DNA from: Patescibacteria group bacterium
Lineage (GTDB): Bacteria > Patescibacteriota > Patescibacteriia > JAHIZJ01
Direction of reading: 5' to 3'
Assembly (NCBI GenBank): GCA_028714495.1
Contig: JAQTMH010000001.1
Coordinates: 179,814 to 243,813 of the forward strand
Length of the DNA stretch: 64,000 bases
Translations under genes and position numbers: made by a program
In this document: in pieces, positions 1-64,000 of the stretch
Layout of the letters: the number at the start of each line of letters is the position of its first letter
How positions within the stretch are numbered: position 1 is the stretch's first letter
The notes under the pieces: generated by a model
Told to the model about the DNA's origin: nothing
The model's database searches: none
Seen by the model: only the letters and a program-made list of their open reading frames with translations

Positions 1-1165
1 CGATCACTATGGCCCTCCTCGACAAAGTTGATGACACCCAACTCGGCCTCGCACCCTGTGTCGGCCTCTTGGTCTTCCGTGATCAGGGCGGTATCATCAT
101 CGGTGCCCAGAAGCTTGTTCCCTCATCAGCCCAGCGTTGAGACCAAACAGCGCCTGTCAGCCTGCGCTTTTCAAAGGCTGACTTTTTTATAAAAAAACGG
201 GCTGGCTCGGAAATGAGCAGCCCGGTTGTGCGATTTTGAGAGACCTTCGTCTCTAGTACCATGGTCTTGGCCGCATCAGCGTGCCGCACCGCCCGCACTT
301 CACAACCTCGAGTACACCCTCACGGAAACGCATCTTGATTGTCGGATTGCGATACTGCGAACAGCTGCTACAAGCGCCAGAGATGTTGAAGGCCATTGGC
401 AGATCACTGAATGAAGGCAGGGGTGGCGGTGGCGGCGGAACAAACGCCATCGGATAGCCGATCTGCATCCACTAAAAGCCACCGTTTGGATGGTCTACTC
501 GGTATCCAATCCTATGACCGGTACCGCCTCGAGTCGTTGGCAAACTTCCGTTATGCGTTACCACTTGAAGGGCCATCAGTACCTCCTTTGGTTAGACCAG
601 GTTTCCGTAACCCGGGAAAGGCCGTCCCATGCGACGCAGATGCCGACAACGGGCATAGTGCAGCGCCCCACAAAAAGCATGAAAGACACGACTGCCACGA
701 AACTCACGTACACGCCGGCGCTTGCGATTGGCTTCCTGTATGACTGGCTCAATCTTGCTCGATCAGCGCTGTCAGCAAAGTCATAGGCGGCCCTGGCAAA
801 GGAAGCAGTTTCAAATCGGCTTGATCAATGGTAACACTGTATCCCTGCCGGTCATAGAGAATGTCCAATAGATCTCTCGGATACCACATTTCACACCTCG
901 CTATTGATATGGCCTGGCACGGCTTGTCTGTGAAAACATTGAACGAACATCTACCCTCTCGGCAGGCTACCGGACATTTTCCGGCAACGCCCAAAGTTAA
1001 ACATAATTATATATAACAAGTCAAGTCAATATTTTGTAGGCGAGGTTGGCCAATCTTATCAAAACTTATTTCGTAAGCGAGCATTAACGCTCGCCTTATC
1101 CAATTTTGATTGATTCATTGGCTTATTTGTATTATTATTTATAAGGAAACTGATAATAAACCCAG

Positions 1166-1810
1166 ATGTATAGAGAAGTTATCGATTACCAACCCAGGAA
1201 TTCCGAGGAACTTTTCAGAGATACTCTTAGTCGGGATGACAAAGACAGAAATTTTCGGACCCATTTTCCTCCCATTATAGAACCTGGCGCTCCGGTTACC
1301 ATGCTTCCGGATAATAACGATGGATCGTCAAACTGGCAATTCGAAGAATATATTCCTCGGGATGGTATTGTTGTTATAAAAGTACCGTCAGAACAAAATC
1401 CAAAAGCATACTATAAACGAGAGGAGTTGCCACTATTAGTTTTTTATTTATTAAATCCAAACGCGGCCCCTCCTGAACTATCCTTGCCCTTACAATATTA
1501 TCTGGAGGTATGGGATACGTATACGCCTGATCCCAGCAAAAGGGCATACGGAAAATACGGAGATGAAATGAGCGATGAAATATGGGCTGCGCTAACCGCT
1601 GATCCTGACTGTCGGGAACGCCAGGCAATGACCTTGTTTAACATAGAGGCAGGGAAGACGAAAGTGCGCCAGCTTACCCGGATGCTGGAAACGGATAACC
1701 AGGCGACACTGCCACAGGACAAGTGTCCTTTTGATTTAATCCGGCGAGATACCCTGTTCGGTAAATTAGCAAAGGAAGCTGAGGACCAAAGGACCTTAGT
1801 AGCAAACTGA
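1166..1810 (+). CDS. hypothetical protein
   Basis: 214-aa ORF in AT-rich context after an AT-rich leader; no recognisable motifs. Confidence 0.4.
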   Translation: MYREVIDYQPRNSEELFRDTLSRDDKDRNFRTHFPPIIEPGAPVTMLPDNNDGSSNWQFEEYIPRDGIVVIKVPSEQNPKAYYKREELPLLVFYLLNPNAAPPELSLPLQYYLEVWDTYTPDPSKRAYGKYGDEMSDEIWAALTADPDCRERQAMTLFNIEAGKTKVRQLTRMLETDNQATLPQDKCPFDLIRRDTLFGKLAKEAEDQRTLVAN

Positions 1811-1876
1811 CATTACCCTGGACAAAAGTCGAAAATTGCGCTATAATTAAGGAAGAAAAATAAACACAAAAACCAA

Positions 1877-4090
1877 ATGCTACTTAAGTCCAGCAATAAG
1901 CTTTTGATAGGCTTTCTTGCGCTATTGGGTATCACTCTGGCCCTAGGCGCCGGAGTTGAAGTACTGGCCAAGCCCGCCGGCTTAAAAACTCAAACTTTCA
2001 AACAATCATCTCTGGCTGACGTCAATAGTTCAGCTTTTTTGTTTGATTCAAACTATACTTCTCCCACTCTGACCACCGAAGAAAAAATGAACGTCCTCGG
2101 CTTCAAATGGCAGGGTGATAAAAACGCGCGCTTCTGGATTCAAACTTCGCGCGATGAAAACTGGTCAGACTGGCTAAGGGTGCCCCAAATGGAAGGCCTC
2201 GCCGGCAAAAGCGATGAATATAATTACTCTGATTTGATTTTTTTCCCGGATACGAAAAGTTTCCGCTATCGCTATGAATCAGCCGAGGAAATAACCGGTG
2301 TTGAGGCGATAACCCTTAACCCAAGTGCTGGCCGAAATGTCCTAGGTTTTCTGAGGGCGCTGATTCCCGGAGCCAAGGCTGAATTAACGGTCATACCCCG
2401 AACCGAATGGGGCGCTGATGAAACAATTTCCACCTGGGAACCGGAATACGCCGAGCCGGTAAAATTCATCATCCACCACACGGCCGGGTCTGATGGATCG
2501 GTTGAACCTGAAGGGAGCCTGAGAGCTATTCAATACTGGCACGCCGTGGTCATGGGCTGGGGCGATATCGGCTACAATTACATCATCGACGCCAGTGGGA
2601 AAGTCTATGAGGGACGAAAAGGCGGCGACGGCGCGATCGGCGCCCACGCCTATCGCAATAGTACCTGCAATGAGCAACGTTTCGGCGGCAGCGACACGGG
2701 GATTGATTTCAACCGCGGGACAATCGGCATCGCCGTCATGGGTAACTATGAAGACAACGCACTGCCGGAAAGTTTGCTCGAGCCGATTGCCAATCTCATT
2801 GCGGAGAAATCTAAAGTTTTTGGGATTGAGCCGAATGGCGCGAGCGATTTTCAAGATTTAATAAACCTCCCAAATATATCCAGCCACCAGGATGTTGACT
2901 GCACACTCTGCCCGGGGAAAAACCTCTACGCCAGCCTGCCTCAAATCCGCGAACTGGCCCAAAATCTGTACCAAGCCGGCGGTGGCGTTCAACCGATCGT
3001 TTCAGCCAGGCTGACCAACACAAGCATCAGTCAATTTGAGCTCAAGGCCGGCGCGACTACCACTCTCTGGGCTGACTTCGTAAATACCGGCAATACCACT
3101 TGGCATAGCTATGGCAGTCCGCCGGTTCTATCCACGGCCAGCCCTGCTTCGGTTCTAAAAGCCGATTCCTGGGTTTCCAGCGCCACTGTCGCCCGACTAA
3201 CCACACCCAATGTCGCGCCAGGTGAAACCGGCCGTTTCGAATTCACTGTCGCGGCTCCAAATGACCGGCTGGAGGCAAGCGAAGTTTTTTATCTGGCTTA
3301 TAACGACCTGCCTCTGGCCGAAAGCGGCTTTGAGATAAAAGTCCAGGTCACCGGCCTGGAGCGGGCGGCGAAATTGGTTTCAGCAGACGTGAAAAAGGCT
3401 TCGTTCCTTGGGGCCCGTCTTAAAACCGTTCTAAAATATGAAAACCTCGGCACTAAGACTTGGACCCCGGCCGACACCTTCTTAAATATCTACGACCTGG
3501 GCGATAAAATCAGCCGCTACCGCGATAAATCGTGGAATGATGATTCCGGTAAAATTGCCCTCAAAGAGGCTTCGGTGCCAGCTGGCGGAACCGGCACTTT
3601 TGAATTCTACGAAATCTCTCCGAATCAAACCGGCCTTTACCGGCAAATTTTCCGTCTCTTTAACGAGAACCGGGACATAATTAATTCTTCCGCGTCGCTC
3701 ATTTCCCGGGTTGATTCTCTGTTTCGAGCCGAGCTGGTTTCAACTGATTTGCCTCTGGCTGTCAAAGCCGGCTGGCAGCCGACAGTCACGCTGAAATTTA
3801 AAAATACCGGCGGGGCCACCTGGGATAAGAATCTACGGCTCCAGATCTTTGACCAGGGCTTGAAAACCAGCCCCTTCTACAGCTCCACCTGGTCAACAGC
3901 CTCGGGCAATATCCGCTTAAAAGAAACAAGCGTTAAGCCAGGTGAAATTGGAACTTTCATCTTTAAGCTAAAATCGCCAAAACAGGTTGGACTCTTTCGC
4001 CACGTCTTTCGTCTCAAAAGCCAGAGCTATCCTTATAGTATCGAGGGCGGTGAAGTTACCCGGCTGACTCGGGTTGATCGGGTAATTTAA
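1877..4090 (+). CDS. N-acetylmuramoyl-L-alanine amidase (Amidase_2/PGRP domain) with N-terminal signal/TM and four C-terminal ~100-aa repeats
   Basis: Signal-like N-terminus MLLKSSNKLLIGFLALLGITLALGAG; amidase_2 core EWGADETISTW...IIHHTAGSDG...YWHAVVMGWGDIGYNYIIDASGKVYEGRKGG; internally repeated modules (LKAGATTTLWADFVNTGNTTW..., LKYENLGTKTWTP..., LKFKNTGGATWDK...). Confidence 0.75.
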   Translation: MLLKSSNKLLIGFLALLGITLALGAGVEVLAKPAGLKTQTFKQSSLADVNSSAFLFDSNYTSPTLTTEEKMNVLGFKWQGDKNARFWIQTSRDENWSDWLRVPQMEGLAGKSDEYNYSDLIFFPDTKSFRYRYESAEEITGVEAITLNPSAGRNVLGFLRALIPGAKAELTVIPRTEWGADETISTWEPEYAEPVKFIIHHTAGSDGSVEPEGSLRAIQYWHAVVMGWGDIGYNYIIDASGKVYEGRKGGDGAIGAHAYRNSTCNEQRFGGSDTGIDFNRGTIGIAVMGNYEDNALPESLLEPIANLIAEKSKVFGIEPNGASDFQDLINLPNISSHQDVDCTLCPGKNLYASLPQIRELAQNLYQAGGGVQPIVSARLTNTSISQFELKAGATTTLWADFVNTGNTTWHSYGSPPVLSTASPASVLKADSWVSSATVARLTTPNVAPGETGRFEFTVAAPNDRLEASEVFYLAYNDLPLAESGFEIKVQVTGLERAAKLVSADVKKASFLGARLKTVLKYENLGTKTWTPADTFLNIYDLGDKISRYRDKSWNDDSGKIALKEASVPAGGTGTFEFYEISPNQTGLYRQIFRLFNENRDIINSSASLISRVDSLFRAELVSTDLPLAVKAGWQPTVTLKFKNTGGATWDKNLRLQIFDQGLKTSPFYSSTWSTASGNIRLKETSVKPGEIGTFIFKLKSPKQVGLFRHVFRLKSQSYPYSIEGGEVTRLTRVDRVI

Positions 4091-4117
4091 TCACTTGCCT
4101 AAATTATAATAAAAAAA

Positions 4118-4150
4118 GAGGACCTGGTTGGAAAAACCTGGGTCCTTTGA
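4118..4150 (+). terminator. putative intrinsic terminator after amidase gene
   Basis: aggacctgg...cctgggtcct stem followed by tttgattt. Confidence 0.4.
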
Positions 4151-4188
4151 TTTCTCGAAGCGGAAGCTGAATTTCAGGTCAGATCAGT

Positions 4189-4470
4189 CTAAACCTGGGT
4201 CCGCCGGGCCTTCCTGCCCCTCTTTCCATTCTGCCGGGGAATCCTGGTCCTTACTGGTACAGCTCCGTTGCGGCCAGACGGTTGGCCTCCACCACTAGCT
4301 CGACGGTTCTCTTCGCGGATTCGCTCGTAGATCTCCTCGCGATGAACTGCTACGTGAGGCGGCGCGTCAATGCCGAGCTTCACTTGCCCGCCCTTGATAT
4401 CCAAAATGGTGACCTTGATCTTGTCGCCGATCCGGATATTCTCCCCCAACTTCCGTGTAAGAATGAGCAT
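4189..4470 (-). CDS. csrA: carbon storage regulator CsrA homolog with long basic/Gly-rich C-terminal extension
   Basis: [51 protein letters not shown] matches CsrA core; track ORF begins 9 codons upstream (MSDEHEEES) but MLIL is the conserved start; sits in a G+C-richer patch. Confidence 0.7.
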
Positions 4471-4743
4471 ACTTTCCTCCTCGTGTTCATCTGACACCTC
4501 TGTCCCTGAGGCATCCGCCCGACAGTCTATGTCATGAGATAAACTACCCCTCTGGTCGAACGCGTCATGCGGTGAAATACCGCTAATCTATGGGAAAGCC
4601 ATATCGGCCTAATAGCTAGTGGATTATAACAAGCTAAAACCCCATGTCAAGCGACTTTTAAAGGCAAAAAATGCCTTTACTTTGAGTCAAAAATATGGTA
4701 ATCTTGAATACGTATAAATTTATATCCACATATCAATTTTTTT

Positions 4744-5379
4744 ATGTACCTATCCTGGCTCGGCCTCAATTGCTTCAAAATTCAGACTAAAGATAGCGTT
4801 ATTATTACCGACCCTTTTCAGGACCAAACCGGCCTAAAAATGCCCCGTCTTCAGGCTGAATTGGTGCTTGTCACAGAGCCGGAAAATTCTCAATTTAACA
4901 ATATCCAAAGGCTTTCAGGCGAACCTTTCATAATTACTGGGGCTGGCGAGTATGAAATCAAGCAAATCTTCATCCGAGGCCTGGCCGACCAATTAAACGG
5001 ACAGCCGCTGCAGCCTGGCTCTAAAACTCTGTACTTTTTTGAAATCGAAAAAATCGCCTTTGGCCATTTAGGCGCCATCGACCATCTTTTAACAGACGCT
5101 CAGCTGGAAATCTTTGAGGATGTAGACGTTTTATTGGTTCCGATTGGCGGCAACCCCTCGCTCACCGCTGAAAAGGCCGCTGAGGTCATCAGCCAGATTG
5201 AGCCGAGAATCGTCATCCCAATGTACTACAAAACGCCCGGCCTAAAAGTCAATCTTCAGCCTCTGCAAAAATTTCTCACGGTCATGGGCATAAAAACTCC
5301 GGAGGAGTCGTCCCGGCTGAAGCTTACCCGCAATGAACTGCCTCAGGACGAAACTCGAACAATTATTCTCAAACCCTAA
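4744..5379 (+). CDS. MBL-fold metal-dependent hydrolase (UPF0173-like)
   Basis: N-terminal MYLSWLGLNCFKIQTKDSVIITDPF and FGHLGAIDH pattern typical of beta-lactamase-fold hydrolases. Confidence 0.6.
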   Translation: MYLSWLGLNCFKIQTKDSVIITDPFQDQTGLKMPRLQAELVLVTEPENSQFNNIQRLSGEPFIITGAGEYEIKQIFIRGLADQLNGQPLQPGSKTLYFFEIEKIAFGHLGAIDHLLTDAQLEIFEDVDVLLVPIGGNPSLTAEKAAEVISQIEPRIVIPMYYKTPGLKVNLQPLQKFLTVMGIKTPEESSRLKLTRNELPQDETRTIILKP

Positions 5380-5384
5380 GCCAT

Positions 5385-5834
5385 ATGCCGACTGCTAAAA
5401 CGAAAAAAACCATCAAAAGATCGCAGGCGCTAAGAGTTCGGGTAGTTAAAGAAGATCGATTGACCCGGCCTGAAGCTAAGGCTAATCCCCCGACCCTGAT
5501 CCAAGCACAAACCCAGGTGAAAAAAGAAAATAAAATCGAAAAACCGGGGCGAGTCTTTAAGCAAAAACAATACGCCTGGATTGGCGCCACTGCCAGTTTT
5601 GTGATTATCATGGTTGCCTGGCTGACCCTGGGTCAATATTTGCCCGGTCGCCACAGGTCAAATGAGGCTGATCAATCTCTAAAATCGCTGGGTAATTTAT
5701 TTTCAAAAATCACCACTGATTTTGATCAACACGCTGAAGATATCCGTTCGCAGATTTTTGGCGTAAAGAATTCTGCCAACAGCGAAGAGATTGTAAACCT
5801 GGAACAGCGCGTCTTCCCCCAATTTAATAAATAA
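5385..5834 (+). CDS. hypothetical membrane-anchored protein
   Basis: Lys-rich N-terminus then one TM (WIGATASFVIIMVAWLTLG). Confidence 0.35.
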   Translation: MPTAKTKKTIKRSQALRVRVVKEDRLTRPEAKANPPTLIQAQTQVKKENKIEKPGRVFKQKQYAWIGATASFVIIMVAWLTLGQYLPGRHRSNEADQSLKSLGNLFSKITTDFDQHAEDIRSQIFGVKNSANSEEIVNLEQRVFPQFNK

Positions 5835-5861
5835 AATCCTAACGTCAGTTCAATAAATCTT

Positions 5862-8309
5862 ATGGCTGAATCAATCGGAAAAGTAGCGCCCCGCCAAATT
5901 ACCGAAGAAATGAAGGAGTCTTATCTTGACTACGCCATGTCGGTAATAGTCGCCCGAGCCTTGCCTGATGTCCGCGACGGCCTGAAACCGGTTCACCGCC
6001 GCATCCTTTACGCCATGTGGGGCATCGGTCTCAGGCCCGGTTCAAAATTCAGAAAATCCGCCACGGTTGTCGGCGAAGTCTTGGGTAAATACCATCCCCA
6101 CGGCGACACCGCGGTTTATGATTCAATGGTCAGGCTGGCTCAAACCTTTTCTCTCCGCTATCCGCTGGTAGAGGGCCAGGGCAATTTCGGTTCAATAGAC
6201 GGGGATAACGCCGCGGCCATGCGCTACACTGAATCTCGTCTGGCCAAGATCTCCGAGGAGATGCTTTTTAATATTGAGAAAAAGACGGTTAATTTTATTC
6301 CAAACTACGACGGCTCCCAGGAAGAGCCCCAAGTCATGCCCGCCAGATTGCCCAATCTCTTGCTCAATGGCACTATGGGCATCGCCGTGGGCATGGCTAC
6401 CAACATCCCGCCTCATAATCTGGGCGAGGTGGTCGACGCGATAATCTGCCTGATTGATAATCCGAGTGCCTCGATCGAAGACTTGATGGAATTTGTGAAA
6501 GGACCCGATTTCCCGACCGGCGCCCAGATTTTCGGACTGAGCGACATCAAACAAGCCTATGCCACCGGCAAAGGCAGTGTGGTGATACGGTCAAAGGCAG
6601 AAATCGTCGAAGATAAATCAGGCCGCTTCAATATCATTGTCACCGAAATCCCCTACCAGGTAAATAAATCTCAGCTTCTGGAACACATTGCCAATCTGGT
6701 CCAGGAAAAGAAAATCGACGGCATTAAAGACCTGCGCGACGAATCTGACCGAGACGGCATCCGAATCGTGATCGAACTGAAAAAAGAAGCCTATCCAAAA
6801 AAGACTCTTAACCGCCTTTTTGACCTGACCCAGCTCCAGGATACTTTTCACTCCAATATGCTGGCTTTGGTCGACGGGATCCAGCCAAGAGTCCTAACTC
6901 TGAAAATGATTCTCGAGGAATATCTGAAGCACCAGCAAGAGGTGACCCGGCGCTATTTGACTTTTGATCTGGAACGGGCCAAGGAACGCGCTCACGTGCT
7001 TGAGGGCCTGAAAATCGCCCTGAAACAACTTGACCCGGTCATCCGAACGATCAAAAAGTCGAAAGATCGCGAGGAAGCAAAAGTAAACCTGATGAAACGC
7101 TTTCGACTGAGCGAGATCCAGAGTTTAGCCATTCTGGAAATGAAGCTTTCCCAGCTCGCCAACCTTGAGCAGCAAAAAATCTTGGATGAACTCAAGGAAA
7201 AGCTCAAACTGATCGCCGAATTAAAGTCTCTTTTGGCCTCGCCAAAAAAGATGCTGGCAGTGATAAAAAAAGACTTGCTCGAAATGAAAGCCAAATTCAA
7301 TAATCCCCGGCGCACCCAGGTCTTCCCCAACCCCGTCGATAAATTCACCCAGGAAGATCTGATTCCCAATGTCTCGACAATTGTTATGACTACTCGCGAC
7401 GGGTATATCAAACGAGTCGAACCGACGGCTTTCAAGACCCAGGGTCGCGGCGGCAAAGGCGTAATCGGCCTAACTACCAAGGAAGAAGACATGGTGGAGC
7501 ATTTCTTCACCACCATGACTCACGCCGACCTTCTCTTTTTCACTACCAAGGGCCGCGTTTTCCAGATGAAAACCTACGACATTCCCCAGGCCAGCCGCAC
7601 GGCTAAAGGCCAGGCGATCGTCAACTTTTTACAGCTCCCCAGCGATGAAAAGATTTCTGTGGTCCTGCCGCTTTCCGAACTGGGCGAATACAAATATCTC
7701 ACCATGGTGACCCGCGGCGGGGTGATTAAGAAAGTTGATATCGAAGAATTTACAAAGGTTCGCCGCTCCGGCCTCATCGCCATCCATATCAAACCAGGCG
7801 ACACGCTTGAATGGGTCAAGCCGTCAATCGGCCAGGATGATCTGATTCTGGTCAGCCGCGAGGGCAAGGCCATTCATTTCCGGGAAAAAGACGTCCGGCC
7901 CATGGGCCGAAGCGCCGCCGGCGTCCGCGGCATCAGGCTGAAAAAGGGCGATGAGGTAAGCGGCATGGATGTAATTCCTCAGGGAAAGATTCAAATTCAC
8001 GAACAGCTTTTGGTCGTAATGGAGAACGGCTTTGGCAAAAGGACCAATTTAAAGAATTATCGGATCCAGGGACGCGGCGGCACAGGCATTAAAACAGCCC
8101 ATATTACCCCGAAAACCGGTAAGATTGTTTCAGCCTTTATCGTCAATGCCAAACTGGAAAAAGAAGATTTAATAATCATGTCTGGCAAGGGACAAGTCAT
8201 CCGACTGCCCTTGAAATCCATCTCGGTTCTTGGCCGGGCAACCCAGGGAGTGCGTTTGATGCGCTTCTCAGAAGCGAATGATAAGGTCGCGTCAGTTACC
8301 TTCATTTAA
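5862..8309 (+). CDS. gyrA: DNA gyrase subunit A
   Basis: Canonical GyrA N-terminus: [34 protein letters not shown]; C-terminal beta-pinwheel repeats. Confidence 0.95.
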
Positions 8310-8338
8310 CTCTTTTCTCCCCTTCAATATCAAAATCC

Positions 8339-8376
8339 GTAGGCGAGGATGATCATCCCCGCCTGCTGTTTTTTTG
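8339..8376 (+). terminator. putative intrinsic terminator after gyrA
   Basis: aggcgagg..ccccgcct hairpin followed by gctgttttttt. Confidence 0.45.
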
Positions 8377-8432
8377 TGAAATAAAAATGCCCCGAGGTTA
8401 TTCAACCGCGGGGCGAGCAAACTTGCTCCAAG

Positions 8433-8777
8433 CTAGTACGAACTCACGACGATGACTGTGCCGTCAAACCAGGGCTGCTTGGTGATGATGGCGAAGCAGC
8501 CGTTATTACCGACCATGAAACGAAACACTCCATCCTTTGTCACTGCGATCTCGGCGAGGAGGAGTTCGACACAGATGTACTGACCGGCCGGTGCCAACTC
8601 GAGAATCCCATTTACAAGAGACCTCGAAAAAGTCTGAACGCAGATCCTCGGCGACCCTGGAGGCGTCGGCATCACTAGCTTGTACTCATTGTATTTCTGT
8701 CTCCCAAAACCGTTCACGTAGTTGCCAAATGTGCTGCCTTCGCTGTCAACTGGTCTTCCGTGTTCATCCGTTTTCAT
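8433..8777 (-). CDS. hypothetical protein (G+C-rich patch)
   Basis: 114-aa ORF with strong RBS (ggaggaagtc before ATG); no recognisable family. Confidence 0.4.
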   Translation of the reverse strand: MKTDEHGRPVDSEGSTFGNYVNGFGRQKYNEYKLVMPTPPGSPRICVQTFSRSLVNGILELAPAGQYICVELLLAEIAVTKDGVFRFMVGNNGCFAIITKQPWFDGTVIVVSSY

Positions 8778-9303
8778 GACTTCCTCCCAAGAAATGAACG
8801 GCTAACCCCGGGTTTTTGCGCGGCGGTGCCTGTCCGCATTCCGGGTATTACCTGTTGGCACCGCTTTCTTTTTATCACATTGGGTTATTTTGTCAATACA
8901 AACTATATACGCAATCAAAGAAGTGATGTTTTCTTTATCCGCCTTTTTCGAAAAAATGTGACAAAAGCGCCGCCCCCAGACCTTCCTAGCCACTTTAGTG
9001 GCGTACCCGACTATCCCGCCATAGAGCGGGATCCCGCCTTCCTAAGATATTTTTATAATAAGGTGGCGGGAAATCGGTTTGAAGAAGAGCGGGCGGCGCT
9101 TTTCGTCAAGTTTCCGCACTCGAAGAAAATAAAAGCTCTCCTACCAAGTCGATAGCCATACAAGTCCGCAAATAACGCTGGCTTTTTATTATTTTGACTT
9201 GTTGGATAAAAGGTGATAATTTATTAGCTGCGTTCATTAACAGGAAAAGGGTCGGAAAACCCGAAGGTCAATAGACCGCCAGCCCAGGGAAGGAGGGGTA
9301 ATC

Positions 9304-9789
9304 ATGAGCCAGCGAGTCAGCGAATTGATTTGGAACGGAAACCTTCGTCTTCAGCGAGGCTTGGACTTCTGGATTGAGCGGATCGGTGCTATCCGGCGTC
9401 GGAATATTGGCCATTTCGTTCTTGGCGCCTTTATTTCCGGCGTTGTTTCGCTCGTGTTCTACTTCTTCATTTTGGTTATCCTGGCGCTCTTTCTTGGAAT
9501 CGACATCTTCACCAATTTCCTGCCCAGATACTCCTTCTATGGGCTGGTATTGGTCAACACAGTTGTGGCCGGTCTTTCACTGGCGGTAAATCTGGGGCAA
9601 TGCGGCTTGAACGTCACTGGACGGCAGACTTTCCTTACCGCGTTTGTTCTTTTGGCAGTTCTGTCAGTCATCATCGTACTGTCCGGCCTAATGGCCAACG
9701 TCGAGAATCTGGGACACCCAGCACTCTGGATTTTCCTGGTTGCCTTGGGCGGTTTGATTCCGGCTTGTTCAGTCAAGACCTTTCTGTAA
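9304..9789 (+). CDS. hypothetical integral membrane protein
   Basis: aggagg RBS; four predicted TM segments. Confidence 0.45.
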   Translation: MSQRVSELIWNGNLRLQRGLDFWIERIGAIRRRNIGHFVLGAFISGVVSLVFYFFILVILALFLGIDIFTNFLPRYSFYGLVLVNTVVAGLSLAVNLGQCGLNVTGRQTFLTAFVLLAVLSVIIVLSGLMANVENLGHPALWIFLVALGGLIPACSVKTFL

Positions 9790-9995
9790 TTGATACAAGC
9801 CGCGCTTAAAAAGCGCTTCAAACCTCTTCGGCATCAACCGCAAGGGGTTTTTTCTTTGCCCAAAACCGGTATTAATGACACTACTAAACAAACCATCTGG
9901 AGATATCCTTGACAAAATCACCCGGAAAGCATATATTTACACGGATCAAATCCGACCTTGCCAAATCGCTAAAAAAATAATATACTTTAACCACT

Positions 9996-10220
9996 ATGGG
10001 ACTTCCAGGGAAAAAATGTCCGAGATCGGGAAAACGTCATCGCCTGGCTTGGTTTAAACAGAAAGCTGGCGTCTTAAGTATTTGCCCGAAATGTAAAAAG
10101 CCGGTGCGGCCTCATCACGCCTGCGGTTTTTGCGGTTATTACCGGGGTCGTTCGATTCTGGCCATAAAAATTAAAAAAACTAAGCCCGGCCAGAAAAAAA
10201 AGGAAGATAAGAAAGACTAA
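9996..10220 (+). CDS. rpmF: 50S ribosomal protein L32 with Lys-rich tail
   Basis: KRHRLAW..ICPKCKKPVRPHHACGFCGYY zinc-ribbon pattern of L32; immediately upstream of nusB. Confidence 0.65.
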   Translation: MGLPGKKCPRSGKRHRLAWFKQKAGVLSICPKCKKPVRPHHACGFCGYYRGRSILAIKIKKTKPGQKKKEDKKD

Positions 10221-10238
10221 AATACAAGCTTATTTAAG

Positions 10239-10688
10239 ATGTCAAATCGCCATCTCGGTCGCACCCTGGCTATGCAAACCCTTTATGAGTGGGATTTCAA
10301 CGGCCAAAAACGTACTGATTTAACGGCTACCGCCAAGGCCAATGTCGAAAAATTCGCTCCGGGCTTTGACGATATTGATTTTACGCTCCAGATAATCAAC
10401 GGCATCTTGAAAAATCTCAAGCCGATTGACCAAATAATTACTAAATACGCCCCGGAGTGGCCGCTGGAACAAATCACTGTGGTTGACCGCAATATCCTGC
10501 GCCTTGGCGTCTATGAATTGAAATTCGCCCCGGATATCCCGCCCAAAGTCGCCATCAATGAAGCGATTGAGCTGGCCAAAACCTTCGGCGGAGAATCATC
10601 GGGTAAATTCGTCAATGGCGTTCTAGGCGCGATTTACAAAGATATGGGCGACGCGCCAAAAGAAGCCGCCGTACCATCTAAAAAATAA
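10239..10688 (+). CDS. nusB: transcription antitermination factor NusB
   Basis: [13 protein letters not shown]..., [28 protein letters not shown] typical NusB. Confidence 0.85.
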
Positions 10689-10773
10689 CCCTTAACCTCA
10701 TCGGCGCAGGAAGCCCCGAGATCTTAAGACAAAGATATCGGGTTCCCTCTGCCGAGCGTCTCGAGGAAAAATT

Positions 10774-11475
10774 ATGAAAGACCTCTCAAAGCTCGAAGCT
10801 ATCATCGGCTGTACGTTCAAAAATATCAAACTCCTGGAACAAAGCCTAGTTCACCGCTCGTATCTCAACGAGCATCCGGATTTTCCGCTGAAGCACAACG
10901 AGCGGATGGAATTTTTAGGCGACGCCGTACTGGAGTTGGCTGTCACCAGATACCTTTTTCAAAAGTTTCAAGAAAAATCCGAAGGCGAATTGACCAATTG
11001 GCGCGCCAGCCTGGTAAAAAGTGAAACACTGGCTGACACTGCCGAAAGTATCGATCTCAACGATTTTCTGTACCTAAGCCGGGGCGAGGCTAAAGATACC
11101 AATTCAAAAGCGCGGCGCTACATATTGGCCAACGCTCTCGAAGCTCTCATCGGCGCCATTTATCTCGATCAGGGGTTTGAAGCCGCCGAGAAATTCATTG
11201 GCAGCTTCTTGCTTACAAAACTGGACGATATCTTGCAGAATCATCTCTATCTCGATCCGAAGAGCCGCTTCCAGGAAAAAAGCCAGGAGATCGCCGGAAT
11301 CACACCTCACTATAAAGTGCTCTCCGAGTCCGGCCCTGATCACGCCAAACGTTTTAACATCGGAGTATTTCTGGGTGATGACGAGATCGCTGTCGGTGAG
11401 GGCGCCTCAAAACAAGAAGCCGAGGAAAGCGCGGCGCAGCGGGCGCTCAAAGCCAAAGACTGGAATGGCACTTAA
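10774..11475 (+). CDS. rnc: ribonuclease III
   Basis: RNase III signature ERMEFLGDAVLELAV and C-terminal dsRBD (GPDHAKRFNIGV...GASKQEAEESAAQRAL). Confidence 0.9.
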   Translation: MKDLSKLEAIIGCTFKNIKLLEQSLVHRSYLNEHPDFPLKHNERMEFLGDAVLELAVTRYLFQKFQEKSEGELTNWRASLVKSETLADTAESIDLNDFLYLSRGEAKDTNSKARRYILANALEALIGAIYLDQGFEAAEKFIGSFLLTKLDDILQNHLYLDPKSRFQEKSQEIAGITPHYKVLSESGPDHAKRFNIGVFLGDDEIAVGEGASKQEAEESAAQRALKAKDWNGT

Positions 11476-11498
11476 ATAAATCATTTAATAATACCAGG

Positions 11499-11987
11499 AT
11501 GGAAATACTCAATTTTCTCCTCGTCGTTATCACCGCCCTGCTTATGGTAGTGGGGTTTTTGGGTACAATATTTCCGAGCATGCCCGGCTTGCCTTTGCTT
11601 TGGAGCGTCGTGGTAATTTACGCGTTAGTTACCGATTTTCAAAAAATCAATATTAATTTTCTTATCTTTACCACCTCACTGGTGGTATTGGTATTTTTTC
11701 TCGATTTTATCGCCAGCATCAGAGGTACGCGCAAGCTTGAGGCAAGTTTTTGGGGCGTGGGCGGCGCGCTGGCTGGTGGGGTTGTCGGCGCCGGTTTTAA
11801 TTCCCTGCCTGTCTTAGTCATTTTGCCGGTGGTTGGCGCTGTAATCGGCGAGCTTATTTCCGGCCGAGATGCGATTTACAAGATTGAAACCGAGGAATAC
11901 CATTTGGTCGGGTTTGTCGGCGGCACTATCGTGAAAGTGGCTGTGGGTGTCACTTTGATCGGCCTCTTCCTGTATAAAGTGCTGTAA
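11499..11987 (+). CDS. DUF456-like small membrane protein
   Basis: Gly-rich multi-TM protein; MEILNFLLVVITALLMVVGFLGTIFPSMPGLPLLW pattern. Confidence 0.5.
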   Translation: MEILNFLLVVITALLMVVGFLGTIFPSMPGLPLLWSVVVIYALVTDFQKININFLIFTTSLVVLVFFLDFIASIRGTRKLEASFWGVGGALAGGVVGAGFNSLPVLVILPVVGAVIGELISGRDAIYKIETEEYHLVGFVGGTIVKVAVGVTLIGLFLYKVL

Positions 11988-12048
11988 ATTCAACTAGCAA
12001 TTAATTATCCAAAAGCTGATTTATTCATGGCTTTTTTTATTTGGATCC

Positions 12049-12146
12049 ATGGAAGAAATTCAGAATTCAGAATTAAGAAGTAATAATTATTGAAGTCCCG
12101 CAACGGGACAACCGACCTTCTTCCTTCTGCATTCTGAATTATAAAT
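12049..12146. repeat. AT-rich palindromic element (gaattcagaatt family), copy A, left flank of pyrF/pyrE cassette
   Basis: gaagaaattcagaattcagaattaagaagtaataattattga-[gtcccgcaacgggac hairpin]-...cttctgcattctgaattataaatt; termini inverted-complementary. Confidence 0.6.
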
Positions 12147-12281
12147 TGTGTTCATTGGTCATACCAAGTTCCGCCCTTGGGGGATATTTGACCCCTTGTT
12201 TTATTTTTGTTAAGCTTTGGCCGATGTTGCACTCGAATGGTCATTGAAATAAAGGCGTCTTCAACAAAAAGGGGGTAGCCA

Positions 12282-13172
12282 ATGGGTTTCAGAGAACGAC
12301 TGGAACAGGCCTGGGCTCTGCAAAACAGTTTGGTCTGCGTCGGGCTGGACACCGATGTCCGGAAAATACCACTTCATCTTCGCGACCGGCCAGAGCATCT
12401 GGCAGTGCGCCGATTCAACGAAGACATTGTCAGGGCCTGCGCGCCATACTGTTCCGTGTTCAAGCTTCAGTTTGCCTTTTATCTCGAGGCTGGTCTGGTC
12501 CAAGTGGTGATCGACACCATCGCTTTCATCCGGCAGCACTACCCCAACCATGTGATCATTCTGGATGCCAAGTGGGGTGATGTGAAAGAAACGGCCAAGG
12601 CCTACCAGCGTTTTGGTAGCGGTCTCCTGAATTACGACGCAGTCACGCTCTGGCCAGGTACTGGTTCAGAATCAATGCGCCCCTTCTTCGATGATCCCGA
12701 GCACGGCGCCATCTTCGTCTGCCGGACTTCCAACCCAGGTAGCCCGGAACTACAGGATGCCCCTGTTTTCATTGGCTATGACGACGGCACCAGGGCCGCG
12801 AAAACCGAACCCTACTGGTTCTGGCAGGGCAAGCAAATTGCCCACTGGAATCAGCATGGCAATGTCGGACTGGTCATGGGCGCCACCTTCCCGGGCGAAC
12901 TCCGGCAGATGCGCGAAGCCGTGGGTGATGATATGTTCTCCCTGAATCCCGGCATTGGCGCACAAACAAAAGAGCAAGGAATCGAAAACCCAATCCAGGC
13001 CGCAGTCGAAGCCGGCCAGGACTCGAGTGGAAAAGGTATGATCATTAATTCCTCGCGCGGCATCATCTTTGCCTCTTCAGGTGAAGACTATGCTGAAGCC
13101 GCAGCTCGGGAAACCGAACGGCTCCGCGATGAGATCAACCGCTTCCGTATCCGACAGGAGGTGACTCGATGA
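12282..13172 (+). CDS. pyrF: orotidine 5'-phosphate decarboxylase, type 2-like
   Basis: LVCVGLDTD and DAKWGDV motifs correspond to OMPdecase LCVGLDP / DAKRGDI; aagggggt RBS; G+C-rich. Confidence 0.7.
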   Translation: MGFRERLEQAWALQNSLVCVGLDTDVRKIPLHLRDRPEHLAVRRFNEDIVRACAPYCSVFKLQFAFYLEAGLVQVVIDTIAFIRQHYPNHVIILDAKWGDVKETAKAYQRFGSGLLNYDAVTLWPGTGSESMRPFFDDPEHGAIFVCRTSNPGSPELQDAPVFIGYDDGTRAAKTEPYWFWQGKQIAHWNQHGNVGLVMGATFPGELRQMREAVGDDMFSLNPGIGAQTKEQGIENPIQAAVEAGQDSSGKGMIINSSRGIIFASSGEDYAEAAARETERLRDEINRFRIRQEVTR

Positions 13173-13894
13173 CCAAAGAACAAGTGCTGGCAATCCACGA
13201 TGTGGCTGGTTTGCGTCAACTCGGTCCTTGCAACTTCATGGATCGGGACATGACCGTCGAGGAGTTCCGGCATATCGCCGAACTCTGCGGCGCGTTCTGG
13301 ATCAGGCCGGATGTCCGAGATCCAAACATTCCACACGCTCTCTTGACCAAAGGTGGGCACAGCGACGGATTCGTGAACACCTTGGTCGTACTGTCCTACA
13401 CCAATCTCTGCCACATCCTAGCTCATCAGCTGGTGAATCGGATTCGCCGTGTCTATGATGGTCCAGTCGGCTGGGTCGTCGGCTCTGACCATGCTGGCGC
13501 CGCTTTTTCGCACAGCGTCGCTTTCATCCTTGGCGCCCGGCACGATTTTACCGAGAAAGGACCAAATGATACCCAGATCTGGAAACGCTTCCAGATCCTA
13601 CCTGGTGAAGTCGTACTCCAGGTCGAAGAACTGATGACCAGTTCCGGCACCCTGATGGCTGTCAGAAACGGCATCCGAGCGGGGAATGTTGAGCCGGTTA
13701 CCTTCGCTCCAGTGGTGGGTGTACTCGTCCACCGCTCTACAGTGTACGAAATCGAAGACGGGCCAGTAATCAGCGCCTTCCACTACGACATGACCAACTG
13801 GACGCAAGAAGAGTGTCATCTCTGCCCGATCGGCTCCGAAGCTCTGCCTCCCAAGGCGATCTGGGAGCAATTCGTTGCCAAGGGGAAGCCTTGA
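13169..13894 (+). CDS. type I phosphoribosyltransferase, orotate PRTase-like
   Basis: PRPP-binding motif VVLQVEELMTSSGTL; start overlaps pyrF stop (ATGA coupling). Confidence 0.6.
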   Translation: MTKEQVLAIHDVAGLRQLGPCNFMDRDMTVEEFRHIAELCGAFWIRPDVRDPNIPHALLTKGGHSDGFVNTLVVLSYTNLCHILAHQLVNRIRRVYDGPVGWVVGSDHAGAAFSHSVAFILGARHDFTEKGPNDTQIWKRFQILPGEVVLQVEELMTSSGTLMAVRNGIRAGNVEPVTFAPVVGVLVHRSTVYEIEDGPVISAFHYDMTNWTQEECHLCPIGSEALPPKAIWEQFVAKGKP

Positions 13895-13919
13895 GCTCTG
13901 TTAACTTCATTAGCCTATA

Positions 13920-13960
13920 GGGACAATTCCTGTCTTTATAGGCTATTTTTTATTTGCCTA
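13920..13960 (+). terminator. putative terminator after PRTase gene
   Basis: agcctataggg...ataggcta hairpin then tttttatttg. Confidence 0.45.
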
Positions 13961-14133
13961 GAGTTAATACAAGTAACGAATAATAGAAAATAATTTGGCA
14001 ATTATATCTTCAAATCCACCGCAAATAACCCGCCGTAAGCCCCAGATATTACCCAGCATGCAATAAGCTAGTTAAAAATGAAAATTGATAATGCTAATTA
14101 AATGCCAACCGGAGGCGGGTATTTGGGCCAACT

Positions 14134-14245
14134 GAAGAAATTCAGAATTCATCCCCGACTAGATCAGGGATCAGAAGTAATAATTATTGAACCCGCCTAT
14201 GGCGGGATACCTTCATTCTTACTTCTGAATTCTGAATTATAAATT
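14134..14245. repeat. AT-rich palindromic element (gaattcagaatt family), copy B, right flank of pyrF/pyrE cassette
   Basis: gaagaaattcagaattcat...gaagtaataattattgaa-[cccgcctatggcggg hairpin]-...acttctgaattctgaattataaattg; shares termini and core with copy A. Confidence 0.6.
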
Positions 14246-14738
14246 GGTACTAGATAAACTCATTTGATCCTAAACAATAAATTTTATTACCTAATCTTAG
14301 CCAAAATACCCTGTTGATAACTTATTGGCTCTAGGCATTGACAATTTGTCCGACATCTTCTATGCTTGGGGGCTTAGAAGACAAAACAAAATCTTTACAA
14401 TATAATATTAATAGTATCCGTGAGGCGATGAACTGCAGCCTGAATCTGGTCGCTTTCCCCCTAGAGTTTATTAAACTTTTGGGGGCGGGCTGCGGGGAGC
14501 TAGTAGCGAAACCGACATGGCGGAGGAAGTCCTTCGATACCAAAAACTGCCGCCGCCTCACGCCCAAGAGGCGTTTTTTGTTGGCCTGACCTTATTACCG
14601 GTTGCCTTTAGTGAAATACCTAAAGACAGCCGGTTTGTAAGGTTACTAAGCTCTTTGACAACACGGTGTAAGCGGAACAAAACGCCGAAATACAGCGCGA
14701 AGTTGTTTTCGGGGTTACCACAAAAAGGAGGACCGGTC

Positions 14739-15452
14739 ATGAAGCGCCTGTTTGTATTCTGTTTGGTGTTGACGTCCGTTCTGCTGGCCACGACGGCGAG
14801 TGGAGCGGATCGAGCCTTGGTTGAACGTACGCTGGTCTGGGTGGAGGGCAATCCCATTCCGCCGGACAGCACGCTCAATTCGTCAGGCTATCAATGGGGT
14901 GTTGCTCAAGACTCCCTGATTACCGTCAACGGATTCGTTGCCCAGGTTGCGCGCAAGCCGCCGGTAAAGGCCAAGGTGTATGCTGACACGCCCTACGGCC
15001 GTATGTGCGAGCGGGCTTTTGCCGCGGCAGTTTCGGCACGGGACCAGGGCAAGAACGATTGGGAAGCCGCTCAGGCTGGCGCGGCGGTCATGGAGAACGA
15101 ACGCAGCTTAGTCCGCTCAGCCAGTGTGATCGAGGGTGGATGGGAAGTCGAGTACACCAACGGCGAATCCGAATCATTCGAGCTGGGTCCGCCCGAGAAC
15201 AGAGGATCGCAAACGCCCCAAGAGAAGGCGGCGTTCTACCAGGAAGTTACCGACCAGGGCAAAATGATTGTGCTCGCATGGAATGGGGAGTGCAGATGGT
15301 TTCTGACACCGGCCAGCAGGGTGCTGTGGAACGAGCAGATTCTACGAGTATGGGACAACGAGCCGAACCCGCCTGGCCCTATGCCGCCACAGTTGGTGAG
15401 CCTGTTCTGTGATCCTACGCCCCTCAACCGCGAGAGCCACAAGGAGGAGTAA
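14739..15452 (+). CDS. secreted hypothetical protein (G+C-rich island)
   Basis: aaaaaggagga RBS; signal peptide MKRLFVFCLVLTSVLLATTASGA; track ORF starts earlier at 14517 but signal peptide and RBS favour 14739. Confidence 0.5.
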   Translation: MKRLFVFCLVLTSVLLATTASGADRALVERTLVWVEGNPIPPDSTLNSSGYQWGVAQDSLITVNGFVAQVARKPPVKAKVYADTPYGRMCERAFAAAVSARDQGKNDWEAAQAGAAVMENERSLVRSASVIEGGWEVEYTNGESESFELGPPENRGSQTPQEKAAFYQEVTDQGKMIVLAWNGECRWFLTPASRVLWNEQILRVWDNEPNPPGPMPPQLVSLFCDPTPLNRESHKEE

Positions 15453-15455
15453 GCC

Positions 15456-18284
15456 ATGAAGATCTCATTGATCTTGCTTGCGCTCCTTCTGATGTTCGGT
15501 TCAGCGGGAGCGACCAACCGCGATCCGGTCGGATCCTCGGCACTCCAGTATCATCCCTACGAATTTGGACTTGGGTGGGACGGACAGGAGTTCATCAATC
15601 TGGCGATTTCACAGGGACGAGACGCCATAGACTTCCATAACACCAGCGGAGGAAGCCAGATCCCGCAATGTGGTCTCGATCTGTTCAAGTGGTACCTAAA
15701 CGGCGGTCAAAGCGGATTCCGCGCGATTATCGAGGTGAGTACTCACGGCAACTCAAACCAGGCGACACATGAGGCCTTCCGCGACTCTACGAACAGAGAA
15801 ACCGCCTGGACATACCACTTACAGAACGGCTGGAGCACGACTGAGATCATCAGAACACAGTCGGTTGACGGCTATGGTATCGGCATCAAGGCGCCGGCCT
15901 TAGCCAGCCTATTCGACGGCGGCCACCAGGAGCTGGTCATCTATCACTCCTGCCATGCCTATGACTGGTTGAACACCGGGTACAACGATGCTCGGTGCGA
16001 GATCGGCTGTGTGGATTCAGACAACTGCCTGGTCAGTTACTTCTTGACACTGTTCAACCGGTTGGATGGACAGGAAGGACTGGAAAAGCGGGCGGTCAAT
16101 CAAGCGCTGTCTGGCTTAACATACCTCGGGTATCAGGGGAATGGCGAGACTGTGCTGGCCGCTTGCGTAACCAATGTCCTTCCGGCAGCCGGAACCGTGC
16201 TCACGGGAAACACTCAAGCAACTGTGTCTTTCGACACCGAGATGGACAATGATTTGTCATTCCGCTGGCCAGTAGTGATCGGAGACAATGCCCTAGTTGA
16301 TAATGTTGTTTGGTATCCGGACTACCTTGAGTTCACGCTGATACCCTATCGCGTCGGGCCAGTGACAGTTGAAATCCAGGCCTTGAGCAAGGGTGTAAAC
16401 GAACTGGATGGAAATCAAGTGCCGGTCGGTACGAACGGACAGGGTCCCAGCGAAGATCACTATGTGTTTTCGCTGACCAGCGCCGTCGATAACCCGAACA
16501 CTGCGGTGAGCTTTGAAGGCGCCGGAGCTTTCTCGGCCGAGGACGGCACCCACGTCTGGTGGGTAACCGATCCTGAGCTGGGTTCGCAACAGTTCGAAGT
16601 GTACGGCGGCGTAAACCGGTCACAACTCCTGGCTTCAGTGCCGGCGAGCGGCGGACCGGACCGGTCGTACTTCTACGAACTGGTCGTGCCGCCAAGCGAG
16701 TCGTATGAGGTGGTTGAGATCGACAATGATCCAACCACTGAATACTCGACCCGGCCGTTCTATCCGAGCGGCCCACCCGCGAACCTGGACCTTCTGCGCT
16801 CCATGAATGCCAAGTACGGCACGTGGACGCCCTGGGTATGGGAGGAGGGCGGACGGGATAACCCCATCTATGAACCGACCAACTTCGTCTACTACTCATC
16901 TCGGTCCGACTTTCTCGATCTCTGCCAGCCGGTCATCGACTGGTGGGAGGGCAAAGGTTTCACGTCGCAGGTAGTGACGGGAACCGAAAACCCCTACGAC
17001 TGCCAAGCGGTAGCAGAAGCTGTGTATAACGCGGCGATTGAGCATGAACTTCCCTGGCTGCCGTTTCTGGTGATCGTGGGCGAGGCCAACCAAGGGTCAG
17101 TCCCGGCTTACAATATAGTCGGGACAATCTACGTGGATGACGAAGACGATCAGTGTTACTGGTCAAGCTGCGCTTCTGATGCCAGCATCGTCGAGTTCGA
17201 TGGAGATAAGATCCCGAACATGCCGTGGAGTAGAGTGCCCGTTCACACGACCACGGAGCTGCAGTATGAAGTTACCTCGACCATGGAGTATTACGGACGG
17301 CTCCGGCCACAATCTCTGAGGGCAGTCATCTTCGACGGCGACCTGAACCCCAGCTGCAATCAGATGATCGAGCCGCGGGCCACGCTGACCATGATCCAAA
17401 CCCAGCTTGAAGCCGCAGGCATATCGACTGTGATGCTGAACGATTCTGACATTGAAGACTGCGGCGACATGGAAACACGGCACGACTGGGCTTGCGCGGA
17501 AATCAACGCCGGCATCACCGAACTGCTAGGCAATGGGTTTGGCACGAGCCGGTCGATTCTGCCAGGCTATTTCCAGGAAAAGATGTTCAATCCGGTCTTT
17601 ACCATGGCGGACCTGCCACGGTTGCAACGGATCGTGGTCGAATTTCCGGGTTGTGGCATGGGTGACATAGACCGGGACAATCCCTCCTATTACCCGTCCA
17701 TACCAAAGATGTATCTGACCGCGAATCCGGCCAACGGGACAACAGCAGTTGCCTGGATATCGCATTCCCGCGGCGGCCTACAATCTCTGCATCTGGCATT
17801 GGCTCGCGCCTATTTCGAGCAACGTGTTCGGTACCTGTATCGAACCGTGCAGGAAAACAACTTCCGGGCAATCCGACAGCTGGGTACGGAAAATCCGGCT
17901 GCTCGTGACTATCTCTTGATGGCCGGCGCCTATGGTTTCCCGGCGCGCATCGTCGAGATGTACGAAGCAGGAGCAACGCCGGAAACGGTTGCGGCCGATA
18001 TTCCGACCGGCTTGAGCATTAGTCCGAATCCGGTAGTCAGCAGCCTCAGCCATCTGTCTTTCGGGATGAAGGGCTATGGCCGCGTCGATCTGAAGCTCTA
18101 TGATATTCAGGGACGCTGTCAGCGGACCCTGGCTGACCGAGTTGTTCTTGAGCCCGGACTACACCGTATCGCGTGGGATGGACGCGACGACGCGGGTCGA
18201 TTGCTGTCAGCTGGCGTATACTACGCCCGGCTGTCGGTCAACCGGCATGATCGCGCGGCGGCGAAATTCGTGCTCGTGCGCTAG
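15456..18284 (+). CDS. large secreted protein with putative His/Cys (CD-clan-like) peptidase region and C-terminal beta-sandwich sorting-type domain (FlgD-Ig / Por_Secre_tail-like)
   Basis: aaggagg RBS; signal peptide MKISLILLALLLMFGSAGA; STHGN...VIYHSCHAYDW; C-terminus ...GRVDLKLYDIQGRCQRTLADRVVLEPGLHRIAWDGRDDAGRLLSAGVYYARL. Confidence 0.55.
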   Translation: MKISLILLALLLMFGSAGATNRDPVGSSALQYHPYEFGLGWDGQEFINLAISQGRDAIDFHNTSGGSQIPQCGLDLFKWYLNGGQSGFRAIIEVSTHGNSNQATHEAFRDSTNRETAWTYHLQNGWSTTEIIRTQSVDGYGIGIKAPALASLFDGGHQELVIYHSCHAYDWLNTGYNDARCEIGCVDSDNCLVSYFLTLFNRLDGQEGLEKRAVNQALSGLTYLGYQGNGETVLAACVTNVLPAAGTVLTGNTQATVSFDTEMDNDLSFRWPVVIGDNALVDNVVWYPDYLEFTLIPYRVGPVTVEIQALSKGVNELDGNQVPVGTNGQGPSEDHYVFSLTSAVDNPNTAVSFEGAGAFSAEDGTHVWWVTDPELGSQQFEVYGGVNRSQLLASVPASGGPDRSYFYELVVPPSESYEVVEIDNDPTTEYSTRPFYPSGPPANLDLLRSMNAKYGTWTPWVWEEGGRDNPIYEPTNFVYYSSRSDFLDLCQPVIDWWEGKGFTSQVVTGTENPYDCQAVAEAVYNAAIEHELPWLPFLVIVGEANQGSVPAYNIVGTIYVDDEDDQCYWSSCASDASIVEFDGDKIPNMPWSRVPVHTTTELQYEVTSTMEYYGRLRPQSLRAVIFDGDLNPSCNQMIEPRATLTMIQTQLEAAGISTVMLNDSDIEDCGDMETRHDWACAEINAGITELLGNGFGTSRSILPGYFQEKMFNPVFTMADLPRLQRIVVEFPGCGMGDIDRDNPSYYPSIPKMYLTANPANGTTAVAWISHSRGGLQSLHLALARAYFEQRVRYLYRTVQENNFRAIRQLGTENPAARDYLLMAGAYGFPARIVEMYEAGATPETVAADIPTGLSISPNPVVSSLSHLSFGMKGYGRVDLKLYDIQGRCQRTLADRVVLEPGLHRIAWDGRDDAGRLLSAGVYYARLSVNRHDRAAAKFVLVR

Positions 18285-18373
18285 TATTGGACCTTCAATC
18301 AGTGCCGTTCTTCGCTTGATGGGAGAACGGCCTTTATCTGAAAGTCTAATAATTATCCAAACTAGGAAAGGGG

Positions 18374-18592
18374 GTGACATACATGAAACGTTTTAATCAC
18401 ATATTACTATGGGGAATAATGATAGTAATAGAAGCGATTGTACTAAGTGTGGTTTTTTTTAGCGTAAAACCGAAACCGGTTGCTGCGCAGGGATCGGTCG
18501 TTGTAATAGACACTTGGGGATGCGCAAAGTGGTGTATGACACAGCCAGATCCTTGGGTTTGTATCGAGCGAAACTGCACAAAAGGGGAATAG
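18374..18592 (+). CDS. small membrane-anchored Cys-containing peptide
   Basis: agggggtga RBS; one TM then CAKWC...C...C. Confidence 0.3.
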   Translation: MTYMKRFNHILLWGIMIVIEAIVLSVVFFSVKPKPVAAQGSVVVIDTWGCAKWCMTQPDPWVCIERNCTKGE

Positions 18593-18802
18593 TAATGAGT
18601 GGGTAGTTAAGCATTTGTCTTAAACACTAGGGGCATGGGAGGGAAGGCAATCTTACACAAAAATATCCATCAACCATAAAAACCGTTCATTATTGGACGG
18701 TTTTTTGGTTGGCAAAGCTCACCTTGATTTATTGCTCAAAAACCATTACAATATCTATTGTGAATCCTGAAGTATTGTTCAAAAAATAGTCTCTGTTTTT
18801 TT

Positions 18803-21478
18803 ATGCATCTCCAGAAAATAGATATCCAGGGCTTTAAATCGTTCGCCAACAAAACCTCGATGGAATTCAATCGCGGAATTGCTGCTATTGTCGGGCCAAA
18901 CGGCTCGGGCAAATCAAACGTGGCCGACGCCATCCGCTGGGTCATGGGCGAGCAAAGTTTGAAGATCCTCCGCGGCAAAAAATCCGAGGATGTCATATTC
19001 TCCGGCTCAGACAAGAAGGCCCGTCTGGGCATGGCCGAAGTCACCCTACATATTAACAATGAGGACGGAGCCATGCCGATTGATTATCCCGAAGTGGCTA
19101 TCACGCGCCGGGTTTATCGGAACGGCGAGGCTGAATATCTTTTGAACAAACAGCGAGCCCGGCTTCAGGATATCATTTTGCTCTTGGCTAAATCTAACTT
19201 CGGCCAGCGGAGTTACTCGGTCATCGGCCAAGGAATGATCGATTCCATTCTGACTTCCAGTCCGCAGGAACGGAAGGATTTTTTTGACGAGGCGGCTGGC
19301 GTCCGACAGTTCCAAATCAAGCGCGAACAGGCCGAACAAAAACTCGAACGAACCAAAGACAATCTGCGGCAAGCCGATCTCCTGATGCAGGAAATCGAGC
19401 CGCGCCTGCGCTCCCTCACCCGCCAGGTTCGCCGCCTGGAGCGCCGGGAAACAATCGAGAGCGAGCTGCGAACCATCCAAAAGGAATACTATTCAAATCT
19501 CTGGAAAGAAATATCTGACGAACTGTCAAAAGTGCAAAATGAACAGTCAACCGCCAACCAAAAACATCAGCAGGCAGCCGCCAGCTTAAAAAAGGTGCAG
19601 CAGGAATTAGAAACGCTGGAAAAGGAAATTAGCCGGGAGGAGACATTTCGCCAACTTCAAAAAGAATACAACCGGATCCTGGACCAAAAAAATTCCCTGC
19701 TTCAAGACCAGGCCGTGCACAAAGCCCGTTGGGAGATCGAAGCGATCCAGGCCGGCGAGGTCAATCGCGTCTGGCTGGAGAAACGCATAGAGACTCTTAA
19801 CCGGCTGGCAAATGAAATTGTTGAGGATTTAAAACCGCTCCAGGCCAGCTTAATCGAAACTCAGAAAACGCTTGACGCAAAAAAGTCAGAGCAGGCAAAA
19901 ATTGTCAGTCAATTCGAGGAAATCGAAAAAAGATTGCTTCTGGCCAAAGAACGTCTGGAAAGCAAAAAGTCTATCGGCATGCCAGAAATCCAGGGACGCC
20001 TAACTGAGATCCAAAATAGCTACATTGAATTTATCGCCCGACTGGACCGTGCGACAACGCCTGAAGACGTGTCGAAGCTTAAACGCGCCGCCCGGGAAAT
20101 CCAGACTAATTTAAATAACTACATCAAAGAGCTCGGACGATCAGCGCCCGGCGCCACGCCGGAAGAGGTTTTAATACTGCAGAGCGAATTAACCAATTTT
20201 CTAAAAAGTAAGGACAGCTTAGTAAATGAAATAAACGAGTTGACTGTCAAACTGCGCACCCTCCAGGAAAAAGGCGGCCTTTTGCAAAACCAGCAAAACG
20301 AGGTTGAGGGCGAACTGAACCACCTGAAAAAAGAGATTGACCAGATTGACCAGCAGTCGAAATTGCCAGCCCAGGCTCGCGAATCCTACGAAAAAGACAG
20401 CGTGGAAATGGACCAACGTCTTCACGCGCTGGATCAGGAATTGAAAGTCGCTCGGGTAAAAATTACCGAATTTAACCAGGAAGAGCAAAAAAAGAAAGAT
20501 CATTTATTCAACCTTCAAAAAAGGTTCCGTGACGAGCAAAACAGCCTCAACGCCGTAACTCAAACACTGAATGAATTGCGCGTCAAACAGGTTAGGCTTG
20601 AAACCCGGCTCGACGATCTGGACCGGGAAATGAAAGAGGAAACGCCCGAGCCGATCCAGCAAGAAATAAAAGCTGATTTTGCCAAACTAATCGGCCAGTC
20701 TTCAAATTCTTTATTGCTAGATAAAATCCATCAACTAAAGCACCAGCTGGAGCTCACCGGAGGAATCGACGAGAACGTGACCGGTGAATATTCGCAAACA
20801 AACGAACGCTATACCTTCCTGAAAACCCAGTCGGATGATTTAAATAAAGCCATAATCTCTCTTGAGCAGGCTATCACCGATCTTGACGAAACCATCAAAC
20901 GCCAATTCGACGAATCGTTTCAAAAAATCAGCAAAGAATTTACAAAATATTTTAAAATGCTTTTCCGCGGCGGCAATGCCAAGCTGATTCTGCAGAAAAC
21001 CGATATTCTGGCCGAGGAAGAAAGCGACGACAATAGTGAAGACGAAGAAACGGAGGAGAAAGAAGAGGCTTCAGAGCCTGAACCGAAAAAAGTTATCGGC
21101 AAGGTTGTCTCAGGCATAGAAATCCAGGCTACTCCGCCGGGTAAAAGGCTCAGCAACGTCAATGTACTTTCCGGCGGTGAAAAAGCCCTCACTTCAATCG
21201 CCCTGATCTGCGCCATCATCGCCCATAATCCTTCGCCTTTCGTCGTTCTGGACGAAGTCGACGCCGCTCTGGATGAATCCAACTCAATCAAATTTTCAAG
21301 CATCCTTGACGAGCTTTCCCACAAAACCCAATTTATCACCATTACCCATAACCGCGCCACTATGTCAAAAGCCAATATCCTCTATGGCGTCACCATGCAG
21401 AGCGATGGGGTGTCAAAACTTCTCTCGGTTAAAATGGAGGAGGCAGAAGAGGTAATCAAACGGCATGGGAATAGGTGA
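18803..21478 (+). CDS. smc: chromosome segregation protein SMC (short form)
   Basis: N-terminal Walker A FKSFANKTSMEFNRGIAAIVGPNGSGKSNVADAIRWVMGEQS; long coiled coil; C-terminal LSGGEKALTSIALICAI...VVLDEVDAALD. Confidence 0.85.
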   Translation: MHLQKIDIQGFKSFANKTSMEFNRGIAAIVGPNGSGKSNVADAIRWVMGEQSLKILRGKKSEDVIFSGSDKKARLGMAEVTLHINNEDGAMPIDYPEVAITRRVYRNGEAEYLLNKQRARLQDIILLLAKSNFGQRSYSVIGQGMIDSILTSSPQERKDFFDEAAGVRQFQIKREQAEQKLERTKDNLRQADLLMQEIEPRLRSLTRQVRRLERRETIESELRTIQKEYYSNLWKEISDELSKVQNEQSTANQKHQQAAASLKKVQQELETLEKEISREETFRQLQKEYNRILDQKNSLLQDQAVHKARWEIEAIQAGEVNRVWLEKRIETLNRLANEIVEDLKPLQASLIETQKTLDAKKSEQAKIVSQFEEIEKRLLLAKERLESKKSIGMPEIQGRLTEIQNSYIEFIARLDRATTPEDVSKLKRAAREIQTNLNNYIKELGRSAPGATPEEVLILQSELTNFLKSKDSLVNEINELTVKLRTLQEKGGLLQNQQNEVEGELNHLKKEIDQIDQQSKLPAQARESYEKDSVEMDQRLHALDQELKVARVKITEFNQEEQKKKDHLFNLQKRFRDEQNSLNAVTQTLNELRVKQVRLETRLDDLDREMKEETPEPIQQEIKADFAKLIGQSSNSLLLDKIHQLKHQLELTGGIDENVTGEYSQTNERYTFLKTQSDDLNKAIISLEQAITDLDETIKRQFDESFQKISKEFTKYFKMLFRGGNAKLILQKTDILAEEESDDNSEDEETEEKEEASEPEPKKVIGKVVSGIEIQATPPGKRLSNVNVLSGGEKALTSIALICAIIAHNPSPFVVLDEVDAALDESNSIKFSSILDELSHKTQFITITHNRATMSKANILYGVTMQSDGVSKLLSVKMEEAEEVIKRHGNR

Positions 21479-21612
21479 CCCATTGACAAGGCAACATCAA
21501 TTGTTTAATATCACTCTAGCCATCAATGTGCTCGATATAGCAATTCAAAATTAAAAACGCAAAATTAAAAACCTTCATTATTGAATTCTAAATTTTTAAT
21601 TTTACATTCATC

Positions 21613-22122
21613 ATGTTAATGCTTCGACTCTCACCAACCGGCAAACGCGGTCAGAAATTCTTCCGCCTGATTGTCTCAGAAAAAACCAAGGACGTCTTCG
21701 GCAAATACCTGGAGCTTTTAGGCAACTACAATAACCACAAGTCCCCGGCTGAAGCAAATCTGAAGGTTGATCGAATAAAATACTGGCTGTCCCAGGGCGC
21801 TCAGCCTTCCCCTACTGTCCATAATCTTCTGGTTGATCAAAAAATAATTACCGAACCAAAAGTCGCCGCCTGGAAACCGAAGAAGAAAAAGGACGAAGAA
21901 GGGGCACCCAGGGCTGAAGGTGATAAAAAACCCGAAGCTTCGGCTGAAGTCATAAAAGAAAAACCAGCTGAGGCTCCGGTCGAAACGCCAGCTGAAAAAC
22001 CAGAGCCTAAGCCGTCGCAAACAAAACCTGAAGCGCCAGCTGAAAAACCAGCGGAAAAGAAATCCGAGGCCCCGGTGGAAAAACCCACTGAGTCCGCTCC
22101 GGAAAAGTCGAAAAGTGAATAA
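21613..22122 (+). CDS. rpsP: 30S ribosomal protein S16 with long K/E/P/A-rich C-terminal extension
   Basis: MLRLSPTGKRGQKFFRLIVSEKTKDVFGKYLELLGNYN matches S16 N-terminus; about 90-aa low-complexity tail. Confidence 0.85.
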   Translation: MLMLRLSPTGKRGQKFFRLIVSEKTKDVFGKYLELLGNYNNHKSPAEANLKVDRIKYWLSQGAQPSPTVHNLLVDQKIITEPKVAAWKPKKKKDEEGAPRAEGDKKPEASAEVIKEKPAEAPVETPAEKPEPKPSQTKPEAPAEKPAEKKSEAPVEKPTESAPEKSKSE

Positions 22123-22140
22123 CCGTTTGAATTTAAATAA

Positions 22141-22318
22141 TTAGGACTTACGCGTTTGAGACAAGTTCGAGGAAAAATGCGAGGATTTTGCGAGGCGTAG
22201 TCAAACTACGACGAGCAAGGACGCAGCATTTTGACGAAGAAATTGGCCAAAGCCGCTTACTGACCCGGCTTCGCCGGGTCAGTAAGCGGCAAGCGCGTAA
22301 GTCCTAATAATCACGAAG
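22141..22318. mobile_element. MITE-like element with 13-14 bp terminal inverted repeats, copy 1
   Basis: ttaggacttacgcg ... cgcgtaagtcctaa termini; internal hairpins cgtagtcaaactacg and gcttactgacccggcttcgccgggtcagtaagc; second copy at 51253-51425. Confidence 0.6.
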
Positions 22319-22457
22319 GGGGTATTGACACCTCCTTTGTTTTTTATATAATACAAATACATAGCCACGGCTGTATTCCCTCTCAAAACTAAAGCGAGAG
22401 TCGAAGTCGAACAGCTTTACCCGGCTATCGAACGTTACAATTAACTGTACACGAGCA

Positions 22458-22781
22458 ATGGCGAAAGAACATGACCAAGAGTTTATCGAGTATGTGGTCA
22501 AGGCGTTGGTTGACCGCCCCGAGGACGTAGCCTCCGACCGGACGGTTGACGAGATGGGTGTCTTAATCACCCTGAAAGTCAATCCTCAGGATCTGGGACA
22601 GGTTATCGGCCGACAGGGACAAACGGCCAAAGCGCTCCGCACTCTCCTTCGAGTCGTCGGAGCCAAAAACCACGCCCGGGTGAATTTGAAGATTTATGAG
22701 CCAGAAGGTTTCCGGAAAGGCGCCCTGCGAAGCGGACCAAAAGAGGACGCTGACACGGGCATGGATGACCTAAAACTGTAA
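22458..22781 (+). CDS. khpA: KH-domain RNA-binding protein (KhpA/YlqC-like)
   Basis: GVLITLKVNPQDLGQVIGRQGQTAKALRTLL KH motif (GxxG); lies between rpsP and trmD. Confidence 0.7.
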   Translation: MAKEHDQEFIEYVVKALVDRPEDVASDRTVDEMGVLITLKVNPQDLGQVIGRQGQTAKALRTLLRVVGAKNHARVNLKIYEPEGFRKGALRSGPKEDADTGMDDLKL

Positions 22782-22860
22782 CACTCTCTTGAGAGGACAA
22801 AAGCCGCTGAGTATGATACAATTCATCACAGCGGTTTTTGTATATTAAGTCGATGTAAAA

Positions 22861-22950
22861 TTCAAAATTAAAAAGGAAGAATTATTGTACCTGCCCTTGG
22901 CAGGTTCCAACATTATTACTTCTAAATTATTAATTCTGAATTGATTTTCC
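22861..22950. repeat. divergent member of AT-rich palindromic element family (copy C)
   Basis: aattcaaaattaaaaaggaagaattattgtacctgcc-cttg-ggcaggttccaacattattacttctaaattattaattctgaatt; GC hairpin in AT palindrome. Confidence 0.4.
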
Positions 22951-22952
22951 TT

Positions 22953-23618
22953 ATGCGTTTCGACATCTTGACAATATTTCCAAACATTTTTGACTCATAC
23001 CTTAATGAGAGTATCCTCAAGCGGGCTCAAAAAGCTGGGTTGGTTGAATTTCAAATTCACGACTTGCGCCGATTTACCAAAGACAAGCATAAAACCACCG
23101 ATGACCGACCCTATGGCGGCGGTCCAGGCATGGTAATGAAAGTCGAGCCGATTTATTCCGCCCTCAAATCACTCGCTGCCTTGCCGCCTAAGAAATCGAG
23201 GTCTCACGGCGTTATTCTTCTGACACCCCAGGGGCGAATCTTCTCCCAGGCAGAAGCCAAACGGCTGATAAAATTCAAACGTCTAACCCTGATTTGCGGT
23301 CACTATGAAGGATTTGACGAGCGAATCCGGGATTATGTTGATGAACAAATTTCGATCGGTGACTATGTCCTGACCGGCGGCGAATTGCCGGCCATGGTAA
23401 TTGTGGACGCGATATCCCGCCTGATTCCCGGGGTATTAGGCGACGCTGATTCATCGAAAGACGAGTCGTTTTCCAAAGACCAAAAAACTCTCGAATATCC
23501 ACATTACACCCGGCCGGAAAACTTTTTGGGCCAGCGCGTACCAAAAATCCTTCTCTCCGGCAACCACGCTCAGATCGCGGCCTGGCGGAATAAACATCTC
23601 AGAAAAAAACCTACCTAA
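22953..23618 (+). CDS. trmD: tRNA (guanine37-N1)-methyltransferase
   Basis: MRFDILTIFPNIF...DRPYGGGPGMVMKVEPI...LICGHYEGFDERI; track ORF begins 4 codons upstream. Confidence 0.9.
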   Translation: MRFDILTIFPNIFDSYLNESILKRAQKAGLVEFQIHDLRRFTKDKHKTTDDRPYGGGPGMVMKVEPIYSALKSLAALPPKKSRSHGVILLTPQGRIFSQAEAKRLIKFKRLTLICGHYEGFDERIRDYVDEQISIGDYVLTGGELPAMVIVDAISRLIPGVLGDADSSKDESFSKDQKTLEYPHYTRPENFLGQRVPKILLSGNHAQIAAWRNKHLRKKPT

Positions 23619-23621
23619 TTT

Positions 23622-24914
23622 ATGTCCCTCAGCAAATACCTCGGCATCGTTAGATATCCAAATTTCCTCAAACTTTGGGGTGCTCAAGTCTGTACCAAGC
23701 TGGCCGAGAATATGTTAAATTTCAGTCTGGTTATCCTGGTATTCCAGTTAAGCCAATCCAGTTTTCTAGTCAGCGTGCTGATAGTTCTCATCAGCATTCC
23801 ACCGATTCTCCTTTCGGCCGCGGCCGGAGTCGTCGCCGACATTCGCAATCGAAAAACAATTCTTGTCCTGTCAAACGTGCTCCGTTTCTTCCTCGTTATT
23901 TTGGCCATTGCTTTTAACCATCAGGCGTATGTTCTAATCGGAGTGGCTTTTATGTTGTCGGTGATCGCCCAGTTTTTCTCTCCAGCTGAAGTATCCTCTA
24001 TTCCAACCCTGGTTCCGAAAGAAAATCTTTTCACTGCCAACAGTTTTTATCAGTTCACGAGTTACGCCATGTTTCTCGCCGGGTACTCGATCGCCGGACC
24101 ATTTTTAAACCGCCTTGGCGCCAACAAGCTTTTTCTCTTTATCATGGGCCTCTACGCTGTCTCAAGTCTTCTAACTAGCCTTTTGCCGCCACTCGTTGAA
24201 CATCTGAAGAACCTTGCTGCCACTGAACTGCCGAGGATTTTTGACTGGCGAGCATTTAGCAAAAGGATGGTTGATGGGATTCGCTATATCTGGACCAACC
24301 ATATTATTCGGTTCGTTATTTTTCAGGCCGCGGTTGTCTTCAGCATCGAGCGAGCTTTTATTTCCCTGGCTCCGAGCTTTTCTCAAGACTTTCTTCGTCT
24401 GGACGTCGAGGGTTTGAGCCTCTTTGTTATTCTGCCGACTGGGATCGGAACGCTCTGCGGGGTCCTGCTCGCGAATAAACTCAAACATAAAATTAACAAA
24501 GGGAAGCTAATCACCGCTGGACTGTTTTTAGACGGTTTCGCTTTAACCGCGCTGGCTCTTTGGACCAGCATCCTTAGTTTAGTCCACGGACTTGGGATCC
24601 AAGTGTCAACTGAGGCGTTTATTCCAATTTTCGTAATTATCCTGGCTTGGATTTCGGGCTTGGCCGATCCCCTTATCCTGGTACCGGTTCAGACTACGAT
24701 TCACGAGCGCACTCCGGCTGAAGATCGCGGCCGGGTTTTTGGCGGGCTTTACACTTTCTCAAATCTCATGGGTTTAATTCCCGTCTTGATTATCGGCGCT
24801 TTATCAGCCGTTATAAAAATAAATCTTATTGTTATCGGCCTTGGGATAATTATTTTAGCCGTTACTGTCCAGGGCATCTTTTTCTTCCGTCGGTACAGCC
24901 TGGGAACAGAGTAG
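23622..24914 (+). CDS. MFS-family transporter
   Basis: about 12 predicted TM helices, MFS-like architecture. Confidence 0.65.
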   Translation: MSLSKYLGIVRYPNFLKLWGAQVCTKLAENMLNFSLVILVFQLSQSSFLVSVLIVLISIPPILLSAAAGVVADIRNRKTILVLSNVLRFFLVILAIAFNHQAYVLIGVAFMLSVIAQFFSPAEVSSIPTLVPKENLFTANSFYQFTSYAMFLAGYSIAGPFLNRLGANKLFLFIMGLYAVSSLLTSLLPPLVEHLKNLAATELPRIFDWRAFSKRMVDGIRYIWTNHIIRFVIFQAAVVFSIERAFISLAPSFSQDFLRLDVEGLSLFVILPTGIGTLCGVLLANKLKHKINKGKLITAGLFLDGFALTALALWTSILSLVHGLGIQVSTEAFIPIFVIILAWISGLADPLILVPVQTTIHERTPAEDRGRVFGGLYTFSNLMGLIPVLIIGALSAVIKINLIVIGLGIIILAVTVQGIFFFRRYSLGTE

Positions 24915-25260
24915 CTATTTGACAGACCCAGTAGAATACTATATATTGTAGGTGCGGGTGGAAAACCTGTGAAAACAAAAAATAGCCCATAATCATTAAA
25001 TGGGAGACAATATTTGACCTAAATTAGCCTTAAAACTGTTCGTTATCAAACAGGAGAAAAAACAGGGGTATCTGTAATTCGGGTATCACTGTTTTTTCTT
25101 CACTAAAAAATAGTGACGAGAAATGACCTTTGACATTCGCAAAGTGATAAGAAAGGCTCTAAAAATTCAATTCCAAGTCCTTTGATCCAAGCCCCTTCGG
25201 GGGCTTAAAGATTAAAGGCAAACATAAGAGCTATGGTCCTGTCTTAATTGACAGACCCAA
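24915..25260 (+). promoter_or_regulatory. rRNA leader with two promoter-like repeats
   Basis: atttgacagacccagtagaatactatatat (about 24916) and aattgacagacccaactctatttaat (about 25246), each a TTGACA -35 with an AT-rich -10 candidate. Confidence 0.4.
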
Positions 25261-25265
25261 CTCTA

Positions 25266-26770
<1,505 letters not shown>

Positions 26771-26927
26771 CTAGGGAGAAAAGTAGGGCAGGAGCTCTCA
26801 TGTTCCTGAAAAACAATCGTACGGTGTACGTATTGCCTTACAACAGTGGTCGGACCCGATCCTCGAATTTATTTCGGGGCATCGGGAGTAAATGCCTTTC
26901 TTATCACCTTGAGGATGTCAATGGAAA

Positions 26928-26956
26928 TAAAAATCCGTCTGTTTAGAGACGGGTTT
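26928..26956 (+). terminator. intrinsic terminator downstream of 16S
   Basis: ccgtctgtttagagacgg hairpin followed by ttttttaatt. Confidence 0.6.
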
Positions 26957-26993
26957 TTTAATTATTGGCATCTGATCAAATAAATATGTTTAC

Positions 26994-27476
26994 CTAAACA
27001 AAAGACAAAACAAATCCGATTAATAGCCCAAAAACAAGAATAAAGCTGGCAAATTTCAATATTTTAGATTTCGGTTTTATCGAGTAATTCGTCATCGTCC
27101 AAATTTCGCGCATATATTCCTCGGCCATTTTATCGTCAGAATCGAATACCTTCTTCAATTTATCTTCGTATTCTTCGAGTCCTTTGTCCGAAAAACCCCA
27201 CCAGCAAATAAAACTAAGGCGTTCTTTCCGCTTTCCGCGAAAAGGAAGAAAAACAACAGTTATCGCCATAACGAGCGTAATAAAGGAGCTGATGGCCAGT
27301 ACCAAAAAATTTGAGGCCTCAATGCGAATCATACTCAATCCAAAGATAACCGCGGCGATGCCAACCAAGAAAGAAGCTTTCTGGTCCAAACTGCCCCGCA
27401 GGCTGTTTTGAAGAGTAAGTGAATCACGCAATAAATTAATCGAGTTTTGATTGACTACCATATTTTTATCGATCAA
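26994..27476 (-). CDS. hypothetical membrane protein
   Basis: 160-aa ORF with two central TM helices and one C-terminal TM helix; adjacent to tRNA cluster. Confidence 0.4.
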   Translation of the reverse strand: MIDKNMVVNQNSINLLRDSLTLQNSLRGSLDQKASFLVGIAAVIFGLSMIRIEASNFLVLAISSFITLVMAITVVFLPFRGKRKERLSFICWWGFSDKGLEEYEDKLKKVFDSDDKMAEEYMREIWTMTNYSIKPKSKILKFASFILVFGLLIGFVLSFV

Positions 27477-27570
27477 TTATCAAACTGCATAATCAAATTA
27501 TAACCATTAGTTTATCCATCGTTCTTGATTGGTCGGGGATCGCGGACTCGAACCGCGGACCTCTCGCTCC

Positions 27571-27846
27571 CCCGCCCGACTGCCATGTAATATTTCTGTC
27601 AAACTATTGGTTGGGACGGCGAGCCTCGGATTATAATCCGAGGGAAATTGCTGTCTTCCCGCACCGAGTCGGGGTGCGCGGACTTGAACCGCGGACCTCT
27701 CGCTCCCAAAGCGAGCGTTCTAGCCAACTGAACTACACCCCGACTCGAGGCAGGACGTGCTTCTGCACTACGCCCCGACCAATCGCTGGACTGAACAATT
27801 GTAATTATCAAAGTATAGAGCAACGTAAGCAGCCAGGGCGGGCGGG
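27571..27846 (-). other. 276-nt intervening sequence in tRNA-Pro carrying tRNA-Pro copy B; termini cccgcccg...cgggcggg
   Basis: begins cccgcccgccctggctgc and ends ggcagtcgggcggg in tRNA orientation; no ORF; no recognisable group I P/Q/R/S elements by eye. Confidence 0.5.
27669..27742 (-). tRNA. tRNA-Pro(TGG), intact, no encoded CCA, nested in the insertion
   Basis: cggggtg ta gttc agttggcta gaac g ctcgc tttggga gcgag aggtc cgcgg ttcaagt ccgcg caccccg a. Confidence 0.8.
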
Positions 27847-28046
27847 CAAAGCGAGCGTTCTAGCCAACTGAACTAATCCCCGATGAAAAAATCCCATGTT
27901 TGGGAAAAGCTTTTCTTGTTTTTATATTTTAAGCCTGTTTTTATTACCCGCTGGTGCCGAGGGCCGGAATCCCGCACCACGCAGGGTGCGGGACAAGTCG
28001 AACCAGCATAATTATGAAATGGGCCTCTTTAGTAATTCCGCCCAAA

Positions 28047-28119
28047 TGCCTGGGGTCGGAGTTGAACCGACGACGCAAGGATTTTCAGTCCTTCGCTCTA
28101 CCACCTGAGCTACCCAGGC
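28047..28119 (-). tRNA. tRNA-Phe(GAA), no encoded CCA
   Basis: gcctggg ta gctc aggtggta gagc g aagga ctgaaaa tcctt gcgtc gtcgg ttcaact ccgac cccaggc a; flanked by inverted repeat aattccgcccaaatgcc / ggcatttgggcggaatt. Confidence 0.85.
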
Positions 28120-28182
28120 AGGCATTTGGGCGGAATTGATTTCACAGTAGGATTATATTAGCATATTTCAGTCCGGAGTTCA

Positions 28183-28225
28183 CCCCGTGCTTGTCACGGG
28201 GCTCTACCGACTGAGCTACCTCGGC
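28183..28225 (-). pseudogene. tRNA 5'-half-like fragment fused to GC hairpin
   Basis: gccgagg ta gctc agtcggta gagc followed by perfect hairpin ccccgtg-acaag-cacgggg; no T-arm or acceptor 3' strand found. Confidence 0.35.
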
Positions 28226-28258
28226 AAGTGCCCACGGCACCAGCGGGAAATCAATATT

Positions 28259-28299
28259 TGGTGGGCGATCCAGGAGTCGAACCTGGGACCTCGTCATTA
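28259..28299 (-). pseudogene. tRNA 3'-half fragment (Ile-like), CCA encoded, no matching 5' half
   Basis: taatgacgag gtc ccagg ttcgact cctgg atcgccc a cca; closely resembles the 3' half of tRNA-Ile(GAT) at 28396-28472 but with a different acceptor. Confidence 0.45.
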
Positions 28300-28334
28300 C
28301 CCGCCCGACTGCTCCGCACTCGGAGGCGGGCGGG
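28300..28334. repeat. 35-nt palindromic element sharing termini with the tRNA-Pro intervening sequence
   Basis: cccgcccgactgctccgcactcggaggcgggcggg; termini cccgcccg/cgggcggg; same cccgcccgactgc start as the 276-nt insertion; abuts the tRNA 3' half in its anticodon-loop position. Confidence 0.5.
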
Positions 28335-28395
28335 TGACCCCGCACAACTCGCCAGAGCTCGTTTGCGGGGCAGGCGCGCTGAACTCACAGGCGGA

Positions 28396-28472
28396 TGGTG
28401 GGCATGGGAGGAGTCGAACCTCCGACCTCGTCATTATCAGTGACGCGCTCTAACCATCTGAGCTACATGCCC
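28396..28472 (-). tRNA. tRNA-Ile(GAT), CCA encoded
   Basis: gggcatg ta gctc agatggtta gagc g cgtca ctgataa tgacg aggtc ggagg ttcgact cctcc catgccc a cca; flanked by ggcggatggtg / caccatccgcc helix. Confidence 0.85.
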
Positions 28473-28807
28473 ACCATCCGCCCATGCTATGTTCTAAAAT
28501 ACACTTCCCGCCTCGCACTCGACGAATAACACGAGGAGTGGTTAGAATTAACCATCTGCTTGCCCTGAACCATTACAGTACAGGGCTTGCCCCGAACCGA
28601 ACGACCGAAGGGAGTTCTGGTTCGGGGAGCTAATCGCCCTCGATCGGTTTTTATGGGGGCACTCTGACTATCCAAATCATTTGCCAAAAAATGTACGGCA
28701 ACTCCCAAACTTTAACAGAAATAGAATGTTTTGACAAGGGGTGCTATAATAACTATAGACTATGGGTATTATCATAATAACTCGATAAAAAGTAAACATT
28801 CAATATA

Positions 28808-29731
28808 ATGATCATGGCAGAATTTGACCATCTTTCCTACAAACCCTATCAACATCGGGTTTTTTTGATGCTTCTGCTATCTTTTTTCGTTTTTATGTTG
28901 GTCGCTGACGCCACGGTTTATTATCTTTTAACAAACGCCGCCTTCAGGCAAACCCAGAAAACACTTAAAGACGTCGCGACAGAAGTCTCGGCCAAAGTAC
29001 CAGTCGCTACGCTTGAACGTCTCATCGATTCTAGCCAACAGAATTCTGACGAATACCGCGAAATTGAATCAATCTTCCAGTCAGCCATGAGCGGAAATCC
29101 TTCGATTGACGATATCTACACTTTAAGACAAACGGCCACGCCTAATCGAATGTCCTTTATCGTAACTGGCGATACCACGCGGGATAGTAACGGCAACAAT
29201 GTCATTGAAGAATTCGAACAAAAAGCTATGCTTGGAGAAATCTATGATACTACAGATTTTCCTGAACTGGTAGCGGCCATGGAAAAACCAAGCGTTGATA
29301 AAACCATCACTTATGACAAGTGGGGCGCTTGGCTTTCCGGTTATGCCCCACTAAGAAACGCCAGCGGACAGAGCGTGGCTATACTCGGCGTTGATTATTC
29401 GGCTGAGATAATCCAGAAACAACGCAACGACACTCTTCAATCCCTCTTAATCGCTGACTTGATATTTCTACCGATACTTCTCCTGGCTTCATATTTTCTA
29501 TCTTTGCGTCTCAGCCGGCCTTTCCGCATTCTGGCGCAAGGCATGGACAAGCTGGCACAAGGTGATTTCAAATATCACCTACCCCTAAAACACCGCGGGG
29601 AAGAAAAGATCTTTGTCGAACTTTTCAATAATATCACGACTATGTTTTCCTCTAGACGGATTCGGGACGATAAAAAAAATTCGCCCGGGGAGGAAGCCGA
29701 TAAAACCGATCTGCCGATGAATGAGGAGTAG
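28808..29731 (+). CDS. membrane sensor protein with extracytoplasmic domain and HAMP domain, no output domain
   Basis: N-terminal TM, about 170-aa periplasmic region, second TM (LLIADLIFLPILLLASYFLSL), HAMP-like RPFRILAQGMDKLAQGDFKYHL. Confidence 0.5.
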   Translation: MIMAEFDHLSYKPYQHRVFLMLLLSFFVFMLVADATVYYLLTNAAFRQTQKTLKDVATEVSAKVPVATLERLIDSSQQNSDEYREIESIFQSAMSGNPSIDDIYTLRQTATPNRMSFIVTGDTTRDSNGNNVIEEFEQKAMLGEIYDTTDFPELVAAMEKPSVDKTITYDKWGAWLSGYAPLRNASGQSVAILGVDYSAEIIQKQRNDTLQSLLIADLIFLPILLLASYFLSLRLSRPFRILAQGMDKLAQGDFKYHLPLKHRGEEKIFVELFNNITTMFSSRRIRDDKKNSPGEEADKTDLPMNEE

Positions 29732-29766
29732 CCATTTCTCTATAGCTCTTAGTAATACAGACAAAT

Positions 29767-30897
29767 TTGCTATATTTCACCAGAACAAAACGTCCCTTAG
29801 TATATTGGAGTTTATGCGCTCTGGTTATAGTTCTCGCCGTTCTTACGGCTTTTTTTATTTTCCGCCGCGAACCAGATCCCACATTCAATATTATTTCTAT
29901 CATTACTAATACCGGAGATACAAATAACGAGGTTGACAATCAAAACCTCAATTCAAAGCCAACCGAAACCTCGCTTATTGCCGTCGGCGATATCATGCTT
30001 TCCCGAGTAGTGGGCAGCAAGTTGAAAAAAAATGGTTTTGATTACTCTTTTCGCGAAACCGCTGAATATTTAAAAACTGGAGATATCGTCTTCGGCAATT
30101 TGGAAACTTCGATCACGCCCGGACGTCAGATAAATACCGGCGAATTAAGTTTTCGGGCTGATCCAGGAGTCGAAACGGCTATGAAAGACGCGGGCTTTTC
30201 CCTAGTCTCTCTGGCCAATAACCATACGCCTAATTTCGGAGCGCCGGGGCTGTCCGATACCTTTTCCTATCTAAATGCCGCGGGCATTGATTTTGTCGGC
30301 GCCGGCGAAAACGAGGAACAAGCCTATGCTCCCGTATATATCGAACGACTGGGGCTGACTTTCGCCTTTCTGGCCTATAATGATGACGATGTGGTTCCAG
30401 CCGGCTATAAGGCTGGGTCGGATAGACCCGGTACGGCCTTTATGGACATTGCGAAACTAACTGAGTCAATTCAAAAAGCGAGAGAAAGGGCGAACTTCGT
30501 TATTATCTCAATGCACTCGGGTACTGAATACACGACTGAACCAAATAAATCGCAAAAAGAATTTGCCCATGCCGCCATTGACGCCGGCGCCGAATTGGTC
30601 ATCGGCCATCACCCGCACGTCATTCAAAAAGCCGAGATCTACCAAGGCAAATATATTTTCTACAGCCTGGGCAATTTCGTCTTTGACCAGATGTGGTCGC
30701 AGGAAACGCGCGAGGGTTTGGTGGCGAAATTTCTTTTCAATGCAAAAGGCTTGTTTAAAATCGAATTCCTGCCAATAATCATTTACGACTATGCTCAGCC
30801 CAAAGCGGCCGATACCGAATCAGCAATAAAAATGTTGGATATTCTAAATCTTGAAAATATCATCAATAACCGGTATATTGAACTCAAGCAACCCTAA
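29767..30897 (+). CDS. CapA/PGA_cap family metallophosphatase-like protein (poly-gamma-glutamate capsule synthesis family)
   Basis: LIAVGDIMLSR...FGNLET...LANNHTPNFG...ISMHSGTEY...VIGHHPHVIQ motifs. Confidence 0.7.
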   Translation: MLYFTRTKRPLVYWSLCALVIVLAVLTAFFIFRREPDPTFNIISIITNTGDTNNEVDNQNLNSKPTETSLIAVGDIMLSRVVGSKLKKNGFDYSFRETAEYLKTGDIVFGNLETSITPGRQINTGELSFRADPGVETAMKDAGFSLVSLANNHTPNFGAPGLSDTFSYLNAAGIDFVGAGENEEQAYAPVYIERLGLTFAFLAYNDDDVVPAGYKAGSDRPGTAFMDIAKLTESIQKARERANFVIISMHSGTEYTTEPNKSQKEFAHAAIDAGAELVIGHHPHVIQKAEIYQGKYIFYSLGNFVFDQMWSQETREGLVAKFLFNAKGLFKIEFLPIIIYDYAQPKAADTESAIKMLDILNLENIINNRYIELKQP

Positions 30898-30916
30898 CTA
30901 CTTTACGATTTTATCT

Positions 30917-31441
30917 ATGCCAAAAATCAAAACCATCCTCTACATAGCTACCACGATAAACGGCTACGTGGCCAAAGAAAACGATACCACTAGCTTTGTC
31001 TCTGATGTTGAGTGGCGAAGTTTTTTGGTCATGGTCAAGCGCACCGGCAACATGATAATCGGCCGACGAACCTACGAGGTTATGCGCCGGGCCGGAGAAT
31101 TAAAAGCCCTGGATCCAGTTACTATCATGGTAGTCACCTCTCAAGCTAAATACAAAGTCATTGGACCTAATAATTACGCAGTGAGAACTCCAATTAAAGC
31201 CTTAGATTATCTAAAAAAACTCGGCTTCAAAGAAGCTCTGGTCGCCGGTGGCGGGATTTTGAACTCGTCTTTTATCGCTAAAAAATTGATTGATGAAATA
31301 TATCTCGTCATTGAACCAGTGGCCTTTGGCAAGGGAATAAAGCTTTTTGCCGATAAGCCCTTCGACTTCAATCTCCAATTGCTTGACTTCAAGCGCCTCT
31401 CACCAGACGAAATCCAATTGCACTACAAAGTAATTAAATAA
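30917..31441 (+). CDS. dihydrofolate reductase family protein (RibD C-terminal domain-like)
   Basis: ILYIATTINGYVAK...MIIGRRTYEV...LVAGGGILNSSF pattern; internal Met start preferred over track start 30851. Confidence 0.65.
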   Translation: MPKIKTILYIATTINGYVAKENDTTSFVSDVEWRSFLVMVKRTGNMIIGRRTYEVMRRAGELKALDPVTIMVVTSQAKYKVIGPNNYAVRTPIKALDYLKKLGFKEALVAGGGILNSSFIAKKLIDEIYLVIEPVAFGKGIKLFADKPFDFNLQLLDFKRLSPDEIQLHYKVIK

Positions 31442-31487
31442 GCCTACAAATGAACTAGGGTGGCTGGATTTCTTTGGTTTTTTCAAT

Positions 31488-31520
31488 ATAAAAAACCCGC
31501 TTTGTCTGGGTTTTTTTACT
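31488..31520. terminator. putative bidirectional terminator between convergent genes
   Basis: aaaaaaccc-gctttgtct-gggttttttt. Confidence 0.45.
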
Positions 31521-31532
31521 TTATTAATCGCT

Positions 31533-32390
31533 TTATTTAAGCTCTTTCAGAAACGGGGTTAAGTCAACTTTTTCGGTTGGTCGTGAAACTAGGGTTTGAT
31601 TGGCCAGCGCCTTGAAATGACTTTCAAAAGTCGGGCGCGCTTCTTGGAAAAAAATACCGATAGGCAGGCGCGCGGTTTCGCCGGCCTTTTGATAAGCCGC
31701 CTGCCGGTTATTTGTCGGCCAGTTTTTCGAGTCCAGCTTGTATATTTTTGACCGGTATTCGTCGCGGATATTTTTAGCGTCGTAAAAAATCACACACGGC
31801 TGTAATAGCTCGACTACCGAGAAGCCTTTGTGGGTAAGGGCGCGTTTGTAAATTTCTTTCAAACTGGCCGTATCATCGGCGAAACCGCGCGCTACAAAAG
31901 TGGCTCCGGCTGTCAGCGCGATTTGCGGTCCATTGAGCGGCTGGTCAATTGAACCGACCAGGGCGGTTTTGGTTTTATCACCCAGTCGCGTTGTCGGCGA
32001 GGTTTGGCCAGTAGTTAAGCTATAGCGCTCGTTATTGTGGATAATGAGAGTCATGTTGACATTGCGACGGCAAGCGTGCAAAAAATGATTTCCACCTTCG
32101 CCATAGCCTCCGCCGTCTCCGGATAAAGCTACTACCGTCAAATCGTTATTGGCTAACTTAACCGCGGTCGCCACCGGAATGGTCCGGCCGTGAAGGCTGT
32201 GAAAACCGTAAAGGCGGTAATTATTCGCGCCGTTGCCATTGCAGCCAATATCAAATGTCATCACAACCTGATGGGGTTCCAAGCCCAGCTCGGCAAAGGC
32301 TTGGGTTAAAGCCGCGTAGGATCCATAGTTGCCACAAGCCGGGCACCAGGTCGGTTTATTATTTGTTTGAAAATCTTTTGCTTGAGCCAT
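31533..32390 (-). CDS. korB: 2-oxoacid:ferredoxin oxidoreductase beta subunit (TPP-binding)
   Basis: TWCPACGNYGSYAAL...GCNGNGANNYRLYGFHSLHGR...ALSGDGGGYGEGGNHF. Confidence 0.85.
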   Translation of the reverse strand: MAQAKDFQTNNKPTWCPACGNYGSYAALTQAFAELGLEPHQVVMTFDIGCNGNGANNYRLYGFHSLHGRTIPVATAVKLANNDLTVVALSGDGGGYGEGGNHFLHACRRNVNMTLIIHNNERYSLTTGQTSPTTRLGDKTKTALVGSIDQPLNGPQIALTAGATFVARGFADDTASLKEIYKRALTHKGFSVVELLQPCVIFYDAKNIRDEYRSKIYKLDSKNWPTNNRQAAYQKAGETARLPIGIFFQEARPTFESHFKALANQTLVSRPTEKVDLTPFLKELK

Positions 32391-32392
32391 AT

Positions 32393-34141
32393 TTAACCTT
32401 TTGAAGTGATTAAGCGCTTGACTTGTGCGACAATTTCATCAGGGTAAAATTGAGCGCCGTTATATTTTGAAATTCGGTCAGTAACTTTTATCCCAGTCTG
32501 TCCGCGCAAAATTTCCGCGAATTGACCGGTAAAATTATTCTCAATCGCCACTATCCGGCGTTGCCCTTGTAAAGCTTTTTTCATGGTTGATTCGCTCATT
32601 GGCCAGGGCGCCGTGATATGCAAATAATTCACCTGAGGCAAATCCTTCATCGCCTCTAGCACCGGACCTTTTGTTGAACCCCAGCCGAGAAGTGTTAATC
32701 GGGCCTTTTTCGGGCCAAAAAGCTTTGGTTTCGGCAGTTCAGCAAGCAGACGACTAAGCTTTCTAAATCGTTTTTCGGCTTGTTCAGCCACTACTTTGGC
32801 GGAAAAACCCTCAATCGAATAGCCAAACTCATCATGCTCGTCGCTGTTTGCCAGATGAATTCCGCCGCGACAGCCTGGAATAGCTCTGGGTGAAATGCCC
32901 GTCTTGGTATTGAGATAGCGTTTGTATCCCTTAATCCCGGCTAAGTCCTTTTCCGTCAAAATCTCGCCGCGTTCGATTTTAAAATTATTCGCCGGTACGG
33001 CTATCGACTGGTGGCCTTCTAAAATATATTTATCAAGGAGAATGAACACCGGAATCTGGTATTTCTCGGCGAGATTGAAGGCCTGTCCGGTCAATTCATA
33101 GGCTTCGGCCGCGTCGCCAGGCGCCAAAATTACCCGGATGAATTCCCCGTGGCCGGCTTTGGTGAGATAGGCCAGATCACCCTGGGCGGTCCAGGTCGGC
33201 AAACCCGTGGCTGGACCTGGCCGCTGGCCTTCAACTATGACCAGAGGCGTTTCAGTCATCGCGGCCAGGGCTAATCCTTCGGTCATCAGCGCGAAGCCGC
33301 CGCCTGACGTGGCTGTCATGGAACGGACGCCGGCATAGGCAGCGCCGATCGCCATGTGAATGGCTGAAATCTCGTCCTCCGGCTGTATCACAAACATGCC
33401 GGATTTTTCTGCCCAGTTAATTAAGTCATGAAGTATGGGCGAGGCCGGAGTCATTGGGTAGGAGGCCAGAAATTTACAGCCGGCTGAAATTGCTCCCAGC
33501 GCCACCATGTCGCTCGCGGTCACCAGTATTTTATCTGCTGGCCGGTTTTTAACCGGACTTAGGGTAAATGGGAATTTCCCAGGCTCAAGATTTTTCCGGG
33601 CATAGTCAAAGCCGGCCTGGACTGCCTTTTGGTTCATGACCACGACTTCGCTGCCTTTATCCCTGAAAACTTCGGCAATCGTCTGCCGGACAATAGCCAG
33701 GTCATATTTCAGAAGCGCCACAGTCGCTCCGATTGCCAGCATATTCGCGGCCAAAGGCGGTATCCCAGCCTCGTCGCCTAATTTTTTCAAAGGCAGCGGA
33801 TAAGCTTTTATCCCGTCAAATCCCTTCCGGCCCGGTTTAAAAGTGTCGCTGTCATAGAGGATGACCCCGCCCGATACCACATCAGGCTGGCAGTAGTCAA
33901 AAGCCTCCTGGGTCAGGGCGATTAAAAGCTGAGTTGACCGGTAGATCGCGGTCACCGGCTTGTTTGATATGCTTAAGCGATAAGTCACCAGGCCGCCGCG
34001 GATCCGCGAGGGGTACTCGGAACTGTCAAACGTAAAAAGTCCGCCCCGGCTGCACGCCTTGGCAAAAATTAAACCGGCTACCTGTTGGCCAGCGCCGGCA
34101 ACACCTCCGATTTTCCAGGTTAGTACTTCCGTTTTTGTCAT
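32393..34141 (-). CDS. korA: 2-oxoacid:ferredoxin oxidoreductase alpha subunit with N-terminal gamma domain
   Basis: gamma-type start TWKIGGVAGAGQQVAGLIFAKA...; alpha core ...MTATSGGGFALMTEGLALAAMTETPLVIV. Confidence 0.85.
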   Translation of the reverse strand: MTKTEVLTWKIGGVAGAGQQVAGLIFAKACSRGGLFTFDSSEYPSRIRGGLVTYRLSISNKPVTAIYRSTQLLIALTQEAFDYCQPDVVSGGVILYDSDTFKPGRKGFDGIKAYPLPLKKLGDEAGIPPLAANMLAIGATVALLKYDLAIVRQTIAEVFRDKGSEVVVMNQKAVQAGFDYARKNLEPGKFPFTLSPVKNRPADKILVTASDMVALGAISAGCKFLASYPMTPASPILHDLINWAEKSGMFVIQPEDEISAIHMAIGAAYAGVRSMTATSGGGFALMTEGLALAAMTETPLVIVEGQRPGPATGLPTWTAQGDLAYLTKAGHGEFIRVILAPGDAAEAYELTGQAFNLAEKYQIPVFILLDKYILEGHQSIAVPANNFKIERGEILTEKDLAGIKGYKRYLNTKTGISPRAIPGCRGGIHLANSDEHDEFGYSIEGFSAKVVAEQAEKRFRKLSRLLAELPKPKLFGPKKARLTLLGWGSTKGPVLEAMKDLPQVNYLHITAPWPMSESTMKKALQGQRRIVAIENNFTGQFAEILRGQTGIKVTDRISKYNGAQFYPDEIVAQVKRLITSKG

Positions 34142-34214
34142 ACTTTATACAGTTTAGCAAACTTTTTCTGATTGGTAAATCTCAAAAAAACACCCTTGAT
34201 TTTATCGGCCTATT

Positions 34215-34547
34215 TTGATACAATCCAGGAAGAATATGGATTTTTTCAAAGAAGTTTATCGTCTGGCGAAACAAATCTCCAGAGGCAAAGTCGCCACCTA
34301 TGGTCAAATTGCTGGCCTTATTTCAACGCCCCGGGCCGCTCGTCTGGTTGGATTTGCCCTGCGCCGCTCGCCTAACGACGTCCCTTGGCAGCGCGTGATC
34401 AATTCAAAGGGCATGATTTCAATCGAAAATCTCCATTGCCCCAAAGAATTGCAGGCCAAATTGCTTAAAAATGAAGGGGTTGAAGTTTTTAAAAGAGACG
34501 GCAATTACTTTGTTAATTTGAAAGCATACCAATGGCAACCAAAATAA
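34215..34547 (+). CDS. atl: alkyltransferase-like protein (MGMT DNA-binding domain; Trp replaces the active-site Cys)
   Basis: KVATYGQIAGLISTPRAARLVGFAL...VPWQRVINSKG; PCHRV position reads PWQRV. Confidence 0.65.
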   Translation: MIQSRKNMDFFKEVYRLAKQISRGKVATYGQIAGLISTPRAARLVGFALRRSPNDVPWQRVINSKGMISIENLHCPKELQAKLLKNEGVEVFKRDGNYFVNLKAYQWQPK

Positions 34548-35329
34548 ATCCAGCCAAACCGCTTAAAGTTATCAAAGCAAACGTTAATCCTCTGACAATC
34601 GCCAATCAGTATCTGTATCATGAGTTTCTAAAAATATTCTGGGATGTGGCTGACGCTCCTTTTAGAAAAAAAATTAAACGCTCAATCAACCGAATGTATC
34701 GGCGCGACGGCGCTCATAATTATTGGCTGCTGGTCGCGGCCATTTCCGAAGGCTGGAGACTTAAGTGGGTATTCCGGCTGCTGACCAACCCGGCCTATCG
34801 CTGGAATCTGGAGCTTCGAAAAATCAGCAATTTAACCATGACTGGTTTCAACCCGGCTGAAGTTGATAAACTAATTTTCAAATGCCGCCGCAATTTTTCC
34901 GAGTTCGCCGAATATTACCGAAACCATCCGGCTTTTTTCAAAAAATATATGCCGAATCTGAAGCCGCGACCAGAGCGTGACCAACATCCGGTTTTAGCTT
35001 ATTGGAATCTCCAGGAGAAACAACTGAGGCTATTTGACGGAATGCGCCGAGCCACTCTGGCTGCGATAAACAAAAAGCCTTATATCAAAGCCTACATCGG
35101 TTATCCAATCAAACAGGGCGGGCCAGCCGTGAATCTTGATAAAATTCAATTCCTGAAATTTCTCTTTGACGGCGCCCGAAGAGACGCTGGTACTGACCGG
35201 GCCTTTGTCAAAGTTGCTCGTGAAACAGTCAGGCAATACCAAAACGGCGCTCAAGCCTTCCGTCAAAGCCTCAAACCCTGGTCAGATGCGCGCACGAAAA
35301 AGTTTATCAAAGCTGTTTTAAAAAAATAA
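34532..35329 (+). CDS. hypothetical basic protein
   Basis: 265-aa ORF overlapping atl 3' end by 16 nt; no motif recognised. Confidence 0.4.
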   Translation: MATKINPAKPLKVIKANVNPLTIANQYLYHEFLKIFWDVADAPFRKKIKRSINRMYRRDGAHNYWLLVAAISEGWRLKWVFRLLTNPAYRWNLELRKISNLTMTGFNPAEVDKLIFKCRRNFSEFAEYYRNHPAFFKKYMPNLKPRPERDQHPVLAYWNLQEKQLRLFDGMRRATLAAINKKPYIKAYIGYPIKQGGPAVNLDKIQFLKFLFDGARRDAGTDRAFVKVARETVRQYQNGAQAFRQSLKPWSDARTKKFIKAVLKK

Positions 35330-35331
35330 CC

Positions 35332-35709
35332 ATGCCTAAAATAAAGAAAATCTACTATAATAAGCTGATTCGAGACAAGATTCCTCAAGTGATGGAGAAA
35401 AGCGGCGCTCGATACAATGTTCACGTTATATCGCAGAAACAGTTCAAGGAGGAACTGCTCAAAAAAGTCGGGGAAGAAGCTAGCGGTCTTCTGACATCAA
35501 AAAATAAAATCGGGGTTATCCAGGAAATTGGCGACGTGATAACGGTGATTGAAGAAATTAAACGGATTTTTAAAATCACTGACCGAGAGATAAAACAAAC
35601 AATGGTTAGGGCGTTCAAACGCAAAGGTGGATTCCGGAAAAGGCTTTACCTGGTCTGGTCAGAAGACACGGGCTATCGGACAAATGAGCGTCGGAATACT
35701 AAAAAATAA
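35332..35709 (+). CDS. MazG-like all-alpha NTP pyrophosphohydrolase family protein
   Basis: N-terminal KLIRDKIPQVMEKSG pattern typical of the small MazG/HisE-like family. Confidence 0.45.
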   Translation: MPKIKKIYYNKLIRDKIPQVMEKSGARYNVHVISQKQFKEELLKKVGEEASGLLTSKNKIGVIQEIGDVITVIEEIKRIFKITDREIKQTMVRAFKRKGGFRKRLYLVWSEDTGYRTNERRNTKK

Positions 35710-35714
35710 CACTC

Positions 35715-35788
35715 GCGGGTATCGTATAGTGGTAATACCACAGGTTTCCAACCTGTTGCCGGGGGTTCGATTCCCCCTACCCGCTCCA
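35715..35788 (+). tRNA. tRNA-Gly(TCC), CCA encoded
   Basis: gcgggta tc gtat agtggta atac c acagg tttccaa cctgt tgcc ggggg ttcgatt ccccc tacccgc t cca. Confidence 0.85.
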
Positions 35789-35899
35789 ACTGTCAATAAG
35801 ATTAATCTAGAACAGTTCTCCGCCCCCTAATAAAAAATCTAATAAACGGCGGATCCCCGCCAGCCGTCGGGCAGGCACCTTTGGCGGAGATGGACTTTA

Positions 35900-35936
35900 C
35901 CCCGCTGCTCGCGAGCGGCGGGGCCTACCCGCTCCA
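35900..35936 (+). repeat. GC hairpin fused to copy of tRNA-Gly(TCC) 3' acceptor end
   Basis: ccccgctgctcgcgagcggcgggg + cctacccgctcca; 12-nt direct repeat ctacccgctcca with the tRNA 3' end 147 bp upstream. Confidence 0.5.
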
Positions 35937-35981
35937 AATAATTAGATTCAATATATTTAATTCAATTCTAATTTAACATCA

Positions 35982-36410
35982 ATGGCCGACCAACCAACTA
36001 AAAAATTTAATCTCTGGCTTGGTAAAATCGAAACCAAAGAACAAGCTCTGAAAGTGATAAAAAACGTGTCTCTGGGTTTTTATTTTGTTGCAGGGTTGCA
36101 GATTCTTCTGGGTATCATTATCGGCAGTTGGGAAATCGTCGTTGACGGCGCAATTTTTGCCGTTTTCAGTTTCTTATTCAGTAAATTCAAAAATCGAACC
36201 TTGGCGATTATCTTGTTGGTTCTAAGCTGTCTGGCCCTGCTCTCGACCGGTTATAATATCGTCAGCAGCGGCCTCGGCGGTACTAATATTATTCTGGCGA
36301 TTATCATGGTTTGGGCAAGCATTAGGGCGATGCAAGCCACGGCTGTTTTATCAAAATCTAATCTTCTCACTCAAAATCCGCCGCCGCCTCCATCAACACC
36401 AATAAAATGA
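35982..36410 (+). CDS. hypothetical membrane protein with Pro-rich tail
   Basis: three TM helices; C-terminal NPPPPPSTP. Confidence 0.4.
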   Translation: MADQPTKKFNLWLGKIETKEQALKVIKNVSLGFYFVAGLQILLGIIIGSWEIVVDGAIFAVFSFLFSKFKNRTLAIILLVLSCLALLSTGYNIVSSGLGGTNIILAIIMVWASIRAMQATAVLSKSNLLTQNPPPPPSTPIK

Positions 36411-37147
36411 GCGACCAAATAATAAAGTATTGGGAGGAGCAACTCCCGGTTTTTGATAAAATTAAAGCCTTGGGTTTTAATCGTTATATCAATACTCTGC
36501 CAGATTTCAGCCGAGCGTTCATGCTCAAAGATAACTGCCTGCGTTGTATTGACGAAGGCACGCCTGGCGGGATTCGTTTGGCTGGCTCTGGAATCCTGCT
36601 GTCGGAAAACGAGGCAATAAGTGTTTTGAAAAATGCTGGAGTAGATGGAATTTACAGTCACGAGGAATGTGGGGCAGCCAAACTTTACGCCAAGGAAAAT
36701 AATCTCGATCCAAACCAAGCCGATAAATATGGCCAAGATTGGGCAAAAAAGCTGGCCAAGAAGTTTAATATAGGTTATAAAGGCTTTTTGAAAATAACCG
36801 AGATGGCCCGTCCCAGTGGATTTCATATCGCCCGAGTAGCTTATTACGACGGTACTGGAAAATTCAATCCCGATGAGGTAAAGGGCTTGCCTTCCGGTTT
36901 TGTTATCAGCCGGCGATATCTAAATCGTGAATACGCCTTAAAAGAAATGGGAATCGCGATTTCCATCGCCCTGAGTGACCATGGTTTTGGCGAGCTAATA
37001 ACTCCCGCTGAACCGTTTTTCCTGGTGCCGATTGGCGATTTAAACGATTCAAAAATGTCTCTAGAAGAGCTAACCAAAGAACTTCAACCACTGACTGAGA
37101 AATATCAAAAGAGAGTAATAATCGATGGTTTTGCGGCTACCATTTGA
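36407..37147 (+). CDS. hypothetical protein (Cys/His-containing, possible metal site)
   Basis: CIDEGTPGG and HEECGAA motifs loosely recall CxDxR / HxxCG of beta-carbonic anhydrases; not assignable. Confidence 0.4.
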   Translation: MSDQIIKYWEEQLPVFDKIKALGFNRYINTLPDFSRAFMLKDNCLRCIDEGTPGGIRLAGSGILLSENEAISVLKNAGVDGIYSHEECGAAKLYAKENNLDPNQADKYGQDWAKKLAKKFNIGYKGFLKITEMARPSGFHIARVAYYDGTGKFNPDEVKGLPSGFVISRRYLNREYALKEMGIAISIALSDHGFGELITPAEPFFLVPIGDLNDSKMSLEELTKELQPLTEKYQKRVIIDGFAATI

Positions 37148-37161
37148 AAATTAGAATATAA

Positions 37162-37196
37162 AAACAATCTTCTAATCAGAGATTGTTTTTTTATTG
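37162..37196 (+). terminator. intrinsic terminator
   Basis: aacaatcttctaatcagagattgtt hairpin then ttttttatt. Confidence 0.55.
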
Positions 37197-37270
37197 GTGG
37201 ACCCTACCGGGCTCGAACCGGTCACCTCCGCGATGCAAACGCGGCGCTCTACCAAATGAGCTAAGGGCCC
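37195..37270 (-). tRNA. tRNA-Ala(TGC), CCA encoded
   Basis: gggccct ta gctc atttggta gagc g ccgcg tttgcat cgcgg aggtg accgg ttcgagc ccggt agggtcc a cca. Confidence 0.85.
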
Positions 37271-37275
37271 AAATT

Positions 37276-37509
37276 CTAAGTTCCAAACATGCCTCTTAGT
37301 GAACTGAAGTCAGCAAACATAATCACACCTGCTAGAATTATCATTACTATTCCGATGAGTTGGATGAAAAAACGCGATCCGCCAAAAGTCGCGAATACTC
37401 CTCTTTCCGCTACACCGATCCGGCCATAAAAGCTTTGGATCCATTGTGGCTTAAGAGTAAAAACAAAACCGCCAGCCAAAATTAGAAATCCGATTAAAAA
37501 CTTCGTCAT
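37276..37509 (-). CDS. small membrane protein, hypothetical
   Basis: 77-aa ORF with two TM helices. Confidence 0.3.
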   Translation of the reverse strand: MTKFLIGFLILAGGFVFTLKPQWIQSFYGRIGVAERGVFATFGGSRFFIQLIGIVMIILAGVIMFADFSSLRGMFGT

Positions 37510-37529
37510 AAAAATTAAAGCTTATTTAA

Positions 37530-37604
37530 TGGTGGGCGCGGTAGGACTCGAACCTACGACTCTCTGCGTGTAGAGCAGATACTCTGCCACTGAGTTACGC
37601 GCCC
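37530..37604 (-). tRNA. tRNA-Val(TAC) with C at position 33 (tentative)
   Basis: gggcgcg ta actc agtggca gagt a tctgc tctacac gcaga gagtc gtagg ttcgagt cctac cgcgccc a cca. Confidence 0.65.
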
Positions 37605-37888
37605 AAAATAGCAGATGTTTAAAAAATATTCTAAAGAGGGGGGTCCCCATTGCAGTCTAAGGAGCGAAGCGACTGTTTGCGCTGGGGCAAGGGGCATGCG
37701 CCCTAAAGGCGGGGTGGAAACAGCTTGTCTGCTTACATGCGGGGGATGCCTTTGTTCTATGTCGGGGCCTCCATCGCGGTCTAAGGAACGAGAAGTGACT
37801 GAACGCGATGGGGAGAGGGGGCGCCTTGCTAAGGGTGAAGCGAACCGGACACCTCCGGTGCGCGTAACCCGCAGCAAGTGCGAACCCG

Positions 37889-37974
37889 TGGTGCCCAGGG
37901 CGGGACTTGAACCCGCACCCTCTTGCGAGGCTAGGCCCTCAACCTAGTGTGTATACCAATTCCACCACCTGGGC
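37889..37974 (-). tRNA. tRNA-Leu(GAG), long variable arm, CCA encoded
   Basis: gcccagg tg gtgg aattggtat acac a ctagg ttgaggg cctag cctcgcaagagggt gcggg ttcaagt cccgc cctgggc a cca. Confidence 0.8.
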
Positions 37975-38240
37975 AGGTAGATTACCTCTTTACATTATTT
38001 AAAATAACAAATATTAGTATTATACCAACCCAGAACCACGAGGGGGTTCTGGGCCCCGCACCTAACATGGTGCGGGGTTCCACCACCTGGGCAGGTAGAT
38101 TAGCCCTTTACCTTATTTGAAATAACAATATCTGCAACATACCGATTTAAACCACGAAGGTTCTTGTTACCTATCATTAATATTACGAGATTCCGACAAG
38201 CCCTGAACCCAACGTGGTTCAGGGCACCACCTGGGCAATA
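37975..38240. repeat. two degenerate repeat units upstream of tRNA-Leu, each a GC hairpin plus copy of the tRNA-Leu 5' end
   Basis: ccaccacctgggca(g/a) recurs at about 37962, 38081 and 38226; hairpins ccagaacc-acgaggg-ggttctgg, ccccgcacc-taacatg-gtgcgggg, ccctgaaccc-aacg-tggttcaggg. Confidence 0.5.
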
Positions 38241-38245
38241 AATCT

Positions 38246-38611
38246 CTAGGTCTTGCTTTTGGCTTTTAGGGTTTTTGATGCTTCTTTGACCGGACGGGCA
38301 TATGTATTGCGAAGATAATATAACTTTGCCCGGCGCACCTGGCCCTGTTTCACGATATCAATTTTGGCGATTCGCGGAGAATGAATAGGAAATATTCTTT
38401 CTACCCCCACACCCTCGGAAATCTTTCGGACTGTAATCGTAGCGTTAAGGCCTTGGCCGCCGTGCCGCGAAATTATCACCCCTTCAAAAATCTGAATGCG
38501 TTCTTTCTCTCCCTCGGTCACTTTTTGATGCACCCGGATGGTTTGTCCAGGTTTCAAATCAGGCAAATCGGTTTTTAGCTTCGACTTTTCGTTTTCCTTA
38601 AGAAGATCCAT
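38246..38611 (-). CDS. rplS: 50S ribosomal protein L19
   Basis: [83 protein letters not shown]. Confidence 0.85.
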
Positions 38612-38668
38612 AACAAAATAATTCAAATTATTAGACTAGAATAAGTATAGTCAAAACCCCTCTATCAG

Positions 38669-39595
38669 TCAACCCTGCCTAAGCTCAGTTATTATTTCTT
38701 TGAGTTGGGGAGGAAGGTCAATAAAAAACTTCTTTTCCTGACCAGCCGGATCGACCAAGGTCAAATGGTCGGCACAGAGGAACAGGCTGGTCCAGTGCTT
38801 TAAGCGGATATAACGTTTGATTTGATAAAGATTGTCGCCAACCAGCGGATGCCCTAAGCCGTGAAAATGAGCTCGGATTTGATGGGTTCGACCGGTCAGG
38901 GTGGTTACCTTAACCAGAGTGTATTTAGAAAACCTTTCGATAACTTCATACTCAGTCTCCGCCCATTTGGCGGGTTTCGTGCCAGGGGCGGTTTCTGAAA
39001 CACTGACTATTTTGCCGTCCTTTGAACGCTGCAGAAGGAAATTAATTGTGCCGCTGTCAGGTAAGCCCGCGCCGTAAACTAAAGCGGTGTAGCTTTTTTT
39101 AACAGCGTGAGCCTGAAAAAGCTTTTTGAAATGCTCAAACGCTTCCTGGGTGAGTGCCACGATCATTAAACCCGAAACTTCCTTATCCAGTCGGTGGACA
39201 ATGCCAGGACGCAAAGGGTCGTCACCAACTTTGATGATTTGAGGATATCTTGAAACCAAACCATTAACCAGGGTTTTGCTCTTGGTCGCCTCAGAGGGAT
39301 GGACGACCAGACCGGCCGGTTTATTGATTATCAGATAGTCGGGCGACTCAAAAACCGTCTCCCAGGTAATGGCCGGGTCAGGCGTTAAATCGATTTCCGG
39401 CGGTGATAATATTTCACCCGCGACAACATCGCCGCTCCGCAATTGCTGATGGGGCGAAGCGTCTTTCCCGTTGACCGATACCTGACCAGCGATAATCTGT
39501 TTCTGAATCCAGCTCCGGCTATAGCCCGGGAGCTGCAGACGAAGATAGATATCAAGCCGTTCTCCGTTTTTTTCGACTGTATATTTTATTTCCAT
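38669..39595 (-). CDS. rluD: RluA-family pseudouridine synthase with S4 domain (RluD-like)
   Basis: N-terminal S4 domain; LVVHPS...HRLDKEVSGLMIVA catalytic motif. Confidence 0.85.
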   Translation of the reverse strand: MEIKYTVEKNGERLDIYLRLQLPGYSRSWIQKQIIAGQVSVNGKDASPHQQLRSGDVVAGEILSPPEIDLTPDPAITWETVFESPDYLIINKPAGLVVHPSEATKSKTLVNGLVSRYPQIIKVGDDPLRPGIVHRLDKEVSGLMIVALTQEAFEHFKKLFQAHAVKKSYTALVYGAGLPDSGTINFLLQRSKDGKIVSVSETAPGTKPAKWAETEYEVIERFSKYTLVKVTTLTGRTHQIRAHFHGLGHPLVGDNLYQIKRYIRLKHWTSLFLCADHLTLVDPAGQEKKFFIDLPPQLKEIITELRQG

Positions 39596-41048
39596 ATTGA
39601 CGATCTAAAAATCCGAGGGCTTGCTTTTTAGTCCGTATCTTGCCCCGAAGCTGGGTTGCTCTCAATTGATGGATTATCTCTCCAATCAGAGGGCCAGGTT
39701 TAAGTTTTAATCGGGACATGATATCACGGCCGTTGAGCAAAATTTTCGGTTGCTTCTTTTTTTCATAACCAAGCCTTTTGATTTCCTTGGTCAGTTCCAC
39801 GGCATCGTAAAAATTCTTGAGTGAAGGCTCTCCCTCCATTGACAGACTGGCCGCCTGGTCGGCAAATATCAATTGGAGTAATTTTTGGCCCAGGGTCGGC
39901 TCGAGAAAATATTTTTCAAAGGTCGCCCGGTTAAACTTTATCGGGGAAGTGTGGGTAATGATCAAGTGGTAATGAATCAGCCAGGCCAGATGGCTTGAGT
40001 CAACTTTGCCCTGGTAACTTGAAAGGCGTAGACGTTCGGCGATATCAAAAGCCAGTTCGCCCCCTACTTGTTCGTGGCCGTAAAATGACAAGTGGTGGTT
40101 TAATCTAAGCTTCCGGGTATACGGCTTGCCGAGATCATGAAACAAAGTTGCTAAAATCAATTCTAAATCTGGCTTTACTCCTGGAAAATGCTTGTGAAAC
40201 ATCGGCGAAAATAAACGCTCCAACGCCAACCGGGTATGCGTCCAGACGTCGCCCTCAGAATGATATTCGGGTCCCTGCTGGCAATCTTTCAGATGAAGCA
40301 GCTCGGGGATCAAAGTCCGAAAAACGCCGCTTAATTCAAAAACATCAAACGCCCGCACCGCGTCAGCTTCAAAAGACTTGAGCAATTCGCGAGCGACTAT
40401 TTCCCGAGGCAGCTTTGAATTATTAAGAAACCCGATCATGGCTTTTGTTGCCTGCCAGGTTTTTGATTCAAAAGTAAACCGAAGCTGAATGGCCAGTCGC
40501 AGACCTCTCAAAATCCGCGAGTAGTCCTCTTGAAAACGTTTTTCGGTCTGTCCAACCGCCCGAATTATTCCAGCGGCTAAATCAGACAGTCCACCAGTTG
40601 GGTCAATGAGTTTTTTTCGCTTTAAATCCCAGGCCAGAGCGTTTATGGTGAAATCGCGCCTCAATAAATCTTCTTCAATCGGCATCTGATAATCAGTCTT
40701 GACCGCGAACTCGCGGTACCCGCCAGCCAGGTACAGCGAGTGTTCAGTCCGAGGTAGAGCAATATCGATCGGCTCGCCAAGAACAGAGTCTTTGGGCTGG
40801 AATTTAAATACCCCGAACGTTTTCCCTACCAGGTCAACTCGACCGAGACTTTTTAAAAATTTCTCCAGGGTGGCGGGCTTTACTCCGGAAATGACAAAGT
40901 CATAATCTTTTGAAGGCCGCCCCAAAATGATATCTCGAACCATGCCCCCAACCAGATACGCTTTGGCCTGGGGGAATTTTTTGAATAGCTTGGCGAAGTA
41001 GCCTAGGCTCGTTTCCTTGGCAATTGTTTGAGCGATATTTTCCATCAC
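39552..41048 (-). CDS. cca: tRNA nucleotidyltransferase (CCA-adding enzyme) with HD domain
   Basis: LVGGMVRDIILGRPSKDYDFVISG PolB-type head; HD domain (LFHDLGKP) C-terminal. Confidence 0.8.
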   Translation of the reverse strand: MMENIAQTIAKETSLGYFAKLFKKFPQAKAYLVGGMVRDIILGRPSKDYDFVISGVKPATLEKFLKSLGRVDLVGKTFGVFKFQPKDSVLGEPIDIALPRTEHSLYLAGGYREFAVKTDYQMPIEEDLLRRDFTINALAWDLKRKKLIDPTGGLSDLAAGIIRAVGQTEKRFQEDYSRILRGLRLAIQLRFTFESKTWQATKAMIGFLNNSKLPREIVARELLKSFEADAVRAFDVFELSGVFRTLIPELLHLKDCQQGPEYHSEGDVWTHTRLALERLFSPMFHKHFPGVKPDLELILATLFHDLGKPYTRKLRLNHHLSFYGHEQVGGELAFDIAERLRLSSYQGKVDSSHLAWLIHYHLIITHTSPIKFNRATFEKYFLEPTLGQKLLQLIFADQAASLSMEGEPSLKNFYDAVELTKEIKRLGYEKKKQPKILLNGRDIMSRLKLKPGPLIGEIIHQLRATQLRGKIRTKKQALGFLDRQYGNKIYSRKKRRTA

Positions 41049-41085
41049 CTACAATTGTACCATACTCCGAAAAGAAAAGAACCCG

Positions 41086-41637
41086 CTACCTTGGGGTGAC
41101 GGGTGCCGGCGAATGAGACAGATAATACTTAGCGGATTCTCGAGAAATGTGCAGACCCGAACAAAGGCGGGCCCTGAGCTTGACGACCTGGAAATCAGAC
41201 CTTTCCGGGTCATCAGTCAATTCGATCTCATCCCAGTGATGAGTAATCAGTCCAGCCATGGCGGCTTCTTTCACCCGATAGGCCATAAGCGCCTCTGGAC
41301 AATGAATCGGCTCATCTCCATGAAGCTTAGCCAACACATTGCCTATGGTGTTAGCCAAAACAGCGATTTCATACAGCTCCGAAGCCAAATCTAGGGCATC
41401 AATCTCTAGTTCCTTGAAGGCCTGACCGAACGGCTCTAGGTCTTCAAACGTAAGCCGTTCCTTCGTTCGCTGGAGACATTCCCTCAATAGAAGACGGCCT
41501 AGTGGTGAGACTAATAGTTCTTTGGCTCCGTGGTATCTCCTAACTAGATCATGGAAATCGTCCGGGTTCAGCTGATGGGCTGGTTTACCGAAAAAACTCC
41601 TAACCGGGGTATGCCTTCTATGCGGTTTGCGTTTCAT
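41086..41637 (-). CDS. hypothetical protein (G+C-rich patch adjoining tRNA-Val)
   Basis: track ORF runs into tRNA-Val; internal start MKRKPHRRH preferred; no family recognised. Confidence 0.35.
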   Translation of the reverse strand: MKRKPHRRHTPVRSFFGKPAHQLNPDDFHDLVRRYHGAKELLVSPLGRLLLRECLQRTKERLTFEDLEPFGQAFKELEIDALDLASELYEIAVLANTIGNVLAKLHGDEPIHCPEALMAYRVKEAAMAGLITHHWDEIELTDDPERSDFQVVKLRARLCSGLHISRESAKYYLSHSPAPVTPR

Positions 41638-41730
41638 GGCGCTTCTCCTTCTCTTCCGATGGGCTGTTCTAAAAAGAACGAGGGTTGTATGTGCTCGGGT
41701 GGGCGGGGTGATCTCCATCCCCCATCTTCC

Positions 41731-41807
41731 TGGTGCGCGTACCTGGACTTGAACCAGGGACCTCCACAATGTCAATGTGGCGCTCTAACCAACTGAGCTA
41801 TACGCGC
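41731..41807 (-). tRNA. tRNA-Val(GAC), CCA encoded
   Basis: gcgcgta ta gctc agttggtta gagc g ccaca ttgacat tgtgg aggtc cctgg ttcaagt ccagg tacgcgc a cca; flanked by ccatcccccatcttcc / ggaagatgggggat helix; partial copy aatgtggcgctctaaccaac plus hairpin cccccgtgaaaacggggg upstream. Confidence 0.85.
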
Positions 41808-42071
41808 GCACTAGGAAGATGGGGGATCAATGTGGCGCTCTAACCAACCTTGCCCCCGTGAAAACGGGGGTGAGCTAGACGCCCACCTGAACAAACAAAA
41901 TAAATTTAACGACATACATAATCACTTCTTACCTCATAGTGAGCATGCCCCGGATTATCCCCGATTAAATCGGGGACGGGGGACCCCCTGCCTTATAGCG
42001 ACGCTTCTGATATTATGGAAAGGTGTTGTAGCGTCGATATATCGATGACCTACCTATTTATTCACATTCTC

Positions 42072-42148
42072 ATGGTGGGCATGGATGGATTTGAACCATC
42101 GACCCCCGTCTTATAAGGGCGGTGCTCTAACCGCTGAGCTACATGCCC
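42072..42148 (-). tRNA. tRNA-Ile with TAT anticodon (tentative), CCA encoded
   Basis: gggcatg ta gctc agcggtta gagc a ccgcc cttataa gacgg gggtc gatgg ttcaaat ccatc catgccc a cca; same acceptor as tRNA-Ile(GAT); one C-A mismatch in anticodon stem. Confidence 0.6.
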
Positions 42149-42273
42149 ACCATGAGAATTAAATTGTATAGGTCATCGCTATAAGGGCGGTGTCCCGATC
42201 GGCTTGGCCGCGTCAAGACTGCCTACCCCAAAATATGCCCTAACTTTCCGCCAAATATATTCAATTTCTGTGG

Positions 42274-43260
42274 CTATCTTACTCCTGGCTGAGATTTCCG
42301 TCCAGCCAGACGTTCTGCCCACATTATTATTTTGCTCAACTTTTTTCCTTGGTCCAGTTTGAGAAAAAACAGTACCCAGGCGCTAAATTGAAAAGACGAG
42401 AGAACAGAGCCAACGAATACCGTAACCAGAAGAATAATAGCCGTCAGGACGTAGAGCAAAACATTGCTGGCGCCGGCCATACCCTGACTTAAAATCACAA
42501 CCAGGAGAAGGAACGGAACAGAAACTATTACCAGTACAATTATCAAACCGAGGCTGACAATAAAATTAATAACGAATATTATTACGGCCATCTCGATACT
42601 GGCCAGCCAATTTTTTATAAAAAGCTTCCAGCCTGACCGCACTGCCTCAGTCAGAGTTTGGCCCCGGGCGACCACGTAGCAAGCCGCGTATTTTGCCACA
42701 AAGCCAATAATCAAGCTAACGGCGAATGAAAGTAAAATCATTATCACGCTGACCACCACTCCAATAACCCCAAAAGCCACCAGCGAGGCGACCAAACCAG
42801 TCAGGATCAAGAAAATATAGTCAGCGATTTTCGCCAAAAGATAGACAATAAGGTTTTTCCAAAAATGTTTCTGGCCGATGGCAAAGGCTTGATTATACGC
42901 AACCGCCTTGCCGTTTTCAGCCTGGATCGTACTGTGGATTATCCCGCCCACCGAAATTACCGTCAGCCAAACCACTAGGATTAAAAGTAAAACAAACACC
43001 AGCATGACCACCACCGCGGTCAATGTGGTCGAGCTCACCAGTCCCCAGGCATCGGAAAATATTCCGCCAAAACCGCTTTTAAAAAGCTCACGCCAGCTGT
43101 CTAGAGATAGGGAACCCTCGGTTTGAAGATAATAATTCCTGATAAGAGTCTCAACCTCCTGGCCAATCCAGACCAGAAACAATCCAAAAAACCACAAAAA
43201 TTTATTGCGCCAAATGATTCTCCAGGCTTTTTTAATAATGTCGTTGTAAATGGAAACCAT
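42274..43260 (-). CDS. hypothetical polytopic membrane protein
   Basis: 328 aa, six or more TM helices. Confidence 0.45.
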   Translation of the reverse strand: MVSIYNDIIKKAWRIIWRNKFLWFFGLFLVWIGQEVETLIRNYYLQTEGSLSLDSWRELFKSGFGGIFSDAWGLVSSTTLTAVVVMLVFVLLLILVVWLTVISVGGIIHSTIQAENGKAVAYNQAFAIGQKHFWKNLIVYLLAKIADYIFLILTGLVASLVAFGVIGVVVSVIMILLSFAVSLIIGFVAKYAACYVVARGQTLTEAVRSGWKLFIKNWLASIEMAVIIFVINFIVSLGLIIVLVIVSVPFLLLVVILSQGMAGASNVLLYVLTAIILLVTVFVGSVLSSFQFSAWVLFFLKLDQGKKLSKIIMWAERLAGRKSQPGVR

Positions 43261-43317
43261 ATTTTTTCCTCCTGTTTATCCCTTAAGACTCGGTCTAAAC
43301 CAAAATCCTTCGGGTTT

Positions 43318-45144
43318 TTATGCTAAAGGTTTTTTATCAAAGAGGGCGTTAAACTCCGCTTGTTCAATCGTCTCTTTCTTGAGCAATAAACCAGCCAGCT
43401 GTTCGATTTTCGGTTTCATCTGAATAATGATTTTTTGGGCTCTGACATAGCACTGGCGAATTATTTTATTAACTTCGCGGTCGATTTGTGTAGCCGTAGC
43501 GTCGCCGTAATCCTGCTGCTCATGGATTTCCCGGCCCAGAAAAATCATTTCCTCGTGCTCGCCATAAGTGCGCGGACCGAGAGTGTCGCTCATGCCATAA
43601 CGGGTTACCAGCTTCCGGGTCAACTGAGTAGCTTCTTTCAGATCATTGCTGGCTCCGGTCGTAACCTCATTAAAAATATATTTCTCCACGGCGTGGCCAG
43701 CCAATAATACTGAGATTTCATCTATAAAATACGAACGAGAATGAAGATGTCTGTCTTCGGTCGGAAGCTTCAGGGTGTAACCGGCGGCGCTGCCCCGCGA
43801 CATGATCGAAACTTTTCGGATTGGATCGGCGTGCGGTGAAAAATGAGCCACAATGGCGTGGCCAGCCTCGTGAAAGGCCGCGATTTTTTTCTCCGTTTGA
43901 TTGAGTATATGGCTTTTGCGTTCCGGGCCCAGTAAAACCTTATCAATGCTTTCAAGGCATTCATCCATCGTCACTTTCTTTTTATTCCGCCGGGCGGTTA
44001 AAATCGCCGCCTCATTCAGCAAATTAGACAAATCAGCTCCGGAAAAACCCGGCGTCCGTTCAGCCAAGCTGCGCAAGTCAATATCCGGGGCCAGGGGCTT
44101 GCCCAGGGCGTGGACTTTGAGAATCGCCTCTCGGTCGCCGATATCCGGAAGATCAAGCATCACGCGGCGGTCAAAACGACCGGGCCTGAGCAAGGCCGGA
44201 TCGAGAACATCAGGCCGGTTCGTAGCCGCCATCACAATCACGTTTGTGTCAGTGTCAAAACCGTCCATCTCAACCAAAATTTGGTTCAGGGTCTGTTCGC
44301 GCTCGTCGTGCGAGCCGCCCAAACCCGAGCCGCGCTGCCGGCCAACCGCGTCTATCTCATCGATAAAGATTATGCAGGGCGCGGTTTTCTTTGCCCGCTT
44401 GAATAAATCGCGGACGCGTGAAGCGCCGACACCAACGAACATTTCGACAAACTCCGAGCCGGAAATATGAAAAAAGGGCACGTTGGCTTCACCGGCCACG
44501 GCTCTAGCCAATAATGTTTTTCCGGTTCCCGGCGGTCCGATCAGCAAAACGCCCTTGGGAATCCTAGCGCCCAGGGAAAGAAACCGCCGCGGCGTTTTAA
44601 GGAATTCAACGACTTCGGCTAATTCTTCCTTGGCTTCCTTAACGCCAGCCACGTCTTTAAACAAAATTCGGTTCTTAATATTGTTCTGATTTTCTCGGGC
44701 GCGGCTTTGGCCAAAAGTCATGGCCCGGTTGTTGCTTCCCTGAACCTGCCGCAACATGAAATAAATAAACCCGCCAATCAGCAAAAATGGCAGAAGAAAA
44801 GGCAGCAGCGTGCCCAGCCAGAAAGAAGTGCTGGAATCCGGCCTGACCTCGACATTCAAGCCTTTGATCTTTTCTTCAGCCACACCATAATTTTTCAAAA
44901 GGTCGCTTAAGGATTCAGTTGTCTCCTTATTGGCCGTTTGTTTTGTTCCATCATTGAGGCTGATATTGAGCTTGCTGCCTTCGACAATTATTTGTTTAAC
45001 GTCGGATTTTTCAATCTCTTGAACTAGCTGATTCAGGCTTACGACACCGACTTTTTGAGTTGTCGCTTGGTACAAACTGAACAAGCCCCCTACTAGCAAG
45101 AAGATTATTACAAAGACAATAAAGTTTTTTAGAGTTTTACTCAT
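43318..45144 (-). CDS. ftsH: ATP-dependent zinc metalloprotease FtsH
   Basis: AAA Walker [12 protein letters not shown], zinc motif HEAGHAIV. Confidence 0.95.
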
Positions 45145-45269
45145 TGTTTGGTTAAGCTAAGCTAATATATTATAAATGAATTTAGGACTTTTGGCAAATT
45201 TACGCAACAACCGGCTAGCCTGTGTGGCTCCAGGATTTTTTTAGTCTTTGGTTATATCTAATCTCTAAT

Positions 45270-46520
45270 TTAAGCGGCTGGCTGATCAGTGGGGGCCGGC
45301 TTTTCACCGGTAGCATCACCGGTTTCCCCTTTTTCGGCCTCAGGTAAATTTTCAGCAGTTGATGGTTCGGGCTTTTTCTCTTCTGCCTTGGGGCTAGCTG
45401 GTTCTTCTAAGGCTTTAATCGACAGCCCCAGGCGGTGATTGTCTGGTTCAATCGACAGAATTTTGAAATCGCGCACTTCTCCTTCTTTGACAATGTCTCC
45501 AGGGTGGCGGACAAGTTTTGAAGAAAGTTCCGATATATGCGCTAGCCCATGGATATCTTTATCCAGTTCGACAAACACGCCAAAGGGATTAAGCTTTAAC
45601 ACCTGACCTTTAACTACCTGACCGACCTTGTATTTATTAATCGCTTTTCTCCAGGGATCCTCCAGCAATTGCTTCAAACTTAGAGATATCCGGGCGTTAT
45701 CCAGGCTGATTATTTTCGCTTTTACCTTATCGCCGACTTTAATAATGTCCCGCGGGTCATCAATTCTCTGCCAGGCTAACTCCGATATGTGAACCAGGCC
45801 CTCGAGCCCGTCGCCGAATTCCACGAACGCTCCAAAATCAACCACGCCCGTAACCTTGCCTTCGACGATCTCTCCCAGCTTGTATTTTCCAATGGCTTCT
45901 TTCTGTTTTTCCTCCCAAGCCATTTTTTCGGAAACGATCAATTTTTCCTCGGCTTCATCAACATCAATTACCCGAACGCGGAAGTTCTGGCTAATGTATT
46001 GATTCAGCCTTTCCAAGATTTTATCTTTGTCGCCGCCCTCGACGCGCGGATAGTGCTCGACGGTCAGCTGGGAAACCGGTAAAAAACCGGCCACCCGTCC
46101 GACTTTTATCATCAAGCCGCCGCGGTTGGCCTCCGTGATCTCGGCGTCGACAATCTGTTTATCGCCCATCAGCTTGATTAGATTGTCCCAGGCTTTCTTG
46201 TGGCCGGCCTGACGGAAAGAAAGTTCCATCACGCCCTTCTCGTTTTCCAATTCCAGCACCGTGGCTTGGACCGTATCGCCTACCTTGACGTCAGTGTACT
46301 CCCCCGATTCATCGAAAAGCTCCCGGCCGCGCACCAGCCCGCTGCTTAAACCCTCAATGTCAACATGCGCCTCGTTTTTTGAGACGCTTAGGACTTTTCC
46401 CTCGATAATATCCCCGACTCGGGGTATTTTCATCAGCCCCTGCTCATCCAAAAGCTTCTCCATCTCTGAGGGGGGGGTAGGGGCAGCTTCGATATCCTTA
46501 TCTTTCTTAGCTGTTTTCAT
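45270..46520 (-). CDS. rpsA: 30S ribosomal protein S1 (four S1 domains)
   Basis: repeated S1 domains (GDIIEGKV..., GDTVQATV..., GEIVEGKV..., GQVVKGQV...). Confidence 0.9.
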   Translation of the reverse strand: MKTAKKDKDIEAAPTPPSEMEKLLDEQGLMKIPRVGDIIEGKVLSVSKNEAHVDIEGLSSGLVRGRELFDESGEYTDVKVGDTVQATVLELENEKGVMELSFRQAGHKKAWDNLIKLMGDKQIVDAEITEANRGGLMIKVGRVAGFLPVSQLTVEHYPRVEGGDKDKILERLNQYISQNFRVRVIDVDEAEEKLIVSEKMAWEEKQKEAIGKYKLGEIVEGKVTGVVDFGAFVEFGDGLEGLVHISELAWQRIDDPRDIIKVGDKVKAKIISLDNARISLSLKQLLEDPWRKAINKYKVGQVVKGQVLKLNPFGVFVELDKDIHGLAHISELSSKLVRHPGDIVKEGEVRDFKILSIEPDNHRLGLSIKALEEPASPKAEEKKPEPSTAENLPEAEKGETGDATGEKPAPTDQPAA

Positions 46521-46650
46521 AATGTTTTGGTTAATTATTAGGCATCAAAAAAACAGGCTTATTAAGAATTATAGGGCAAGTGGATTTTTTTGGCAAGAGT
46601 TCGGACCAACAACCTTTGACAAATACAACTTTTTGTGTTATGATGTAAAT

Positions 46651-47325
46651 ATGAAGTTACCTCAAGGCAGAATTAGTAGGCAAGCTCTAAACAACGCCAT
46701 TAAACCATTGGCCAAGGGCGGCATGTGGAATGTTAATCGTGCTTTGAAAAAAGAAGGGCTTGGTTATAAAAATAAACCTTCGGTTGCTTTGCATGACGTA
46801 AAAAGGATTGCCAAAGCTCTTCATCAAGGAAGAGGCAAATTTACCCTAAAAACTGACTGGCGGAAAACTACTCTGGTCGATCGAGTGAAACAAGCGCAAA
46901 AAGGCCTGAACGAACCAGCAAAATCCAGCCAGCCCAAACCGCAAGAAACCAACCAGGCTCTCGAAGCTAGGCTCAAACGAGCTAGAAATATTACCGGCAT
47001 GGATCGATATCAAAGCATCGGCGATTTCCGTCGCCACAAAGCGACAGACGCGCAAATAAAATCAGCCCAAGCCACGGCTGGCAGCCAAGTAAAAAAACCT
47101 TCTTTTGGGCGTCCAGCTGTGGTACCTACCAGCGTCGGCGGAATCCGCCCTGAAGAAATCTCACCAAAACGCGCCCATTCAATTGAAGCTCCCGAGGCTA
47201 GGAATGAAAATCCTATTCCAAAGCCTCCCGCGGAAAAAGATAGGTCAGCCGAGAATAACAAGAAAGATACTGAAAAGCCACTCAAAGATAGTGGCAATCT
47301 GCCTGACGATATGGCAATCGATTAA
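46651..47325 (+). CDS. hypothetical basic low-complexity protein
   Basis: track ORF starts at 46261 inside rpsA on the opposite strand; ATG at 46651 (MKLPQGRISRQALNN...) preferred. Confidence 0.35.
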   Translation: MKLPQGRISRQALNNAIKPLAKGGMWNVNRALKKEGLGYKNKPSVALHDVKRIAKALHQGRGKFTLKTDWRKTTLVDRVKQAQKGLNEPAKSSQPKPQETNQALEARLKRARNITGMDRYQSIGDFRRHKATDAQIKSAQATAGSQVKKPSFGRPAVVPTSVGGIRPEEISPKRAHSIEAPEARNENPIPKPPAEKDRSAENNKKDTEKPLKDSGNLPDDMAID

Positions 47326-47339
47326 ATTTCATAAAAATA

Positions 47340-47378
47340 AAAAACAGTGTGATATTTATACGCTGTTTTTTTATTAAA
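47340..47378. terminator. putative bidirectional terminator
   Basis: aaaaaacagtgtgatatttatacgctgttttttt. Confidence 0.5.
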
Positions 47379-47418
47379 AGAAAAGGGGGTGGCCAAAAGT
47401 CACCCCACACGCGCGAAG

Positions 47419-48534
47419 TTATCGAAACATGGCCTTCAAGCTGCCCCAGGAGCAATGTTCAACCGGCGTCTGATCAGCCGGGAAAGCGCCGATCAGCTCA
47501 TCAACGCAGCCAGTCGGATGGTTGCCTGACTGGCACGGCGATGTGGCTGACAAACGGTAACCGCCCGATGCCCGGTCAGAGAATTCAGGGTCCAGGGAGA
47601 AATTGCCGCCAGCGTCAATCCCGCACATCTCATCTCCAAAAGTGTGGCCGAAGATATCGCAGCACTGGAACGAACTGCCGCTGTCACAAACGCAACATAC
47701 GGCCGGACCGATGCCATAAGCCAGGATTGAGCAGTAGAAAGACACATAGCCCAAGCAGGTGATGTAAAATGAAGCCCCACGCTCAGCTTCGTTATCAGAC
47801 ACGGTGCAGTTGTTGAACACGGCTTGAGTATTGCTCGCCCAGATGCCGCCACCGCCCGATGAACACGTATTGTGATCGATCAAACAGCGGGTAAAGGTCG
47901 GGTCGCCACCGCTGTCAACGCAAGCAACACCTCCTCCGCCAACGTGGGCTATATTCTCAGAGAACCGACAGTCCTCAAACACCGAATTTGATCCGGCACA
48001 GTAGAGGCCGCCGCCGTAGTAGTCTGCCTGGTTGCCCGCAAAGACGCAATCTGAGAAGTGATTCGCTCCCCCGGATATTGATACGCCTCCGCCTCTGCAT
48101 CCAACGTTGTTGGTGATAATGTCGTTGACGAATTCAATTTCCGAGTAAGCACAGCTAATGCCGGCTCCATCACGCATGGACAGAAGACCCCCCCTGATGG
48201 TAAAGCCTTCAATCCGAGTCCCTGAATCACAAGAATCAGCCAGTATGACCCGACCCAGACTCTGGGCATCAATGATCGTGGTTTCTGGCCCGGCTTCGCT
48301 GATCAGAGAGACTCCACTCTTCATCACTACGCAGTGGTATATAACACCATACTGATCTCCAATTTCATGAACGCAGTCAGTATAGGTACCAGGACCCACG
48401 CTGACCACATCCCCGGCTTCGGCCACGTCAATCGCCGCCTGAATCGTAGCGTACTGATCCGGCACAGAATAGGTTTCAGCCAGACCGACACCAGCCATCG
48501 AAAAAACACACAGCGCAACAATCAACGTCCTCAT
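47419..48534 (-). CDS. secreted right-handed parallel beta-helix repeat protein (G+C-rich)
   Basis: signal peptide MRTLIVALCVFSMAGVGLA; repeated ...NxVxxNxAxxGGGG... beta-helix units (GGGVSISGG, GGGLYCAGS, GGGGVACVDSGG, SSGGGGIWAS). Confidence 0.65.
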   Translation of the reverse strand: MRTLIVALCVFSMAGVGLAETYSVPDQYATIQAAIDVAEAGDVVSVGPGTYTDCVHEIGDQYGVIYHCVVMKSGVSLISEAGPETTIIDAQSLGRVILADSCDSGTRIEGFTIRGGLLSMRDGAGISCAYSEIEFVNDIITNNVGCRGGGVSISGGANHFSDCVFAGNQADYYGGGLYCAGSNSVFEDCRFSENIAHVGGGGVACVDSGGDPTFTRCLIDHNTCSSGGGGIWASNTQAVFNNCTVSDNEAERGASFYITCLGYVSFYCSILAYGIGPAVCCVCDSGSSFQCCDIFGHTFGDEMCGIDAGGNFSLDPEFSDRASGGYRLSATSPCQSGNHPTGCVDELIGAFPADQTPVEHCSWGSLKAMFR

Positions 48535-48715
48535 TTCTCTACCCTCCTTCTTGGCTTTTTTGGCCCAGATTTATCAAAGAACAAGGTCCTTTCCCAGTAA
48601 TTTGACCTTAGGCCGATTAGTTTAAAATGTCAATATAAAAACAAAACAACGGGGGTTAATAATCCCTGTCGTCTTTATTTAGTGTACCTCTTCCACTATC
48701 TAAGCGTTTATTGAC

Positions 48716-48758
48716 TGGAGCGGGAGACCCCGCCGCTCGCGAGCGGCGGGGCGACCTC
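48716..48758 (-). repeat. copy of tRNA-Gly(GCC) acceptor ends with T-arm replaced by GC hairpin
   Basis: tggagcgggaga-ccccgccgctcgcgagcggcgggg-cgacctc versus genuine tggagcgggagacgggattcgcacccgcgacctc at 48834; same hairpin as at 35900. Confidence 0.5.
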
Positions 48759-48833
48759 TATAACAATTTGGCGGAAGAGGTCGCACCTATATCGAATAAC
48801 AAAAACACCCGGTATAACCGAGATGTCTTTGAC

Positions 48834-48908
48834 TGGAGCGGGAGACGGGATTCGCACCCGCGACCTCTTCCTTGGCAAGGAAGCATTCTACTACTGAACT
48901 ACTCCCGC
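48834..48908 (-). tRNA. tRNA-Gly(GCC), CCA encoded
   Basis: gcgggag ta gttc agtagta gaat g cttcc ttgccaa ggaag aggtc gcggg tgcgaat cccgt ctcccgc t cca. Confidence 0.85.
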
Positions 48909-49035
48909 AAGTGTCGTGGATAAACGCGAAGGTGGGTTGGCAAGTAAACATCAAACTATGCTGCCCGGCATACCCGACTAGATCAGGAACCGGGGGGAAC
49001 CGCCGTATAGGGGTTTTGTCCCGCAGCCCACGCTT

Positions 49036-49110
49036 TGGAGGCCAGGAGGGGAATCGAACCCCTGTATAAGGGTTTTGCAGACCCTCGCCTTACCGCTTGG
49101 CTACCTGGCC
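49036..49110 (-). tRNA. tRNA-Cys(GCA), CCA encoded
   Basis: ggccagg ta gcca agcggtaa ggcg a agggt ctgcaaa accct tatac agggg ttcgatt cccct cctggcc t cca; flanked by cacgctttgg / ccaaagcgtg helix. Confidence 0.85.
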
Positions 49111-49133
49111 ATCAGCTTCCAAAGCGTGGGAAC

Positions 49134-49204
49134 GGGATCCCGCCTTCATTATACTGTATAAAGGTGGCGGGACAGACCGCCGCCTTGCTACTTGGCTACC
49201 ACGC
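49134..49204 (-). pseudogene. degenerate tRNA-Cys-like tandem copy
   Basis: ggcgtgg ta gcca agtagcaa ggcg... retains the acceptor/D-arm of tRNA-Cys but anticodon and T arms are disrupted (cccgccacc...aaggcgggatcccg hairpin, also seen at about 9030-9070). Confidence 0.4.
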
Positions 49205-49278
49205 CAGATTACTGCGCTTTTACAACTATACCAAAAATTTAAAGAGGTGGTCAACGCCACTGCCACTAATTTAATCGG

Positions 49279-49791
49279 TTATAAAACCTCGATTTTCAGT
49301 ACCTTTACACCCCACTGCTTGGCCTCGGCCTTGCTCGGCATCCATATGTCAAAATGGTATTGGCTGGCGCCAGCACGCAGTCTGTCTTGAACGATAAAGG
49401 TTTTATTACCCGTTGTTCCAGGAATTCTGACTTTTGATCCGAAAGGTAAATAATTATAGGCAACAACTCCGGCATGGGTTTTTGAGCCTGAAGCAGTTGT
49501 AAATGGATCACCATCAGTTTCATCTATCGAGCTTGAATAAGCCGTAACCGTAGCGATGATAGTTTTCTTCACCGGCCGGTCCGGTACCTCAGGCAAACGT
49601 TCACAGGTCAATAAGCTAGAATTATTACCAGTCAATCTCAAATCCCTATAGATTGCCTCATGGGCATCAACTGTGATTGTCCGAATGCCATAAGCTGTCG
49701 TTTGCTGGGGGTAGATAAATTCAATCAAACCAAAGAATATCGCTATCGATGCAACTTTGCGTCTGGCCTTCAATTCTTTCAAATAAGACAT
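49279..49791 (-). CDS. 3D-domain (MltA-like) cell-wall-binding protein
   Basis: ATVTAYSSSIDETDGDPFTTASG...GVVAYNYLPFGSKVRIPG...FIVQDRLR 3D-domain pattern; N-terminal TM. Confidence 0.7.
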   Translation of the reverse strand: MSYLKELKARRKVASIAIFFGLIEFIYPQQTTAYGIRTITVDAHEAIYRDLRLTGNNSSLLTCERLPEVPDRPVKKTIIATVTAYSSSIDETDGDPFTTASGSKTHAGVVAYNYLPFGSKVRIPGTTGNKTFIVQDRLRAGASQYHFDIWMPSKAEAKQWGVKVLKIEVL

Positions 49792-49972
49792 ATTTTAAGC
49801 CTTTATTAATAATGTTTGACAAATTAAAAAAATCCTGGCATTACAGGATTTTTTGGCTACTGGCAGCATCCTAGCACAACTCTAAAATGCTGTCAATGGT
49901 GTTTTACGACACCTTAAAATGACTCACTATTTTCAGTAATTTTTAGGGTGATCTTTTGTATCCTAATTTATC

Positions 49973-50164
49973 TTAAGGCTTGAGCGAAATCGCCTGATAC
50001 GGGCAACTGTCTGCCGCGGCCTGGCAGTCACAACCAGCCTCTTCGCAAGTTCCTTTGGCGATTACTTGTGATTTGCCGCTATCATCCAGGGCGAAGACGT
50101 TCGGGCAAAGAGCAACGCAAGTACCGCAGCCCTGGCACTTTTCTTTATCAACAGTTGGTTTCAT
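49973..50164 (-). CDS. 4Fe-4S ferredoxin
   Basis: CQGCGTCVALCP ... CEEAGCDCQAAADSCP. Confidence 0.8.
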   Translation of the reverse strand: MKPTVDKEKCQGCGTCVALCPNVFALDDSGKSQVIAKGTCEEAGCDCQAAADSCPYQAISLKP

Positions 50165-50182
50165 TTTTTAGGATTTTTATTA

Positions 50183-50764
50183 TTAATTTTTTATCTTTCT
50201 AAGATCAGCACCGAGGCTGGCTCGAGTTACCTTTCGTCCAAGCTTTAAGCGGAGATACTCCCCGATTAAGAAACCTACCGGAACCAAAACCACATTACCG
50301 ATAAGCTGAGGTTTCAGGAAAGGCAGGCCCATGTAGTAGCAATAAAGAAGCCCATTCAAGCTTTTTTCATACCAAGGGGTAATCAGCCAGACTCCGAAAT
50401 TGGTATAGAGGTAGAAGAACAGGGAAAACGCCAAACCAGAGCCCAAACCCGCAAGAACAATTTTCTTGTTCAGTCCCATGAGCCTCAAACCCAGCCCCAA
50501 GCCACCTCCAATCAGATAGGCTGACCAGGTAAAAACGAAGATACTCGTGTTTCCGATGGCCATGTCCGAGCCTACCATTATTCCCAGTGGCACCGCGAAG
50601 GCATAAATTCCGCCCAGAAAAAAACCGGCGACTAGGGACAAGGTCGTGACCAGCTCAACATTCGGCGCGATGTGAAAAACCGTCCGACTACAAATACCAA
50701 TTATGATTAATCCAACGGCTAGAACCGCCTTGCGTCCGAGATAGGACAATATTTTTTCTCTCAT
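50183..50764 (-). CDS. ECF-transporter S-component-like membrane protein (candidate cobalamin uptake)
   Basis: about 6 TM helices, about 190 aa; downstream of cobalamin riboswitch and DUF4430-like gene. Confidence 0.45.
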   Translation of the reverse strand: MREKILSYLGRKAVLAVGLIIIGICSRTVFHIAPNVELVTTLSLVAGFFLGGIYAFAVPLGIMVGSDMAIGNTSIFVFTWSAYLIGGGLGLGLRLMGLNKKIVLAGLGSGLAFSLFFYLYTNFGVWLITPWYEKSLNGLLYCYYMGLPFLKPQLIGNVVLVPVGFLIGEYLRLKLGRKVTRASLGADLRKIKN

Positions 50765-50776
50765 GCTTTTTAAGGT

Positions 50777-51232
50777 TTAGAAGATGCTCTCTTGAAAACG
50801 AAATTCAATTTTGTCGCCGGCCTGAACTAACTGCTGATCAGCTCCGACCTGGGCTGACTCTCCATTGACATACAAAATCCAATACTTGTTATTTGTGCCA
50901 TTTTTCTGGCCGTTGATGCTTTCGATCAATACACCGGTGCTGTAGGATTTGGTTTCGTAGGCGAAAGATTTAAGCTTTGCCGCTCGTTCCAGAGTTTGAA
51001 GCGCGGTTTGGCCAGGCACCGGAGAGATGTTTTGATTGGTGATGTCATTGCCGTCATCGATAACCAGCTGAACATAATAACCCTGAGTTTCCGCTCCAGC
51101 TACCTTGCCTCGATCTTGAGGCTTTAGAGCGGCTAGTTCTGGTTGGGGTAGAGCTGACATGCTGTACATTAGAACCCCAGACACCAGGGCTGAAACGACT
51201 AACACTAACATTGATAATTGTGATTTTTTCAT
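50777..51232 (-). CDS. DUF4430-like secreted protein (B12-uptake-associated family)
   Basis: signal/TM N-terminus; YYVQLVIDDGN...WILYVNGESAQVGADQQLVQAGDKIEFRF pattern. Confidence 0.55.
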   Translation of the reverse strand: MKKSQLSMLVLVVSALVSGVLMYSMSALPQPELAALKPQDRGKVAGAETQGYYVQLVIDDGNDITNQNISPVPGQTALQTLERAAKLKSFAYETKSYSTGVLIESINGQKNGTNNKYWILYVNGESAQVGADQQLVQAGDKIEFRFQESIF

Positions 51233-51252
51233 ATTAGTTTTCTCTTAATTGT

Positions 51253-51425
51253 TAGGATAGGACTTACGCGTTTGAGCCAAGTTCAAGGCAAAATGCGAGG
51301 ATTGGGCGAAGCCGTAGTGGAACTACGGTGAGTCCAACCGCAGCATTTTAACGCAGAAATTGGCCAAAGCCGATTGCGGGCGGGCTCTGCCCGCTCGAAA
51401 ATCGGCAAACGCGTAATGTTCTAAA
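51253..51425. mobile_element. MITE-like TIR element, copy 2, inserted between the riboswitch and its gene
   Basis: taggacttacgcgtttgagccaagttcaagg...cgcgtaatgttctaa; collinear with copy 1 at 22141-22318, with different (compensatory) internal hairpins cgtagtggaactacg and gcgggcgggctctgcccgc. Confidence 0.6.
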
Positions 51426-51439
51426 TAAAAATCCCGAAA

Positions 51440-51630
51440 CCTTCGGGATGGGCCATCTTTTCGACCGAAGATTGGCAATATTTAATAGGGTATCCTGACT
51501 TATGGAGGAATTGCTCGTTGCGCCTTCCCACCCAGCCCATCACGATAGGCTGGACAGTGGCTTTTCACAACTTGCTTCTCCACTTACAGTGGCGGGACCG
51601 CGCTGGATTTTCACCAGCTTCCCCTTATAT
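51440..51630 (-). promoter_or_regulatory. cobalamin riboswitch
   Basis: minus-strand reading ggaagctggtgaaaatccagcgcggtcccgccactgtaagtggagaagc...aagtcaggataccc; diagnostic gguGAAAAUCC / CGGUCCCGCCACUGU core and B12-box-like AAGTCAGGA. Confidence 0.75.
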
Positions 51631-51785
51631 GTCTAATTGTTAATAAACTGCGACTTGACCTGTTGTTTTTTAATTCTAGTCTAAGCGTATTATGATGTCA
51701 AATTAGAATTCAAAATTCTAAATGTTAAATCATTGTTTCCGCCTCTCGACCCTGCTCTAGGCGGCTTCCTTCATTTTTAATTCTC

Positions 51786-52319
51786 TTAATAATCTATCCC
51801 GGGCTGGGCCAGAATACCCTTTCGAAACGGGTGCTTGATTTCTTTCATTTCGGTAACCAGGTCAGCCATTTTAATCACTCTGGGGTGGGCGCGGCGGCCG
51901 GTCAGGACTAAAGTCAACGAGTTGGGTTTATGTTTGATGAGATCGATAACTTTATTGAGCGGGATAAGCTTGCCAGCGACTGCGCCGTTTATTTCATCGA
52001 GTATTAATACATCGCACCGCTTAAGCCAATGCCTGGCCTCGCGGAAAGCCGCCCGAGCGGCCTTTTGATGCGCTGACAACGGCTGAGTGTCCTTTTGGAT
52101 CCCGACATAACCTCGACCCAGGGCCCTGATAATAAATCTTGGTTTCAGGCGCTGGGCAATTTTCATCTCTCCAGACTCTTTGGCGGATTTTACGAACTGC
52201 ACCATGGCCACCTTTTTATTATAGGCAGCCGCGCGCAGGGCTAAACCCAGAGCCGCGGTGGTTTTTCCCTTGCCCTGGCCGGTGTAAACGATTGTAAGCC
52301 CCCCGGGTTTTTTGGCCAT
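51786..52319 (-). CDS. cobO: cob(I)alamin adenosyltransferase (CobO/BtuR type)
   Basis: LTIVYTGQGKGKTTAALGLALRAAAYNKKVAMVQF...VLILDEINGA; internal Met start preferred. Confidence 0.85.
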   Translation of the reverse strand: MAKKPGGLTIVYTGQGKGKTTAALGLALRAAAYNKKVAMVQFVKSAKESGEMKIAQRLKPRFIIRALGRGYVGIQKDTQPLSAHQKAARAAFREARHWLKRCDVLILDEINGAVAGKLIPLNKVIDLIKHKPNSLTLVLTGRRAHPRVIKMADLVTEMKEIKHPFRKGILAQPGIDY

Positions 52320-52324
52320 AGCAT

Positions 52325-54613
52325 CTATGAAATACTGCAAGCTGAAAAGCCGCAGCCGGGACAGCTCATGCAGCCTTCTTTGATTTCAAGACGTGAGCCG
52401 CATTCTGGGCACTTATCCTTATCCACCATCTCACCCAAGGTCACCTCTTGTTTGATCGAACGGGTGCCGACAGAATCATCCTCCTTTTTCTTTTCCTCGG
52501 CGCCAATATTCAGCACCTGGGTTTCGCGGCTGCGATCGCGGTAAATAGTCACCCCCTTGCAACCAAGCTTGTAGGCTAAGAGGTAGACTTTTTCAACGTC
52601 ATCGATCGTGGCGTTGTGCGGAAAATTCACCGTCTTGGATACGGCATTGTCAGTATATTTCTGAAAAGCCGCCTGCATTTTAATATGGTCTTCGGGAGTG
52701 ATGTCATGAGCCGTTACGAAAACCTTCCGGACTTTTTCCGGTATTTCGGTGAATGACTGAATTGTGCCTTTTTCGGCGATTTTCCGCATCAATTCGTCGC
52801 TGTAAAAACCCTCGTCTTTCGCCACCCTTTCAAAATAGGGATTAACTTCGATCAGAGTATCGCCTGAATCGAGGATATTTTTCCGGACATAGGATATGGC
52901 AAATAACGGTTCGATGCCGGAAGAACATCCGGCGATGATGGAAATGGTGCCGGTGGGCGCGATGGTAGTCCGGGTGGAATTGCGGATTTTCTTGCCTTTT
53001 TTATCAGAGGCGTAAATGCTTTGGGTAAAGCTCGGAAAGGCGCCCCGAACATCCGCTAATTCTTCTGACATGGTCCGGGCTTCCCGGTTGACAAACTGCA
53101 TTATTTTTTCGCCCAGCTTCAAAGCCTCGGACGAGTTATAAGGCACCTCAAGTTGAACCAAAAGGTCGGCAAAGCCCATTATACCCAGGCCGATTTTCCG
53201 GTTCTTTTCCACCATTTCTTCAATCTGGGACAAGGGGAAACGGTTCATGTCAATTACGTTATCCAGAAAATGGGTCGCCGTGCGGACCGTGCGCCTGAGC
53301 GCGTCCCAATCAATTTCTTTCTTATCCGTTACTATCTTCGCCAAGTTAATTGAGCCAAGATTGCATGATTCAAAAGGCAGAAGCGGCTGCTCACCGCAGG
53401 GATTCGTTGACTCAATCTCGCCGATGGCCGGCGTTGGATTATGCCGGTTCATCTGGTCAATGAAGATTATTCCGGGATCGCCGTTTTTCCAGGCCATCGT
53501 AGTCATCAAATCAAAAACCTTGCTGGCTGAAATCTTTTTTGAAACTAATTTATTGCGGGGATTGATCAGTTCATAATCGCGGTCTTTCTCGACCGCTTTC
53601 ATAAATTCCTCGGTCACGGCCACTGAAATATTGAAATTATTCAGTTCCTGATTATTTTCCTTGCAGGTGATAAATTCGAAAATGTCCGGGTGATCAACTC
53701 TAATAATGCCCATGTTGGCTCCCCGCCTGGTACCGCCCTGTTTGACCGCTTCCGTGGCCGCGTTAAAAACCCGCATGAAGGAAATCGGGCCCGAGGCTAC
53801 CCCACCGGTTGATTTTACGATATCGCCCTTGGGTCGAAGCCGCGTAAAAGAAAAACCCGTGCCGCCGCCGCTTTGGTGGATCAAGGCCGTGTTTTTTATT
53901 GCTTCGAAAATGCTCGACATGTCATCGTCGACCGGCAGGACAAAACAGCCGGCCAATTGCTGGAGATCGCGGCCGGCGTTCATCAACGTCGGCGAATTCG
54001 GCAAAAATTCAAAGTTGCTCATCACCCGATAAAATTCCTTGGCCGTATCCTCAATATTCACGTCCTGGTGGTAGAGCGTTTTGTAGAGATTGTCGGCGTA
54101 AGCAATGTTATTGGCAACACGCTTAAACATTTCTTCGGGCGATTCCGTAATCTTGCCCTGTTCGTCCTTGCTCAAATACCTCTTTTGCAAAACCACCATG
54201 GCGTTGGGCGTGGATTTCACCTTGACCTGGTATTCCTGCAGCATTTTGCGGGCTTCGCGGATTTCCTTGTGCTTCTGACGGTAAATGATGTACGCTTTGG
54301 CCACTTTAAATAGGCTGCTGCGAACCAATATTTCCTCAACAATATCCTGCACCCCCTCGACTGCCGGAATCGCCCCAGCCGGCAATCGTTCAACTAAAAT
54401 GGTTACCGCTTCATCAGCCAGCCTGCGAGCCAAGGATTTATTCAGCTCATTGACCGAGATCATCGCTTTTTGGATGGCCAGGGCTATTTTATTATGGTCA
54501 AAGGGGACAACCTGGCCGTCACGCTTGCGAATTTCCTTCGGCATTTGCTTAAATCTTTTACTCAGAAGCCGGGTGGCGAAGTTTGTGGGTTGAGAAGTAG
54601 CTGTTTCTTTCAT
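52325..54613 (-). CDS. nrdJ: class II (adenosylcobalamin-dependent) ribonucleotide reductase with ATP-cone and C-terminal zinc ribbon
   Basis: ATP-cone IRKRDGQVVPFDHNKIALAIQKA; catalytic core NPCGEQPL, TIAPTGTISI; C-terminal CPECGS...CPGCGFSAC. Confidence 0.9.
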   Translation of the reverse strand: MKETATSQPTNFATRLLSKRFKQMPKEIRKRDGQVVPFDHNKIALAIQKAMISVNELNKSLARRLADEAVTILVERLPAGAIPAVEGVQDIVEEILVRSSLFKVAKAYIIYRQKHKEIREARKMLQEYQVKVKSTPNAMVVLQKRYLSKDEQGKITESPEEMFKRVANNIAYADNLYKTLYHQDVNIEDTAKEFYRVMSNFEFLPNSPTLMNAGRDLQQLAGCFVLPVDDDMSSIFEAIKNTALIHQSGGGTGFSFTRLRPKGDIVKSTGGVASGPISFMRVFNAATEAVKQGGTRRGANMGIIRVDHPDIFEFITCKENNQELNNFNISVAVTEEFMKAVEKDRDYELINPRNKLVSKKISASKVFDLMTTMAWKNGDPGIIFIDQMNRHNPTPAIGEIESTNPCGEQPLLPFESCNLGSINLAKIVTDKKEIDWDALRRTVRTATHFLDNVIDMNRFPLSQIEEMVEKNRKIGLGIMGFADLLVQLEVPYNSSEALKLGEKIMQFVNREARTMSEELADVRGAFPSFTQSIYASDKKGKKIRNSTRTTIAPTGTISIIAGCSSGIEPLFAISYVRKNILDSGDTLIEVNPYFERVAKDEGFYSDELMRKIAEKGTIQSFTEIPEKVRKVFVTAHDITPEDHIKMQAAFQKYTDNAVSKTVNFPHNATIDDVEKVYLLAYKLGCKGVTIYRDRSRETQVLNIGAEEKKKEDDSVGTRSIKQEVTLGEMVDKDKCPECGSRLEIKEGCMSCPGCGFSACSIS

Positions 54614-54621
54614 ATATTTAG

Positions 54622-55077
54622 TTATTTATCGGCTTTTTTTAATTTATCAATCTCCGAATCAAAAGTCTGCAGATCAGGGAAGGATTTATAAACCGAGGCG
54701 AATCTTAAATAGGCGACCGGATCCAGTTCTTTCAGCTTATCAATCACTATTTGGCCGATCTTTTGACTCGAAATTTGGCCGCCGCCGATTTTCTGGATCT
54801 CAATCTCAATCTGGGTAACCAGTTTTTGAATGTCCTCTTCGCTGAAAGGCCGCTTCTCGAGAGCCTTGCGAATGCCAGTCTCGAGCTTGACCCGCTTGTA
54901 AGCTTCGCGATTGCCGTCCTTCTTTATCACCTGGACGTCTAGGAGCACGATCCGCTCGTGGGTGGTGAAGCGAAAACGGCAGCTTAAACACTCCCGCCGG
55001 CGCCTGACCGTCATCTCGGCCGGAAAGACCCGGGAATCAACTACCTTAGTTTCAGCCTGACAGATGGGACACTGCAT
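54622..55077 (-). CDS. nrdR: transcriptional repressor NrdR
   Basis: MQCPICQAETKVVDSR...RRRRECLSCRFRFTTHERI zinc ribbon + ATP-cone. Confidence 0.9.
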   Translation of the reverse strand: MQCPICQAETKVVDSRVFPAEMTVRRRRECLSCRFRFTTHERIVLLDVQVIKKDGNREAYKRVKLETGIRKALEKRPFSEEDIQKLVTQIEIEIQKIGGGQISSQKIGQIVIDKLKELDPVAYLRFASVYKSFPDLQTFDSEIDKLKKADK

Positions 55078-55390
55078 AAGGAATTAGATCCCCGATTAAA
55101 TCGGGGACAAGATTAAAAATGTAAAAATTAATAAATAATAAGGAAAATTCGGGACTTAATTGAAGAGCAAAAAAAATTAAGCGGTTCTTCTGCCAATTTC
55201 ACCCTGCCTCCCACATCTCGTGCTGTGTTTATCAGTATAGCACAATTGTTCAGCCAGTGAAAAAAACAGTTAGCTTTATTTTTGGCTTATTTCAGGCCAG
55301 TAAACAAACGATGTGTGTCGGAAAACAAAATGGTGTGGATAACTTGATTGCTACTAGAGCGGAAAGCTGGATTTTCTTCAACTGGGCAAT

Positions 55391-55660
55391 TCAGCGTTCA
55401 CCCACAATCTCCTTTAAGAGACATTTTCCGCCGGAGGTATGCTTTATTTCAATTTGGGCGTTATTGGCAATTGTGTTTTTGGCAAGCATTTTCAAATTAA
55501 AACGTAAATTGGCCGGAGTTATCTCCTCACCGTGATCCTTTACCTCACCCAAATCGATCACCAGCTTGGTGATTTTCTTAAGTTTCTTGGTTTTGGCTGT
55601 ATTCATGGCCGCTCCAAGAATATCCTGAGCCGCGTAGAGATCGTGCATAATATTTATCAA
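55391..55660 (-). CDS. hypothetical small protein
   Basis: 89-aa ORF; no family recognised. Confidence 0.3.
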   Translation of the reverse strand: MINIMHDLYAAQDILGAAMNTAKTKKLKKITKLVIDLGEVKDHGEEITPANLRFNLKMLAKNTIANNAQIEIKHTSGGKCLLKEIVGER

Positions 55661-55762
55661 TCAACTAATTAACAAATAAACAATATTCATAATTTGTTTT
55701 TCACGGGTTAATTGGTTGATTAGTAAATTAATGGGTGGCGCAGGTCATGCGACCACCTGCAG

Positions 55763-56137
55763 TCACCCCAATTCCTGATTTACTCTTCGCACGAGATCCG
55801 ATGGCGTGATTTGCGTTTTTACGATGAAATCTACAGCGCCGAGCCGCTCGCTTTGTAGCTTCATCTCCTTTTTGGCTAGATTTGTCAGCATGATGACCGG
55901 AATATCGCGCGTGACGTCGTCACTTTTCAGCTTTTTCAGCACTTCGACGCCGCTTTCATTTACCAGGATCAAATCCAGTAGGATAATGTCGGGTTTTTCA
56001 GACCTGGCGGCCGTTATTCCCTCCCCGCCGTTTCGCGCCGATATTAATACAAAACCTTCTTTTTCAAACTTAAATCGGTACATATTAATCTGATCCTGAT
56101 CGTCTTCAATGAGTAAAATCTTGCATGTATTTGTCAT
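55763..56137 (-). CDS. response regulator, receiver domain only
   Basis: KILLIEDDQDQ...PDIILLDLIL...IMLTNLAKKE CheY-like. Confidence 0.8.
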   Translation of the reverse strand: MTNTCKILLIEDDQDQINMYRFKFEKEGFVLISARNGGEGITAARSEKPDIILLDLILVNESGVEVLKKLKSDDVTRDIPVIMLTNLAKKEMKLQSERLGAVDFIVKTQITPSDLVRRVNQELG

Positions 56138-56149
56138 TATTGTAGTCAG

Positions 56150-57373
56150 TTAGTGGGTAACGGGAACTGACTGATTACTCTTGGGCAGTGCATTTACTTG
56201 TTTATCCGGTCGGGCAATCGGCAGGCTGATATATATGTTCGTACCCTTTTTCAATTCACTTTCCGCCCATACCTTACCGTAATGGCCTTCGACGATCGCT
56301 TTTACGATAAACAAACCCAGACCGCTGCCGTCCGTGTACATGGCCGTGGCATTTTCCGCCCGGGCAAACTTATGAAACAACTTGCCGATCTCTTCCTTCG
56401 GGATGCCAATACCATTATCACTGACACAAACTATGATGTTTTCCCGTTCCTTCTTAACCGTAACCCTGACTACGCCTTTTTGCTGGCGTGTTGCTCTAGC
56501 CTCTTTGACCATCGCGGTGGACGGCGTGTATTTCAGCGCGTTACTAATCAAATTGTACACCGCTTGTTCCAAATACTTCGCTTCCCCCCGTATCATTGGC
56601 AGAGGCCTCTTCGGCTTCTGCCATCGCAGATCGATTTCCCGCTGTTTGGCTTCCAGCCGTGAGTTTTTCACTGCCTCATCTACTACGTCTTCCATGTGGA
56701 TAACGAGCGAATCCGTTTTGATGGAGAATTTATTGGCATCAAATTCCGAAGCGCAAAGAATGTCATTGATGATCATTTCCAGCTTTGTGCTTTTGTCCCT
56801 AACGCCTTGGAGGAATTCCCGCTGTTTGGCCTTGGGCAGGTCGTCCATATCTCCGTCCAGAATCATCGAAATCACTCCTTTGATGACCGACACGGGGGTG
56901 CGCAGCTGGTGGGAAGAGATATCGAGAAACTCCGATTGGGTACGAAGCATTTTTTGGAGATGTTTATTCTTTTCTTTGATGTCTTTGGTTTGGTCGCTGA
57001 CTTTTTGTTTCAAAGTCTCCGTTAATTCTATAAAGGCTTTTTTGGCTTTTCTTTCCGAAAAATTAGCCACAATTATACTTTCCGTGCTCCGGTCAAAATA
57101 ATATCCATAGACAATAATCAACACAAAAAGAGAAATAACCAGCGGTTCTGATATTTTTCTTTCGATCAAAAAGGAAGTGAGCAGCAGCGCGACGACCAAT
57201 ATCGAACTAATAAGCAAAAAGCGGGCGAACAAACATTTTTTGAATGCCAATTCACAATAGCGGCAACGTTTGGTAGGTGGTCCGTTGACGTTATTGGCCA
57301 GCCAACAGTTTTTATTGATATACCCCGCGCAGCCTAATTCCTTGCCAGTTTGCGCCCCTTGATTAGTCCCCAT
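56150..57373 (-). CDS. sensor histidine kinase (two N-terminal TM helices, HisKA + HATPase_c)
   Basis: H-box SSHQLRTPVSVIKG; N/G boxes ...NLISNALKYTP..., DNGIGIP, GSGLGLFIVK. Confidence 0.8.
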   Translation of the reverse strand: MGTNQGAQTGKELGCAGYINKNCWLANNVNGPPTKRCRYCELAFKKCLFARFLLISSILVVALLLTSFLIERKISEPLVISLFVLIIVYGYYFDRSTESIIVANFSERKAKKAFIELTETLKQKVSDQTKDIKEKNKHLQKMLRTQSEFLDISSHQLRTPVSVIKGVISMILDGDMDDLPKAKQREFLQGVRDKSTKLEMIINDILCASEFDANKFSIKTDSLVIHMEDVVDEAVKNSRLEAKQREIDLRWQKPKRPLPMIRGEAKYLEQAVYNLISNALKYTPSTAMVKEARATRQQKGVVRVTVKKERENIIVCVSDNGIGIPKEEIGKLFHKFARAENATAMYTDGSGLGLFIVKAIVEGHYGKVWAESELKKGTNIYISLPIARPDKQVNALPKSNQSVPVTH

Positions 57374-57806
57374 GTGCGCCGCGCTTAGTTAGCTTCTTGA
57401 AAAGCACGTACATAAGAGCGGCCAGACAAACATTGGCAAAACTTGCCAAGAGCGTCAGAAAAGACACCAACAAATCTAAACCCCAGGCAAACGTGGTAGA
57501 TTTGCCGTAATAGAGAAGAACAAACGATATCAGAAAAAGGGTTGCCGTAAATCCGTAGACGAACCTTAGTTCTCCCGGATCTTTTCCGATCGGCGTCTGG
57601 CTATGTTTCAGCACGTTTTTGGAAAACAAACTGTATAATTGATACAGAATGTTAAATTTCATCGAAAACACTCCAAATAAAAACAACAGGCCGGTTATGA
57701 GTACCAGCCAGATATTATGAATCAAGAAAGCGATCAGGGCTAAAAAACCGCACGTGGCCCTGAAAAAGTTCAAGGCGCGATTGTCGTAGATTTCGCATTG
57801 TGACAT
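57363..57806 (-). CDS. hypothetical membrane protein
   Basis: 147 aa, four TM helices. Confidence 0.4.
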   Translation of the reverse strand: MSQCEIYDNRALNFFRATCGFLALIAFLIHNIWLVLITGLLFLFGVFSMKFNILYQLYSLFSKNVLKHSQTPIGKDPGELRFVYGFTATLFLISFVLLYYGKSTTFAWGLDLLVSFLTLLASFANVCLAALMYVLFKKLTKRGAHGD

Positions 57807-57839
57807 GGTGTTTTTTTAAAAAAATTACTTATGTTTATA

Positions 57840-59165
57840 TTAGGGCTGAACACATTTTTTCACGGCGGAACACGCCTTTCTTACGTCCTCAAGGTCGTTA
57901 TAAACGTAAAAACTCAGCCGGCAACTCGCGGCCGGATCTAAACCGTAATAATGGTGCGCTAACGTCGCGCAATGGCAACCGGCCCTGGATTCCACGCCCC
58001 TGGCGCTTAATTCCTCGGCGATGGCAAACGGACTTTTGCCGGCGCAAGTGAAAGCAACCAAGGAGGTTCTGTGCGCTGGGTTTTTGGGACCAAATATACG
58101 CAAAGACGGCAGTTGTTCTAACATCCCCAGAGCCTCTGTTATCAACATAGTCTCGTGTTCTTCTACCGCCTTCATCGCCTCCTCAACGGCCGGCGCTTCC
58201 AGGGCTTTCTTGGTCATGAAATAATTTTTCTTTCCGGGATTTAAACTAAAATCCATGAGCAGTCGTATGGCTTGGGCCGAGAGAATCGTTCCTAAAATAT
58301 TGGGCGTGCCGGCCGTAAATTTCCAGGGAAGCTGGTTATACATTACCTTTTCGGGGCTGACCTGTCCCTCGGCGATCATGTCACCGCCATAGAGAAACGG
58401 CCTCATTTTCTCAAGCAGCTCCTGCCTGGCATATAGAGCACCAACTCCGAAAGGCGCCAGCATTTTATGAAAAGACCAAACAAAAAAATCAACGTCCAGC
58501 TGACTGACATTTACAAACATATTCGGAACAACTTGAGCTCCATCAATCAAGAGGTAAGATTTTTTTTCTCCATTCGGCTGAACATATCCGCTGGCGTCGG
58601 CAATGGCTCTTATTTTTTTCATGGGATTTTTCGTTCCTAAAAAATTCGATGCTCCGACGCAACAAACCAACTTGGTTCTCTCGTCAACCAACGACTTCAA
58701 GTGGTCAAGATCGAGTTCACCCGTTTCTTTATCGAATTTTGCGATTCTGCATTCTACATTAATTCCAAACTTTGGCAGTATTTCTTTGGATAGCGCATAC
58801 CATGGAACATAATTTGAATTATGCTCCATAAATGTCGTCACGACATTGTCCCCGTCTTTGAACTCAGTCATTAAAGAATACATGACTGAATTTATCGCCT
58901 CAGTCGCGTTTCTGTATAAAATAATATTTTTTCTCGACGGAGCGCCGATAAACTGAGCGATGGTATCATAAGAAGACTCAAACTCTTCGGTAGTCAGGAT
59001 CGAAGATTGCGACTGGCCACGATGGACATTGTCATATCGTACGATAAGTTTTTTCAATAAATCAAATAATTGTATCGGGACTTGCGTACTAGCAGCGTTA
59101 TTTGTAAGAATTCTTCCAGATTTTATCGCCGGGAAAAATTTTCTTATCTTTTTGGTTTCGATCAT
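57840..59165 (-). CDS. class V aminotransferase / cysteine desulfurase family protein
   Basis: PLP-Lys region SFHKMLAPFGVGALYAR; overall SufS/CsdA-like. Confidence 0.75.
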   Translation of the reverse strand: MIETKKIRKFFPAIKSGRILTNNAASTQVPIQLFDLLKKLIVRYDNVHRGQSQSSILTTEEFESSYDTIAQFIGAPSRKNIILYRNATEAINSVMYSLMTEFKDGDNVVTTFMEHNSNYVPWYALSKEILPKFGINVECRIAKFDKETGELDLDHLKSLVDERTKLVCCVGASNFLGTKNPMKKIRAIADASGYVQPNGEKKSYLLIDGAQVVPNMFVNVSQLDVDFFVWSFHKMLAPFGVGALYARQELLEKMRPFLYGGDMIAEGQVSPEKVMYNQLPWKFTAGTPNILGTILSAQAIRLLMDFSLNPGKKNYFMTKKALEAPAVEEAMKAVEEHETMLITEALGMLEQLPSLRIFGPKNPAHRTSLVAFTCAGKSPFAIAEELSARGVESRAGCHCATLAHHYYGLDPAASCRLSFYVYNDLEDVRKACSAVKKCVQP

Positions 59166-59468
59166 GGGTCGGTTATTTTTTATTCCTTTTTAATACTCTA
59201 AGCAGCTTGATTTTAATACTCCAGAGCTGTCAGTAGTACCTGTTTGCTGACGTTTCAGTTAAAAATCCTCCTAGATTTTCTACCTGATACGATAATTATA
59301 GCACAAAGTTGGCTAATTTTCAAGTCTTTTTCCCATTTTAAAAAATATCCTGCGCGACACAGGAGTCGTGTATGACAAGAAATTAAAAATTTAAATGAAT
59401 AATGAAATTAGTTCCGCGTTGCGGAATACAATAATTCTTCCTTCATAATTCTTAATTCTTCATTGTCT

Positions 59469-60719
59469 TCAATGGGTAGCGCAAGTCATGCAGGGATCAT
59501 AAGCCCGAATCAGTTTTTTAATGCTGGCGTGGCTGGCTGAATCATTGGTCTTGCCTTTTAAGAAAATCTTCAAATCAGCTTCCAGATTTGCCAGCATCTG
59601 GACAGTCGGGGTAATGATATTGCACTGACGGATAATTCCGTTTTTGTCGATTTCATAATAGTGGTAGAGCGTGCCGCGCGGGGCTTCAACCGCGCCCACC
59701 CCTTGGCCGGCTTTGAGTTTGTAGGCCTTGGCCGGCTGGGTCAATTCGCGCCTGGATAGGGGCTTTAAAAGCTTTTGAACTTCTTCAAGCGAGTGCATTA
59801 TCTCAATCAGCTGAGCGTAAATATTGTAGAAGTTGTTATAAATCGGCCGCGGGGGCAGGTATTTCAAGATTGATTTGGCCTTTGGATTCAGATTCTTTTC
59901 ATTCAAATGCAGTCTGGCCAGCGCGCCAACAAAATAACTCTTAGTTTTCCAAAAAGCTCGTTTCGACATTTCATATGGCCGCTGGATTTCCGTGACATCG
60001 TGTTCAAACTTACCGACTGGGATTTTTAAACCCTGGCTGGAAACGATCTGGTCGCCTTGATAAAAAGTGTATTTATGGCTATCCGTCAGAGCGTAAAATT
60101 CAGTCGGCCGGTTAAATTCGGGAAATTTTACTTTCCGATATACCTCTACCAAAGACCTGGCTTGATTGATTACCCGGGGAATGTCTTGAAGGATCTTTTT
60201 TATCTCGGCCTGAGTGGGAAGTTTTGTAAAGCCTCCAACTTTTGTCCTGAGCGGATGAATGCTCCGGCCGCCGAGCGTGGCAATCAGCCGGTTTCCAAAA
60301 TCACGGATTTTTAAGGCGTTAACCGTAGCTTCAGGAAAGCGCTTGCCCAGATCAAAGGCGTGCTTAAGGCCGAAATAATCACCCAAGGCCATAAAATAAG
60401 CGTGGAGGGCGTGACTTTGAATTGTCTGGCCCAATTCCATCACCTCGCGCAAAATAATATTCTGTGGAGAGAGCGTGATGCCCAGGGCGTTCTCCAGGGC
60501 TTTCAGCGAACAAAGGTTGTGCACCACCGGGCAAACTCCGCAAATCCTGGCGGTAATGAGCGGCGCCTCTTCGTAAGAGCGGCCAACTAAAATCGCCTCA
60601 ATCAAGCGGGCGCCTTCGTGAGTTTTTATCTTGGCTGATTTTATATCGCCGTTTTCAAGATCCGCTTCCAGACCGCCGTGGCCTTCGATTTTCGCGATGT
60701 GTTTTATGGTAATTTTCAT
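59469..60719 (-). CDS. NiFe hydrogenase large (catalytic) subunit, group 3-type
   Basis: N-terminal RICGVCPVVH and C-terminal DPCMTCATH metal-binding motifs. Confidence 0.9.
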   Translation of the reverse strand: MKITIKHIAKIEGHGGLEADLENGDIKSAKIKTHEGARLIEAILVGRSYEEAPLITARICGVCPVVHNLCSLKALENALGITLSPQNIILREVMELGQTIQSHALHAYFMALGDYFGLKHAFDLGKRFPEATVNALKIRDFGNRLIATLGGRSIHPLRTKVGGFTKLPTQAEIKKILQDIPRVINQARSLVEVYRKVKFPEFNRPTEFYALTDSHKYTFYQGDQIVSSQGLKIPVGKFEHDVTEIQRPYEMSKRAFWKTKSYFVGALARLHLNEKNLNPKAKSILKYLPPRPIYNNFYNIYAQLIEIMHSLEEVQKLLKPLSRRELTQPAKAYKLKAGQGVGAVEAPRGTLYHYYEIDKNGIIRQCNIITPTVQMLANLEADLKIFLKGKTNDSASHASIKKLIRAYDPCMTCATH

Positions 60720-60728
60720 CTGGCTTGG

Positions 60729-61505
60729 TTATTTAAATTTTTTCGCTTGGTTGGCTTGATCAATAAGCATTTTTTGGACGCCGTAAACCTGGAGGGCGTG
60801 CTTATATTCCTCTCGGCTGGCAAACGATTCAATCTGTCTTTGCAGGCTGTCTAAATTGGGCTCATTCACCGGCCCCCGACAACCCAGGCACTGCTGGCCA
60901 TGGGTGGTACAAATCGCCCGACAGCCGGCCCGAGTCACTGGCCCGAGGCAAATGATTTTTCGCTGCAAAAGACAGCCGGCTTGAACCAAGGGGCATTCAT
61001 AGCAAACCGGCTGGTCCGGAATCAGCGAGAGCTTACCGTCTTTTATGTCCAAAAGGTTTTGAGCGAATTCTTCATTATTTATCGGGCAGCCGGGAATTAT
61101 ATAATCGACTTTTACGTAATGCGCGATTGGAACTATTTCCGGATTTTCAATTTTATCAATCTGGGAATAGACGTATTTTAACTTTTCGTCCTTACTAACG
61201 TAGTTTTTTATTGCCTGGACGCAACCAATATGCGCGCAGTTGCCCAGGGCGATTAAAAACCCCGATTTATCCCGCATTTCTTTGAGCCGCGCCACGTCAT
61301 CGGCGGTAATGGGCGAGCCCTCGACTATGCCAATATCGTAGTGGGGCCTAGCCGGCAAATCTTCGACCAGGCTGAACTCACCTAAATCGTAATGCTTCAA
61401 TATTTCGAGCAGCCTCTCGCCCAAATCCAAAATGGCGAATTGGCAGCCCTCGCAGCAAGTCAGGCTGATTATCCCGATAACAGGTTTTTTGGGAAAGTTT
61501 GGCAT
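60729..61505 (-). CDS. NiFe hydrogenase small subunit
   Basis: ISLTCCEGCQ proximal-cluster motif; further Cys clusters CYECP, CLGPVTRAGC. Confidence 0.85.
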   Translation of the reverse strand: MPNFPKKPVIGIISLTCCEGCQFAILDLGERLLEILKHYDLGEFSLVEDLPARPHYDIGIVEGSPITADDVARLKEMRDKSGFLIALGNCAHIGCVQAIKNYVSKDEKLKYVYSQIDKIENPEIVPIAHYVKVDYIIPGCPINNEEFAQNLLDIKDGKLSLIPDQPVCYECPLVQAGCLLQRKIICLGPVTRAGCRAICTTHGQQCLGCRGPVNEPNLDSLQRQIESFASREEYKHALQVYGVQKMLIDQANQAKKFK

Positions 61506-61506
61506 A

Positions 61507-62238
61507 TTAAATCGTCAGGTTGGCTAATTTTATCGCTTCGCCGGTGTAACGGCTTAGGTTTTTTACCTGTTTCTGAGTCAAAATCTCGCAGGCGAAATTC
61601 CAATGGAAAGAAACCCAGTCTTTGATCTTAGGTTCCTGAATAAAAGTTTTTTCGTCGAATGAGCGCTGGACCGTTTTTAGTCGGGGCGAGCTTAAACGCA
61701 ACCTTCCCTCAGCCATTTCCAGAAAGCGGCTTTTTACAATTAAAGAATCTTTTTGGATCTCCTGAATCTGGCCCCAGCTCACCCGGCAATTATCCATGGT
61801 TTCGAGAGTGTGGGCAAGCGTTGGGTGGCCGGTATGAACAAAAACGTTAAAAACATGAAAAGTGTGATGCGGTTTGGCGCCTAAAGGGATTTTTCCGAGC
61901 AAATATTCCAGCGAGCGGGGACTAATCCTTTTTTTCAGATTCAAGCCTTCGGTCAAATGACGGTAAAGACCTTTCATGGCGGTTTTTTCCAAAAGATCAT
62001 TGCCGATCCAGTAAGCTTCAACCACTTTTTCATCAAATGCGTCCTCAATTAAATTACTATTGGCAATAAACCTCAAATAAGGCCAAAGGTTTTTGAAATT
62101 TACCAGAATATCCTTCAAGCCCTGATCAACCGTGTGGGTGATGCCATAGTCAAAAAGCGTCCGGTCGGCAGACGGTCCGCAATACGCCAGCCGATTGGGC
62201 ATGAAAGCGTAGGTTGTGCACGAAAGAATGCCTGACAT
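61507..62238 (-). CDS. hypothetical protein within hydrogenase cluster
   Basis: 243 aa between small subunit and EamA gene; start/stop tightly abutting neighbours. Confidence 0.4.
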   Translation of the reverse strand: MSGILSCTTYAFMPNRLAYCGPSADRTLFDYGITHTVDQGLKDILVNFKNLWPYLRFIANSNLIEDAFDEKVVEAYWIGNDLLEKTAMKGLYRHLTEGLNLKKRISPRSLEYLLGKIPLGAKPHHTFHVFNVFVHTGHPTLAHTLETMDNCRVSWGQIQEIQKDSLIVKSRFLEMAEGRLRLSSPRLKTVQRSFDEKTFIQEPKIKDWVSFHWNFACEILTQKQVKNLSRYTGEAIKLANLTI

Positions 62239-62241
62239 TGG

Positions 62242-63132
62242 TTAAACCCTTGCCGATTTAATTTGTTTTTGCCTGTTTACAAGGAAGATCAACGCCAGAC
62301 TGGCTAAAACCACAAAATTTCCAGCAGTCTGCGGCCACGAAGGAATTTGCCGGTCTATAACCAGCTGGCAAAATACCGTAATCGGAAAGCCCAAGGCCAA
62401 AATCGAAGTTGCCACAGCGACCGGGATGTACCGAAGGCCGCTATACCAAGTCACCACATAGCCAAAGAGAAAAAGCGACGTGACAATGGTCCACTGGATT
62501 TGCGGCCAAGTCAGATGAGCCAAAGCGGGCAGTTGGTTTGTCATTGTCCAAAATCCGAAAATAATAATCAGGCCGAAAAACATCCTACCCCATGAAGCCA
62601 GGAGAGGAGAAACGCTCCGCAAAACTTTTTTCGCGATAATCTGCTCGCCAGCCCATAGTAGCGTGGCCAGGAGTATCAAACCATCGCCCAGATGCAGCCC
62701 TTGCGGCGCTATTTTAAACATCAGAACCAGACCCACTACTAAGCTGGCCAATCCGAAATATGTCCAGCGGTTAATTTTCTCTTTTAGAAATACCAGGGCC
62801 AATATTGCCACCCAGACAAACATCGTTTTATGAATAAATGCGCCCTGGGCTGCGCTGGTCAAGCTTAAACCCTTGAAAAACAGCAGAAACGGCACGCCGC
62901 CACCCACCAGGCCGAGCAGCAGCAAGCCCAGCCATTGTTGTCTTCGTAATTTTTTTACTTCAGCAAATTTCTTCGTACCGGCAATTGCTAAAACAATAAA
63001 TAATACCACCAAGGCGTTTTTTAGGCCGGTAAAGATATAGGGGTTTGAAACGCTGACGCCGAACTTGTTGAAATAGACTGACAGGCCGGAAATCAGAGCC
63101 GTGGCCAGAATTAATTTGTAGCCTTTATTCAT
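62242..63132 (-). CDS. EamA/DMT-family transporter
   Basis: 10 TM helices in two 5-TM halves. Confidence 0.7.
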   Translation of the reverse strand: MNKGYKLILATALISGLSVYFNKFGVSVSNPYIFTGLKNALVVLFIVLAIAGTKKFAEVKKLRRQQWLGLLLLGLVGGGVPFLLFFKGLSLTSAAQGAFIHKTMFVWVAILALVFLKEKINRWTYFGLASLVVGLVLMFKIAPQGLHLGDGLILLATLLWAGEQIIAKKVLRSVSPLLASWGRMFFGLIIIFGFWTMTNQLPALAHLTWPQIQWTIVTSLFLFGYVVTWYSGLRYIPVAVATSILALGFPITVFCQLVIDRQIPSWPQTAGNFVVLASLALIFLVNRQKQIKSARV

Positions 63133-63319
63133 TTTTAAAAAGTTTTAATATTTTATTCGCTTCGGCCGAGCTAATTTTTTTTATCGCCAGATCGGCATTG
63201 ACCAACACCCAGTCTCCGGGCTTGGCTTTTGGGACTAGAGAGATGTCGATCGTACCAGTGCCAACCTTGGCTTTGTTATCAGCGACCGAGATAATCTTCT
63301 TGGGTACAGTCAGGCACAT
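63125..63319 (-). CDS. hypC: hydrogenase maturation factor HypC
   Basis: MCLTVPKKIISV...; HypC N-terminal MC(L/I)(A/G/T)(I/V)P. Confidence 0.8.
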   Translation of the reverse strand: MCLTVPKKIISVADNKAKVGTGTIDISLVPKAKPGDWVLVNADLAIKKISSAEANKILKLFKNE

Positions 63320-63362
63320 TTTATATCCAATTAGCTAATCAACCAATTAACTAATTAACCAA

Positions 63363-64000
63363 CTAAATCGCTCCCGGAATATCCTTTATCTTATCATAAG
63401 AAAATACCGGGCCATCTTTACAGACATAGAATGAGCCGATCGCGCAATGCTGGCAAACACCGACCGCGCAATCCATCCGGCGTTCAAAAGAAAGGTAAAT
63501 ATCCGTATCGGGAATGCCCAATTTCTTCAAACGCTCCAGCGTGAATCGGTACATGATCGGCGGACCGCAGGCTAAGACACCAACCTTCTCCATTATTTTT
63601 ACCTTATCAAAAAGATTGGTGATCAGGCCAACCTGATGCGGCCACGCGGCCGAAGGCTTGGACGCTATCAGATATAAGTCAATTTTCTTCCGCCAGTTAT
63701 CAAATTCATTGGCAAAAAGCAAATCCCTTTCGCTGGTAACGCCGAAAAATACCTGCAGCTTTTGTTTGGCGCTGGGTTTTTTCAGGTAATCAAGAATCAC
63801 GGTCCGCATGGTGACAAAGCCGCAGCCGCCGCCGATCAGAAGCAAATTCCTGTTGGCCAATTTGTTCATCGGAAAACCATGGCCATAAGGTCCGCGTATT
63901 TGAAGCCGGTCGCCGATTTTCAGTTGGTGGATCCTTTTGGTGACGGCACCGGCCTGACGCACGCAGATTTCTAAGGAACCAGTTTCCAGCGAACTTGAGC
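63363..64000 (-). CDS. hydrogenase gamma subunit, FAD/NAD(P)-binding with 2Fe-2S (PyrK-like); N-terminus beyond window edge
   Basis: LLLIGGGCGFVTMRTVI...CQHCAIGSFYVCKDGPVF; reading frame continues past position 64000. Confidence 0.75.
   Translation of the reverse strand, partial: SSSLETGSLEICVRQAGAVTKRIHQLKIGDRLQIRGPYGHGFPMNKLANRNLLLIGGGCGFVTMRTVILDYLKKPSAKQKLQVFFGVTSERDLLFANEFDNWRKKIDLYLIASKPSAAWPHQVGLITNLFDKVKIMEKVGVLACGPPIMYRFTLERLKKLGIPDTDIYLSFERRMDCAVGVCQHCAIGSFYVCKDGPVFSYDKIKDIPGAI

Follow-up and report, generated by a model that had tools for sequence, protein, structure and literature searches.

CsrA is among the best-studied bacterial post-transcriptional regulators, and its known control is exerted either by small RNA sponges or by the protein FliW. 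The family fold is a five-stranded intertwined homodimer with a C-terminal α helix, in which the strands β1 and β5 pair only in the dimer. Within these two strands, the RNA-binding residues are said to have been identified by Mercante et al. in 2006 as L2, L4, R6, R/K7, V42, R44, and I47. In enterobacteria and pseudomonads, CsrA, RsmA, and RsmE are antagonised by small RNAs of the CsrB/RsmZ type. R44 is critical for RNA binding, and the residues that contact FliW, V/I51 and N55, have been shown in C. jejuni and B. subtilis (PMC7829508). The H. pylori protein binds FliW2 when shortened to residues 1-63 but not when shortened to 1-58, indicating that residues 59-63 are required (PMC11905337), and C. 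jejuni CsrA can do without residues 61-75 even when it binds FliW (PMC7829508). The main text of a survey of about 7500 CsrA homologues is silent on basic tails and on Patescibacteria (PMC13443453). In ultra-small groundwater prokaryotes, csrA was found among the highly expressed genes (PMC9938205), and in Patescibacteria the gene has been reported to be highly expressed but is unstudied.

The stretch of DNA analysed here (hereafter the window) comprises 64 kb from a Patescibacteria group bacterium and carries csrA on its minus strand, at positions 4189-4470, as a 93-aa open reading frame that starts with an ATG at 4470 and ends with a TAG stop codon at 4189-4191. An identical protein, encoded on a contig of 343,867 bp, is present in the databases as MDD5341867.1, [quoted passage not shown]. 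The first-pass annotation had recognised a genuine CsrA domain at the N-terminus, and this is confirmed by the Pfam model CsrA (PF02599), which spans residues 1-53 from end to end with 91.2 bits and an E-value of 3.9e-26 (cut-off 27), and by two NCBIfam CsrA equivalogs, both of which are passed (NF002469, 99.3 with a cut-off of 73; TIGR00202, 93.7 with a cut-off of 70.1). In addition, CsrA/RsmE chains from the PDB match the window protein at E-values of about 1e-18. The listed RNA-binding residues of β1 and β5 are all present, including K7, V42, and I47, and M1, L2, L4, R6, R44, and E46 are invariant across the CsrA alignment. The AlphaFold2 model of the monomer, obtained with a 27-sequence alignment, shows strands at residues 11-14, 18-26, and 29-35 and a helix at residues 44-59, with a mean pLDDT of 62. 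The CsrA core, with its β strands and this helix, can be delimited to residues 1-58 (4297-4470, minus strand), and it is followed by a basic Gly/Arg/Pro tail at residues 59-93 (4192-4296, minus strand).

The signals expected of an expressed gene surround the reading frame. The Shine-Dalgarno sequence GGAGG (4476-4480, minus strand) lies 5 nt upstream of the ATG. A promoter consensus scan predicted, from the sequence, a −35 hexamer TTGACA at 4645-4650 and a −10 hexamer TATAAT at 4623-4628, the latter in the extended form TGnTATAAT, both on the minus strand; this predicted promoter agrees in 12/12 positions with the sigma-70 consensus TTGACA-16 nt-TATAAT and has the TG preceding the −10 hexamer. 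The position of the promoter would place the transcription start so as to leave a 5′ leader of ~145 nt (4471-4616, minus strand). On the 3′ side, a terminator-like hairpin, GGACCCAGG-TTTTTCCAA-CCAGGTCC followed by TCTTTTTTT, occupies 4111-4145 on the minus strand; having a 9-nt loop and an imperfect stem, it was not reported by the consensus scan. We can conclude that csrA is an intact single-gene unit with its own promoter, Shine-Dalgarno sequence, and terminator, and that its core carries all of the RNA-binding residues.

Among the described systems, the FliW-partnered CsrA proteins of B. subtilis, G. thermodenitrificans (5DMB), C. jejuni, and H. pylori are similar to the window protein, which matches the chain 5dmb_D at an E-value of 9e-18 and keeps both of the FliW-contact residues, I51 and N55. 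The homologue set, defined as the best 119 among 5.8 billion proteins, consists almost entirely of proteins of 84-117 aa that are 88-97% identical to the window protein over residues 1-60. Many of these 119 are labelled Candidatus Eisenbacteria and are referred to here as clade A; their csrA genes sit in flgK-flgL-fliW-csrA-flagellin-fliS-fliD clusters. The identity of 88-97% to CsrA proteins encoded in fliW clusters indicates that the core in the window is of the FliW-partnered type. At the DNA level, the window csrA shows 87.9% identity to that of the Eisenbacteria locus L002 over the first 165 nt without a gap, and the similarity is confined to the stretch between the start codon and about codon 60. 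Unlike the FliW-partnered proteins, however, the window gene has no fliW or flagellar gene nearby, and its product is devoid of the sequence ASG-[VI]S[PA]xxL[KR]EVAxxF, instead of which it has a disordered tail with a net charge of +10.

The lack of a flagellar or FliW partner gene in the window had been remarked on in the first-pass annotation and was reproduced with both search methods: FliW, flagellin, FlgK, FlgL, FliS, and FliD, used as queries from the loci of the relatives, gave no match in the 64-kb window by phmmer or tblastn. FliW and flagellar genes are likewise absent among the called genes of the 20-kb locus L164, which comes from a second metagenome-assembled genome (MAG), and the part of the genome examined for fliW amounts to the 64 kb together with about 6 kb from L164. 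Two candidates were rejected in these searches. A possible fliW remnant upstream of csrA, sought in 4000-4900 with 18 FliW queries (tblastn, E-values up to 50), yielded noise only, and a weak, repeated match at 12570-12707 falls inside an OMP-decarboxylase gene. Judged by the three features that define the FliW-partnered subfamily, the window CsrA has the contact residues I51 and N55 and is without the other two, the C-terminal extension and the linkage to fliW.

The shorter CsrA, RsmA, and RsmE proteins of enterobacteria and pseudomonads (61-70 aa) share the fold family and the RNA-binding residues, and the structures 1y00, 2bti, 1vpz, and 2jpp match the window protein at E-values of about 1e-17 to 1e-18. 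Compared to the 61-aa enterobacterial CsrA, however, the window protein has a 35-aa tail past the helix and a core on the FliW-type branch. A further difference from these systems is that no known Rfam family of the decoy small RNAs CsrB, CsrC, or RsmX/Y/Z was matched at the gathering score in the 64-kb window. A stand-alone csrA among housekeeping genes, with no fliW and with a long tail, is also found in clade B, which includes Kerfeldbacteria, other Patescibacteria-labelled MAGs, and Eisenbacteria. In contrast to the window, the clade B genes lie at other loci (gatB-csrA-miaA or beside uvrA), their cores are ~73% identical to that of the window, and their tails are low-complexity sequences rich in Pro, Gly, Glu, and Lys that are near neutral. 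The mobile CsrA paralogues of Legionella plasmids and ICEs, Pseudomonas and Vibrio phages, and Xanthomonas plasmids resemble the window gene in being CsrA copies located away from a flagellar operon, in some cases with a longer C-terminus (80 residues of H16 can be aligned), but they show only 45-65% identity, whereas the window gene is chromosomal and syntenic and has no mobility genes around it.

Some observations on these other CsrA proteins can be added. The Eisenbacteria-like genomes (GTDB loci L007-L086) contain three CsrA clades, of which clade A is linked to fliW, clade B is stand-alone with tails rich in P, G, E, and K, and clade C has a FliS-like gene just downstream. An identical or nearly identical clade B core occurs in MAGs labelled Kerfeldbacteria, Saccharimonadaceae, Verrucomicrobiia, Gammaproteobacteria, and Eisenbacteria; the locus with the Saccharimonadaceae label, L061, has a GC content of 70.7%, which suggests either mis-binning or wide transfer. 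Tandem proteins of 140-310 aa with two or four CsrA domains (P0087, P0132, P0135, P0167, P0199, and P0230) are possibly single-chain CsrA dimers.

The history of the gene in its present place was approached through its neighbours. The locus has the order amidase, csrA, MBL-fold, hypothetical protein, and gyrA, with the amidase gene convergent with csrA, and a search of metagenomes with the adjacent MBL-fold protein gave 74 related loci. In the two nearest of them, L088 and L089, and also in L164, csrA is found at the same position and on the same strand. The MBL-fold proteins of L088 and L089 are 66% and 63% identical to that of the window, respectively, and the GyrA of L089 is 81% identical. 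The entire intergenic unit can be aligned across the window, L088, and L089, with the terminator included, and a hairpin with a T-run stands 3′ of csrA at all three of these loci. The flanks of ~70 more distant MBL-fold loci, most of which have gyrA, contain no csrA. The occupation of the same site in sister lineages and its absence from the distant loci suggest that csrA was gained once, before the lineages split, and has been kept since then. The CsrA cores of L088 and L089 (48.6 and 55.3 bits with Pfam, respectively) score slightly best against clade A and are far more diverged than the window core, which would require strong rate heterogeneity or, otherwise, a second and later import of the core into the window lineage. 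The L088 protein (230-529, minus strand) has two peculiarities of its own, namely a 6-aa acidic insertion, EGEGEE, in the β1-β2 region and the loss of ~7 residues, most of the C-terminal helix, while its RNA-binding motifs in β1 and β5 are intact. The 5′ part of the L088 gene was recovered in identical form from a second metagenome as L090, which represents the same organism.

Substitution rates between the window core and the clade A genes (dN of 0.02-0.07, and dS from 0.75 to saturated) are as those within clade A, and they point to a core that is under strong purifying selection. A recent donor was rejected on the same basis, because dS is at least 0.75 to each of the clade A genes, the same as within clade A, and thus no sampled lineage is the recent donor. 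The csrA genes of the window and L164 differ at 17 nt, all within codons 9-52, with 11 codons changed synonymously and 4 replacements (G9K, K17Q, D24G, and D35E), and the 299 nt upstream contain 1 difference. The possibility that clade A had donated the core by gene conversion was also considered and rejected: the two alleles are approximately equidistant from clade A (identities of 0.871 and 0.848) and similar patches are found in the amidase gene and gyrA, which argues for mosaic recombination among strains and against import from another phylum. The clustering of the differences between the window and L164, 14-17 per 130 nt in comparison with a mean of 3.3, is seen in patches at 3800-4000 (the Ig-like region of the amidase), 4320-4470 (the csrA core), and 7044-7173 (gyrA).

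The tail is the part of the protein that had attracted attention, as an arginine-rich extension of ~45 aa not seen in canonical CsrA. It is indeed present and non-canonical, although its length is 35-40 aa. Residues 59-93 contain 8 R, 2 K, 7 G, 3 P, and no acidic residue, resulting in a net charge of +10, the highest among the 216 CsrA tails collected, for which the median is +2. The tail is predicted to be disordered, with residues 61-93 having AlphaFold2 pLDDT values below 50 and no secondary structure. What is unusual is this particular tail and not the possession of one, because C-terminal extensions are normal in the nearest relatives. A conserved tail of 26-30 aa, ASG-[VI]S[PA]xxL[KR][ED]VAxxF and then a basic cluster (KKKRR), is found in 115/119 of them, and a tail HMM built from the relatives gives the window protein 1.0 bit, compared to a median of 47.5 bits in the relatives themselves.

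In the syntenic lineages, the tail carries a net charge of +12 in L088 and +7 in L089. The L088 protein, of 99 aa, finishes with ...RLKPTPSSGTSQTLRPIWPRTRNPRGKKARKIHREARPRV, and both its reading frame and that of the window end in ...GTT TAG. The tails of the window and L088 (PRTRNPRGKKARK) align with a Smith-Waterman score of 39, have in common the motif PRxxxxRG[RK]KAR[RK], and show 47% nucleotide identity in the aligned codons. The tail of L089 is basic and hydrophobic. As to whether the tail is conserved in a subclade, its basicity recurs in both L088 and L089, but the similarity in sequence is weak for L088 (p = 0.012 with composition-preserving shuffles) and the L089 tail is otherwise unrelated. 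The tails of clade A are moderately basic as well (+5 to +7), so that some of the basicity may be ancestral and not the product of new selection. Moreover, the identity of the window and L164 tails leaves zero dN/dS information in the tail, and a 35-codon open frame is estimated to occur by chance in ~1 in 3 cases in 60%-GC DNA, which makes the open reading frame weak evidence of selection. There is, overall, moderate evidence that the basicity of the tail has been maintained across the lineages. Searches with the L088 and L089 proteins, in the exhaustive representative library, and in viral contigs detected no more proteins with a tail of the window type. To date, the variant has been seen in the window organism and in the second MAG, with related or merely basic tails in L088 and L089, respectively; the gene represents a lineage-specific form of a well-known regulator and is ordinary in kind.

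The explanation that we prefer overall, and regard as probable, is that the window csrA is a functional gene standing alone in a small clade of Patescibacteria, from an old acquisition of the FliW type, whose partner is gone and whose extension has turned into a basic disordered tail. A FliW-type csrA would have been transferred horizontally, presumably in the direction from an Eisenbacteria-like flagellated bacterium and presumably at a time when the lineages of the window, L088, and L089 had not yet diverged, and would then have been inherited vertically at one locus. With the FliW partner absent, the conserved C-terminal extension of the subfamily may have been lost, and an intrinsically disordered, strongly basic tail may have taken its place. 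The CsrA dimer is presumably still formed and, as in the family, would bind GGA in or near ribosome-binding sites to repress translation; its own GGA-rich leader may be among the targets, thereby providing autoregulation. The two tails would exit beside the two RNA-binding pockets, where non-specific electrostatic contacts with the RNA backbone are what they would most likely make, and such contacts would raise the affinity or widen the footprint. That the tail actually serves as a basic arm adding backbone contacts is a tentative proposal, in which we have less confidence than in the explanation as a whole. The suggestion in the first-pass annotation that, with such a tail, the protein may act on different targets is likewise tentative. 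If the tail aids RNA binding, it would illustrate one route by which a partner-dependent regulator becomes autonomous in a reduced genome, and it would offer a handle on post-transcriptional control in Patescibacteria.

The tail could instead be functionless, a neutral Arg/Gly-rich remnant that has been drifting since the loss of FliW on an otherwise ordinary CsrA, a possibility that we regard as unlikely but worth serious consideration. Drift would be in agreement with the predicted disorder and with the tails of the three lineages being barely alignable, whereas the terminal motif common to the window and L088 exceeds the expectation from composition (p = 0.012). The persistence of a 35-codon open frame is fairly probable in GC-rich DNA, but truncation is seen in no lineage even though a stop codon is one mutation away. 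Odd or Arg-rich tails are also known sporadically, as singletons on unrelated CsrA cores (P0203 and P0271), and the corresponding part of C. jejuni CsrA can be dispensed with even for FliW binding (PMC7829508); on the other side, 3/3 of the syntenic orthologues have a long basic tail (+7 to +12), highest among the 216. If the tail is neutral, it would be an example of C-terminal drift following partner loss. Under either reading of the tail, a FliW-type core survives under purifying selection without nearby FliW or flagellar genes while the part after the helix is remodelled, and the interest is limited to specialists.

The preferred reading includes an autoregulatory loop, and the leader of csrA contains 4 GGA motifs in its last 80 nt, of which 2 are in predicted hairpin loops and 2 are in the Shine-Dalgarno region, a count that is in the top 5 of 46 genes. 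Such a GGA-rich leader makes autoregulation of csrA plausible and is reminiscent of the autoregulation of E. coli csrA. A search for GGA-motif hairpins in 5′ untranslated regions, which had been proposed as a check, could be carried out by GGA counts in the 46 leaders; it gave as candidates csrA itself and a membrane-protein gene at 9304-9789, the other leader with several GGA motifs in loops, but no target that is statistically solid. An extended form of the regulatory scheme is that csrA constitutes a one-gene Csr circuit of a flagellum-less episymbiont with a reduced genome, in which the Arg-rich tail would be a second, sequence-independent RNA-binding arm and the own mRNA, through its leader and its tail segment, would function as the sponge, with no protein or small RNA antagonist. 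We consider this extended scheme improbable.

Selection might also have acted on the RNA that encodes the tail. According to this idea, the GGA-dense 3′ part of the gene (4141-4340) would be a self-titrating CsrA sponge, in cis or in trans, and the arginine and glycine residues would be partly a by-product. The densest occurrence of A(N)GGA on the minus strand of the window is indeed at 4141-4340, with 9 per 200 nt compared to a mean of 1.35 (sd 1.46), but the tail regions of L088 and L089 contain only 2 and 1 GGA, respectively. In the tail coding sequence, 7 GGA are found, where 3.3 are expected from the amino acids and the codon usage of the window (p = 0.026), and the rare codon AGG is used for 4/8 of the tail arginines compared to 10% in the genes of the window; the significance, however, is modest and was noticed post hoc. 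Because the GGA density is not conserved in L088 and L089, an RNA-level role is a long shot, and we judge it to be very unlikely. On the plus strand, the densest A(N)GGA is at 1681-1880, also with 9 per 200 nt, and this stretch spans the 3′ end of an open reading frame at 1166-1810 and the promoter and leader of the amidase gene.

The G+C-rich patch in which csrA had been placed is real but mild. At 0.578, the GC content of the gene exceeds the window mean of 0.480 (sd 0.056 for segments of 282 nt) and ranks among the highest 3.9% of these segments; ~20 other stretches attain the same level. Part of the excess is a matter of amino-acid composition, since the GC excess of the tail is largely at second codon positions (0.69), as a result of its Arg, Gly, and Pro codons. 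The GC3 of the core is 0.69, compared to a gene mean of 0.54, and is attained by 8% of 58-codon windows in the other genes of the window, whereas the GC3 of clade A, 0.84-0.92, is far above it. The csrA genes of L088 and L089 show the same mild GC excess over their neighbours. This pattern fits an old, partly ameliorated acquisition together with the composition of the tail, and not a fresh island.

On the basis of the same patch, csrA had been proposed to be a mobile-element-borne regulator, that is, recent horizontal or mobile-element cargo. This proposal is largely refuted, and what probability remains to it is very small. A local GC of 0.58-0.65 in comparison with 0.48 could mark such cargo, but a GC3 of 0.69 is far under that of clade A and is met by host-gene windows. 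The core is almost identical to CsrA proteins from another phylum; nevertheless, its dS to the donor-like genes is at least 0.75 and not below the dS within the donor clade. Phage- and plasmid-borne CsrA genes are known, but the best phage, plasmid, and viral CsrA proteins are at most 65% identical to the window protein over about 43 aa. Although csrA is a lone gene on the strand opposite to its neighbours, it lies at a conserved locus between housekeeping genes, and no integrase, transposase, phage, or conjugation gene adjoins it. Furthermore, the flanks, including the terminator, align between lineages, and the same site is occupied in lineages with identities of 81% for GyrA and 63-66% for the MBL-fold protein, which places the acquisition before their split.

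Elsewhere in the window, the region 14412-18284, with a GC content of 0.56-0.575 compared to 0.48, makes a stronger case for acquired DNA than the csrA patch and is also longer. It contains a c-di-GMP-II-GAG riboswitch hit (45.2 bits; the gathering score is 40), immediately followed by a 311-aa open reading frame without a Pfam match and by a 942-aa protein that has a Peptidase_C25 domain and, at its C-terminus, a weak FlgD_ig domain. The first part of the window, 1-1000, has a GC content of 0.54, only short open reading frames, and no Rfam family, and in its counterpart in L164 all of the called genes are small (46 and 107 aa).

An assembly artefact as the source of the tail, which had been named as the condition under which its description would fail, is contradicted by independent sequences. 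Over its full 3577 bp, contig L006 of the Logan assembly of SRR22315508 agrees at 100% identity with 2192-5768 of the window, and it covers both flanks of csrA. The second MAG, GCA_028717285.1 (MDD5567071.1, locus L164), is from another assembly and 97.4% identical to the window over 6.5 kb, with a tail that is identical at the nucleotide level. An HMM of 117 tails of relatives gives at most 0.2 bits in all three frames of the tail DNA, and an alignment with shuffles found no similarity to the tail-coding DNA of 13 relatives, so that no single-base correction restores the canonical end; a match of EGQEG to the relatives' tail in frame +2 was dismissed as chance. A sequencing or assembly frameshift in a canonical CsrA of about 60 or about 86 aa, for which the out-of-frame stops right after codon 58 (frame +2 reads SS*) and the lack of a close match to the tail in 5.8 billion proteins outside its own cluster of two MAG proteins might speak, is hardly credible in view of these two assemblies, the frames devoid of the relatives' tail, and the comparable basic tail that L088 encodes in the same frame up to the same ...GTT TAG end.

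The remaining observations concern other features of the window. Within a tRNA gene cluster, ARAGORN predicts at 28259-28354 (minus strand) a 96-nt tRNA-like gene with the four-base anticodon 'ccga', which is not reported by the Rfam tRNA model. A tRNA-Ile(UAU) gene at 42073-42148 (minus strand) is present besides that of tRNA-Ile(GAU) at 28396-28472, representing an uncommon mode of AUA reading. Lastly, a cobalamin riboswitch with a score of 88.5 bits is found at 51468-51659 (minus strand) in this Patescibacteria-labelled genome.

Follow-up and report, generated by a model that had tools for sequence, protein, structure and literature searches.

Is the G+C-rich stretch of this Patescibacteria chromosome a foreign protease gene that its host cannot use, or a working part of the host's own genome? 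The earlier note on this DNA took positions 14300-18300 of the window (the whole 64,000-nucleotide stretch that was analysed) for a foreign island encoding a secreted protease with a T9SS-type sorting tag, and raised the idea of a contaminating or chimeric segment. We think it likely that window 14338-18709 is instead a native, vertically inherited Patescibacteria operon, controlled by a riboswitch and carrying three co-directional genes for exported proteins. All features lie on the + strand. Their order would be a promoter-like site, a c-di-GMP-II riboswitch with an intrinsic terminator, ORF-A, ORF-B and a gene for a 69-aa Cys-rich peptide. A c-di-GMP-sensing RNA joined to three secreted proteins would be a testable handle on cell-surface regulation in the little-understood ultra-small Patescibacteria.

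Native operon or foreign island

The suspicion of a contaminating or chimeric segment is not supported. A contig from a Logan assembly matches window 12093-18954 with 0 mismatches and spans both junctions. The chromosomal position of the cassette is also shared: in L010, L014 and L015, which are Patescibacteria MAG loci from other samples, it again lies between rnc/DUF456(/pyrF) and SMC/S16. Identity to these loci is 65-69% for the neighbours SMC and rnc, 36-42% for ORF-B and 33% for ORF-A. Among homologs that carry a name, the closest are assigned to Patescibacteria or Kerfeldbacteria, on contigs of up to 697 kb, and the window genes flanking the operon are core genes. No relatives were found on viral contigs, and the window has no integrase, tRNA or direct repeats flanking the cassette.

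Suppose nonetheless that a T9SS-bearing bacterium was the recent source of the protease gene, or that the gene was joined on as a contaminant or chimera, in a host unable to read the sorting tag. ORF-A and ORF-B do head the 43 ORFs of the window in both G+C (0.592 and 0.567) and GC3 (0.693 and 0.666), the left edge is AT-rich intergenic DNA with a repeat, a T9SS-type C-terminal domain (CTD) is present and there is one distant Gemmatimonadota homolog. The claim of a much higher G+C is correct as a ranking, but the two genes stand only about 2-2.7 sd above the mean of the window ORFs (0.484, sd 0.040, n=43), and the adjacent core-type genes, pyrF and a 241-aa gene, reach 0.561 each. ORF-B is richer in G+C than its surroundings in all seven loci compared, the window among them, so the excess belongs to the gene family and is not the mark of an island. 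The placement of the island right after repeat copy B is accurate (14120-14246). What lies between copies A (12038-12148) and B, however, is the pyrF/241-aa pair and not the peptidase genes. With a second assembly across both junctions and syntenic orthologs in three or more further Patescibacteria MAGs, a recent foreign or chimeric origin is largely ruled out, and we consider it extremely improbable.

An older event is a different question. An ancient transfer between this lineage and the FCB group, in either direction, is conceivable because one distant family member comes from Gemmatimonadota, and it would not make the locus a recent island. That a T9SS-bearing donor of the FCB group passed the gene to an ancestor of these Patescibacteria, the CTD being a vestigial or repurposed relic, is a serious possibility that falls short of probable. 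It fits the Por_Secre_tail and FlgD_ig CTDs of the family, a full-length Gemmatimonadota member on contigs of up to 279 kb, a G+C persistently above the host background and a C25 fold best known from Bacteroidota. Against it, the closest representatives with a taxonomic name are all Patescibacteria, and the Gemmatimonadota copy lacks both ORF-A and the riboswitch, so the transfer could have run in either direction. Such an origin does not conflict with the present function that we favour for the operon.

The leader and its riboswitch

The promoter-like site (TTGACA, 17 nt, TATGCT; 10/12 matches in a consensus scan) lies at 14338-14366, 5' of the riboswitch. Such sites are no commoner in the region than in shuffles, so the assignment is weak and position is its only support.

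The aptamer lies at 14412-14526. It matches the full Rfam model RF01786 (1-84) at 52.4 bits (E=1e-8 to 9e-11), 1.1 bits under the gathering score of 53.5, and has a 32-nt hairpin inserted in its P3 loop. Of 11 related loci, 8 have an aptamer in the corresponding place, with RF01786 scores of 65.5 and 63.4 bits in L002, 53.5 in L010, 47.3 in L016, 44.9 in L014, 43.0 in L013 and 32.7 in L011. The covariance model built in this analysis detects L015 at 44 bits and L016, which it had not seen before, at 63 bits. It counts against our explanation that, even with filters off, no aptamer was found in three of the 11 Patescibacteria-type loci (L012, L017, L018) or in the Gemmatimonadota locus. Covariation supports the fold: 84% of cells are paired as against 29-51% in slid controls, 19 of the 27 pairs show double-sided changes and the pseudoknot is 100% paired, with a U-A/A-U swap within the aptamer set. 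Likeness to RF01786 extends from the full-length match to the P1-P2-P3 and pseudoknot architecture, the conserved core nucleotides, the 5'-UTR position and the intrinsic-terminator platform. The differences are a pseudoknot altered at two compensatory pairs (G-C to U-A and A-U to G-C relative to the Rfam consensus), a 20-45-nt hairpin in the P3 loop of most copies, a short P1 of about 3-5 bp and the OFF polarity that we predict. A literature search found no published riboswitch report for the phylum Patescibacteria. MAGs of ultra-small prokaryotes from groundwater, Patescibacteria included, are reported to carry diguanylate cyclase genes (PMC9938205). Against our explanation, no GGDEF, EAL or PilZ genes were seen within the 64-kb window.

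A terminator scan places the expression platform at 14549-14579. It consists of a C-rich 5' arm shared by antiterminator and terminator, CGCCUCAC (14554-14561), a terminator hairpin (14554-14573) and a U6 tract (14574-14579). The arm matches the aptamer core GUGAGGCG (14420-14427) as its exact complement. Arm and core are complementary in 9/9 leaders, the arm covarying with the core (GUGAGACU/AGUCUCAC in L002_b, GCGAUGCG/CGCAUCGU in L011), and the relation held in both hold-out loci (L015, L016). When no ligand is bound, the core would pair with the downstream arm to form an antiterminator and the operon would be transcribed. When c-di-GMP is bound, the core would be kept in P1/P2, CGCCUC would pair with GAGGCG, and the resulting terminator would stop transcription. 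Binding of c-di-GMP is predicted to turn the operon off, and from this logic, which we infer, it follows that the operon would be expressed at low c-di-GMP. The two folds differ by at most about 1.6 kcal/mol in the window and by no more than 3.4 kcal/mol in 5/6 of the leaders with a script-located terminator. Against the model, L015 favours the terminator fold by 6.7 kcal/mol, and leader by leader the antiterminator duplex energy is only modestly better than that of shuffles (1-71 of 300).

The characterised class II switches of C. difficile are ON switches (PMC11477304), which counts against OFF logic and favours the idea that this RNA is an ON switch, a translational switch or a c-di-GMP-II-like fold for another ligand. 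The score slightly under threshold, the changed pseudoknot sequence and the 32-nt insertion in P3 lean the same way, and variants with changed specificity are known within riboswitch classes (PMC5473149). We find this unlikely all the same: almost all upper-case positions of the Rfam consensus are kept, the pseudoknot changes are compensatory, and the architecture of terminator plus antiterminator is consistent over nine leaders.

The predicted OFF switch may not be the only control. A motif conserved among leaders, TTTGACAAC (14654-14662), occurs once in the window. In the window, L010, L011, L013, L014, L015 and L016 the stretch from the terminator to the start of ORF-A contains it in the form YTTGACAA(C/T), and the leader comparison showed no conserved -10 box 3' of it. 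This conserved TTGACAAC motif, which lies 3' of the terminator, may be an additional promoter or operator independent of the riboswitch, and that counts against our explanation.

The secreted proteins

ORF-A (14739-15452; 237 aa) is translationally coupled to ORF-B (15456-18284; 942 aa). The strong RBSs attributed to both genes are there (aaaGGAGGaccggtcATG and AGGAGGagtaagccATG), and both N-termini are hydrophobic and of signal-peptide type as judged by eye (MKRLFVFCLVLTSVLLATTASGA; MKISLILLALLLMFGSAGA), as the earlier note had said. Related loci have a homologous gene of ~230-250 aa directly 5' of ORF-B, with a gap of -4 to 10 nt; in six of them alignment shows the homology, at 16-33% identity. 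ORF-A has no match in Pfam, NCBIfam, PHROG or PDB, and its relatives are all annotated 'hypothetical protein'.

The evidence supports ORF-B as a secreted, multidomain, clan-CD cysteine-peptidase-like protein, which would be exported through its Sec-type signal peptide. A deposited entry of identical sequence bears the title 'MAG: C25 family cysteine peptidase [Patescibacteria group bacterium]'. At E<=1e-3 the family numbers 442 representatives, and the AlphaFold model of ORF-B has a mean pLDDT of 86.6. Domain 1 (aa ~25-235; 15528-16160) has a caspase-hemoglobinase fold. The His...Cys pair described before is present as STHGN (His97-Gly98, 15744-15749) and SCH (Cys166, 15951-15953) and is largely kept in 30 full-length homologs (His97 24/30, Gly98 26/30, Cys166 27/30). 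The fold and motifs are observed and, if ORF-B is active, the His97/Cys166 dyad is likely its active site, although the absence of His97 or Cys166 from 3-6/30 members counts against this. Compared with other clan CD peptidases of this fold (CHAT, metacaspases, legumain/AEP, GPI transamidase, separase), domain 1 is recognised by no Pfam or NCBIfam model, has a His-Cys spacing (69 residues) longer than that of caspases or gingipains, and shares its polypeptide with another clan-CD module. Its hhalign match to RgpB is not significant (E=0.085). Domains 2-3 (aa ~238-425; 16167-16730) are two Ig/FN3-like beta-sandwiches, all-beta in a confident model.

Domain 4 (aa ~475-835; 16878-17960) is the gingipain-like module. 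Peptidase_C25 (PF01364), a search that the earlier note had proposed, does score 33.4 bits against a gathering score of 23, but on aa 485-790 rather than on the His97/Cys166 domain. The best structural matches of this C-terminal half are the gingipains of Porphyromonas gingivalis (MEROPS C25, clan CD), RgpB (1cvr, E=9e-15) and Kgp (5e-12) by Foldseek. In hhalign to the PDB-verified RgpB the nucleophile Cys is aligned (C733 on C244), whereas Asn693 (17532-17534) falls on the catalytic H211. Cys733 (17652-17654) is kept in 30/30 members and a His at 693 is found in 0/30. Since the canonical His is missing yet Cys733 is invariant, this domain is either a pseudo-protease module for binding or regulation or one with a non-canonical mechanism. 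A signal peptide, a catalytic region, an Ig-like domain and a C-terminal beta-sandwich are arranged in ORF-B much as in gingipains. In ORF-B, however, the gingipain-like domain is preceded by an additional caspase-fold domain, which has a His/Cys pair of its own, and by two additional beta-sandwich domains. ORF-B also lacks the gingipain-type N-terminal prodomain, is putatively riboswitch-controlled, and belongs to a phylum not known to have a T9SS.

The segment that the earlier note compared to a sorting domain is domain 5 (aa ~853-942; 18012-18281), a ~90-aa beta-sandwich predicted with confidence in the AlphaFold model (aa 853-940). Its resemblance to the T9SS type A CTD (TIGR04183/PF18962) and the FlgD Ig-like domain (PF13860) includes the pattern VYD.xGRxV...WDGxDxxGxxVxSGVYFxRL...KxVLL and stands at the family level: FlgD_ig is found in 26/30 members and Por_Secre_tail in 19/30, and the family profile matches FlgD structures (E=4e-8) and the PorU C-terminus (4e-5). 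ORF-B itself, however, is under every curated cut-off (FlgD_ig 20.7-25.2 bits against 27, Por_Secre_tail 11.7 against 27, TIGR04183 12.5 against 23). Within the 64-kb window no T9SS gene was seen, in agreement with the earlier note. Patescibacteria are known neither for an outer membrane nor for a T9SS, so the domain is most likely a surface-retention or binding module rather than a T9SS export signal. T9SS is confined to Bacteroidetes/FCB (PMC5445135, PMC12398890).

The third gene and a possible role

A third conserved, RBS-preceded ORF (18383-18592) encodes a small, Cys-rich peptide of 69 aa, putatively secreted or membrane-anchored, in which the motif (T/S)WGCxK occurs. Directly 3' of ORF-B, 8/11 loci carry a small homologous ORF that combines a hydrophobic segment at the N-terminus with a [ST]WG..K motif; the motif search did not find it in 3/11. 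A hairpin with a 10-bp stem and a weak T-run (18304-18331; terminator scan) follows the ORF-B stop and is possibly a partial terminator or processing site. The operon probably ends at a hairpin plus T-run (aaaaccgttcattattggacggttttttgg, 18679-18709), read directly from the sequence and not reported by the terminator scan. An extent of 14300-18300 is too small for a unit that runs from the promoter-like site to this point. The earlier note did not mention the riboswitch and terminator, the translational coupling of ORF-A and ORF-B, or the third gene.

The retention of this peptide gene next to ORF-B raises the idea that ORF-B is a sortase-like transpeptidase or peptide ligase (cf. the C25-family PorU and the asparaginyl-endopeptidase ligases) and not primarily degradative. 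At the cell surface it would act on the peptide, or on its own CTD, by processing, cyclisation or attachment. Structural neighbours of the N-terminal domain include GPI transamidase and OaAEP1, a peptide ligase, and the PorU match and the invariant Cys733 in a domain lacking His agree with it. But the fold neighbours are mostly hydrolases, the motif search did not find the peptide in 3/11 loci, and its C-termini are not strongly conserved. We doubt this reading.

A secreted protease has a precedent under this kind of control. PPEP-1/ZmpI of Clostridioides difficile lies behind a transcriptional OFF riboswitch for c-di-GMP, is made at low c-di-GMP and frees surface adhesins (PMC11477304). By analogy, low c-di-GMP would lead to production of ORF-B, which may remodel or release surface or attachment proteins. 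What the two have in common is that a transcriptional OFF riboswitch for c-di-GMP precedes the gene of a secreted protease, the OFF polarity being predicted here. The parts differ: PPEP-1 is a zinc metalloprotease of a Firmicute under a class I (GEMM-I) riboswitch, whereas the Patescibacteria operon combines a class II aptamer with a putative cysteine peptidase.

The operon and its predicted riboswitch

The cassette is an operon whose structure is conserved between genomes: a riboswitch, ORF-A, ORF-B and a gene for a small peptide. The earlier note had read the two larger genes correctly. ORF-A (14739-15452, 237 aa) and ORF-B (15456-18284, 942 aa) are co-directional, both have GGAGG-type ribosome-binding sites and, judged by eye, both begin with a hydrophobic, signal-peptide-like stretch. 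Export of the cassette proteins is probably Sec-dependent. The longest-ORF start of ORF-A, at 14517, was ruled out; 14739 fits an independent gene call, the ribosome-binding site and all of the homologs. A third gene (18383-18592) had gone unmentioned. It has its own ribosome-binding site, and its product of 69 aa has a Cys-rich tail behind a hydrophobic N-terminus. Such a peptide lies downstream of ORF-B in 8 of 11 loci, where the hydrophobic N-terminus leads into [ST]WG(C)xK and then further cysteines.

Directly upstream of ORF-B there is always a gene of similar size to ORF-A in the related loci, and for six of them its homology to ORF-A was shown by alignment. The spacing of the two frames runs from a 4-nt overlap to a 10-nt gap, which suggests that they are translationally coupled. 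ORF-A has no matches in Pfam, NCBIfam or PDB-profile searches and its relatives are hypothetical proteins only; a search of PHROGs gave nothing for any cassette protein. We considered the idea that ORF-A might be a gingipain-like prodomain or inhibitor acting in trans and found nothing that speaks for or against it.

The regulatory element, also unmentioned before, is a full-length c-di-GMP-II aptamer (RF01786) found by Rfam scan on the sense strand at 14412-14526. Its 52.4 bits fall below the gathering score of 53.5, with E=1e-8 over the whole window. Of 11 Patescibacteria-type loci, the window included, 8 have an aptamer of this class ahead of ORF-A or its homolog. Among the related loci (designated L002 and L010-L019), the Rfam scores are 65.5 bits in L002, 53.5 in L010, 47.3 in L016, 44.9 in L014, 43.0 in L013 and 32.7 in L011, and L015 reaches 44.4 bits with a covariance model built in this analysis. 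The other three of the 11, L012, L017 and L018, gave no aptamer matches even with the filters off, and neither did L019. From the end of the aptamer to the start of ORF-A the leaders measure 142-234 nt, always on the same strand.

Covariation supports the fold, that is, the P1-P2-P3 helices and the pseudoknot. In an alignment of seven sequences 84% of cells are paired, against 29-51% when the partners are slid, and 19 of 27 pairs have changed on both sides. None of 500 shuffles scored as high for covariation. P2 is 100% and P3 94.6% paired (both-side changes in 9 of 11 pairs), and pairing in the outer P1 is weak, at 62% of cells overall. Pairing is complete (100% in the seven sequences, with a U-A/A-U swap) in the pseudoknot UCGCU/AGCGA, which joins the P3 loop to the 3' junction; the pseudoknot differs from the Rfam consensus GGCAC/GUGC by two compensatory changes. 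Diguanylate cyclase genes have been reported from MAGs of ultra-small groundwater prokaryotes, Patescibacteria included (PMC9938205), so endogenous c-di-GMP is a plausible ligand of the predicted riboswitch; no such gene was seen within the 64-kb window.

L002 carries a second aptamer at 1891-1975 (63.4 bits in Rfam, also present in L003 and L004), just upstream of the cassette's own riboswitch. Behind it lies a gene for a 129-aa response-regulator-like protein (2049-2438), with a tRNA-Gln and a large serine recombinase downstream. The L002 MAG is labelled Gammaproteobacteria, and the contig is 8.8 kb long at 30% GC.

Origin of the cassette

The earlier note raised the possibility that 14300-18300 is a foreign, contaminating or chimeric island. 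The composition that prompted this is real: among the 43 ORFs in the window, none has GC or GC3 as high as ORF-A (0.592 GC, 0.693 GC3) and ORF-B (0.567 and 0.666), and mean GC is 0.484 (sd 0.040). However, the two genes that precede the cassette, pyrF and one of 241 aa, are at 0.561 each, and ORF-B is richer than its surroundings in every locus compared (0.589 vs 0.508, 0.597 vs 0.510, 0.348 vs 0.298 and others), which weakens the island reading. The excess does not depend on the background G+C, which ranges from 30 to 68%, and GC3 is raised as well in the window, L002, L010, L011, L012, L013 and L014. This makes it a trait of the gene family and no mark of recent import. Amino-acid composition, codon selection or something else are candidate causes.

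The repeat said to mark the left edge of the island (copy B, 14120-14246) is indeed present there, but its partner is at 12038-12148, so the pair brackets pyrF and the 241-aa gene and not the peptidase genes. We therefore ruled out these repeats as island edges. They are hairpin-forming elements of ~110-130 nt with 80% column identity, RNA fold z-scores of -3.8 and -4.3, and compensatory changes in the apical stem (GUCCCG...CGGGAC vs CCCGCC...GGCGGG). Neither has a match in Rfam, and a weaker third match to the repeat core lies at 21582-21596 on the minus strand. The 241-aa gene (13169-13894) overlaps the end of pyrF and has no Pfam matches; judged by eye from its PRTase-like motif VVLQVEELMTSSGTL, it may be a divergent orotate phosphoribosyltransferase. 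The pairing with pyrF recurs in L014 and L015. In L010 other small genes take its place, so what differs from genome to genome is the pyrF pair, not the protease cassette.

Assembly and synteny argue against contamination or a chimeric join. A Logan contig of 6,862 bp matches window 12093-18954 with zero mismatches and crosses both junctions; it possibly comes from the same reads, but it was made by another assembler. The databases have the identical ORF-B protein from a 343,867-bp contig of a Patescibacteria MAG. The same chromosomal slot holds the cassette in three loci from other samples: NusB-rnc-DUF456-pyrF-252aa-ORFA-ORFB-71aa-(M23)-SMC in L014, NusB-rnc-DUF456-...-ORFA-ORFB-72aa-SMC-S16 in L010 and pyrF-216aa-ORFA-ORFB-SMC-S16-KH-TrmD in L015. 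MAGs with this synteny include GCA_030699685.1 and GCA_018824475.1. Across the loci, identity is 65-69% for the rnc and SMC neighbours, 36-42% for ORF-B and ~33% for ORF-A and the small peptide. On these comparisons the cassette appears to be vertically inherited but fast-evolving, as surface proteins would be. The window otherwise consists of core genome (gyrA, rnc, smc, rpsP, trmD, 16S rRNA, tRNAs, PFOR, ftsH, rpsA and RNR). The lesson for a genome scan is that composition led to an island call where there is a native operon for surface proteins that evolves fast.

The relatives of ORF-B point the same way. A word-index search for homologs gave 3 matches and its profile version was flooded by proteins sharing only the C-terminal domain (CTD), so an exhaustive HMMER search of representatives was used instead. 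It returned 442 representatives at E<=1e-3, ~30 of them full-length, and among the closest, those that bear taxonomic names are labelled Candidatus Kerfeldbacteria or Patescibacteria group and come from contigs as long as 697 kb. A scan of viral contigs found no relatives. The sole match in a scan of genome contigs was the one encoding the homolog P0002, labelled 'uncultured Gammaproteobacteria'; this label is probably a binning artefact because the contig is 8.8 kb long at 30% GC. One distant full-length member comes from Gemmatimonadota, from a locus with neither ORF-A nor riboswitch. An ancient exchange with FCB-group bacteria, in either direction, is therefore possible.

A second conserved context, SufBD-(SufC)-Rrf2-TruB-ORFA-ORFB-small peptide, is found in L011 and L017, so the cassette holds at least two distinct conserved chromosomal slots across lineages. 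L017 also has a sub-threshold SAM riboswitch match (10699-10809, 37 bits).

Folds and putative catalytic residues of ORF-B

An AlphaFold model of ORF-B built from 30 homologs (mean pLDDT 86.6) has five parts after the signal peptide. The N-terminal domain has the caspase-hemoglobinase alpha/beta fold of clan CD, with His97-Gly98 after the strand 89-95 and Ser165-Cys166 after the strand 160-164. Among the 30 full-length members aligned, His97 is kept in 24, Gly98 in 26 and Cys166 in 27. An hhalign comparison of this domain with RgpB was not significant and out of register. We infer that the His97/Cys166 domain is a protease. Two beta-sandwich domains follow in the model at aa ~238-425.

The earlier note proposed a peptidase and asked for a match to Peptidase_C25. 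There is one (PF01364, 33.4 bits against a gathering score of 23), but it covers aa 485-790, a different domain from the one with His97 and Cys166. PF01364 matches 16 of the 30 family members, with a best E of 8.8e-26. The segment at aa ~475-835 has a gingipain fold: Foldseek against the PDB matches it to RgpB (1cvr, E=9.3e-15, TM normalised to target 0.57) and to Kgp (4rbm, E=5e-12). Sequence searches of the PDB with the protein, a 2-sequence profile, a 30-sequence profile and the homolog P0014 gave no gingipains, only C-terminal matches to FlgD and PorU. With an RgpB sequence verified against PDB 4ief_B, Asn693 (in GNG) falls on the catalytic His211 of RgpB, in its G-H-G motif; the pairwise hhalign E is only 1.1e-3, and the strand pattern of the model agrees. 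Column 693 holds T, M, I, S, F, A or N and never His in the 30 members. Cys733, which hhalign places on the catalytic Cys244, is invariant in all 30. His770 and His779 are candidates for a His close to Cys733. By fold and alignment this domain is best described as gingipain-like and not as a canonical His/Cys enzyme.

The C-terminal beta-sandwich (aa ~853-942) is below every curated HMM cut-off in this protein. Its reading in the earlier note as a type IX secretion (T9SS) sorting domain is not upheld by TIGR04183 (12.5 bits vs 23) or PF18962 (11.7 vs 27). PF18962 scores 27.0 against 27 in the homolog P0002, and 19 of the 30 members match at E<=0.01. The FlgD_ig model (PF13860) likewise stays below its threshold of 27 here, with 20.7 bits for the whole protein and 25.2 for the isolated C-terminus, but 26 of the 30 members match it. 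The family profile matches FlgD structures at E=3.7e-8. These two results indicate that the CTD of ORF-B is homologous to the FlgD Ig-like domain but divergent, and judged from the profiles it is clearly FlgD-Ig/T9SS-CTD-like at the level of the family.

The earlier note was right that nothing else in the window points to a T9SS: no SprA/PorV/PorU-type genes are among the window ORFs scanned, which cover 64 kb of the 344-kb contig. Patescibacteria are not known to have an outer membrane. T9SS is restricted to Bacteroidetes/FCB (PMC5445135, PMC12398890). For these two reasons we infer that the CTD has a role other than T9SS, retention or binding. A "T9SS sorting domain" annotation in a lineage with no known T9SS is a caution for automated annotation. 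In L018 an 845-aa protein just upstream of the cassette (579-3116) ends in the same module (89.6 bits with the family CTD HMM), so at least one related contig carries the module on proteins other than ORF-B as well.

Probable switch logic and possible function

After the aptamer there is a hairpin (14554-14573) and a U6 tract. The 5' arm of this terminator, CGCCUCAC (14554-14561), is the exact complement of the conserved 5' core of the aptamer, GUGAGGCG (14420-14427). This complementarity is found in 9 of 9 leaders and changes along with the core: the pairs are AAUGAGGCG / CGCCUCAUU and GUGAGACU / AGUCUCAC in the two L002 leaders (L002_a and L002_b) and GCGAUGCG / CGCAUCGU in L011. The idea predated L015 and L016 and was borne out in both of these hold-out loci; the antiterminator duplex in L016 is 13 bp long, and none of 300 shuffles was as stable. 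A simple terminator finder missed L011, L014 and L016, where the platform was judged from the complementarity of arm and core. In 5 of the 6 leaders with a script-located terminator, the terminator and antiterminator folds are at most 3.4 kcal/mol apart.

With ligand bound, the aptamer uses the core in forming P1 and P2. When c-di-GMP is bound, the core would be held in P1/P2, CGCCUC would be freed and the terminator would be built; when c-di-GMP is low, the operon would be transcribed. This argues for a transcriptional OFF switch, a polarity we consider likely from the sequences. The characterised class II switches of C. difficile are ON switches (PMC11477304). The closest regulatory precedent for the cassette is PPEP-1/ZmpI of C. 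difficile, a secreted protease behind a c-di-GMP OFF riboswitch that frees adhesins when c-di-GMP drops (PMC11477304). By analogy, low c-di-GMP would lead to the remodelling or release of surface proteins by the products of this operon.

A motif, YTTGACAA(C/T), lies between the terminator and the start of ORF-A in seven leaders (window 14654-14662, L010, L011, L013, L014, L015 and L016). It resembles a -35 box. We do not take TTGACAAC as a sigma-70 promoter because, by eye, there is no conserved -10 box at 16-18 nt in any of the leaders. It could be a second control point, that is, an operator, a second promoter of an unusual type or an RNA motif.

A much more specific scenario seems to us improbable. 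It would be a Patescibacteria-specific, second-messenger-gated remodelling of the surface, in which low c-di-GMP leads to export of a dual clan-CD enzyme. The transpeptidase would be the His-less PorU/gingipain-like domain with the invariant Cys733; sortase-like and independent of a T9SS, it would work on the enzyme's own CTD or on the co-encoded Cys-rich peptide. Surface proteins of the host or of the cell itself would be cut by the N-terminal caspase-like domain, and the two activities would control whether the epibiont attaches to its host cell or detaches from it.

The regulation of the host-associated lifestyle of Patescibacteria and their molecular interaction with hosts are largely unknown according to a recent review (PMC11665869). 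Through a conserved natural riboswitch, a defined group of exported proteins would answer to a defined second messenger. The circuit is small and directly testable: its components are one terminator, one ligand and an RNA of 115 nt. ORF-B is already auto-annotated as a C25 peptidase, and both the class of riboswitch and the folds of the protease are of familiar kinds. What appears to be undescribed is the cassette of riboswitch, ORF-A, ORF-B and peptide, the architecture with two clan-CD modules of which the gingipain-like one has no catalytic His, and a natural c-di-GMP-II riboswitch conserved in Patescibacteria. In the searchable literature we found no report of such a circuit or of a link between c-di-GMP-II riboswitches and Patescibacteria. 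In the uncharacterised family, with ~440 representatives, two clan-CD modules are combined in one protein; the first has a full putative dyad, and the other lacks the canonical His.

Several other features of the window deserve mention. A cobalamin riboswitch (51468-51659, minus strand, 88.5 bits) follows the ribonucleotide reductase gene and precedes two small ORFs, 51232-50777 and 50764-50183. Between it and the next ORF is one copy of a direct repeat of ~117 nt (51258-51375); the other (22142-22258) follows rpsP, 29 kb away, and the copies are 79-89% identical. ARAGORN reports a 96-nt tRNA-like gene with an undetermined, 4-base anticodon (ccga) inside a tRNA cluster (28259-28354, minus strand); an intron or some other atypical feature may account for it. 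The bacterial 16S rRNA gene of the window is complete (25266-26770, plus strand, 1462 bits) and could be used to place the genome precisely within the Patescibacteria.

Follow-up and report, generated by a model that had tools for sequence, protein, structure and literature searches.

The window, i.e., the whole 64-kb stretch of DNA that was analysed, carries two copies of a short, structured inverted-repeat element. Copy 1 (22142–22306, + strand, 165 nt) begins 19 nt past the stop codon of rpsP, which encodes ribosomal protein S16 (21613–22122, + strand; Pfam PF00886), and is followed by a terminator-like hairpin (22313–22340) overlapping the khpA promoter (22325–22352; the two together span 22313–22352, + strand). 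This promoter, a perfect TTGACA-16-TATAAT just downstream of copy 1, is kept with its leader in the relatives L088 and L089, both of which are without the MITE. The rpsP–khpA spacers of these syntenic relatives hold other small ORFs, and the exact pre-insertion (empty) site for copy 1 could not be aligned in them because the spacers have diverged. Copy 2 (51258–51423, + strand, 166 nt) lies in an operon leader, between the terminator of a cobalamin riboswitch and a DUF4430 gene (50777–51232, − strand), the first of the riboswitch-controlled operon DUF4430/DUF6580. The riboswitch (51468–51659; Rfam RF00174, 88.5 bits) and its terminator hairpin with a U-tract (51431–51449, found by terminator scan) occupy 51431–51659 on the − strand; copy 2 adjoins the U-tract and is separated from the DUF4430 start codon by 25 nt. 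Genes for a B12-dependent ribonucleotide reductase and a corrinoid adenosyltransferase are found upstream of the riboswitch. Copy 1 is oriented as rpsP and khpA, and copy 2 is antisense to the minus-strand operon, in agreement with the first-pass annotation, which had placed the copies in opposite orientation relative to local transcription. No promoter-like site or terminator was predicted within either copy, the predicted sites all falling outside.

Copy 1 belongs to a 166-nt subfamily and is bounded by terminal inverted repeats, TAGGACTTACGCGTTTGAG on the left (22142–22160, + strand) and GGCAAGCGCGTAAGTCCTA on the right (22288–22306, + strand), which are perfect over 13 nt (TAGGACTTACGCG...CGCGTAAGTCCTA). 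On either side lies ATAAT (22137–22141 and 22307–22311), a target-site duplication read directly from the sequence. The earlier proposal of a MITE with terminal inverted repeats in two copies is thereby borne out by perfect repeats, by the duplication at copy 1 and by the many relatives described below. The limits then given contained the element but were too wide: for copy 1 (22141–22318) they took in the ATAAT duplication and further flank, and for copy 2 (51253–51425) they likewise extended past the element at 51258–51423. In copy 2, the left end is perfect and the right end (CGCGTAATGTTCTA) has decayed through one inserted T and one C>T change, leaving the degenerate repeat GGCAAACGCGTAATGTTCTA (51404–51423, + strand); the flanks, TAGGA on the left and AATAA on the right, are without target duplication. 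Because the right end is damaged and no repeat flanks the element, copy 2 is an older copy that can probably no longer move, and its mobile origin may be deduced from homology to copy 1 and to the family.

The two copies are collinear, as had been noted, with a mean column identity of 84% (blastn identity of 79% over 170 nt). With up to two mismatches allowed, the window contains three occurrences of the 13-mer TAGGACTTACGCG, and the internal 17-mer AGAAATTGGCCAAAGCC occurs twice against an expectation of 0.48; repeat search, pattern search and a covariance model found no third copy in the 64 kb. Both copies are short (below about 300 bp) and non-coding, as the definition of a MITE demands. 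Copy 1 contains no ORF, copy 2 is overlapped only by mechanical ORFs of up to 51 aa, and the variation among copies tracks helices rather than codons. Logan short-read contigs with an identical rpsP end about 29 nt into the element, and those with an identical khpA begin inside it, which is the usual behaviour of a multi-copy repeat. NCBI lists a protein with 100% identity to the KhpA of the window under ‘Patescibacteria group’, and the source organism is accordingly a MAG of that group.

Copies beyond the window, on which the first-pass annotation had made its reading depend, are plentiful. Scanning 185,579 species-representative genomes with the 18-mer AGGACTTACGCGTTTGAG recovered 85 loci, representing about 35 genomes after a few chance-like singletons were set aside. 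Most of the labelled host MAGs are Doudnabacteria, Moranbacteria/Moraniibacteriota, Saccharibacteria, Liptonbacteria, Magasanikbacteria or ‘Patescibacteria group’; as deposited, six others are labelled Bdellovibrionales or Gammaproteobacteria and five just ‘bacterium’. Pairing of left and right ends in the genome loci yielded 82 elements of 49–227 nt. A metagenome scan with TAGGACTTACGCGYTTG returned at least 120 loci, and the genome and listed metagenome loci combined contained at least 153 distinct elements (49–260 nt) with the same termini. Viral contigs scanned with the terminal 17-mer gave no match. Subfamilies of 123, 129/148, 144, 166 and 174 nt differ in their interiors, and mini elements of 49–89 nt are scarcely more than two ends. 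The MAG JBAZQK01 alone carries at least 19 near-identical copies of 166/167 nt, to which the 166-nt type of the window is about 80% identical. Insertions lie nearly always within transcribed intergenic spacers, and their targets are AT-rich. Among the matches listed, a perfect 5-bp duplication was present in 82 of the 152 elements with both flanks readable, and 19 further elements agreed at four of the five positions, against a chance level of 1% for shuffled flank pairs. These duplications indicate directly that insertion proceeds via a 5-bp staggered cut.

No transposase gene was detected in the 64-kb window by tblastn, and none lies between such ends in the genome-derived loci. Repeat pairs 0.3–6 kb apart in the genome loci were just adjacent MITEs, chance matches and housekeeping genes, and the same three classes accounted for all transposon-like inverted repeats with a duplication. 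The autonomous partner was missed in the genome scan because the 18-mer used ends in GAG, whereas the partner ends have GCC. It was found in a metagenome locus, L096, where a 1053-bp element (199–1251) with the ends TAGGACTTACGCGCTTGCC and TAGGACTTACGCGTTTGCC contains a single 328-aa ORF. The product matched NCBIfam NF049921, ‘IS701 family transposase’, at 347 bits (E 1e-103, cut-off 250), and exceeded the cut-offs for Pfam DDE_5 and DDE_Tnp_1. The right repeat of copy 1 is the exact reverse complement of the left end of this element, and the left repeat matches its other end at 17 of 19 bases. A full-length transposase homologue lies between the same ends in L145; L140 and L176 carry homologues with one end visible, and the copies in L107 and L196 are frameshifted. 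The complete Moraniibacteriota genome CP064989.1 (1.09 Mb) contains the element at 9925–10978 of locus L213 (1054 bp), with ACAAT on both sides. A cognate transposase, for which the first-pass annotation had suggested looking elsewhere in the genome, thus occurs between these repeats in L096, L145 and L213. More than 1000 homologues were present in the protein collection, mostly on contigs of 1.05–1.3 kb, a length typical of collapsed repeats, and several were named from Moraniibacteriota, Patescibacteria, Parcubacteria and Paceibacterota. Among the copies on short metagenome contigs, four of full length were without a clean 5-bp duplication, which may reflect chimeric assembly of repeats, and one copy in L214 had a duplication of 4 bp.

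The 1.05-kb Patescibacteria IS701 element (L096, L145, L213) shares 17–19 nt of both ends and the 5-bp duplication with the MITE and occurs in the same candidate phyla, and it is likely the direct parent. It differs in encoding a transposase, in being without module A and hairpin B (the two internal structures described below), and at repeat bases 18–19, which are CC in the parent and AG in the left end of the MITE. Two named insertion sequences are also relatives. ISAba11 of Acinetobacter (1101 bp, ends TAGGACTTACGCA... and ...TGCGTAAGTCCTA) has the same 12-nt terminus, TAGGACTTACGC, and the same duplication length as the MITE (CATAT/CATAT, read directly from the copy in plasmid NZ_CP151689.1). 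In contrast to the MITE, it is autonomous, with one ORF in about 1.1 kb and no module A; its hosts are Proteobacteria, and the identity between its transposase and the Patescibacteria enzyme is only about 34%. ISMesi2, an IS701-like element on an Allomeiothermus silvanus plasmid (ends TAGGAGTTACGCAGTTG and CAACTGCGTAAGTCCTA), has a terminus, TAGGAGTTACGC, that agrees with that of the IS701/ISAba11 group, and a transposase of about 40% identity. It is also autonomous, its host belongs to Deinococcota, and the flanking repeat of the copy examined is 7 bp long. The earlier suggestion that the terminal repeat might match an IS family terminus is therefore confirmed, as TAGGACTTACGCG matches the ISAba11/ISMesi2 group of IS701. 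The MITE is assigned to the ISAba11 group of IS701, as the source of its ends, by its termini, by the length of the duplication and by the family to which the transposase of the partner belongs.

Strong hairpins, an intergenic position and an orientation bias are also features of REP/BIME-like or IS200/IS605-type palindromic elements, which rely for their movement on a tyrosine (HUH) transposase that works on single-stranded hairpins. Such elements have neither terminal inverted repeats nor target duplications, both of which are present here, and this identity, scarcely conceivable on these grounds, was refuted by the 5-bp duplications and the DDE-type IS701 partner.

The repeats are very probably MITE copies, that is, non-coding passengers of an ISAba11-like IS701 member. 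Shared termini, 5-bp duplications, a transposase gene between identical termini and wide dispersal were all observed directly, and duplications, dispersal and the cognate transposase uphold the mobile, non-autonomous element favoured by the first-pass annotation. In the mechanism that we propose, a DDE transposase of about 325 aa, the product of a 1.05-kb element that lies elsewhere and shares these ends, would bind the putative recognition sites in the terminal inverted repeats of about 17–19 bp (TAGGACTTACGCG(Y)TTG). It would mobilise the MITE in trans by excising it and making a 5-bp staggered cut at an AT-rich site, where the MITE is inserted, and repair of the stagger would leave the 5-bp direct repeat. 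The cut-and-paste chemistry is assumed by analogy with IS4/IS701-type DDE enzymes.

Both window copies were predicted to fold with exceptional stability for their composition, at -90.2 kcal/mol for copy 1 (z -11.0) and -87.3 kcal/mol for copy 2 (z -9.7) relative to dinucleotide shuffles. In the predicted fold of each, the ends form a closing helix around two hairpins, of which the first is long and irregular. This long hairpin, module A, spans 22151–22255 in copy 1 and 51267–51372 in copy 2 (both + strand; cmsearch with the model R1 described below, 103.1 and 95.4 bits). The second, hairpin B, is GCCGCTTACTGACCCGGC-TTC-GCCGGGTCAGTAAGCGGC in copy 1 (22252–22290, + strand) and CCGATTGCGGGCGGGC-TCT-GCCCGCTCGAAAATCGG in copy 2 (51370–51405, + strand). 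The first-pass annotation had presented two internal hairpins as different in sequence but equally well paired. For one of these, CGTAGTCAAACTACG versus CGTAGTGGAACTACG, the difference is not compensatory because the stem is shared and only the loop differs. For hairpin B the description was partly right: most of it varies in sequence yet stays paired, but its base (GCCGCTT/AAGCGGC) is conserved. The clearest compensatory change from copy 1 to copy 2 is instead TTTTGC/GCAAGG to TTGGGC/GTCCAA, in which two U-A pairs become G-C, and such changes are plentiful throughout the family. They had been called unusual for a decaying MITE. Among bacterial MITEs, structure-preserving change is nothing exceptional and is therefore no proof by itself of a host function.

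Module A is an irregular hairpin of about 105 nt immediately inside the left end and is common to many subfamilies. Its elements are, in order, helix strand P1, G-UUC-GAGG, P2, GAGGA, a variable apical region with a CGUAG...CUACG hairpin, P2′, (G/A)ACGAAGAAAU and P1′. The unpaired bases GAGG, GAGGA and ACGAAGAAAT are kept beside covarying stems, and they are conserved across subfamilies of different candidate phyla. A covariance model, R1, was built on 27 diverse copies. It gave 67 forward-strand matches in the genome loci, with scores of about 100 bits on the forward strand against about 35 on the complement, and module A was carried by about 60% of the genome-derived copies. In the genome alignment, 96.3% of cells were paired and 23 of the 27 pairs had changed on both sides, so that the internal helices covary, as an alignment of copies had been expected to reveal if the hairpin differences were compensatory. 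The covariation score was 0.53; it fell to 0.16 when columns were shuffled and to 0.10 or less when partners were slid by 1–3 columns. Since the alignments are model-fitted and the copies related, shuffle counts are not to be read as probabilities. The metagenome loci, which took no part in building R1, provided an independent set. R1 matched 26 of the 120 listed (about 22%), and in the 23 matches aligned 95.6% of cells were paired, 21 of the 27 pairs had changed on both sides, and the score was 0.48. The contrast with slid controls and the replication make the evidence for covariation strong.

The model did not match the autonomous elements examined (L096, L107, L140, L145 and L196). In Rfam 15, the fold of neither window copy matched any family at the gathering threshold; with E values up to 10 allowed, the matches were no more than chance resemblances of hairpins to miRNA models, and L010 gave none. 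As module A is absent from the autonomous elements and from Rfam families, it is cargo rather than a remnant of the parent ends. Its helices have been kept through compensatory changes together with specific unpaired bases, and module A therefore seems to be selected as a folded single strand.

Paired changes could also arise mechanically, with no selection on structure, if the arms of a palindrome are homogenised by snap-back or hairpin-templated repair or if the ends co-evolve as transposase sites. Consistent with this, a paired change lies inside the terminal repeats themselves, where C12-G158 has become G-C in L052 and L020, while L028 and L005 have intermediates in which one side alone has changed; whole-repeat variants alter both arms (L010:4549, L034:7140), and every cargo type is palindromic. 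Given the paired changes within the terminal repeats, some mechanical homogenisation of the arms may have taken place. As an account of module A, however, this explanation is quite improbable. Homogenisation would erase asymmetric internal loops, which are instead conserved and non-complementary in every subfamily, and arm-to-arm copying would not be expected to produce the excess of G.U over A.C described next. Co-evolution of transposase sites is countered by the parent, which is without module A, so that the module A helices are not transposase-binding ends.

On the strand reading GAGG...ACGAAGAAAU, the counts of G.U pairs versus A.C mismatches were 69:20 and 29:8. The better-pairing strand of module A was antisense to co-directional flanking genes 27 times and sense 10 times (p 0.008), so that, as a rule, read-through yields the strand that folds less well. 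Together, the G.U excess and the antisense bias argue for a strand-specific constraint. The bias could stem from an internal promoter, from a role at the DNA level or from selection against the Shine–Dalgarno-like GAGG and GAGGA in mRNA, although none of these explanations accounts fully for both the bias and the G.U excess.

Such strand specificity raises the question of whether module A might itself be a functional structured RNA, for example a small RNA that binds a protein, an element governing processing or stability, or a ribozyme, with the MITE just its vehicle. The copies would then matter to the cell or to the element as RNA, and the loop bases would be recognition or catalytic sites, adding a layer to the MITE interpretation rather than replacing it. 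Strong and replicated covariation, loop bases conserved across candidate phyla, the strand difference of about 100 versus 35 bits, G.U exceeding A.C, the origin of module A outside the parent and the near-constant location of insertions in transcribed spacers are all in keeping with such a role. However, even permissive Rfam searches (E up to 10) returned no match, the well-pairing strand is mostly antisense to its neighbours with no promoter-like site inside the window copies, and only about one-fifth of the repeat-bearing metagenome loci (26 of the 120 listed) contain module A. In addition, cargo unrelated to module A has just as much structure, a sign that the requirement is general and not specific. 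We therefore regard a functional RNA as a tentative and rather unlikely addition to the MITE reading.

The comparison of cargo types was made on interiors without the 19-nt ends. The median folding z was -3.4 for interiors with module A (n = 86) and -4.0 for those with unrelated cargo (n = 54), compared with -0.1 for random segments of the same loci. Hairpin-rich cargo throughout the superfamily suggests a requirement of the element and not one specific host function. Our preferred reading, held with about even confidence, is thus that the fold is of use to the element itself. With it, ends about 100–130 bp apart could pair more readily in one transposase complex, or a stable stem-loop could make insertions in transcribed spacers tolerable, whether harmless or stabilising. 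A locus-specific host function is less likely. It is also unlikely that module A represents a hitherto undescribed type of structured RNA, or of structured single-stranded DNA, that has a specific function and has spread through Patescibacteria via IS701-type mini-transposons. If this were true, the MITE would not be junk but would serve to deliver a functional fold, which might act as a platform for protein binding, as a signal for processing or as a ribozyme, and the purine-rich conserved internal loops, strand-specific wobble use and orientation bias would be signatures of that function.

Patescibacteria have tiny, streamlined genomes, and the occurrence of one family across several candidate phyla and of at least 19 near-identical copies in one MAG implies active transposition and probably horizontal spread in such reduced genomes. 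Neither MITEs nor IS701 elements of Patescibacteria turned up in full-text literature searches, and both the MITE family and its conserved core appear to be undescribed in the literature searched. In practice, the MITE breaks short-read assemblies, and in leader regions it may pass for a regulatory RNA, the copy next to the B12 riboswitch being a case in point. It can be masked or annotated directly with its termini and the model R1. Moreover, module A, with its strong covariation, its conserved loops and its absence from the parent, is a well-defined case on which to test why folds persist in bacterial MITEs.

Structured MITEs are known from several other bacteria, including Correia in Neisseria, ERIC in enterobacteria, bcr1 in the Bacillus cereus group and RUP in pneumococcus. 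These are non-coding elements of 100–170 nt with inverted ends and long stem-loops that lie in intergenic transcribed DNA, and for some of them compensatory changes and effects on mRNA stability or processing have been reported. The window MITE resembles them in being a short, structured, intergenic passenger. They differ from it in their termini, in their target duplications (TA in Correia) and in their transposases, which are other enzymes or unknown; they also had no sequence or model similarity to it in the Rfam searches, and to our knowledge none is known from Patescibacteria. MITEAba12 of Acinetobacter is, like the window MITE, a non-autonomous derivative of an insertion sequence. However, its predicted secondary structure is weak, at -24 to -27 kcal/mol (PMC6382973), whereas the window copies reach -87 to -90 kcal/mol.

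A second type of cargo recurs between the terminal inverted repeats of the small IS701-type (ISAba11-like) MITEs outside the window. It consists of hairpins in a GTCATYC...GRATGAC frame (L066, 2454-2573; L021, 296-489; L016, 3094-3234; L025, 6784-6925; L043, 542-690; L078, 1146-1303) and has no relation to module A, the conserved irregular hairpin of about 105 nt carried by many of these elements. At another locus, L005, one gene for a 298-aa membrane protein is bracketed by two different MITEs of the superfamily (5709-5836 and 6769-6935), both with TTTAA at the outer left flank. This layout may reflect chance or an incipient composite element.

Full-length IS701-type sequence was present at L214 (9894-10984; GCA_021646405.1, SOER01000005.1), where the element has the ends TAGGACTTACGCGATTGG, a flanking repeat of 4 bp rather than 5 bp and surroundings of B12-dependent methyltransferase genes. 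The MAG holding it may not be a Patescibacterium. At L196, the frameshifted IS701-type copy is immediately adjoined by a transposase-like ORF of 258 aa (1459-2235), which is the second such ORF there and is unrelated to that copy.

Besides the MITE, the window holds a separate family of intergenic repeats, imperfect palindromes of about 90 nt each with a short GC hairpin at the centre and AT-rich arms (AATTCAGAATTAAGAAGTAATAATTATTGAA ... TTCTTACTTCTGAATTCTGAATT), located at 12038-12148, 14120-14246, 21542-21608, 22847-22943 and 59427-59469; one of them lies in the khpA-trmD spacer. The khpA gene itself has a leader of approximately 105 nt, 3' of a perfect TTGACA-16-TATAAT promoter, and this arrangement is conserved in two relatives (promoter and leader: window, 22325-22457; L088, 2374-2500; L089, 2380-2500). 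The conserved leader sequence, GTAGCCACGGCTGTA...CGGCTAT..CGTTACAATTAACTGTA, matched no Rfam family; a nested fold is plausible, with both-sided changes at four pairs.

Duplicated partial tRNA sequences adjoin intact tRNA genes. These pieces lie at 27529-27583, 27665-27743, 27847-27883 and 28258-28312; one such pair, 27707-27743 and 27847-27883, shares 95% identity. A direct repeat of 51 nt (37960-38010 and 38078-38128, 92%) is found beside the tRNA at 37892-37974, and both it and the duplicated pieces may have been left behind by integration events that targeted tRNA genes. A GC-rich palindrome, ACCCCGCYGCTCGCGAGCGGCGGGGC, is present twice (35899-35929 and 48722-48752; 96% identity) at a spacing of 12.8 kb. 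The 16S rRNA gene at 25266-26770 stands without an adjoining 23S gene; tRNA genes in the window number 12. Upstream of the ORF at 14517-15452, positions 14412-14526 (+) match the c-di-GMP-II-GAG riboswitch at 45.2 bits, barely over the gathering score of 40.

Follow-up and report, generated by a model that had tools for sequence, protein, structure and literature searches.

Background

Group I (IA) introns are present in Patescibacteria at position 35/36 of tRNA-Asn and tRNA-Asp, a site that is enriched for tRNA introns (PMC13011429). The tRNA-Pro(TGG) locus described here is found in a 64,000 nt stretch of DNA (the window) from a Patescibacteria group bacterium, i.e., in the same phylum, and is interrupted at the same unusual site. 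However, no group I core is detected, the tRNAs involved have other identities, an insert with these ends may measure only 34 nt, and a tRNA gene lies inside. In Archaea, tRNA genes have multiple introns at non-canonical sites, there are split and permuted tRNAs, and introns transpose in the Thermoproteales (PMC4390854, PMC4090602; summarized in PMC10714607). Archaeal disrupted tRNAs resemble those analyzed here in the insertions in D-, anticodon and T-loops, the GC-rich helices that join the halves and the presence of the same ends in different tRNAs. They differ in that the present host is a bacterium with no bulge-helix-bulge at the junctions, no known splicing endonuclease and outer copies that are often incomplete. 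Unlike archaeal introns, the insertion also contains an intact copy of the same tRNA.

Phage T4 SegB is a free-standing GIY-YIG homing endonuclease encoded in a tRNA gene cluster (PMC2330249). Related genomes display a similar arrangement, a small GIY-YIG gene among tRNA genes, and by analogy cleavage of a naive genome would lead to co-conversion together with the flanking tRNA. Unlike SegB, the host is cellular, the ORFs encode only a catalytic domain of ~80 aa and are situated in a disrupted tRNA, and the Pro nest of the window has no nuclease gene; it is the genes that are seen here, and cleavage is hypothetical.

Three further systems are comparable. In fungal mitochondria, e.g., at Allomyces atp6, homing-endonuclease insertions carry a duplicate of part of the target, and the displaced part is a pseudogene. 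There, as is proposed here, a non-splicing insertion in an essential gene is made harmless by a replacement segment and the relic stays adjacent; the differences are that the target here is a tRNA, a complete gene can be carried, both old halves survive as a shell, the events are layered, and GC hairpins pile up in the relics. Other elements integrate into tRNA genes and restore the gene with an element-borne 3' segment; their att sites are in anticodon or T-loops. The preference for a break in the anticodon loop, the relic fragment at the far end and a gene that is functional after insertion are common to both, but here neither an integrase nor a direct repeat of a 3' segment is present, the size is 276 nt and not kilobases, and both old halves are displaced and still complementary to each other. 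Mobile GC-rich palindromes include yeast mitochondrial GC clusters, Allomyces double-hairpin elements and Rickettsia palindromic elements. These are also short, GC-rich, strain-variable fold-backs that are tolerated in loops of structured RNAs; those described here differ in being nearly confined to tRNA relics, in having (T)CCC...GGG(A) ends and in that they can enclose a whole tRNA gene. No description of such tRNA nesting was found in the literature searched.

Structure of the tRNA-Pro locus

The features of the locus are listed below in 5' to 3' order of the minus strand. T0 designates the inner gene, T1 the middle shell and T2 the outer shell; helices are from the minimum free energy (MFE) fold.

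27892–27905, minus strand: terminator-like hairpin followed by T6, immediately upstream of the outer 5' half (from a consensus scan for promoters and terminators only)
27847–27882, minus strand: T2 5' half, nt 1–35 of tRNA-Pro(TGG), reads CGGGGATTAGTTCAGTTGGCTAGAACGCTCGCTTTG; acceptor CGGGGAT, D arm, anticodon-stem 5' strand, loop TTTG
27571–27846, minus strand: insertion of 276 nt at anticodon position 35/36; starts CCCGCCCG, ends CGGGCGGG
27828–27845, minus strand: 5' arm of the terminal GC clamp, CCCGCCCGCCCUGGCUGCU; pairs with 27571–27584 (MFE fold)
27750–27783, minus strand: T1 5' side; leader AUUGGU, acceptor (C)GGGGCG, short D arm GUGC-AGAA-GCAC, anticodon-stem strand UCCUGC (MFE helices)
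27664–27748, minus strand: T0 extended acceptor helix of 14 bp; leader UCGAGU pairs with A73 and trailer CUCGG (MFE fold)
27669–27742, minus strand: T0, intact tRNA-Pro(TGG) (ARAGORN; Rfam tRNA, 68.2 bits); acceptor CGGGGTG/CACCCCG, T-loop TTCAAGT, without CCA
27606–27662, minus strand: T1 3' side; anticodon-stem strand GCGGGA, variable region, T-arm-like hairpin (27643–27624), acceptor CGUCCC, A, ACCAAU (MFE fold)
27571–27584, minus strand: 3' arm of the terminal GC clamp, GGCAGUCGGGCGGG (MFE fold)
27530–27570, minus strand: T2 3' half, reads GGAGCGAGAGGTCCGCGGTTCGAGTCCGCGATCCCCGACCA; anticodon-loop GGA, anticodon-stem 3' strand, T arm, acceptor ATCCCCG, A, CCA

The original prediction, that the minus-strand segments 27882–27847 and 27570–27530 are halves of one tRNA-Pro(TGG) with CCA, is exact to the base and agrees with ARAGORN. 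Joined, the halves represent a canonical 77-nt tRNA-Pro(TGG) with a 7-bp acceptor stem and an encoded CCA; the T-loop is TTCGAGT. With the insert removed, ARAGORN shows the canonical cloverleaf and the identity elements of the outer copy to be present. The insertion of 276 nt after anticodon-loop position 35, with its predicted ends, is likewise found in the sequence as described, but the junction can equally well be read as 34/35, because one G is common to both sides. No target-site duplication is visible at the insert, an observation that goes against the serial replacement favored below.

A complete, sequence-distinct and CCA-less tRNA-Pro(TGG) had been placed at 27669–27742, and both ARAGORN and Rfam call it; they call no other tRNA-Pro at this locus, including the outer one. 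Five of 74 positions distinguish the outer from the inner gene: four form two compensatory acceptor pairs (6–67 and 7–66), and the fifth is G/A at position 57 in the T-loop. Over positions 8–36, the T2 5' half matches the inner gene at 100%. The outer and inner genes have unrelated flanks, and an origin of the Pro nest by simple tandem duplication is therefore rejected. T0 is presumed to be the working tRNA-Pro gene of the locus.

The MFE fold of the locus consists of three nested cloverleaves, with z = -5 relative to shuffled sequences. The insert holds a third, degenerate cloverleaf shell (T1), and the Pro locus therefore has three layers. The insert itself folds as one long helix that bears the cloverleaves, with no catalytic core. 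In a repeat analysis, complementarity was further seen between the T1 leader, GATTGGTCGGGG, and the 3' end of the outer gene, CCCCGACCAATC. The 10-nt start of the 5' arm of the GC clamp recurs at a hairpin of the tRNA-Ile shell (28334–28300). The 13-mer GCAGTCGGGCGGG has exactly two copies in the window, one in the 3' arm of the Pro clamp and one at 28300–28312, directly preceding the 3' half of a relic tRNA-Ile.

Other nests in the window

Nesting recurs at the majority of tRNA loci in the window, and the same architecture is present in at least six other tRNAs: Phe, Ile-GAT, Val-GAC, Ile-TAT and Cys are nested, and Leu and two Gly have partial copies. The nests are located as follows.

27952–28225, minus strand: tRNA-Phe nest; outer 5' part 28225–28165 with a hairpin at 28200–28183, inner gene 28120–28046, outer 3' part 28007–27952
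28259–28639, minus strand: tRNA-Ile(GAT) nest; outer 5' piece 28639–28627 plus D-loop hairpins, inner gene 28472–28396, outer 3' half 28299–28259
within 41731–42240, minus strand: tRNA-Val(GAC) nest; outer 5' part 41884–41827, inner gene 41807–41731
within 41731–42240, minus strand: tRNA-Ile(TAT) nest; outer 5' part 42240–42181, inner gene 42148–42073, outer 3' part 41994–41939
49036–49205, minus strand: tRNA-Cys nest; outer 5' half 49205–49173, insert start TCCCGCCACC...GGCGGGATCC, inner gene 49110–49036

The inner tRNA-Phe has a perfect extended helix of 19 bp, and its outer 3' part carries a T-loop hairpin and CCA; the outer hairpin of this nest is also present in the related locus L113. 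The inner tRNA-Ile(GAT) has an extended helix of 17 bp. Its nest includes a shell fragment (28385–28335) and a hairpin (28334–28300) whose termini are those of the Pro insert. Different tRNAs, e.g., Pro and Ile, share inverted-repeat ends of the form (T)CCCGCC...GGCGGG(A). A 5' module is shared by the Cys nest, the tRNA-Ala nest of a sister strain and positions 9071–9032 of the window. The split at 35/36 is precise in Pro, Ile, Val and Ala. Nests make up 4.9% of the window and contain 9 of its 23 strong GC hairpins; non-nested tRNAs of the same genome are without such helices.

Comparison with a sister strain and related loci

A sister strain is ~98% identical to the window, with 198 synonymous and 35 non-synonymous codon differences. 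This ratio is that of a natural sister strain and rules out that the window is an edited copy of the NCBI record. In the sister-strain locus L131 the 276-nt Pro insert is identical except for one SNP, and the inner tRNA-Pro is identical in the two strains. The outer tRNA-Pro is very different: the D-loop has insertions of 50 nt and 42 nt, the T arm has 59 nt in place of 12 nt, the 5' strand of the T-stem is missing, and the extra hairpins are GC-rich. The outer copy thus shows no sign of purifying selection, in that its sister-strain version is structurally destroyed. The Phe nest of the sister strain is rearranged and has a different hairpin at the same site. In the tRNA-Ile of L131, a 34-nt hairpin separates CTGA from TAA, which is the 35/36 position, and its termini are those of the Pro insert. 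The tRNA-Ala gene is whole in the window but is split at 35/36 in the sister strain, where an inner CCA-less tRNA-Ala and ~0.9 kb of extra DNA are found. The direction of change between the two strains (gain or loss of hairpins) is argued from parsimony only.

A survey for fragments of at least 18 nt with at least 94% identity next to the same tRNA shows them in 17 of 126 sources (120 of these are related metagenome loci). Such stringent limits were used because neighboring tRNAs share D- and T-arm words, which makes the control of a loose survey noisy. The view that a tRNA within a tRNA is highly unusual holds for bacteria in general, but in this lineage nesting is commonplace.

Both filled and empty sites are present among the relatives, for Ala (sister strain and window) and for Pro, in keeping with the empty-site check that had been proposed. 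Locus L025 has an uninterrupted tRNA-Pro of the T2 type, matching the outer copy of the window in acceptor, T-loop and trailer (ACCAATCAA). L113 has a stand-alone tRNA-Pro with CCA that is identical to T0 at 74 of 74 positions and is in the syntenic place, in the order Ile-Phe-Pro-PycTM. In its acceptor, the inner tRNA-Pro of the window matches L113 and L120 and the outer one L025; for Ile, the inner gene matches L006 and the outer L110 and L120. The sequence of the T2 3' half is also found in Logan contig L133. In L110 the outer tRNA-Ile consists of halves 1–36 and 37–77, both 100% identical to the inner gene. Inserts homologous to that of tRNA-Ile(GAT) are present in L006, L110 and L060, and the Ile inserts share their ends across four genomes.

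The window and L006 are ~85% identical in a 190-nt stretch of the Ile flank, of which the 77-nt inner tRNA-Ile is part. The last 453 nt of 16S are 93% identical between the genomes that share this flank. The conservation of this flank, with two apparent compensatory changes in one hairpin, hints at constraint and speaks against its being mere debris of the replaced genes. A scan of genome contigs for the conserved motif gave only L006, already known, and two chance matches. Viral contigs scanned for two exact patterns (the inner Pro body, and the Ile 5' half with the insert start) contained neither, and a phage source of the cassettes thus finds no support there. As judged from these sequence comparisons, the shells are dispensable and unstable.

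Analysis of the insert as an intron or integrated element

Group I introns have a conserved catalytic core (P3–P9) with a guanosine-binding P7; U is the last exon position and G the last intron base. Group I elements were not noticed in the original reading of the insertion, and Rfam likewise gives none: at the gathering threshold there is no ribozyme or intron family in the whole window, and a cmscan of positions 27300–28600 with Rfam 15 at E ≤ 10 yields tRNAs and chance miRNA-like matches but no Intron_gpI, group II intron or ribozyme of another type. The terminal U and G are obtained only with the 34/35 reading (TTT/G...GG/GGGA), which the shared G allows; the homologous Ile inserts follow A35. 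When T0 and T1 are subtracted, 63 + 35 nt of the insert are left, compared with ~200 nt of intron proper for a ribozyme. Group II introns are characterized by a domain V/VI RNA and usually a reverse-transcriptase ORF; the insert has no Rfam match to them, and its ORFs are only spurious ones of 74–86 aa that run across the tRNA. ARAGORN in its intron-permissive mode (-i0,400), a check that had been suggested, does not call the outer gene.

The archaeal bulge-helix-bulge marks the exon-intron borders with two bulges of 3 nt, one on each strand, and a 4-bp helix between them. In the MFE fold, only the 5' strand is bulged (4 nt) and the 3' strand is continuous, and manual threading gives at best three of four central pairs and a wrong loop length, so this motif is rejected. 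No EndA- or RtcB-type enzyme is present among ~19 ORFs scanned (64 kb plus two sister-strain loci). A classic integrase att relic is also rejected: neither the insert nor its surroundings encode an integrase, and the outer pieces are complementary halves and not direct repeats.

The proposal of an unusual self-splicing or protein-assisted intron is thus not supported, given the lack of a ribozyme match, a fold of helix and cloverleaves, no bulge-helix-bulge, a 34-nt Ile insert and a destroyed outer gene in the sister strain. The other possibility that was originally put forward, a small mobile element with the anticodon loop as its target and a replacement tRNA as its cargo, comes close to the comparative picture, with its filled and empty sites, repeated use of 35/36, shared ends, and GIY-YIG genes in nests elsewhere.

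GIY-YIG genes in related nests

Small ORFs in related genomes match the GIY-YIG domain (Pfam PF01541) with E values of 1e-15 to 1e-17. They adjoin tRNAs in five of the six loci found. These proteins of ~80 aa consist of the catalytic domain only; their ORFs are situated inside a disrupted tRNA copy, which is followed by a full replacement copy. In L055 the outer 5' half precedes the ORF and the inner tRNA follows it. Four further genomes have an ORF that is fused to the 5' end of the tRNA, with its stop at the TAG of tRNA nt 8–10, and a 5' relic of this tRNA lies ahead of the ORF. A nuclease gene is in or adjoins the insertion in L055, L120, L096, L113, L024, L134, L135, L137 and L139. In the window, tblastn with two GIY-YIG queries gave no match, and no nuclease, integrase or transposase gene was found in or beside the Pro nest. 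Because of this, a nuclease as driver is inferred from the other genomes.

Origin of the nested genes

The Pro locus is best read as a working T0 gene inside the relics of two earlier tRNA-Pro genes, a heavily degenerate T1 and a T2 that is split at 35/36. The nested architecture and its recurrence, the polymorphism between strains, the empty sites, and the association of GIY-YIG genes with nests in relatives are directly observed. With moderate confidence, we consider the nests to be the result of serial replacement of tRNA genes at the DNA level that left relic halves, probably driven by nucleases and recombination. The order of events would be as follows. A GC-rich fold-back insertion with (T)CCCGCC...GGCGGG(A) ends would enter a loop of the resident tRNA, most often at 35/36, and would bring, or later gain, a complete tRNA of the same identity. 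The inserted copy would then take over decoding. The halves of the old gene would persist as flanking relics and decay by insertions of hairpins into the D-, anticodon and T-loops and by deletions, and repeated rounds would lead to several layers. Double-strand breaks in tRNA genes by small GIY-YIG nucleases are the probable driver, and the conserved tRNA halves could serve as homology arms for spread between strains by recombination. The long terminal helices probably only hold the relic halves paired, such that the inner pre-tRNA may fold and be released by RNase P and by processing at its 3' end. Reconstitution of the outer tRNA-Pro most likely never takes place, i.e., splicing appears to be absent. 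We know of no transposition mechanism for such hairpins. The outer halves of the window are flawless with compensatory acceptor pairs, and in L110 the outer copy equals the inner; these properties speak against decay, since drift would be expected in a decaying relic, except after a recent event or where the copies are homogenized by gene conversion.

Replication slippage or template switching at cloverleaf-forming tRNA DNA could generate partial tandem and fold-back duplications with no mobile element or nuclease, with gene conversion keeping the copies similar. Some of the data have this character: the Leu 5' copies include copies of the upstream flank, the 3' copies of Gly and of L110 Pro carry the same trailer, L060 has a clean tandem duplication of a 3' half plus trailer, several hairpins resemble inverted T arms, and the leader-trailer helices resemble fold-back products. 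Such an origin is nevertheless unlikely for the nests, where the flanks of outer and inner Pro are unrelated, the acceptor "alleles" of inner and outer copies differ and correspond to different lineages, identical insert ends recur across tRNA identities, and the Ala polymorphism includes ~0.9 kb of foreign DNA. The outer gene might instead be an intron-containing tRNA-Pro, with the insert and the small D- and T-loop hairpins removed from the RNA by a novel Patescibacteria endonuclease and ligase that recognize a GC helix stacking on the anticodon stem, and two tRNA-Pro molecules would result from the locus. The perfect CCA-bearing cloverleaf after joining of the T2 halves, the precise 35/36 split in four tRNA identities, helix-forming insert ends that directly abut the exons, the identity of the L110 outer halves to the inner gene, and a complete tRNA-Phe in L139 whose sole defect is a 20-nt palindrome in the D-loop are all in line with splicing. 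We consider it quite unlikely, however, as no ribozyme family matches, the junction is a single 4-nt bulge on the 5' strand, many outer copies are without a half, an anticodon or a T arm (in the sister outer Pro the 5' strand of the T-stem is entirely missing), relatives do without shells, and cuts by RNase P and RNase Z at the inner tRNA would not yield exon ends. It is just as doubtful that GC-clamped inserts in tRNA loops, from 18-nt hairpins to 276 nt, represent a new class of bacterial intervening sequences removed by protein, with a functional outer Pro and a transcript that yields a tRNA from the intron of another tRNA; to our knowledge, no such removal machinery has been described in bacteria.

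The shells could also be functional RNAs, either tRNA-like scaffolds that help the inner pre-tRNA to fold, to be processed or to remain stable, or decoys of factors that bind tRNA, and owe their conservation to this role. Insertions that are confined to loops and leave stems intact, a middle shell that keeps the cloverleaf outline, and an Ile shell fragment and hairpin that are ~85% conserved between the window and L006 with two apparent compensatory pair changes are consistent with a function. This is very unlikely in view of the stand-alone T0 in L113 and stand-alone Ala in the window, gross differences in shells between strains that are ~98% identical, and non-nested tRNAs of the same genome that have no such helices. 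Misjoining of metagenome reads at repeated tRNA sequences is conceivable in a region rich in near-identical repeats of 30–40 nt, and Logan contig L133 does break within the inner tRNA. But the same junctions are present in the window, in the NCBI MAG GCA_028717285.1 and in an independent Logan contig, analogous nests are found in dozens of unrelated JGI, ENA and NCBI assemblies, and compensatory helices are not made by an assembler; an assembly artefact is thus extremely improbable.

Significance

Serial replacement of tRNA genes, if correct, would mean that an essential and universally conserved class of genes is repeatedly overwritten in place in a streamlined bacterial lineage. The insertion would spare its host by bringing a spare copy of the target, not by splicing out, and would represent a third strategy for a harmless insertion in addition to self-splicing introns and inteins and the restoration of att sites. 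If the inserts are spliced instead, they would constitute a new kind of bacterial tRNA intron. The nests would explain the odd or unclassifiable tRNAs that tRNA finders report in such genomes, and the fast-evolving relic shells may serve as a marker that distinguishes strains. It can also be hypothesized that the very large family of tiny GIY-YIG nucleases has a link to tRNA genes.

Architecture of the tRNA-Pro nest

The tRNA-Pro locus is a nest, in which an intact tRNA gene is enclosed by the halves of a second tRNA-Pro:

27882–27847, minus strand, 5' half of the split tRNA-Pro(TGG)
27669–27742, minus strand, intact inner tRNA-Pro, called by ARAGORN and Rfam
27570–27530, minus strand, 3' half of the split tRNA-Pro(TGG)

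The halves are separated by 276 nt that start with CCCGCCCG and end with CGGGCGGG. ARAGORN recognises the joined halves as a canonical tRNA-Pro of 77 nt, in which the acceptor stem has 7 bp and CCA is encoded. A scan of the genomic sequence with ARAGORN and Rfam detects the inner tRNA-Pro and not the outer split gene. The split tRNA-Pro(TGG), the 276-nt insertion and the intact inner gene were thus described accurately in the original prediction, which did not include the further layer or the other nests in the window. The break is between anticodon nucleotides 35 and 36 (35/36), and can also be read as 34/35 because one G is shared. Of 74 positions, 5 distinguish the inner from the outer gene: four make up two compensatory acceptor pairs and the fifth is in the T-loop.

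The predicted fold of the full 353 nt consists of nested cloverleaves (z = -5 relative to shuffled sequences). A degenerate tRNA-like shell (T1), seen on mapping the MFE helices, adds a third layer between the outer gene and the inner one. Its elements are as follows:

leader AUUGGU, paired with ACCAAU
acceptor stem, 6 bp
D arm, 4 bp with a loop of 4 nt
anticodon stem, 6 bp, continuous with the inner gene's extended acceptor helix
T-arm position, occupied by a 20-nt hairpin

An encoded CCA is absent from the inner Pro (27669–27742), the inner Phe (28046–28120) and the inner Ala of the sister strain GCA_028717285.1 (locus L001, 16369–16445), and is present in the outer copies of all three and in most other tRNAs. 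A CCA-adding enzyme gene (39552–41048) is flanked by two tRNA nests. Directly downstream of the Pro nest is a gene for a 155-aa PycTM (Pycsar effector-like) membrane protein (26994–27461); no cyclase gene is evident adjoining it.

The self-splicing intron originally offered as one option was not borne out, as no match to a ribozyme family, group I and group II introns included, was obtained at E<=10. The Pro junction does not form a bulge-helix-bulge motif, and neither an integrase nor a direct repeat is present that would indicate an integrase-type insertion. The exon ends would not arise from maturation of the inner tRNA by RNase P and 3' processing. Exact-pattern scans of viral contigs found nothing resembling the nest.

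Other nests and hairpins in the window

Nests are also formed by tRNA-Phe, Ile(GAT), Val(GAC), Ile(TAT) and Cys. In each, an intact gene with a leader/trailer helix of 16–32 bp interrupts the anticodon loop of another copy of the same tRNA; decay of the outer copies varies. Two 5' copies are upstream of tRNA-Leu, and both tRNA-Gly genes have a 3'-end copy downstream, preceded by an identical 24-nt hairpin. The shell-free tRNAs (Ala, Val-TAC) are without extended helices. At 28259–28354 ARAGORN reports a "tRNA-???" with a 4-base anticodon; this call is spurious and combines a tRNA-Ile shell fragment with a hairpin insert and the relic 3' half.

The D-, anticodon- and T-loops of shells are interrupted by small GC-rich hairpins with (T)CCC...GGG(A) ends, and 9 of the 23 strongest GC hairpins of the window fall in nests, which make up 4.9% of the sequence. 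The 13-mer closing the Pro insert, GCAGTCGGGCGGG, has one further copy in the window, directly 5' of a relic tRNA-Ile 3' half. A 19-nt hairpin, TCCCCGATTAAATCGGGGA, is identical at two sites 13 kb apart, the T-loop of the relic tRNA-Ile(TAT) (41958–41976) and just past the end of an ORF (55089–55107), which suggests that hairpins are copied or mobile.

At 8965–9100 (minus strand), a long inverted repeat, AAAAGCGCCGCCC ... GGGCGGCGCTTTT, surrounds a module consisting of TCCCGCCACC, an AT-rich segment and GGCGGGATCC, together with a second hairpin. The same module opens the window Cys insert and the sister-strain Ala insert. No tRNA or Rfam family was found here, and the repeat may be a nest deprived of its tRNA or an unknown small RNA. 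The intergenic segment 22137–22311 has a 22-nt inverted repeat (91%) around a perfect 18-bp hairpin (22252–22290), with no Rfam match. Riboswitches of the c-di-GMP-II (14412–14526) and cobalamin (51468–51659) classes, neither expected in a small Patescibacteria genome, are also present; the latter is upstream of genes that include a cobalamin adenosyltransferase and a B12-dependent ribonucleotide reductase.

Comparison with the sister strain

Protein look-ups assign the window to a Patescibacteria (CPR) population represented by the NCBI MAG GCA_028717285.1, from which the window is distinct. The two are about 98% identical, and 198 synonymous versus 35 non-synonymous codon differences in their genes show that they are natural sister strains. 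The most informative result came from aligning their Ile-Phe-Pro clusters. The 276-nt Pro insert differs by a single SNP, whereas neither inner gene, tRNA-Pro or tRNA-Ile, differs at all. The sister-strain outer Pro has 50-nt and 42-nt insertions flanking GGCTA in its D-loop, and 59 nt in place of 12 nt in its T arm, where the 5' strand of the T-stem is gone. An independent copy of the "clean" outer Pro 3' half of the window is found in a Logan contig (run SRR22315509), so both variants are real. The sister-strain relic Ile reads CTGA, a 34-nt hairpin, then TAA, a clean 35/36 insert with ends as in the Pro insert; it also has a T-loop hairpin that is absent from the window. The Phe nest is rearranged, with another hairpin at the corresponding site of the outer gene.

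tRNA-Ala is whole in the window and split at 35/36 in the sister strain. The insert starts with TCCCGCCAC...GGCGGGATCC and contains a tRNA-Ala that lacks CCA and has an extended helix of 13 bp. Next come a 3' half in decay and about 0.9 kb of additional DNA.

Uninterrupted and nested relatives

The close relative L113 has the gene order Ile-Phe-Pro-PycTM, as in the window. Its tRNA-Pro stands alone, identical to the window inner gene at 74 of 74 positions, with CCA and without paired flanks; its Ile is not nested, and its Phe is nested with the outer hairpin of the window. In L025, tRNA-Pro is uninterrupted and has the acceptor (CGGGGAT/ATCCCCG), T-loop (TTCGAGT) and trailer (ACCAATCAA) of the window outer gene. 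Searching metagenome contigs for a 16S helix-45 25-mer yielded 120 CPR loci. By stringent criteria, 17 of 126 sources have fragments of a tRNA beside that tRNA, of its 5' part upstream, of its 3' part downstream, or both. The cleanest case is L110, where tRNA-Ile halves (1–36 and 37–77) flank an inner gene to which they are 100% identical; the insert starts with CCCGCCTGCC and ends with GGCGGGCAGG. Homologous 35/36 Ile inserts are found in the window, the sister strain, L006, L110 and L060.

The cluster and the 16S gene are convergent in the window, L131 (sister strain) and L006, and co-oriented in L113 (300–1100) and L120, indicating inversion of the cluster in some lineages. The window 16S gene (25266–26770) is not followed by a 23S gene. 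A short element, AATGCCTTTCTTATCACCTTGAGGATG, lies between 16S and PycTM-like genes (window 26891–26927, L006 571–607, L113 about 455–480) and is conserved across genomes in a spacer otherwise poorly alignable.

GIY-YIG ORFs fused to tRNAs

Small ORFs of the GIY-YIG family (Pfam PF01541, E of 1e-15 to 1e-17) are within about 130 nt of a tRNA at five of the six loci, L055 among them, in which they were first found. With the homologues from other genomes, GIY-YIG ORFs of 79–89 aa end inside a tRNA at these loci:

L134, 1501–1814, GIY-YIG-tRNA unit
L135, 1271–1584, GIY-YIG-tRNA unit
L055, 266–640, GIY-YIG-tRNA unit
L137, 1501–2101, two GIY-YIG-tRNA units in tandem
L139, 1–260 and 1501–1941, GIY-YIG-tRNA units

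In L055 the ORF precisely fills the space from the 5' half of the outer Phe to the inner Phe. Four homologues looked up in other genomes are all joined to a tRNA, for Phe, Asn or Ile, in an invariant arrangement. The ORF overlaps the tRNA by 10 nt and its stop is the conserved TAG at tRNA nt 8–10, so that RNase P cutting of a co-transcript would remove the stop codon. Wherever upstream sequence is available, as it is for L055 and for four of the ORFs from the other genomes, a 5' relic of the same tRNA precedes the ORF and ends in, or just before, the anticodon loop. The relic D-loop contains the palindrome CCTGCCTGCCGGCAGGCAGG or an expanded form in L055, L134, L135 and L137, and the L139 relic has another hairpin. 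L139 also has a complete tRNA-Phe whose sole defect is CCTGCCTGCCGGCAGGCAGG. This sequence pattern is that expected of a homing-type element, a candidate driver, which would cut the tRNA gene and repair it with its own copy, the displaced part staying behind. The 64-kb window has no GIY-YIG ORF, and for the Pro nest we therefore infer the nuclease step.

Interpretation

The relic reading is supported by shells that are dispensable in relatives, wrecked in the sister strain and often incomplete elsewhere. The window outer Pro has no defect, in some nests the outer copy is identical to the inner gene, and one shell hairpin has what we read as compensatory changes between genomes. These properties would be consistent with an RNA-level role or even with splicing. 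Splicing of the outer tRNA-Pro at the RNA level is quite unlikely, and a scaffold function of the shells is very unlikely. An origin wholly from within the genome, by slippage and gene conversion, is considered unlikely; acceptor variants of inner and outer copies are often typical of different lineages, e.g., the window Ile has an inner variant as in L006 and an outer one as in L110 and L120, which suggests import and not local duplication.

Full-text literature searches found no description of nested tRNA genes or GIY-YIG-tRNA fusions in Patescibacteria. The nearest published items are group I introns at 35/36 in Patescibacteria tRNAs (PMC13011429), T4 SegB (PMC2330249) and archaeal disrupted tRNAs (PMC4390854; PMC10714607). 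The nests would share with a known kind of system a mobile-element insertion rendered harmless by a self-supplied target copy, and are set apart by whole-gene cargo, stacked layers and loop-specific GC hairpins. The best fit to the observations is repeated DNA-level replacement of tRNA genes in place, in which the inner gene would be the working one and the outer halves, given the fate of the shells in other genomes, would be relics.
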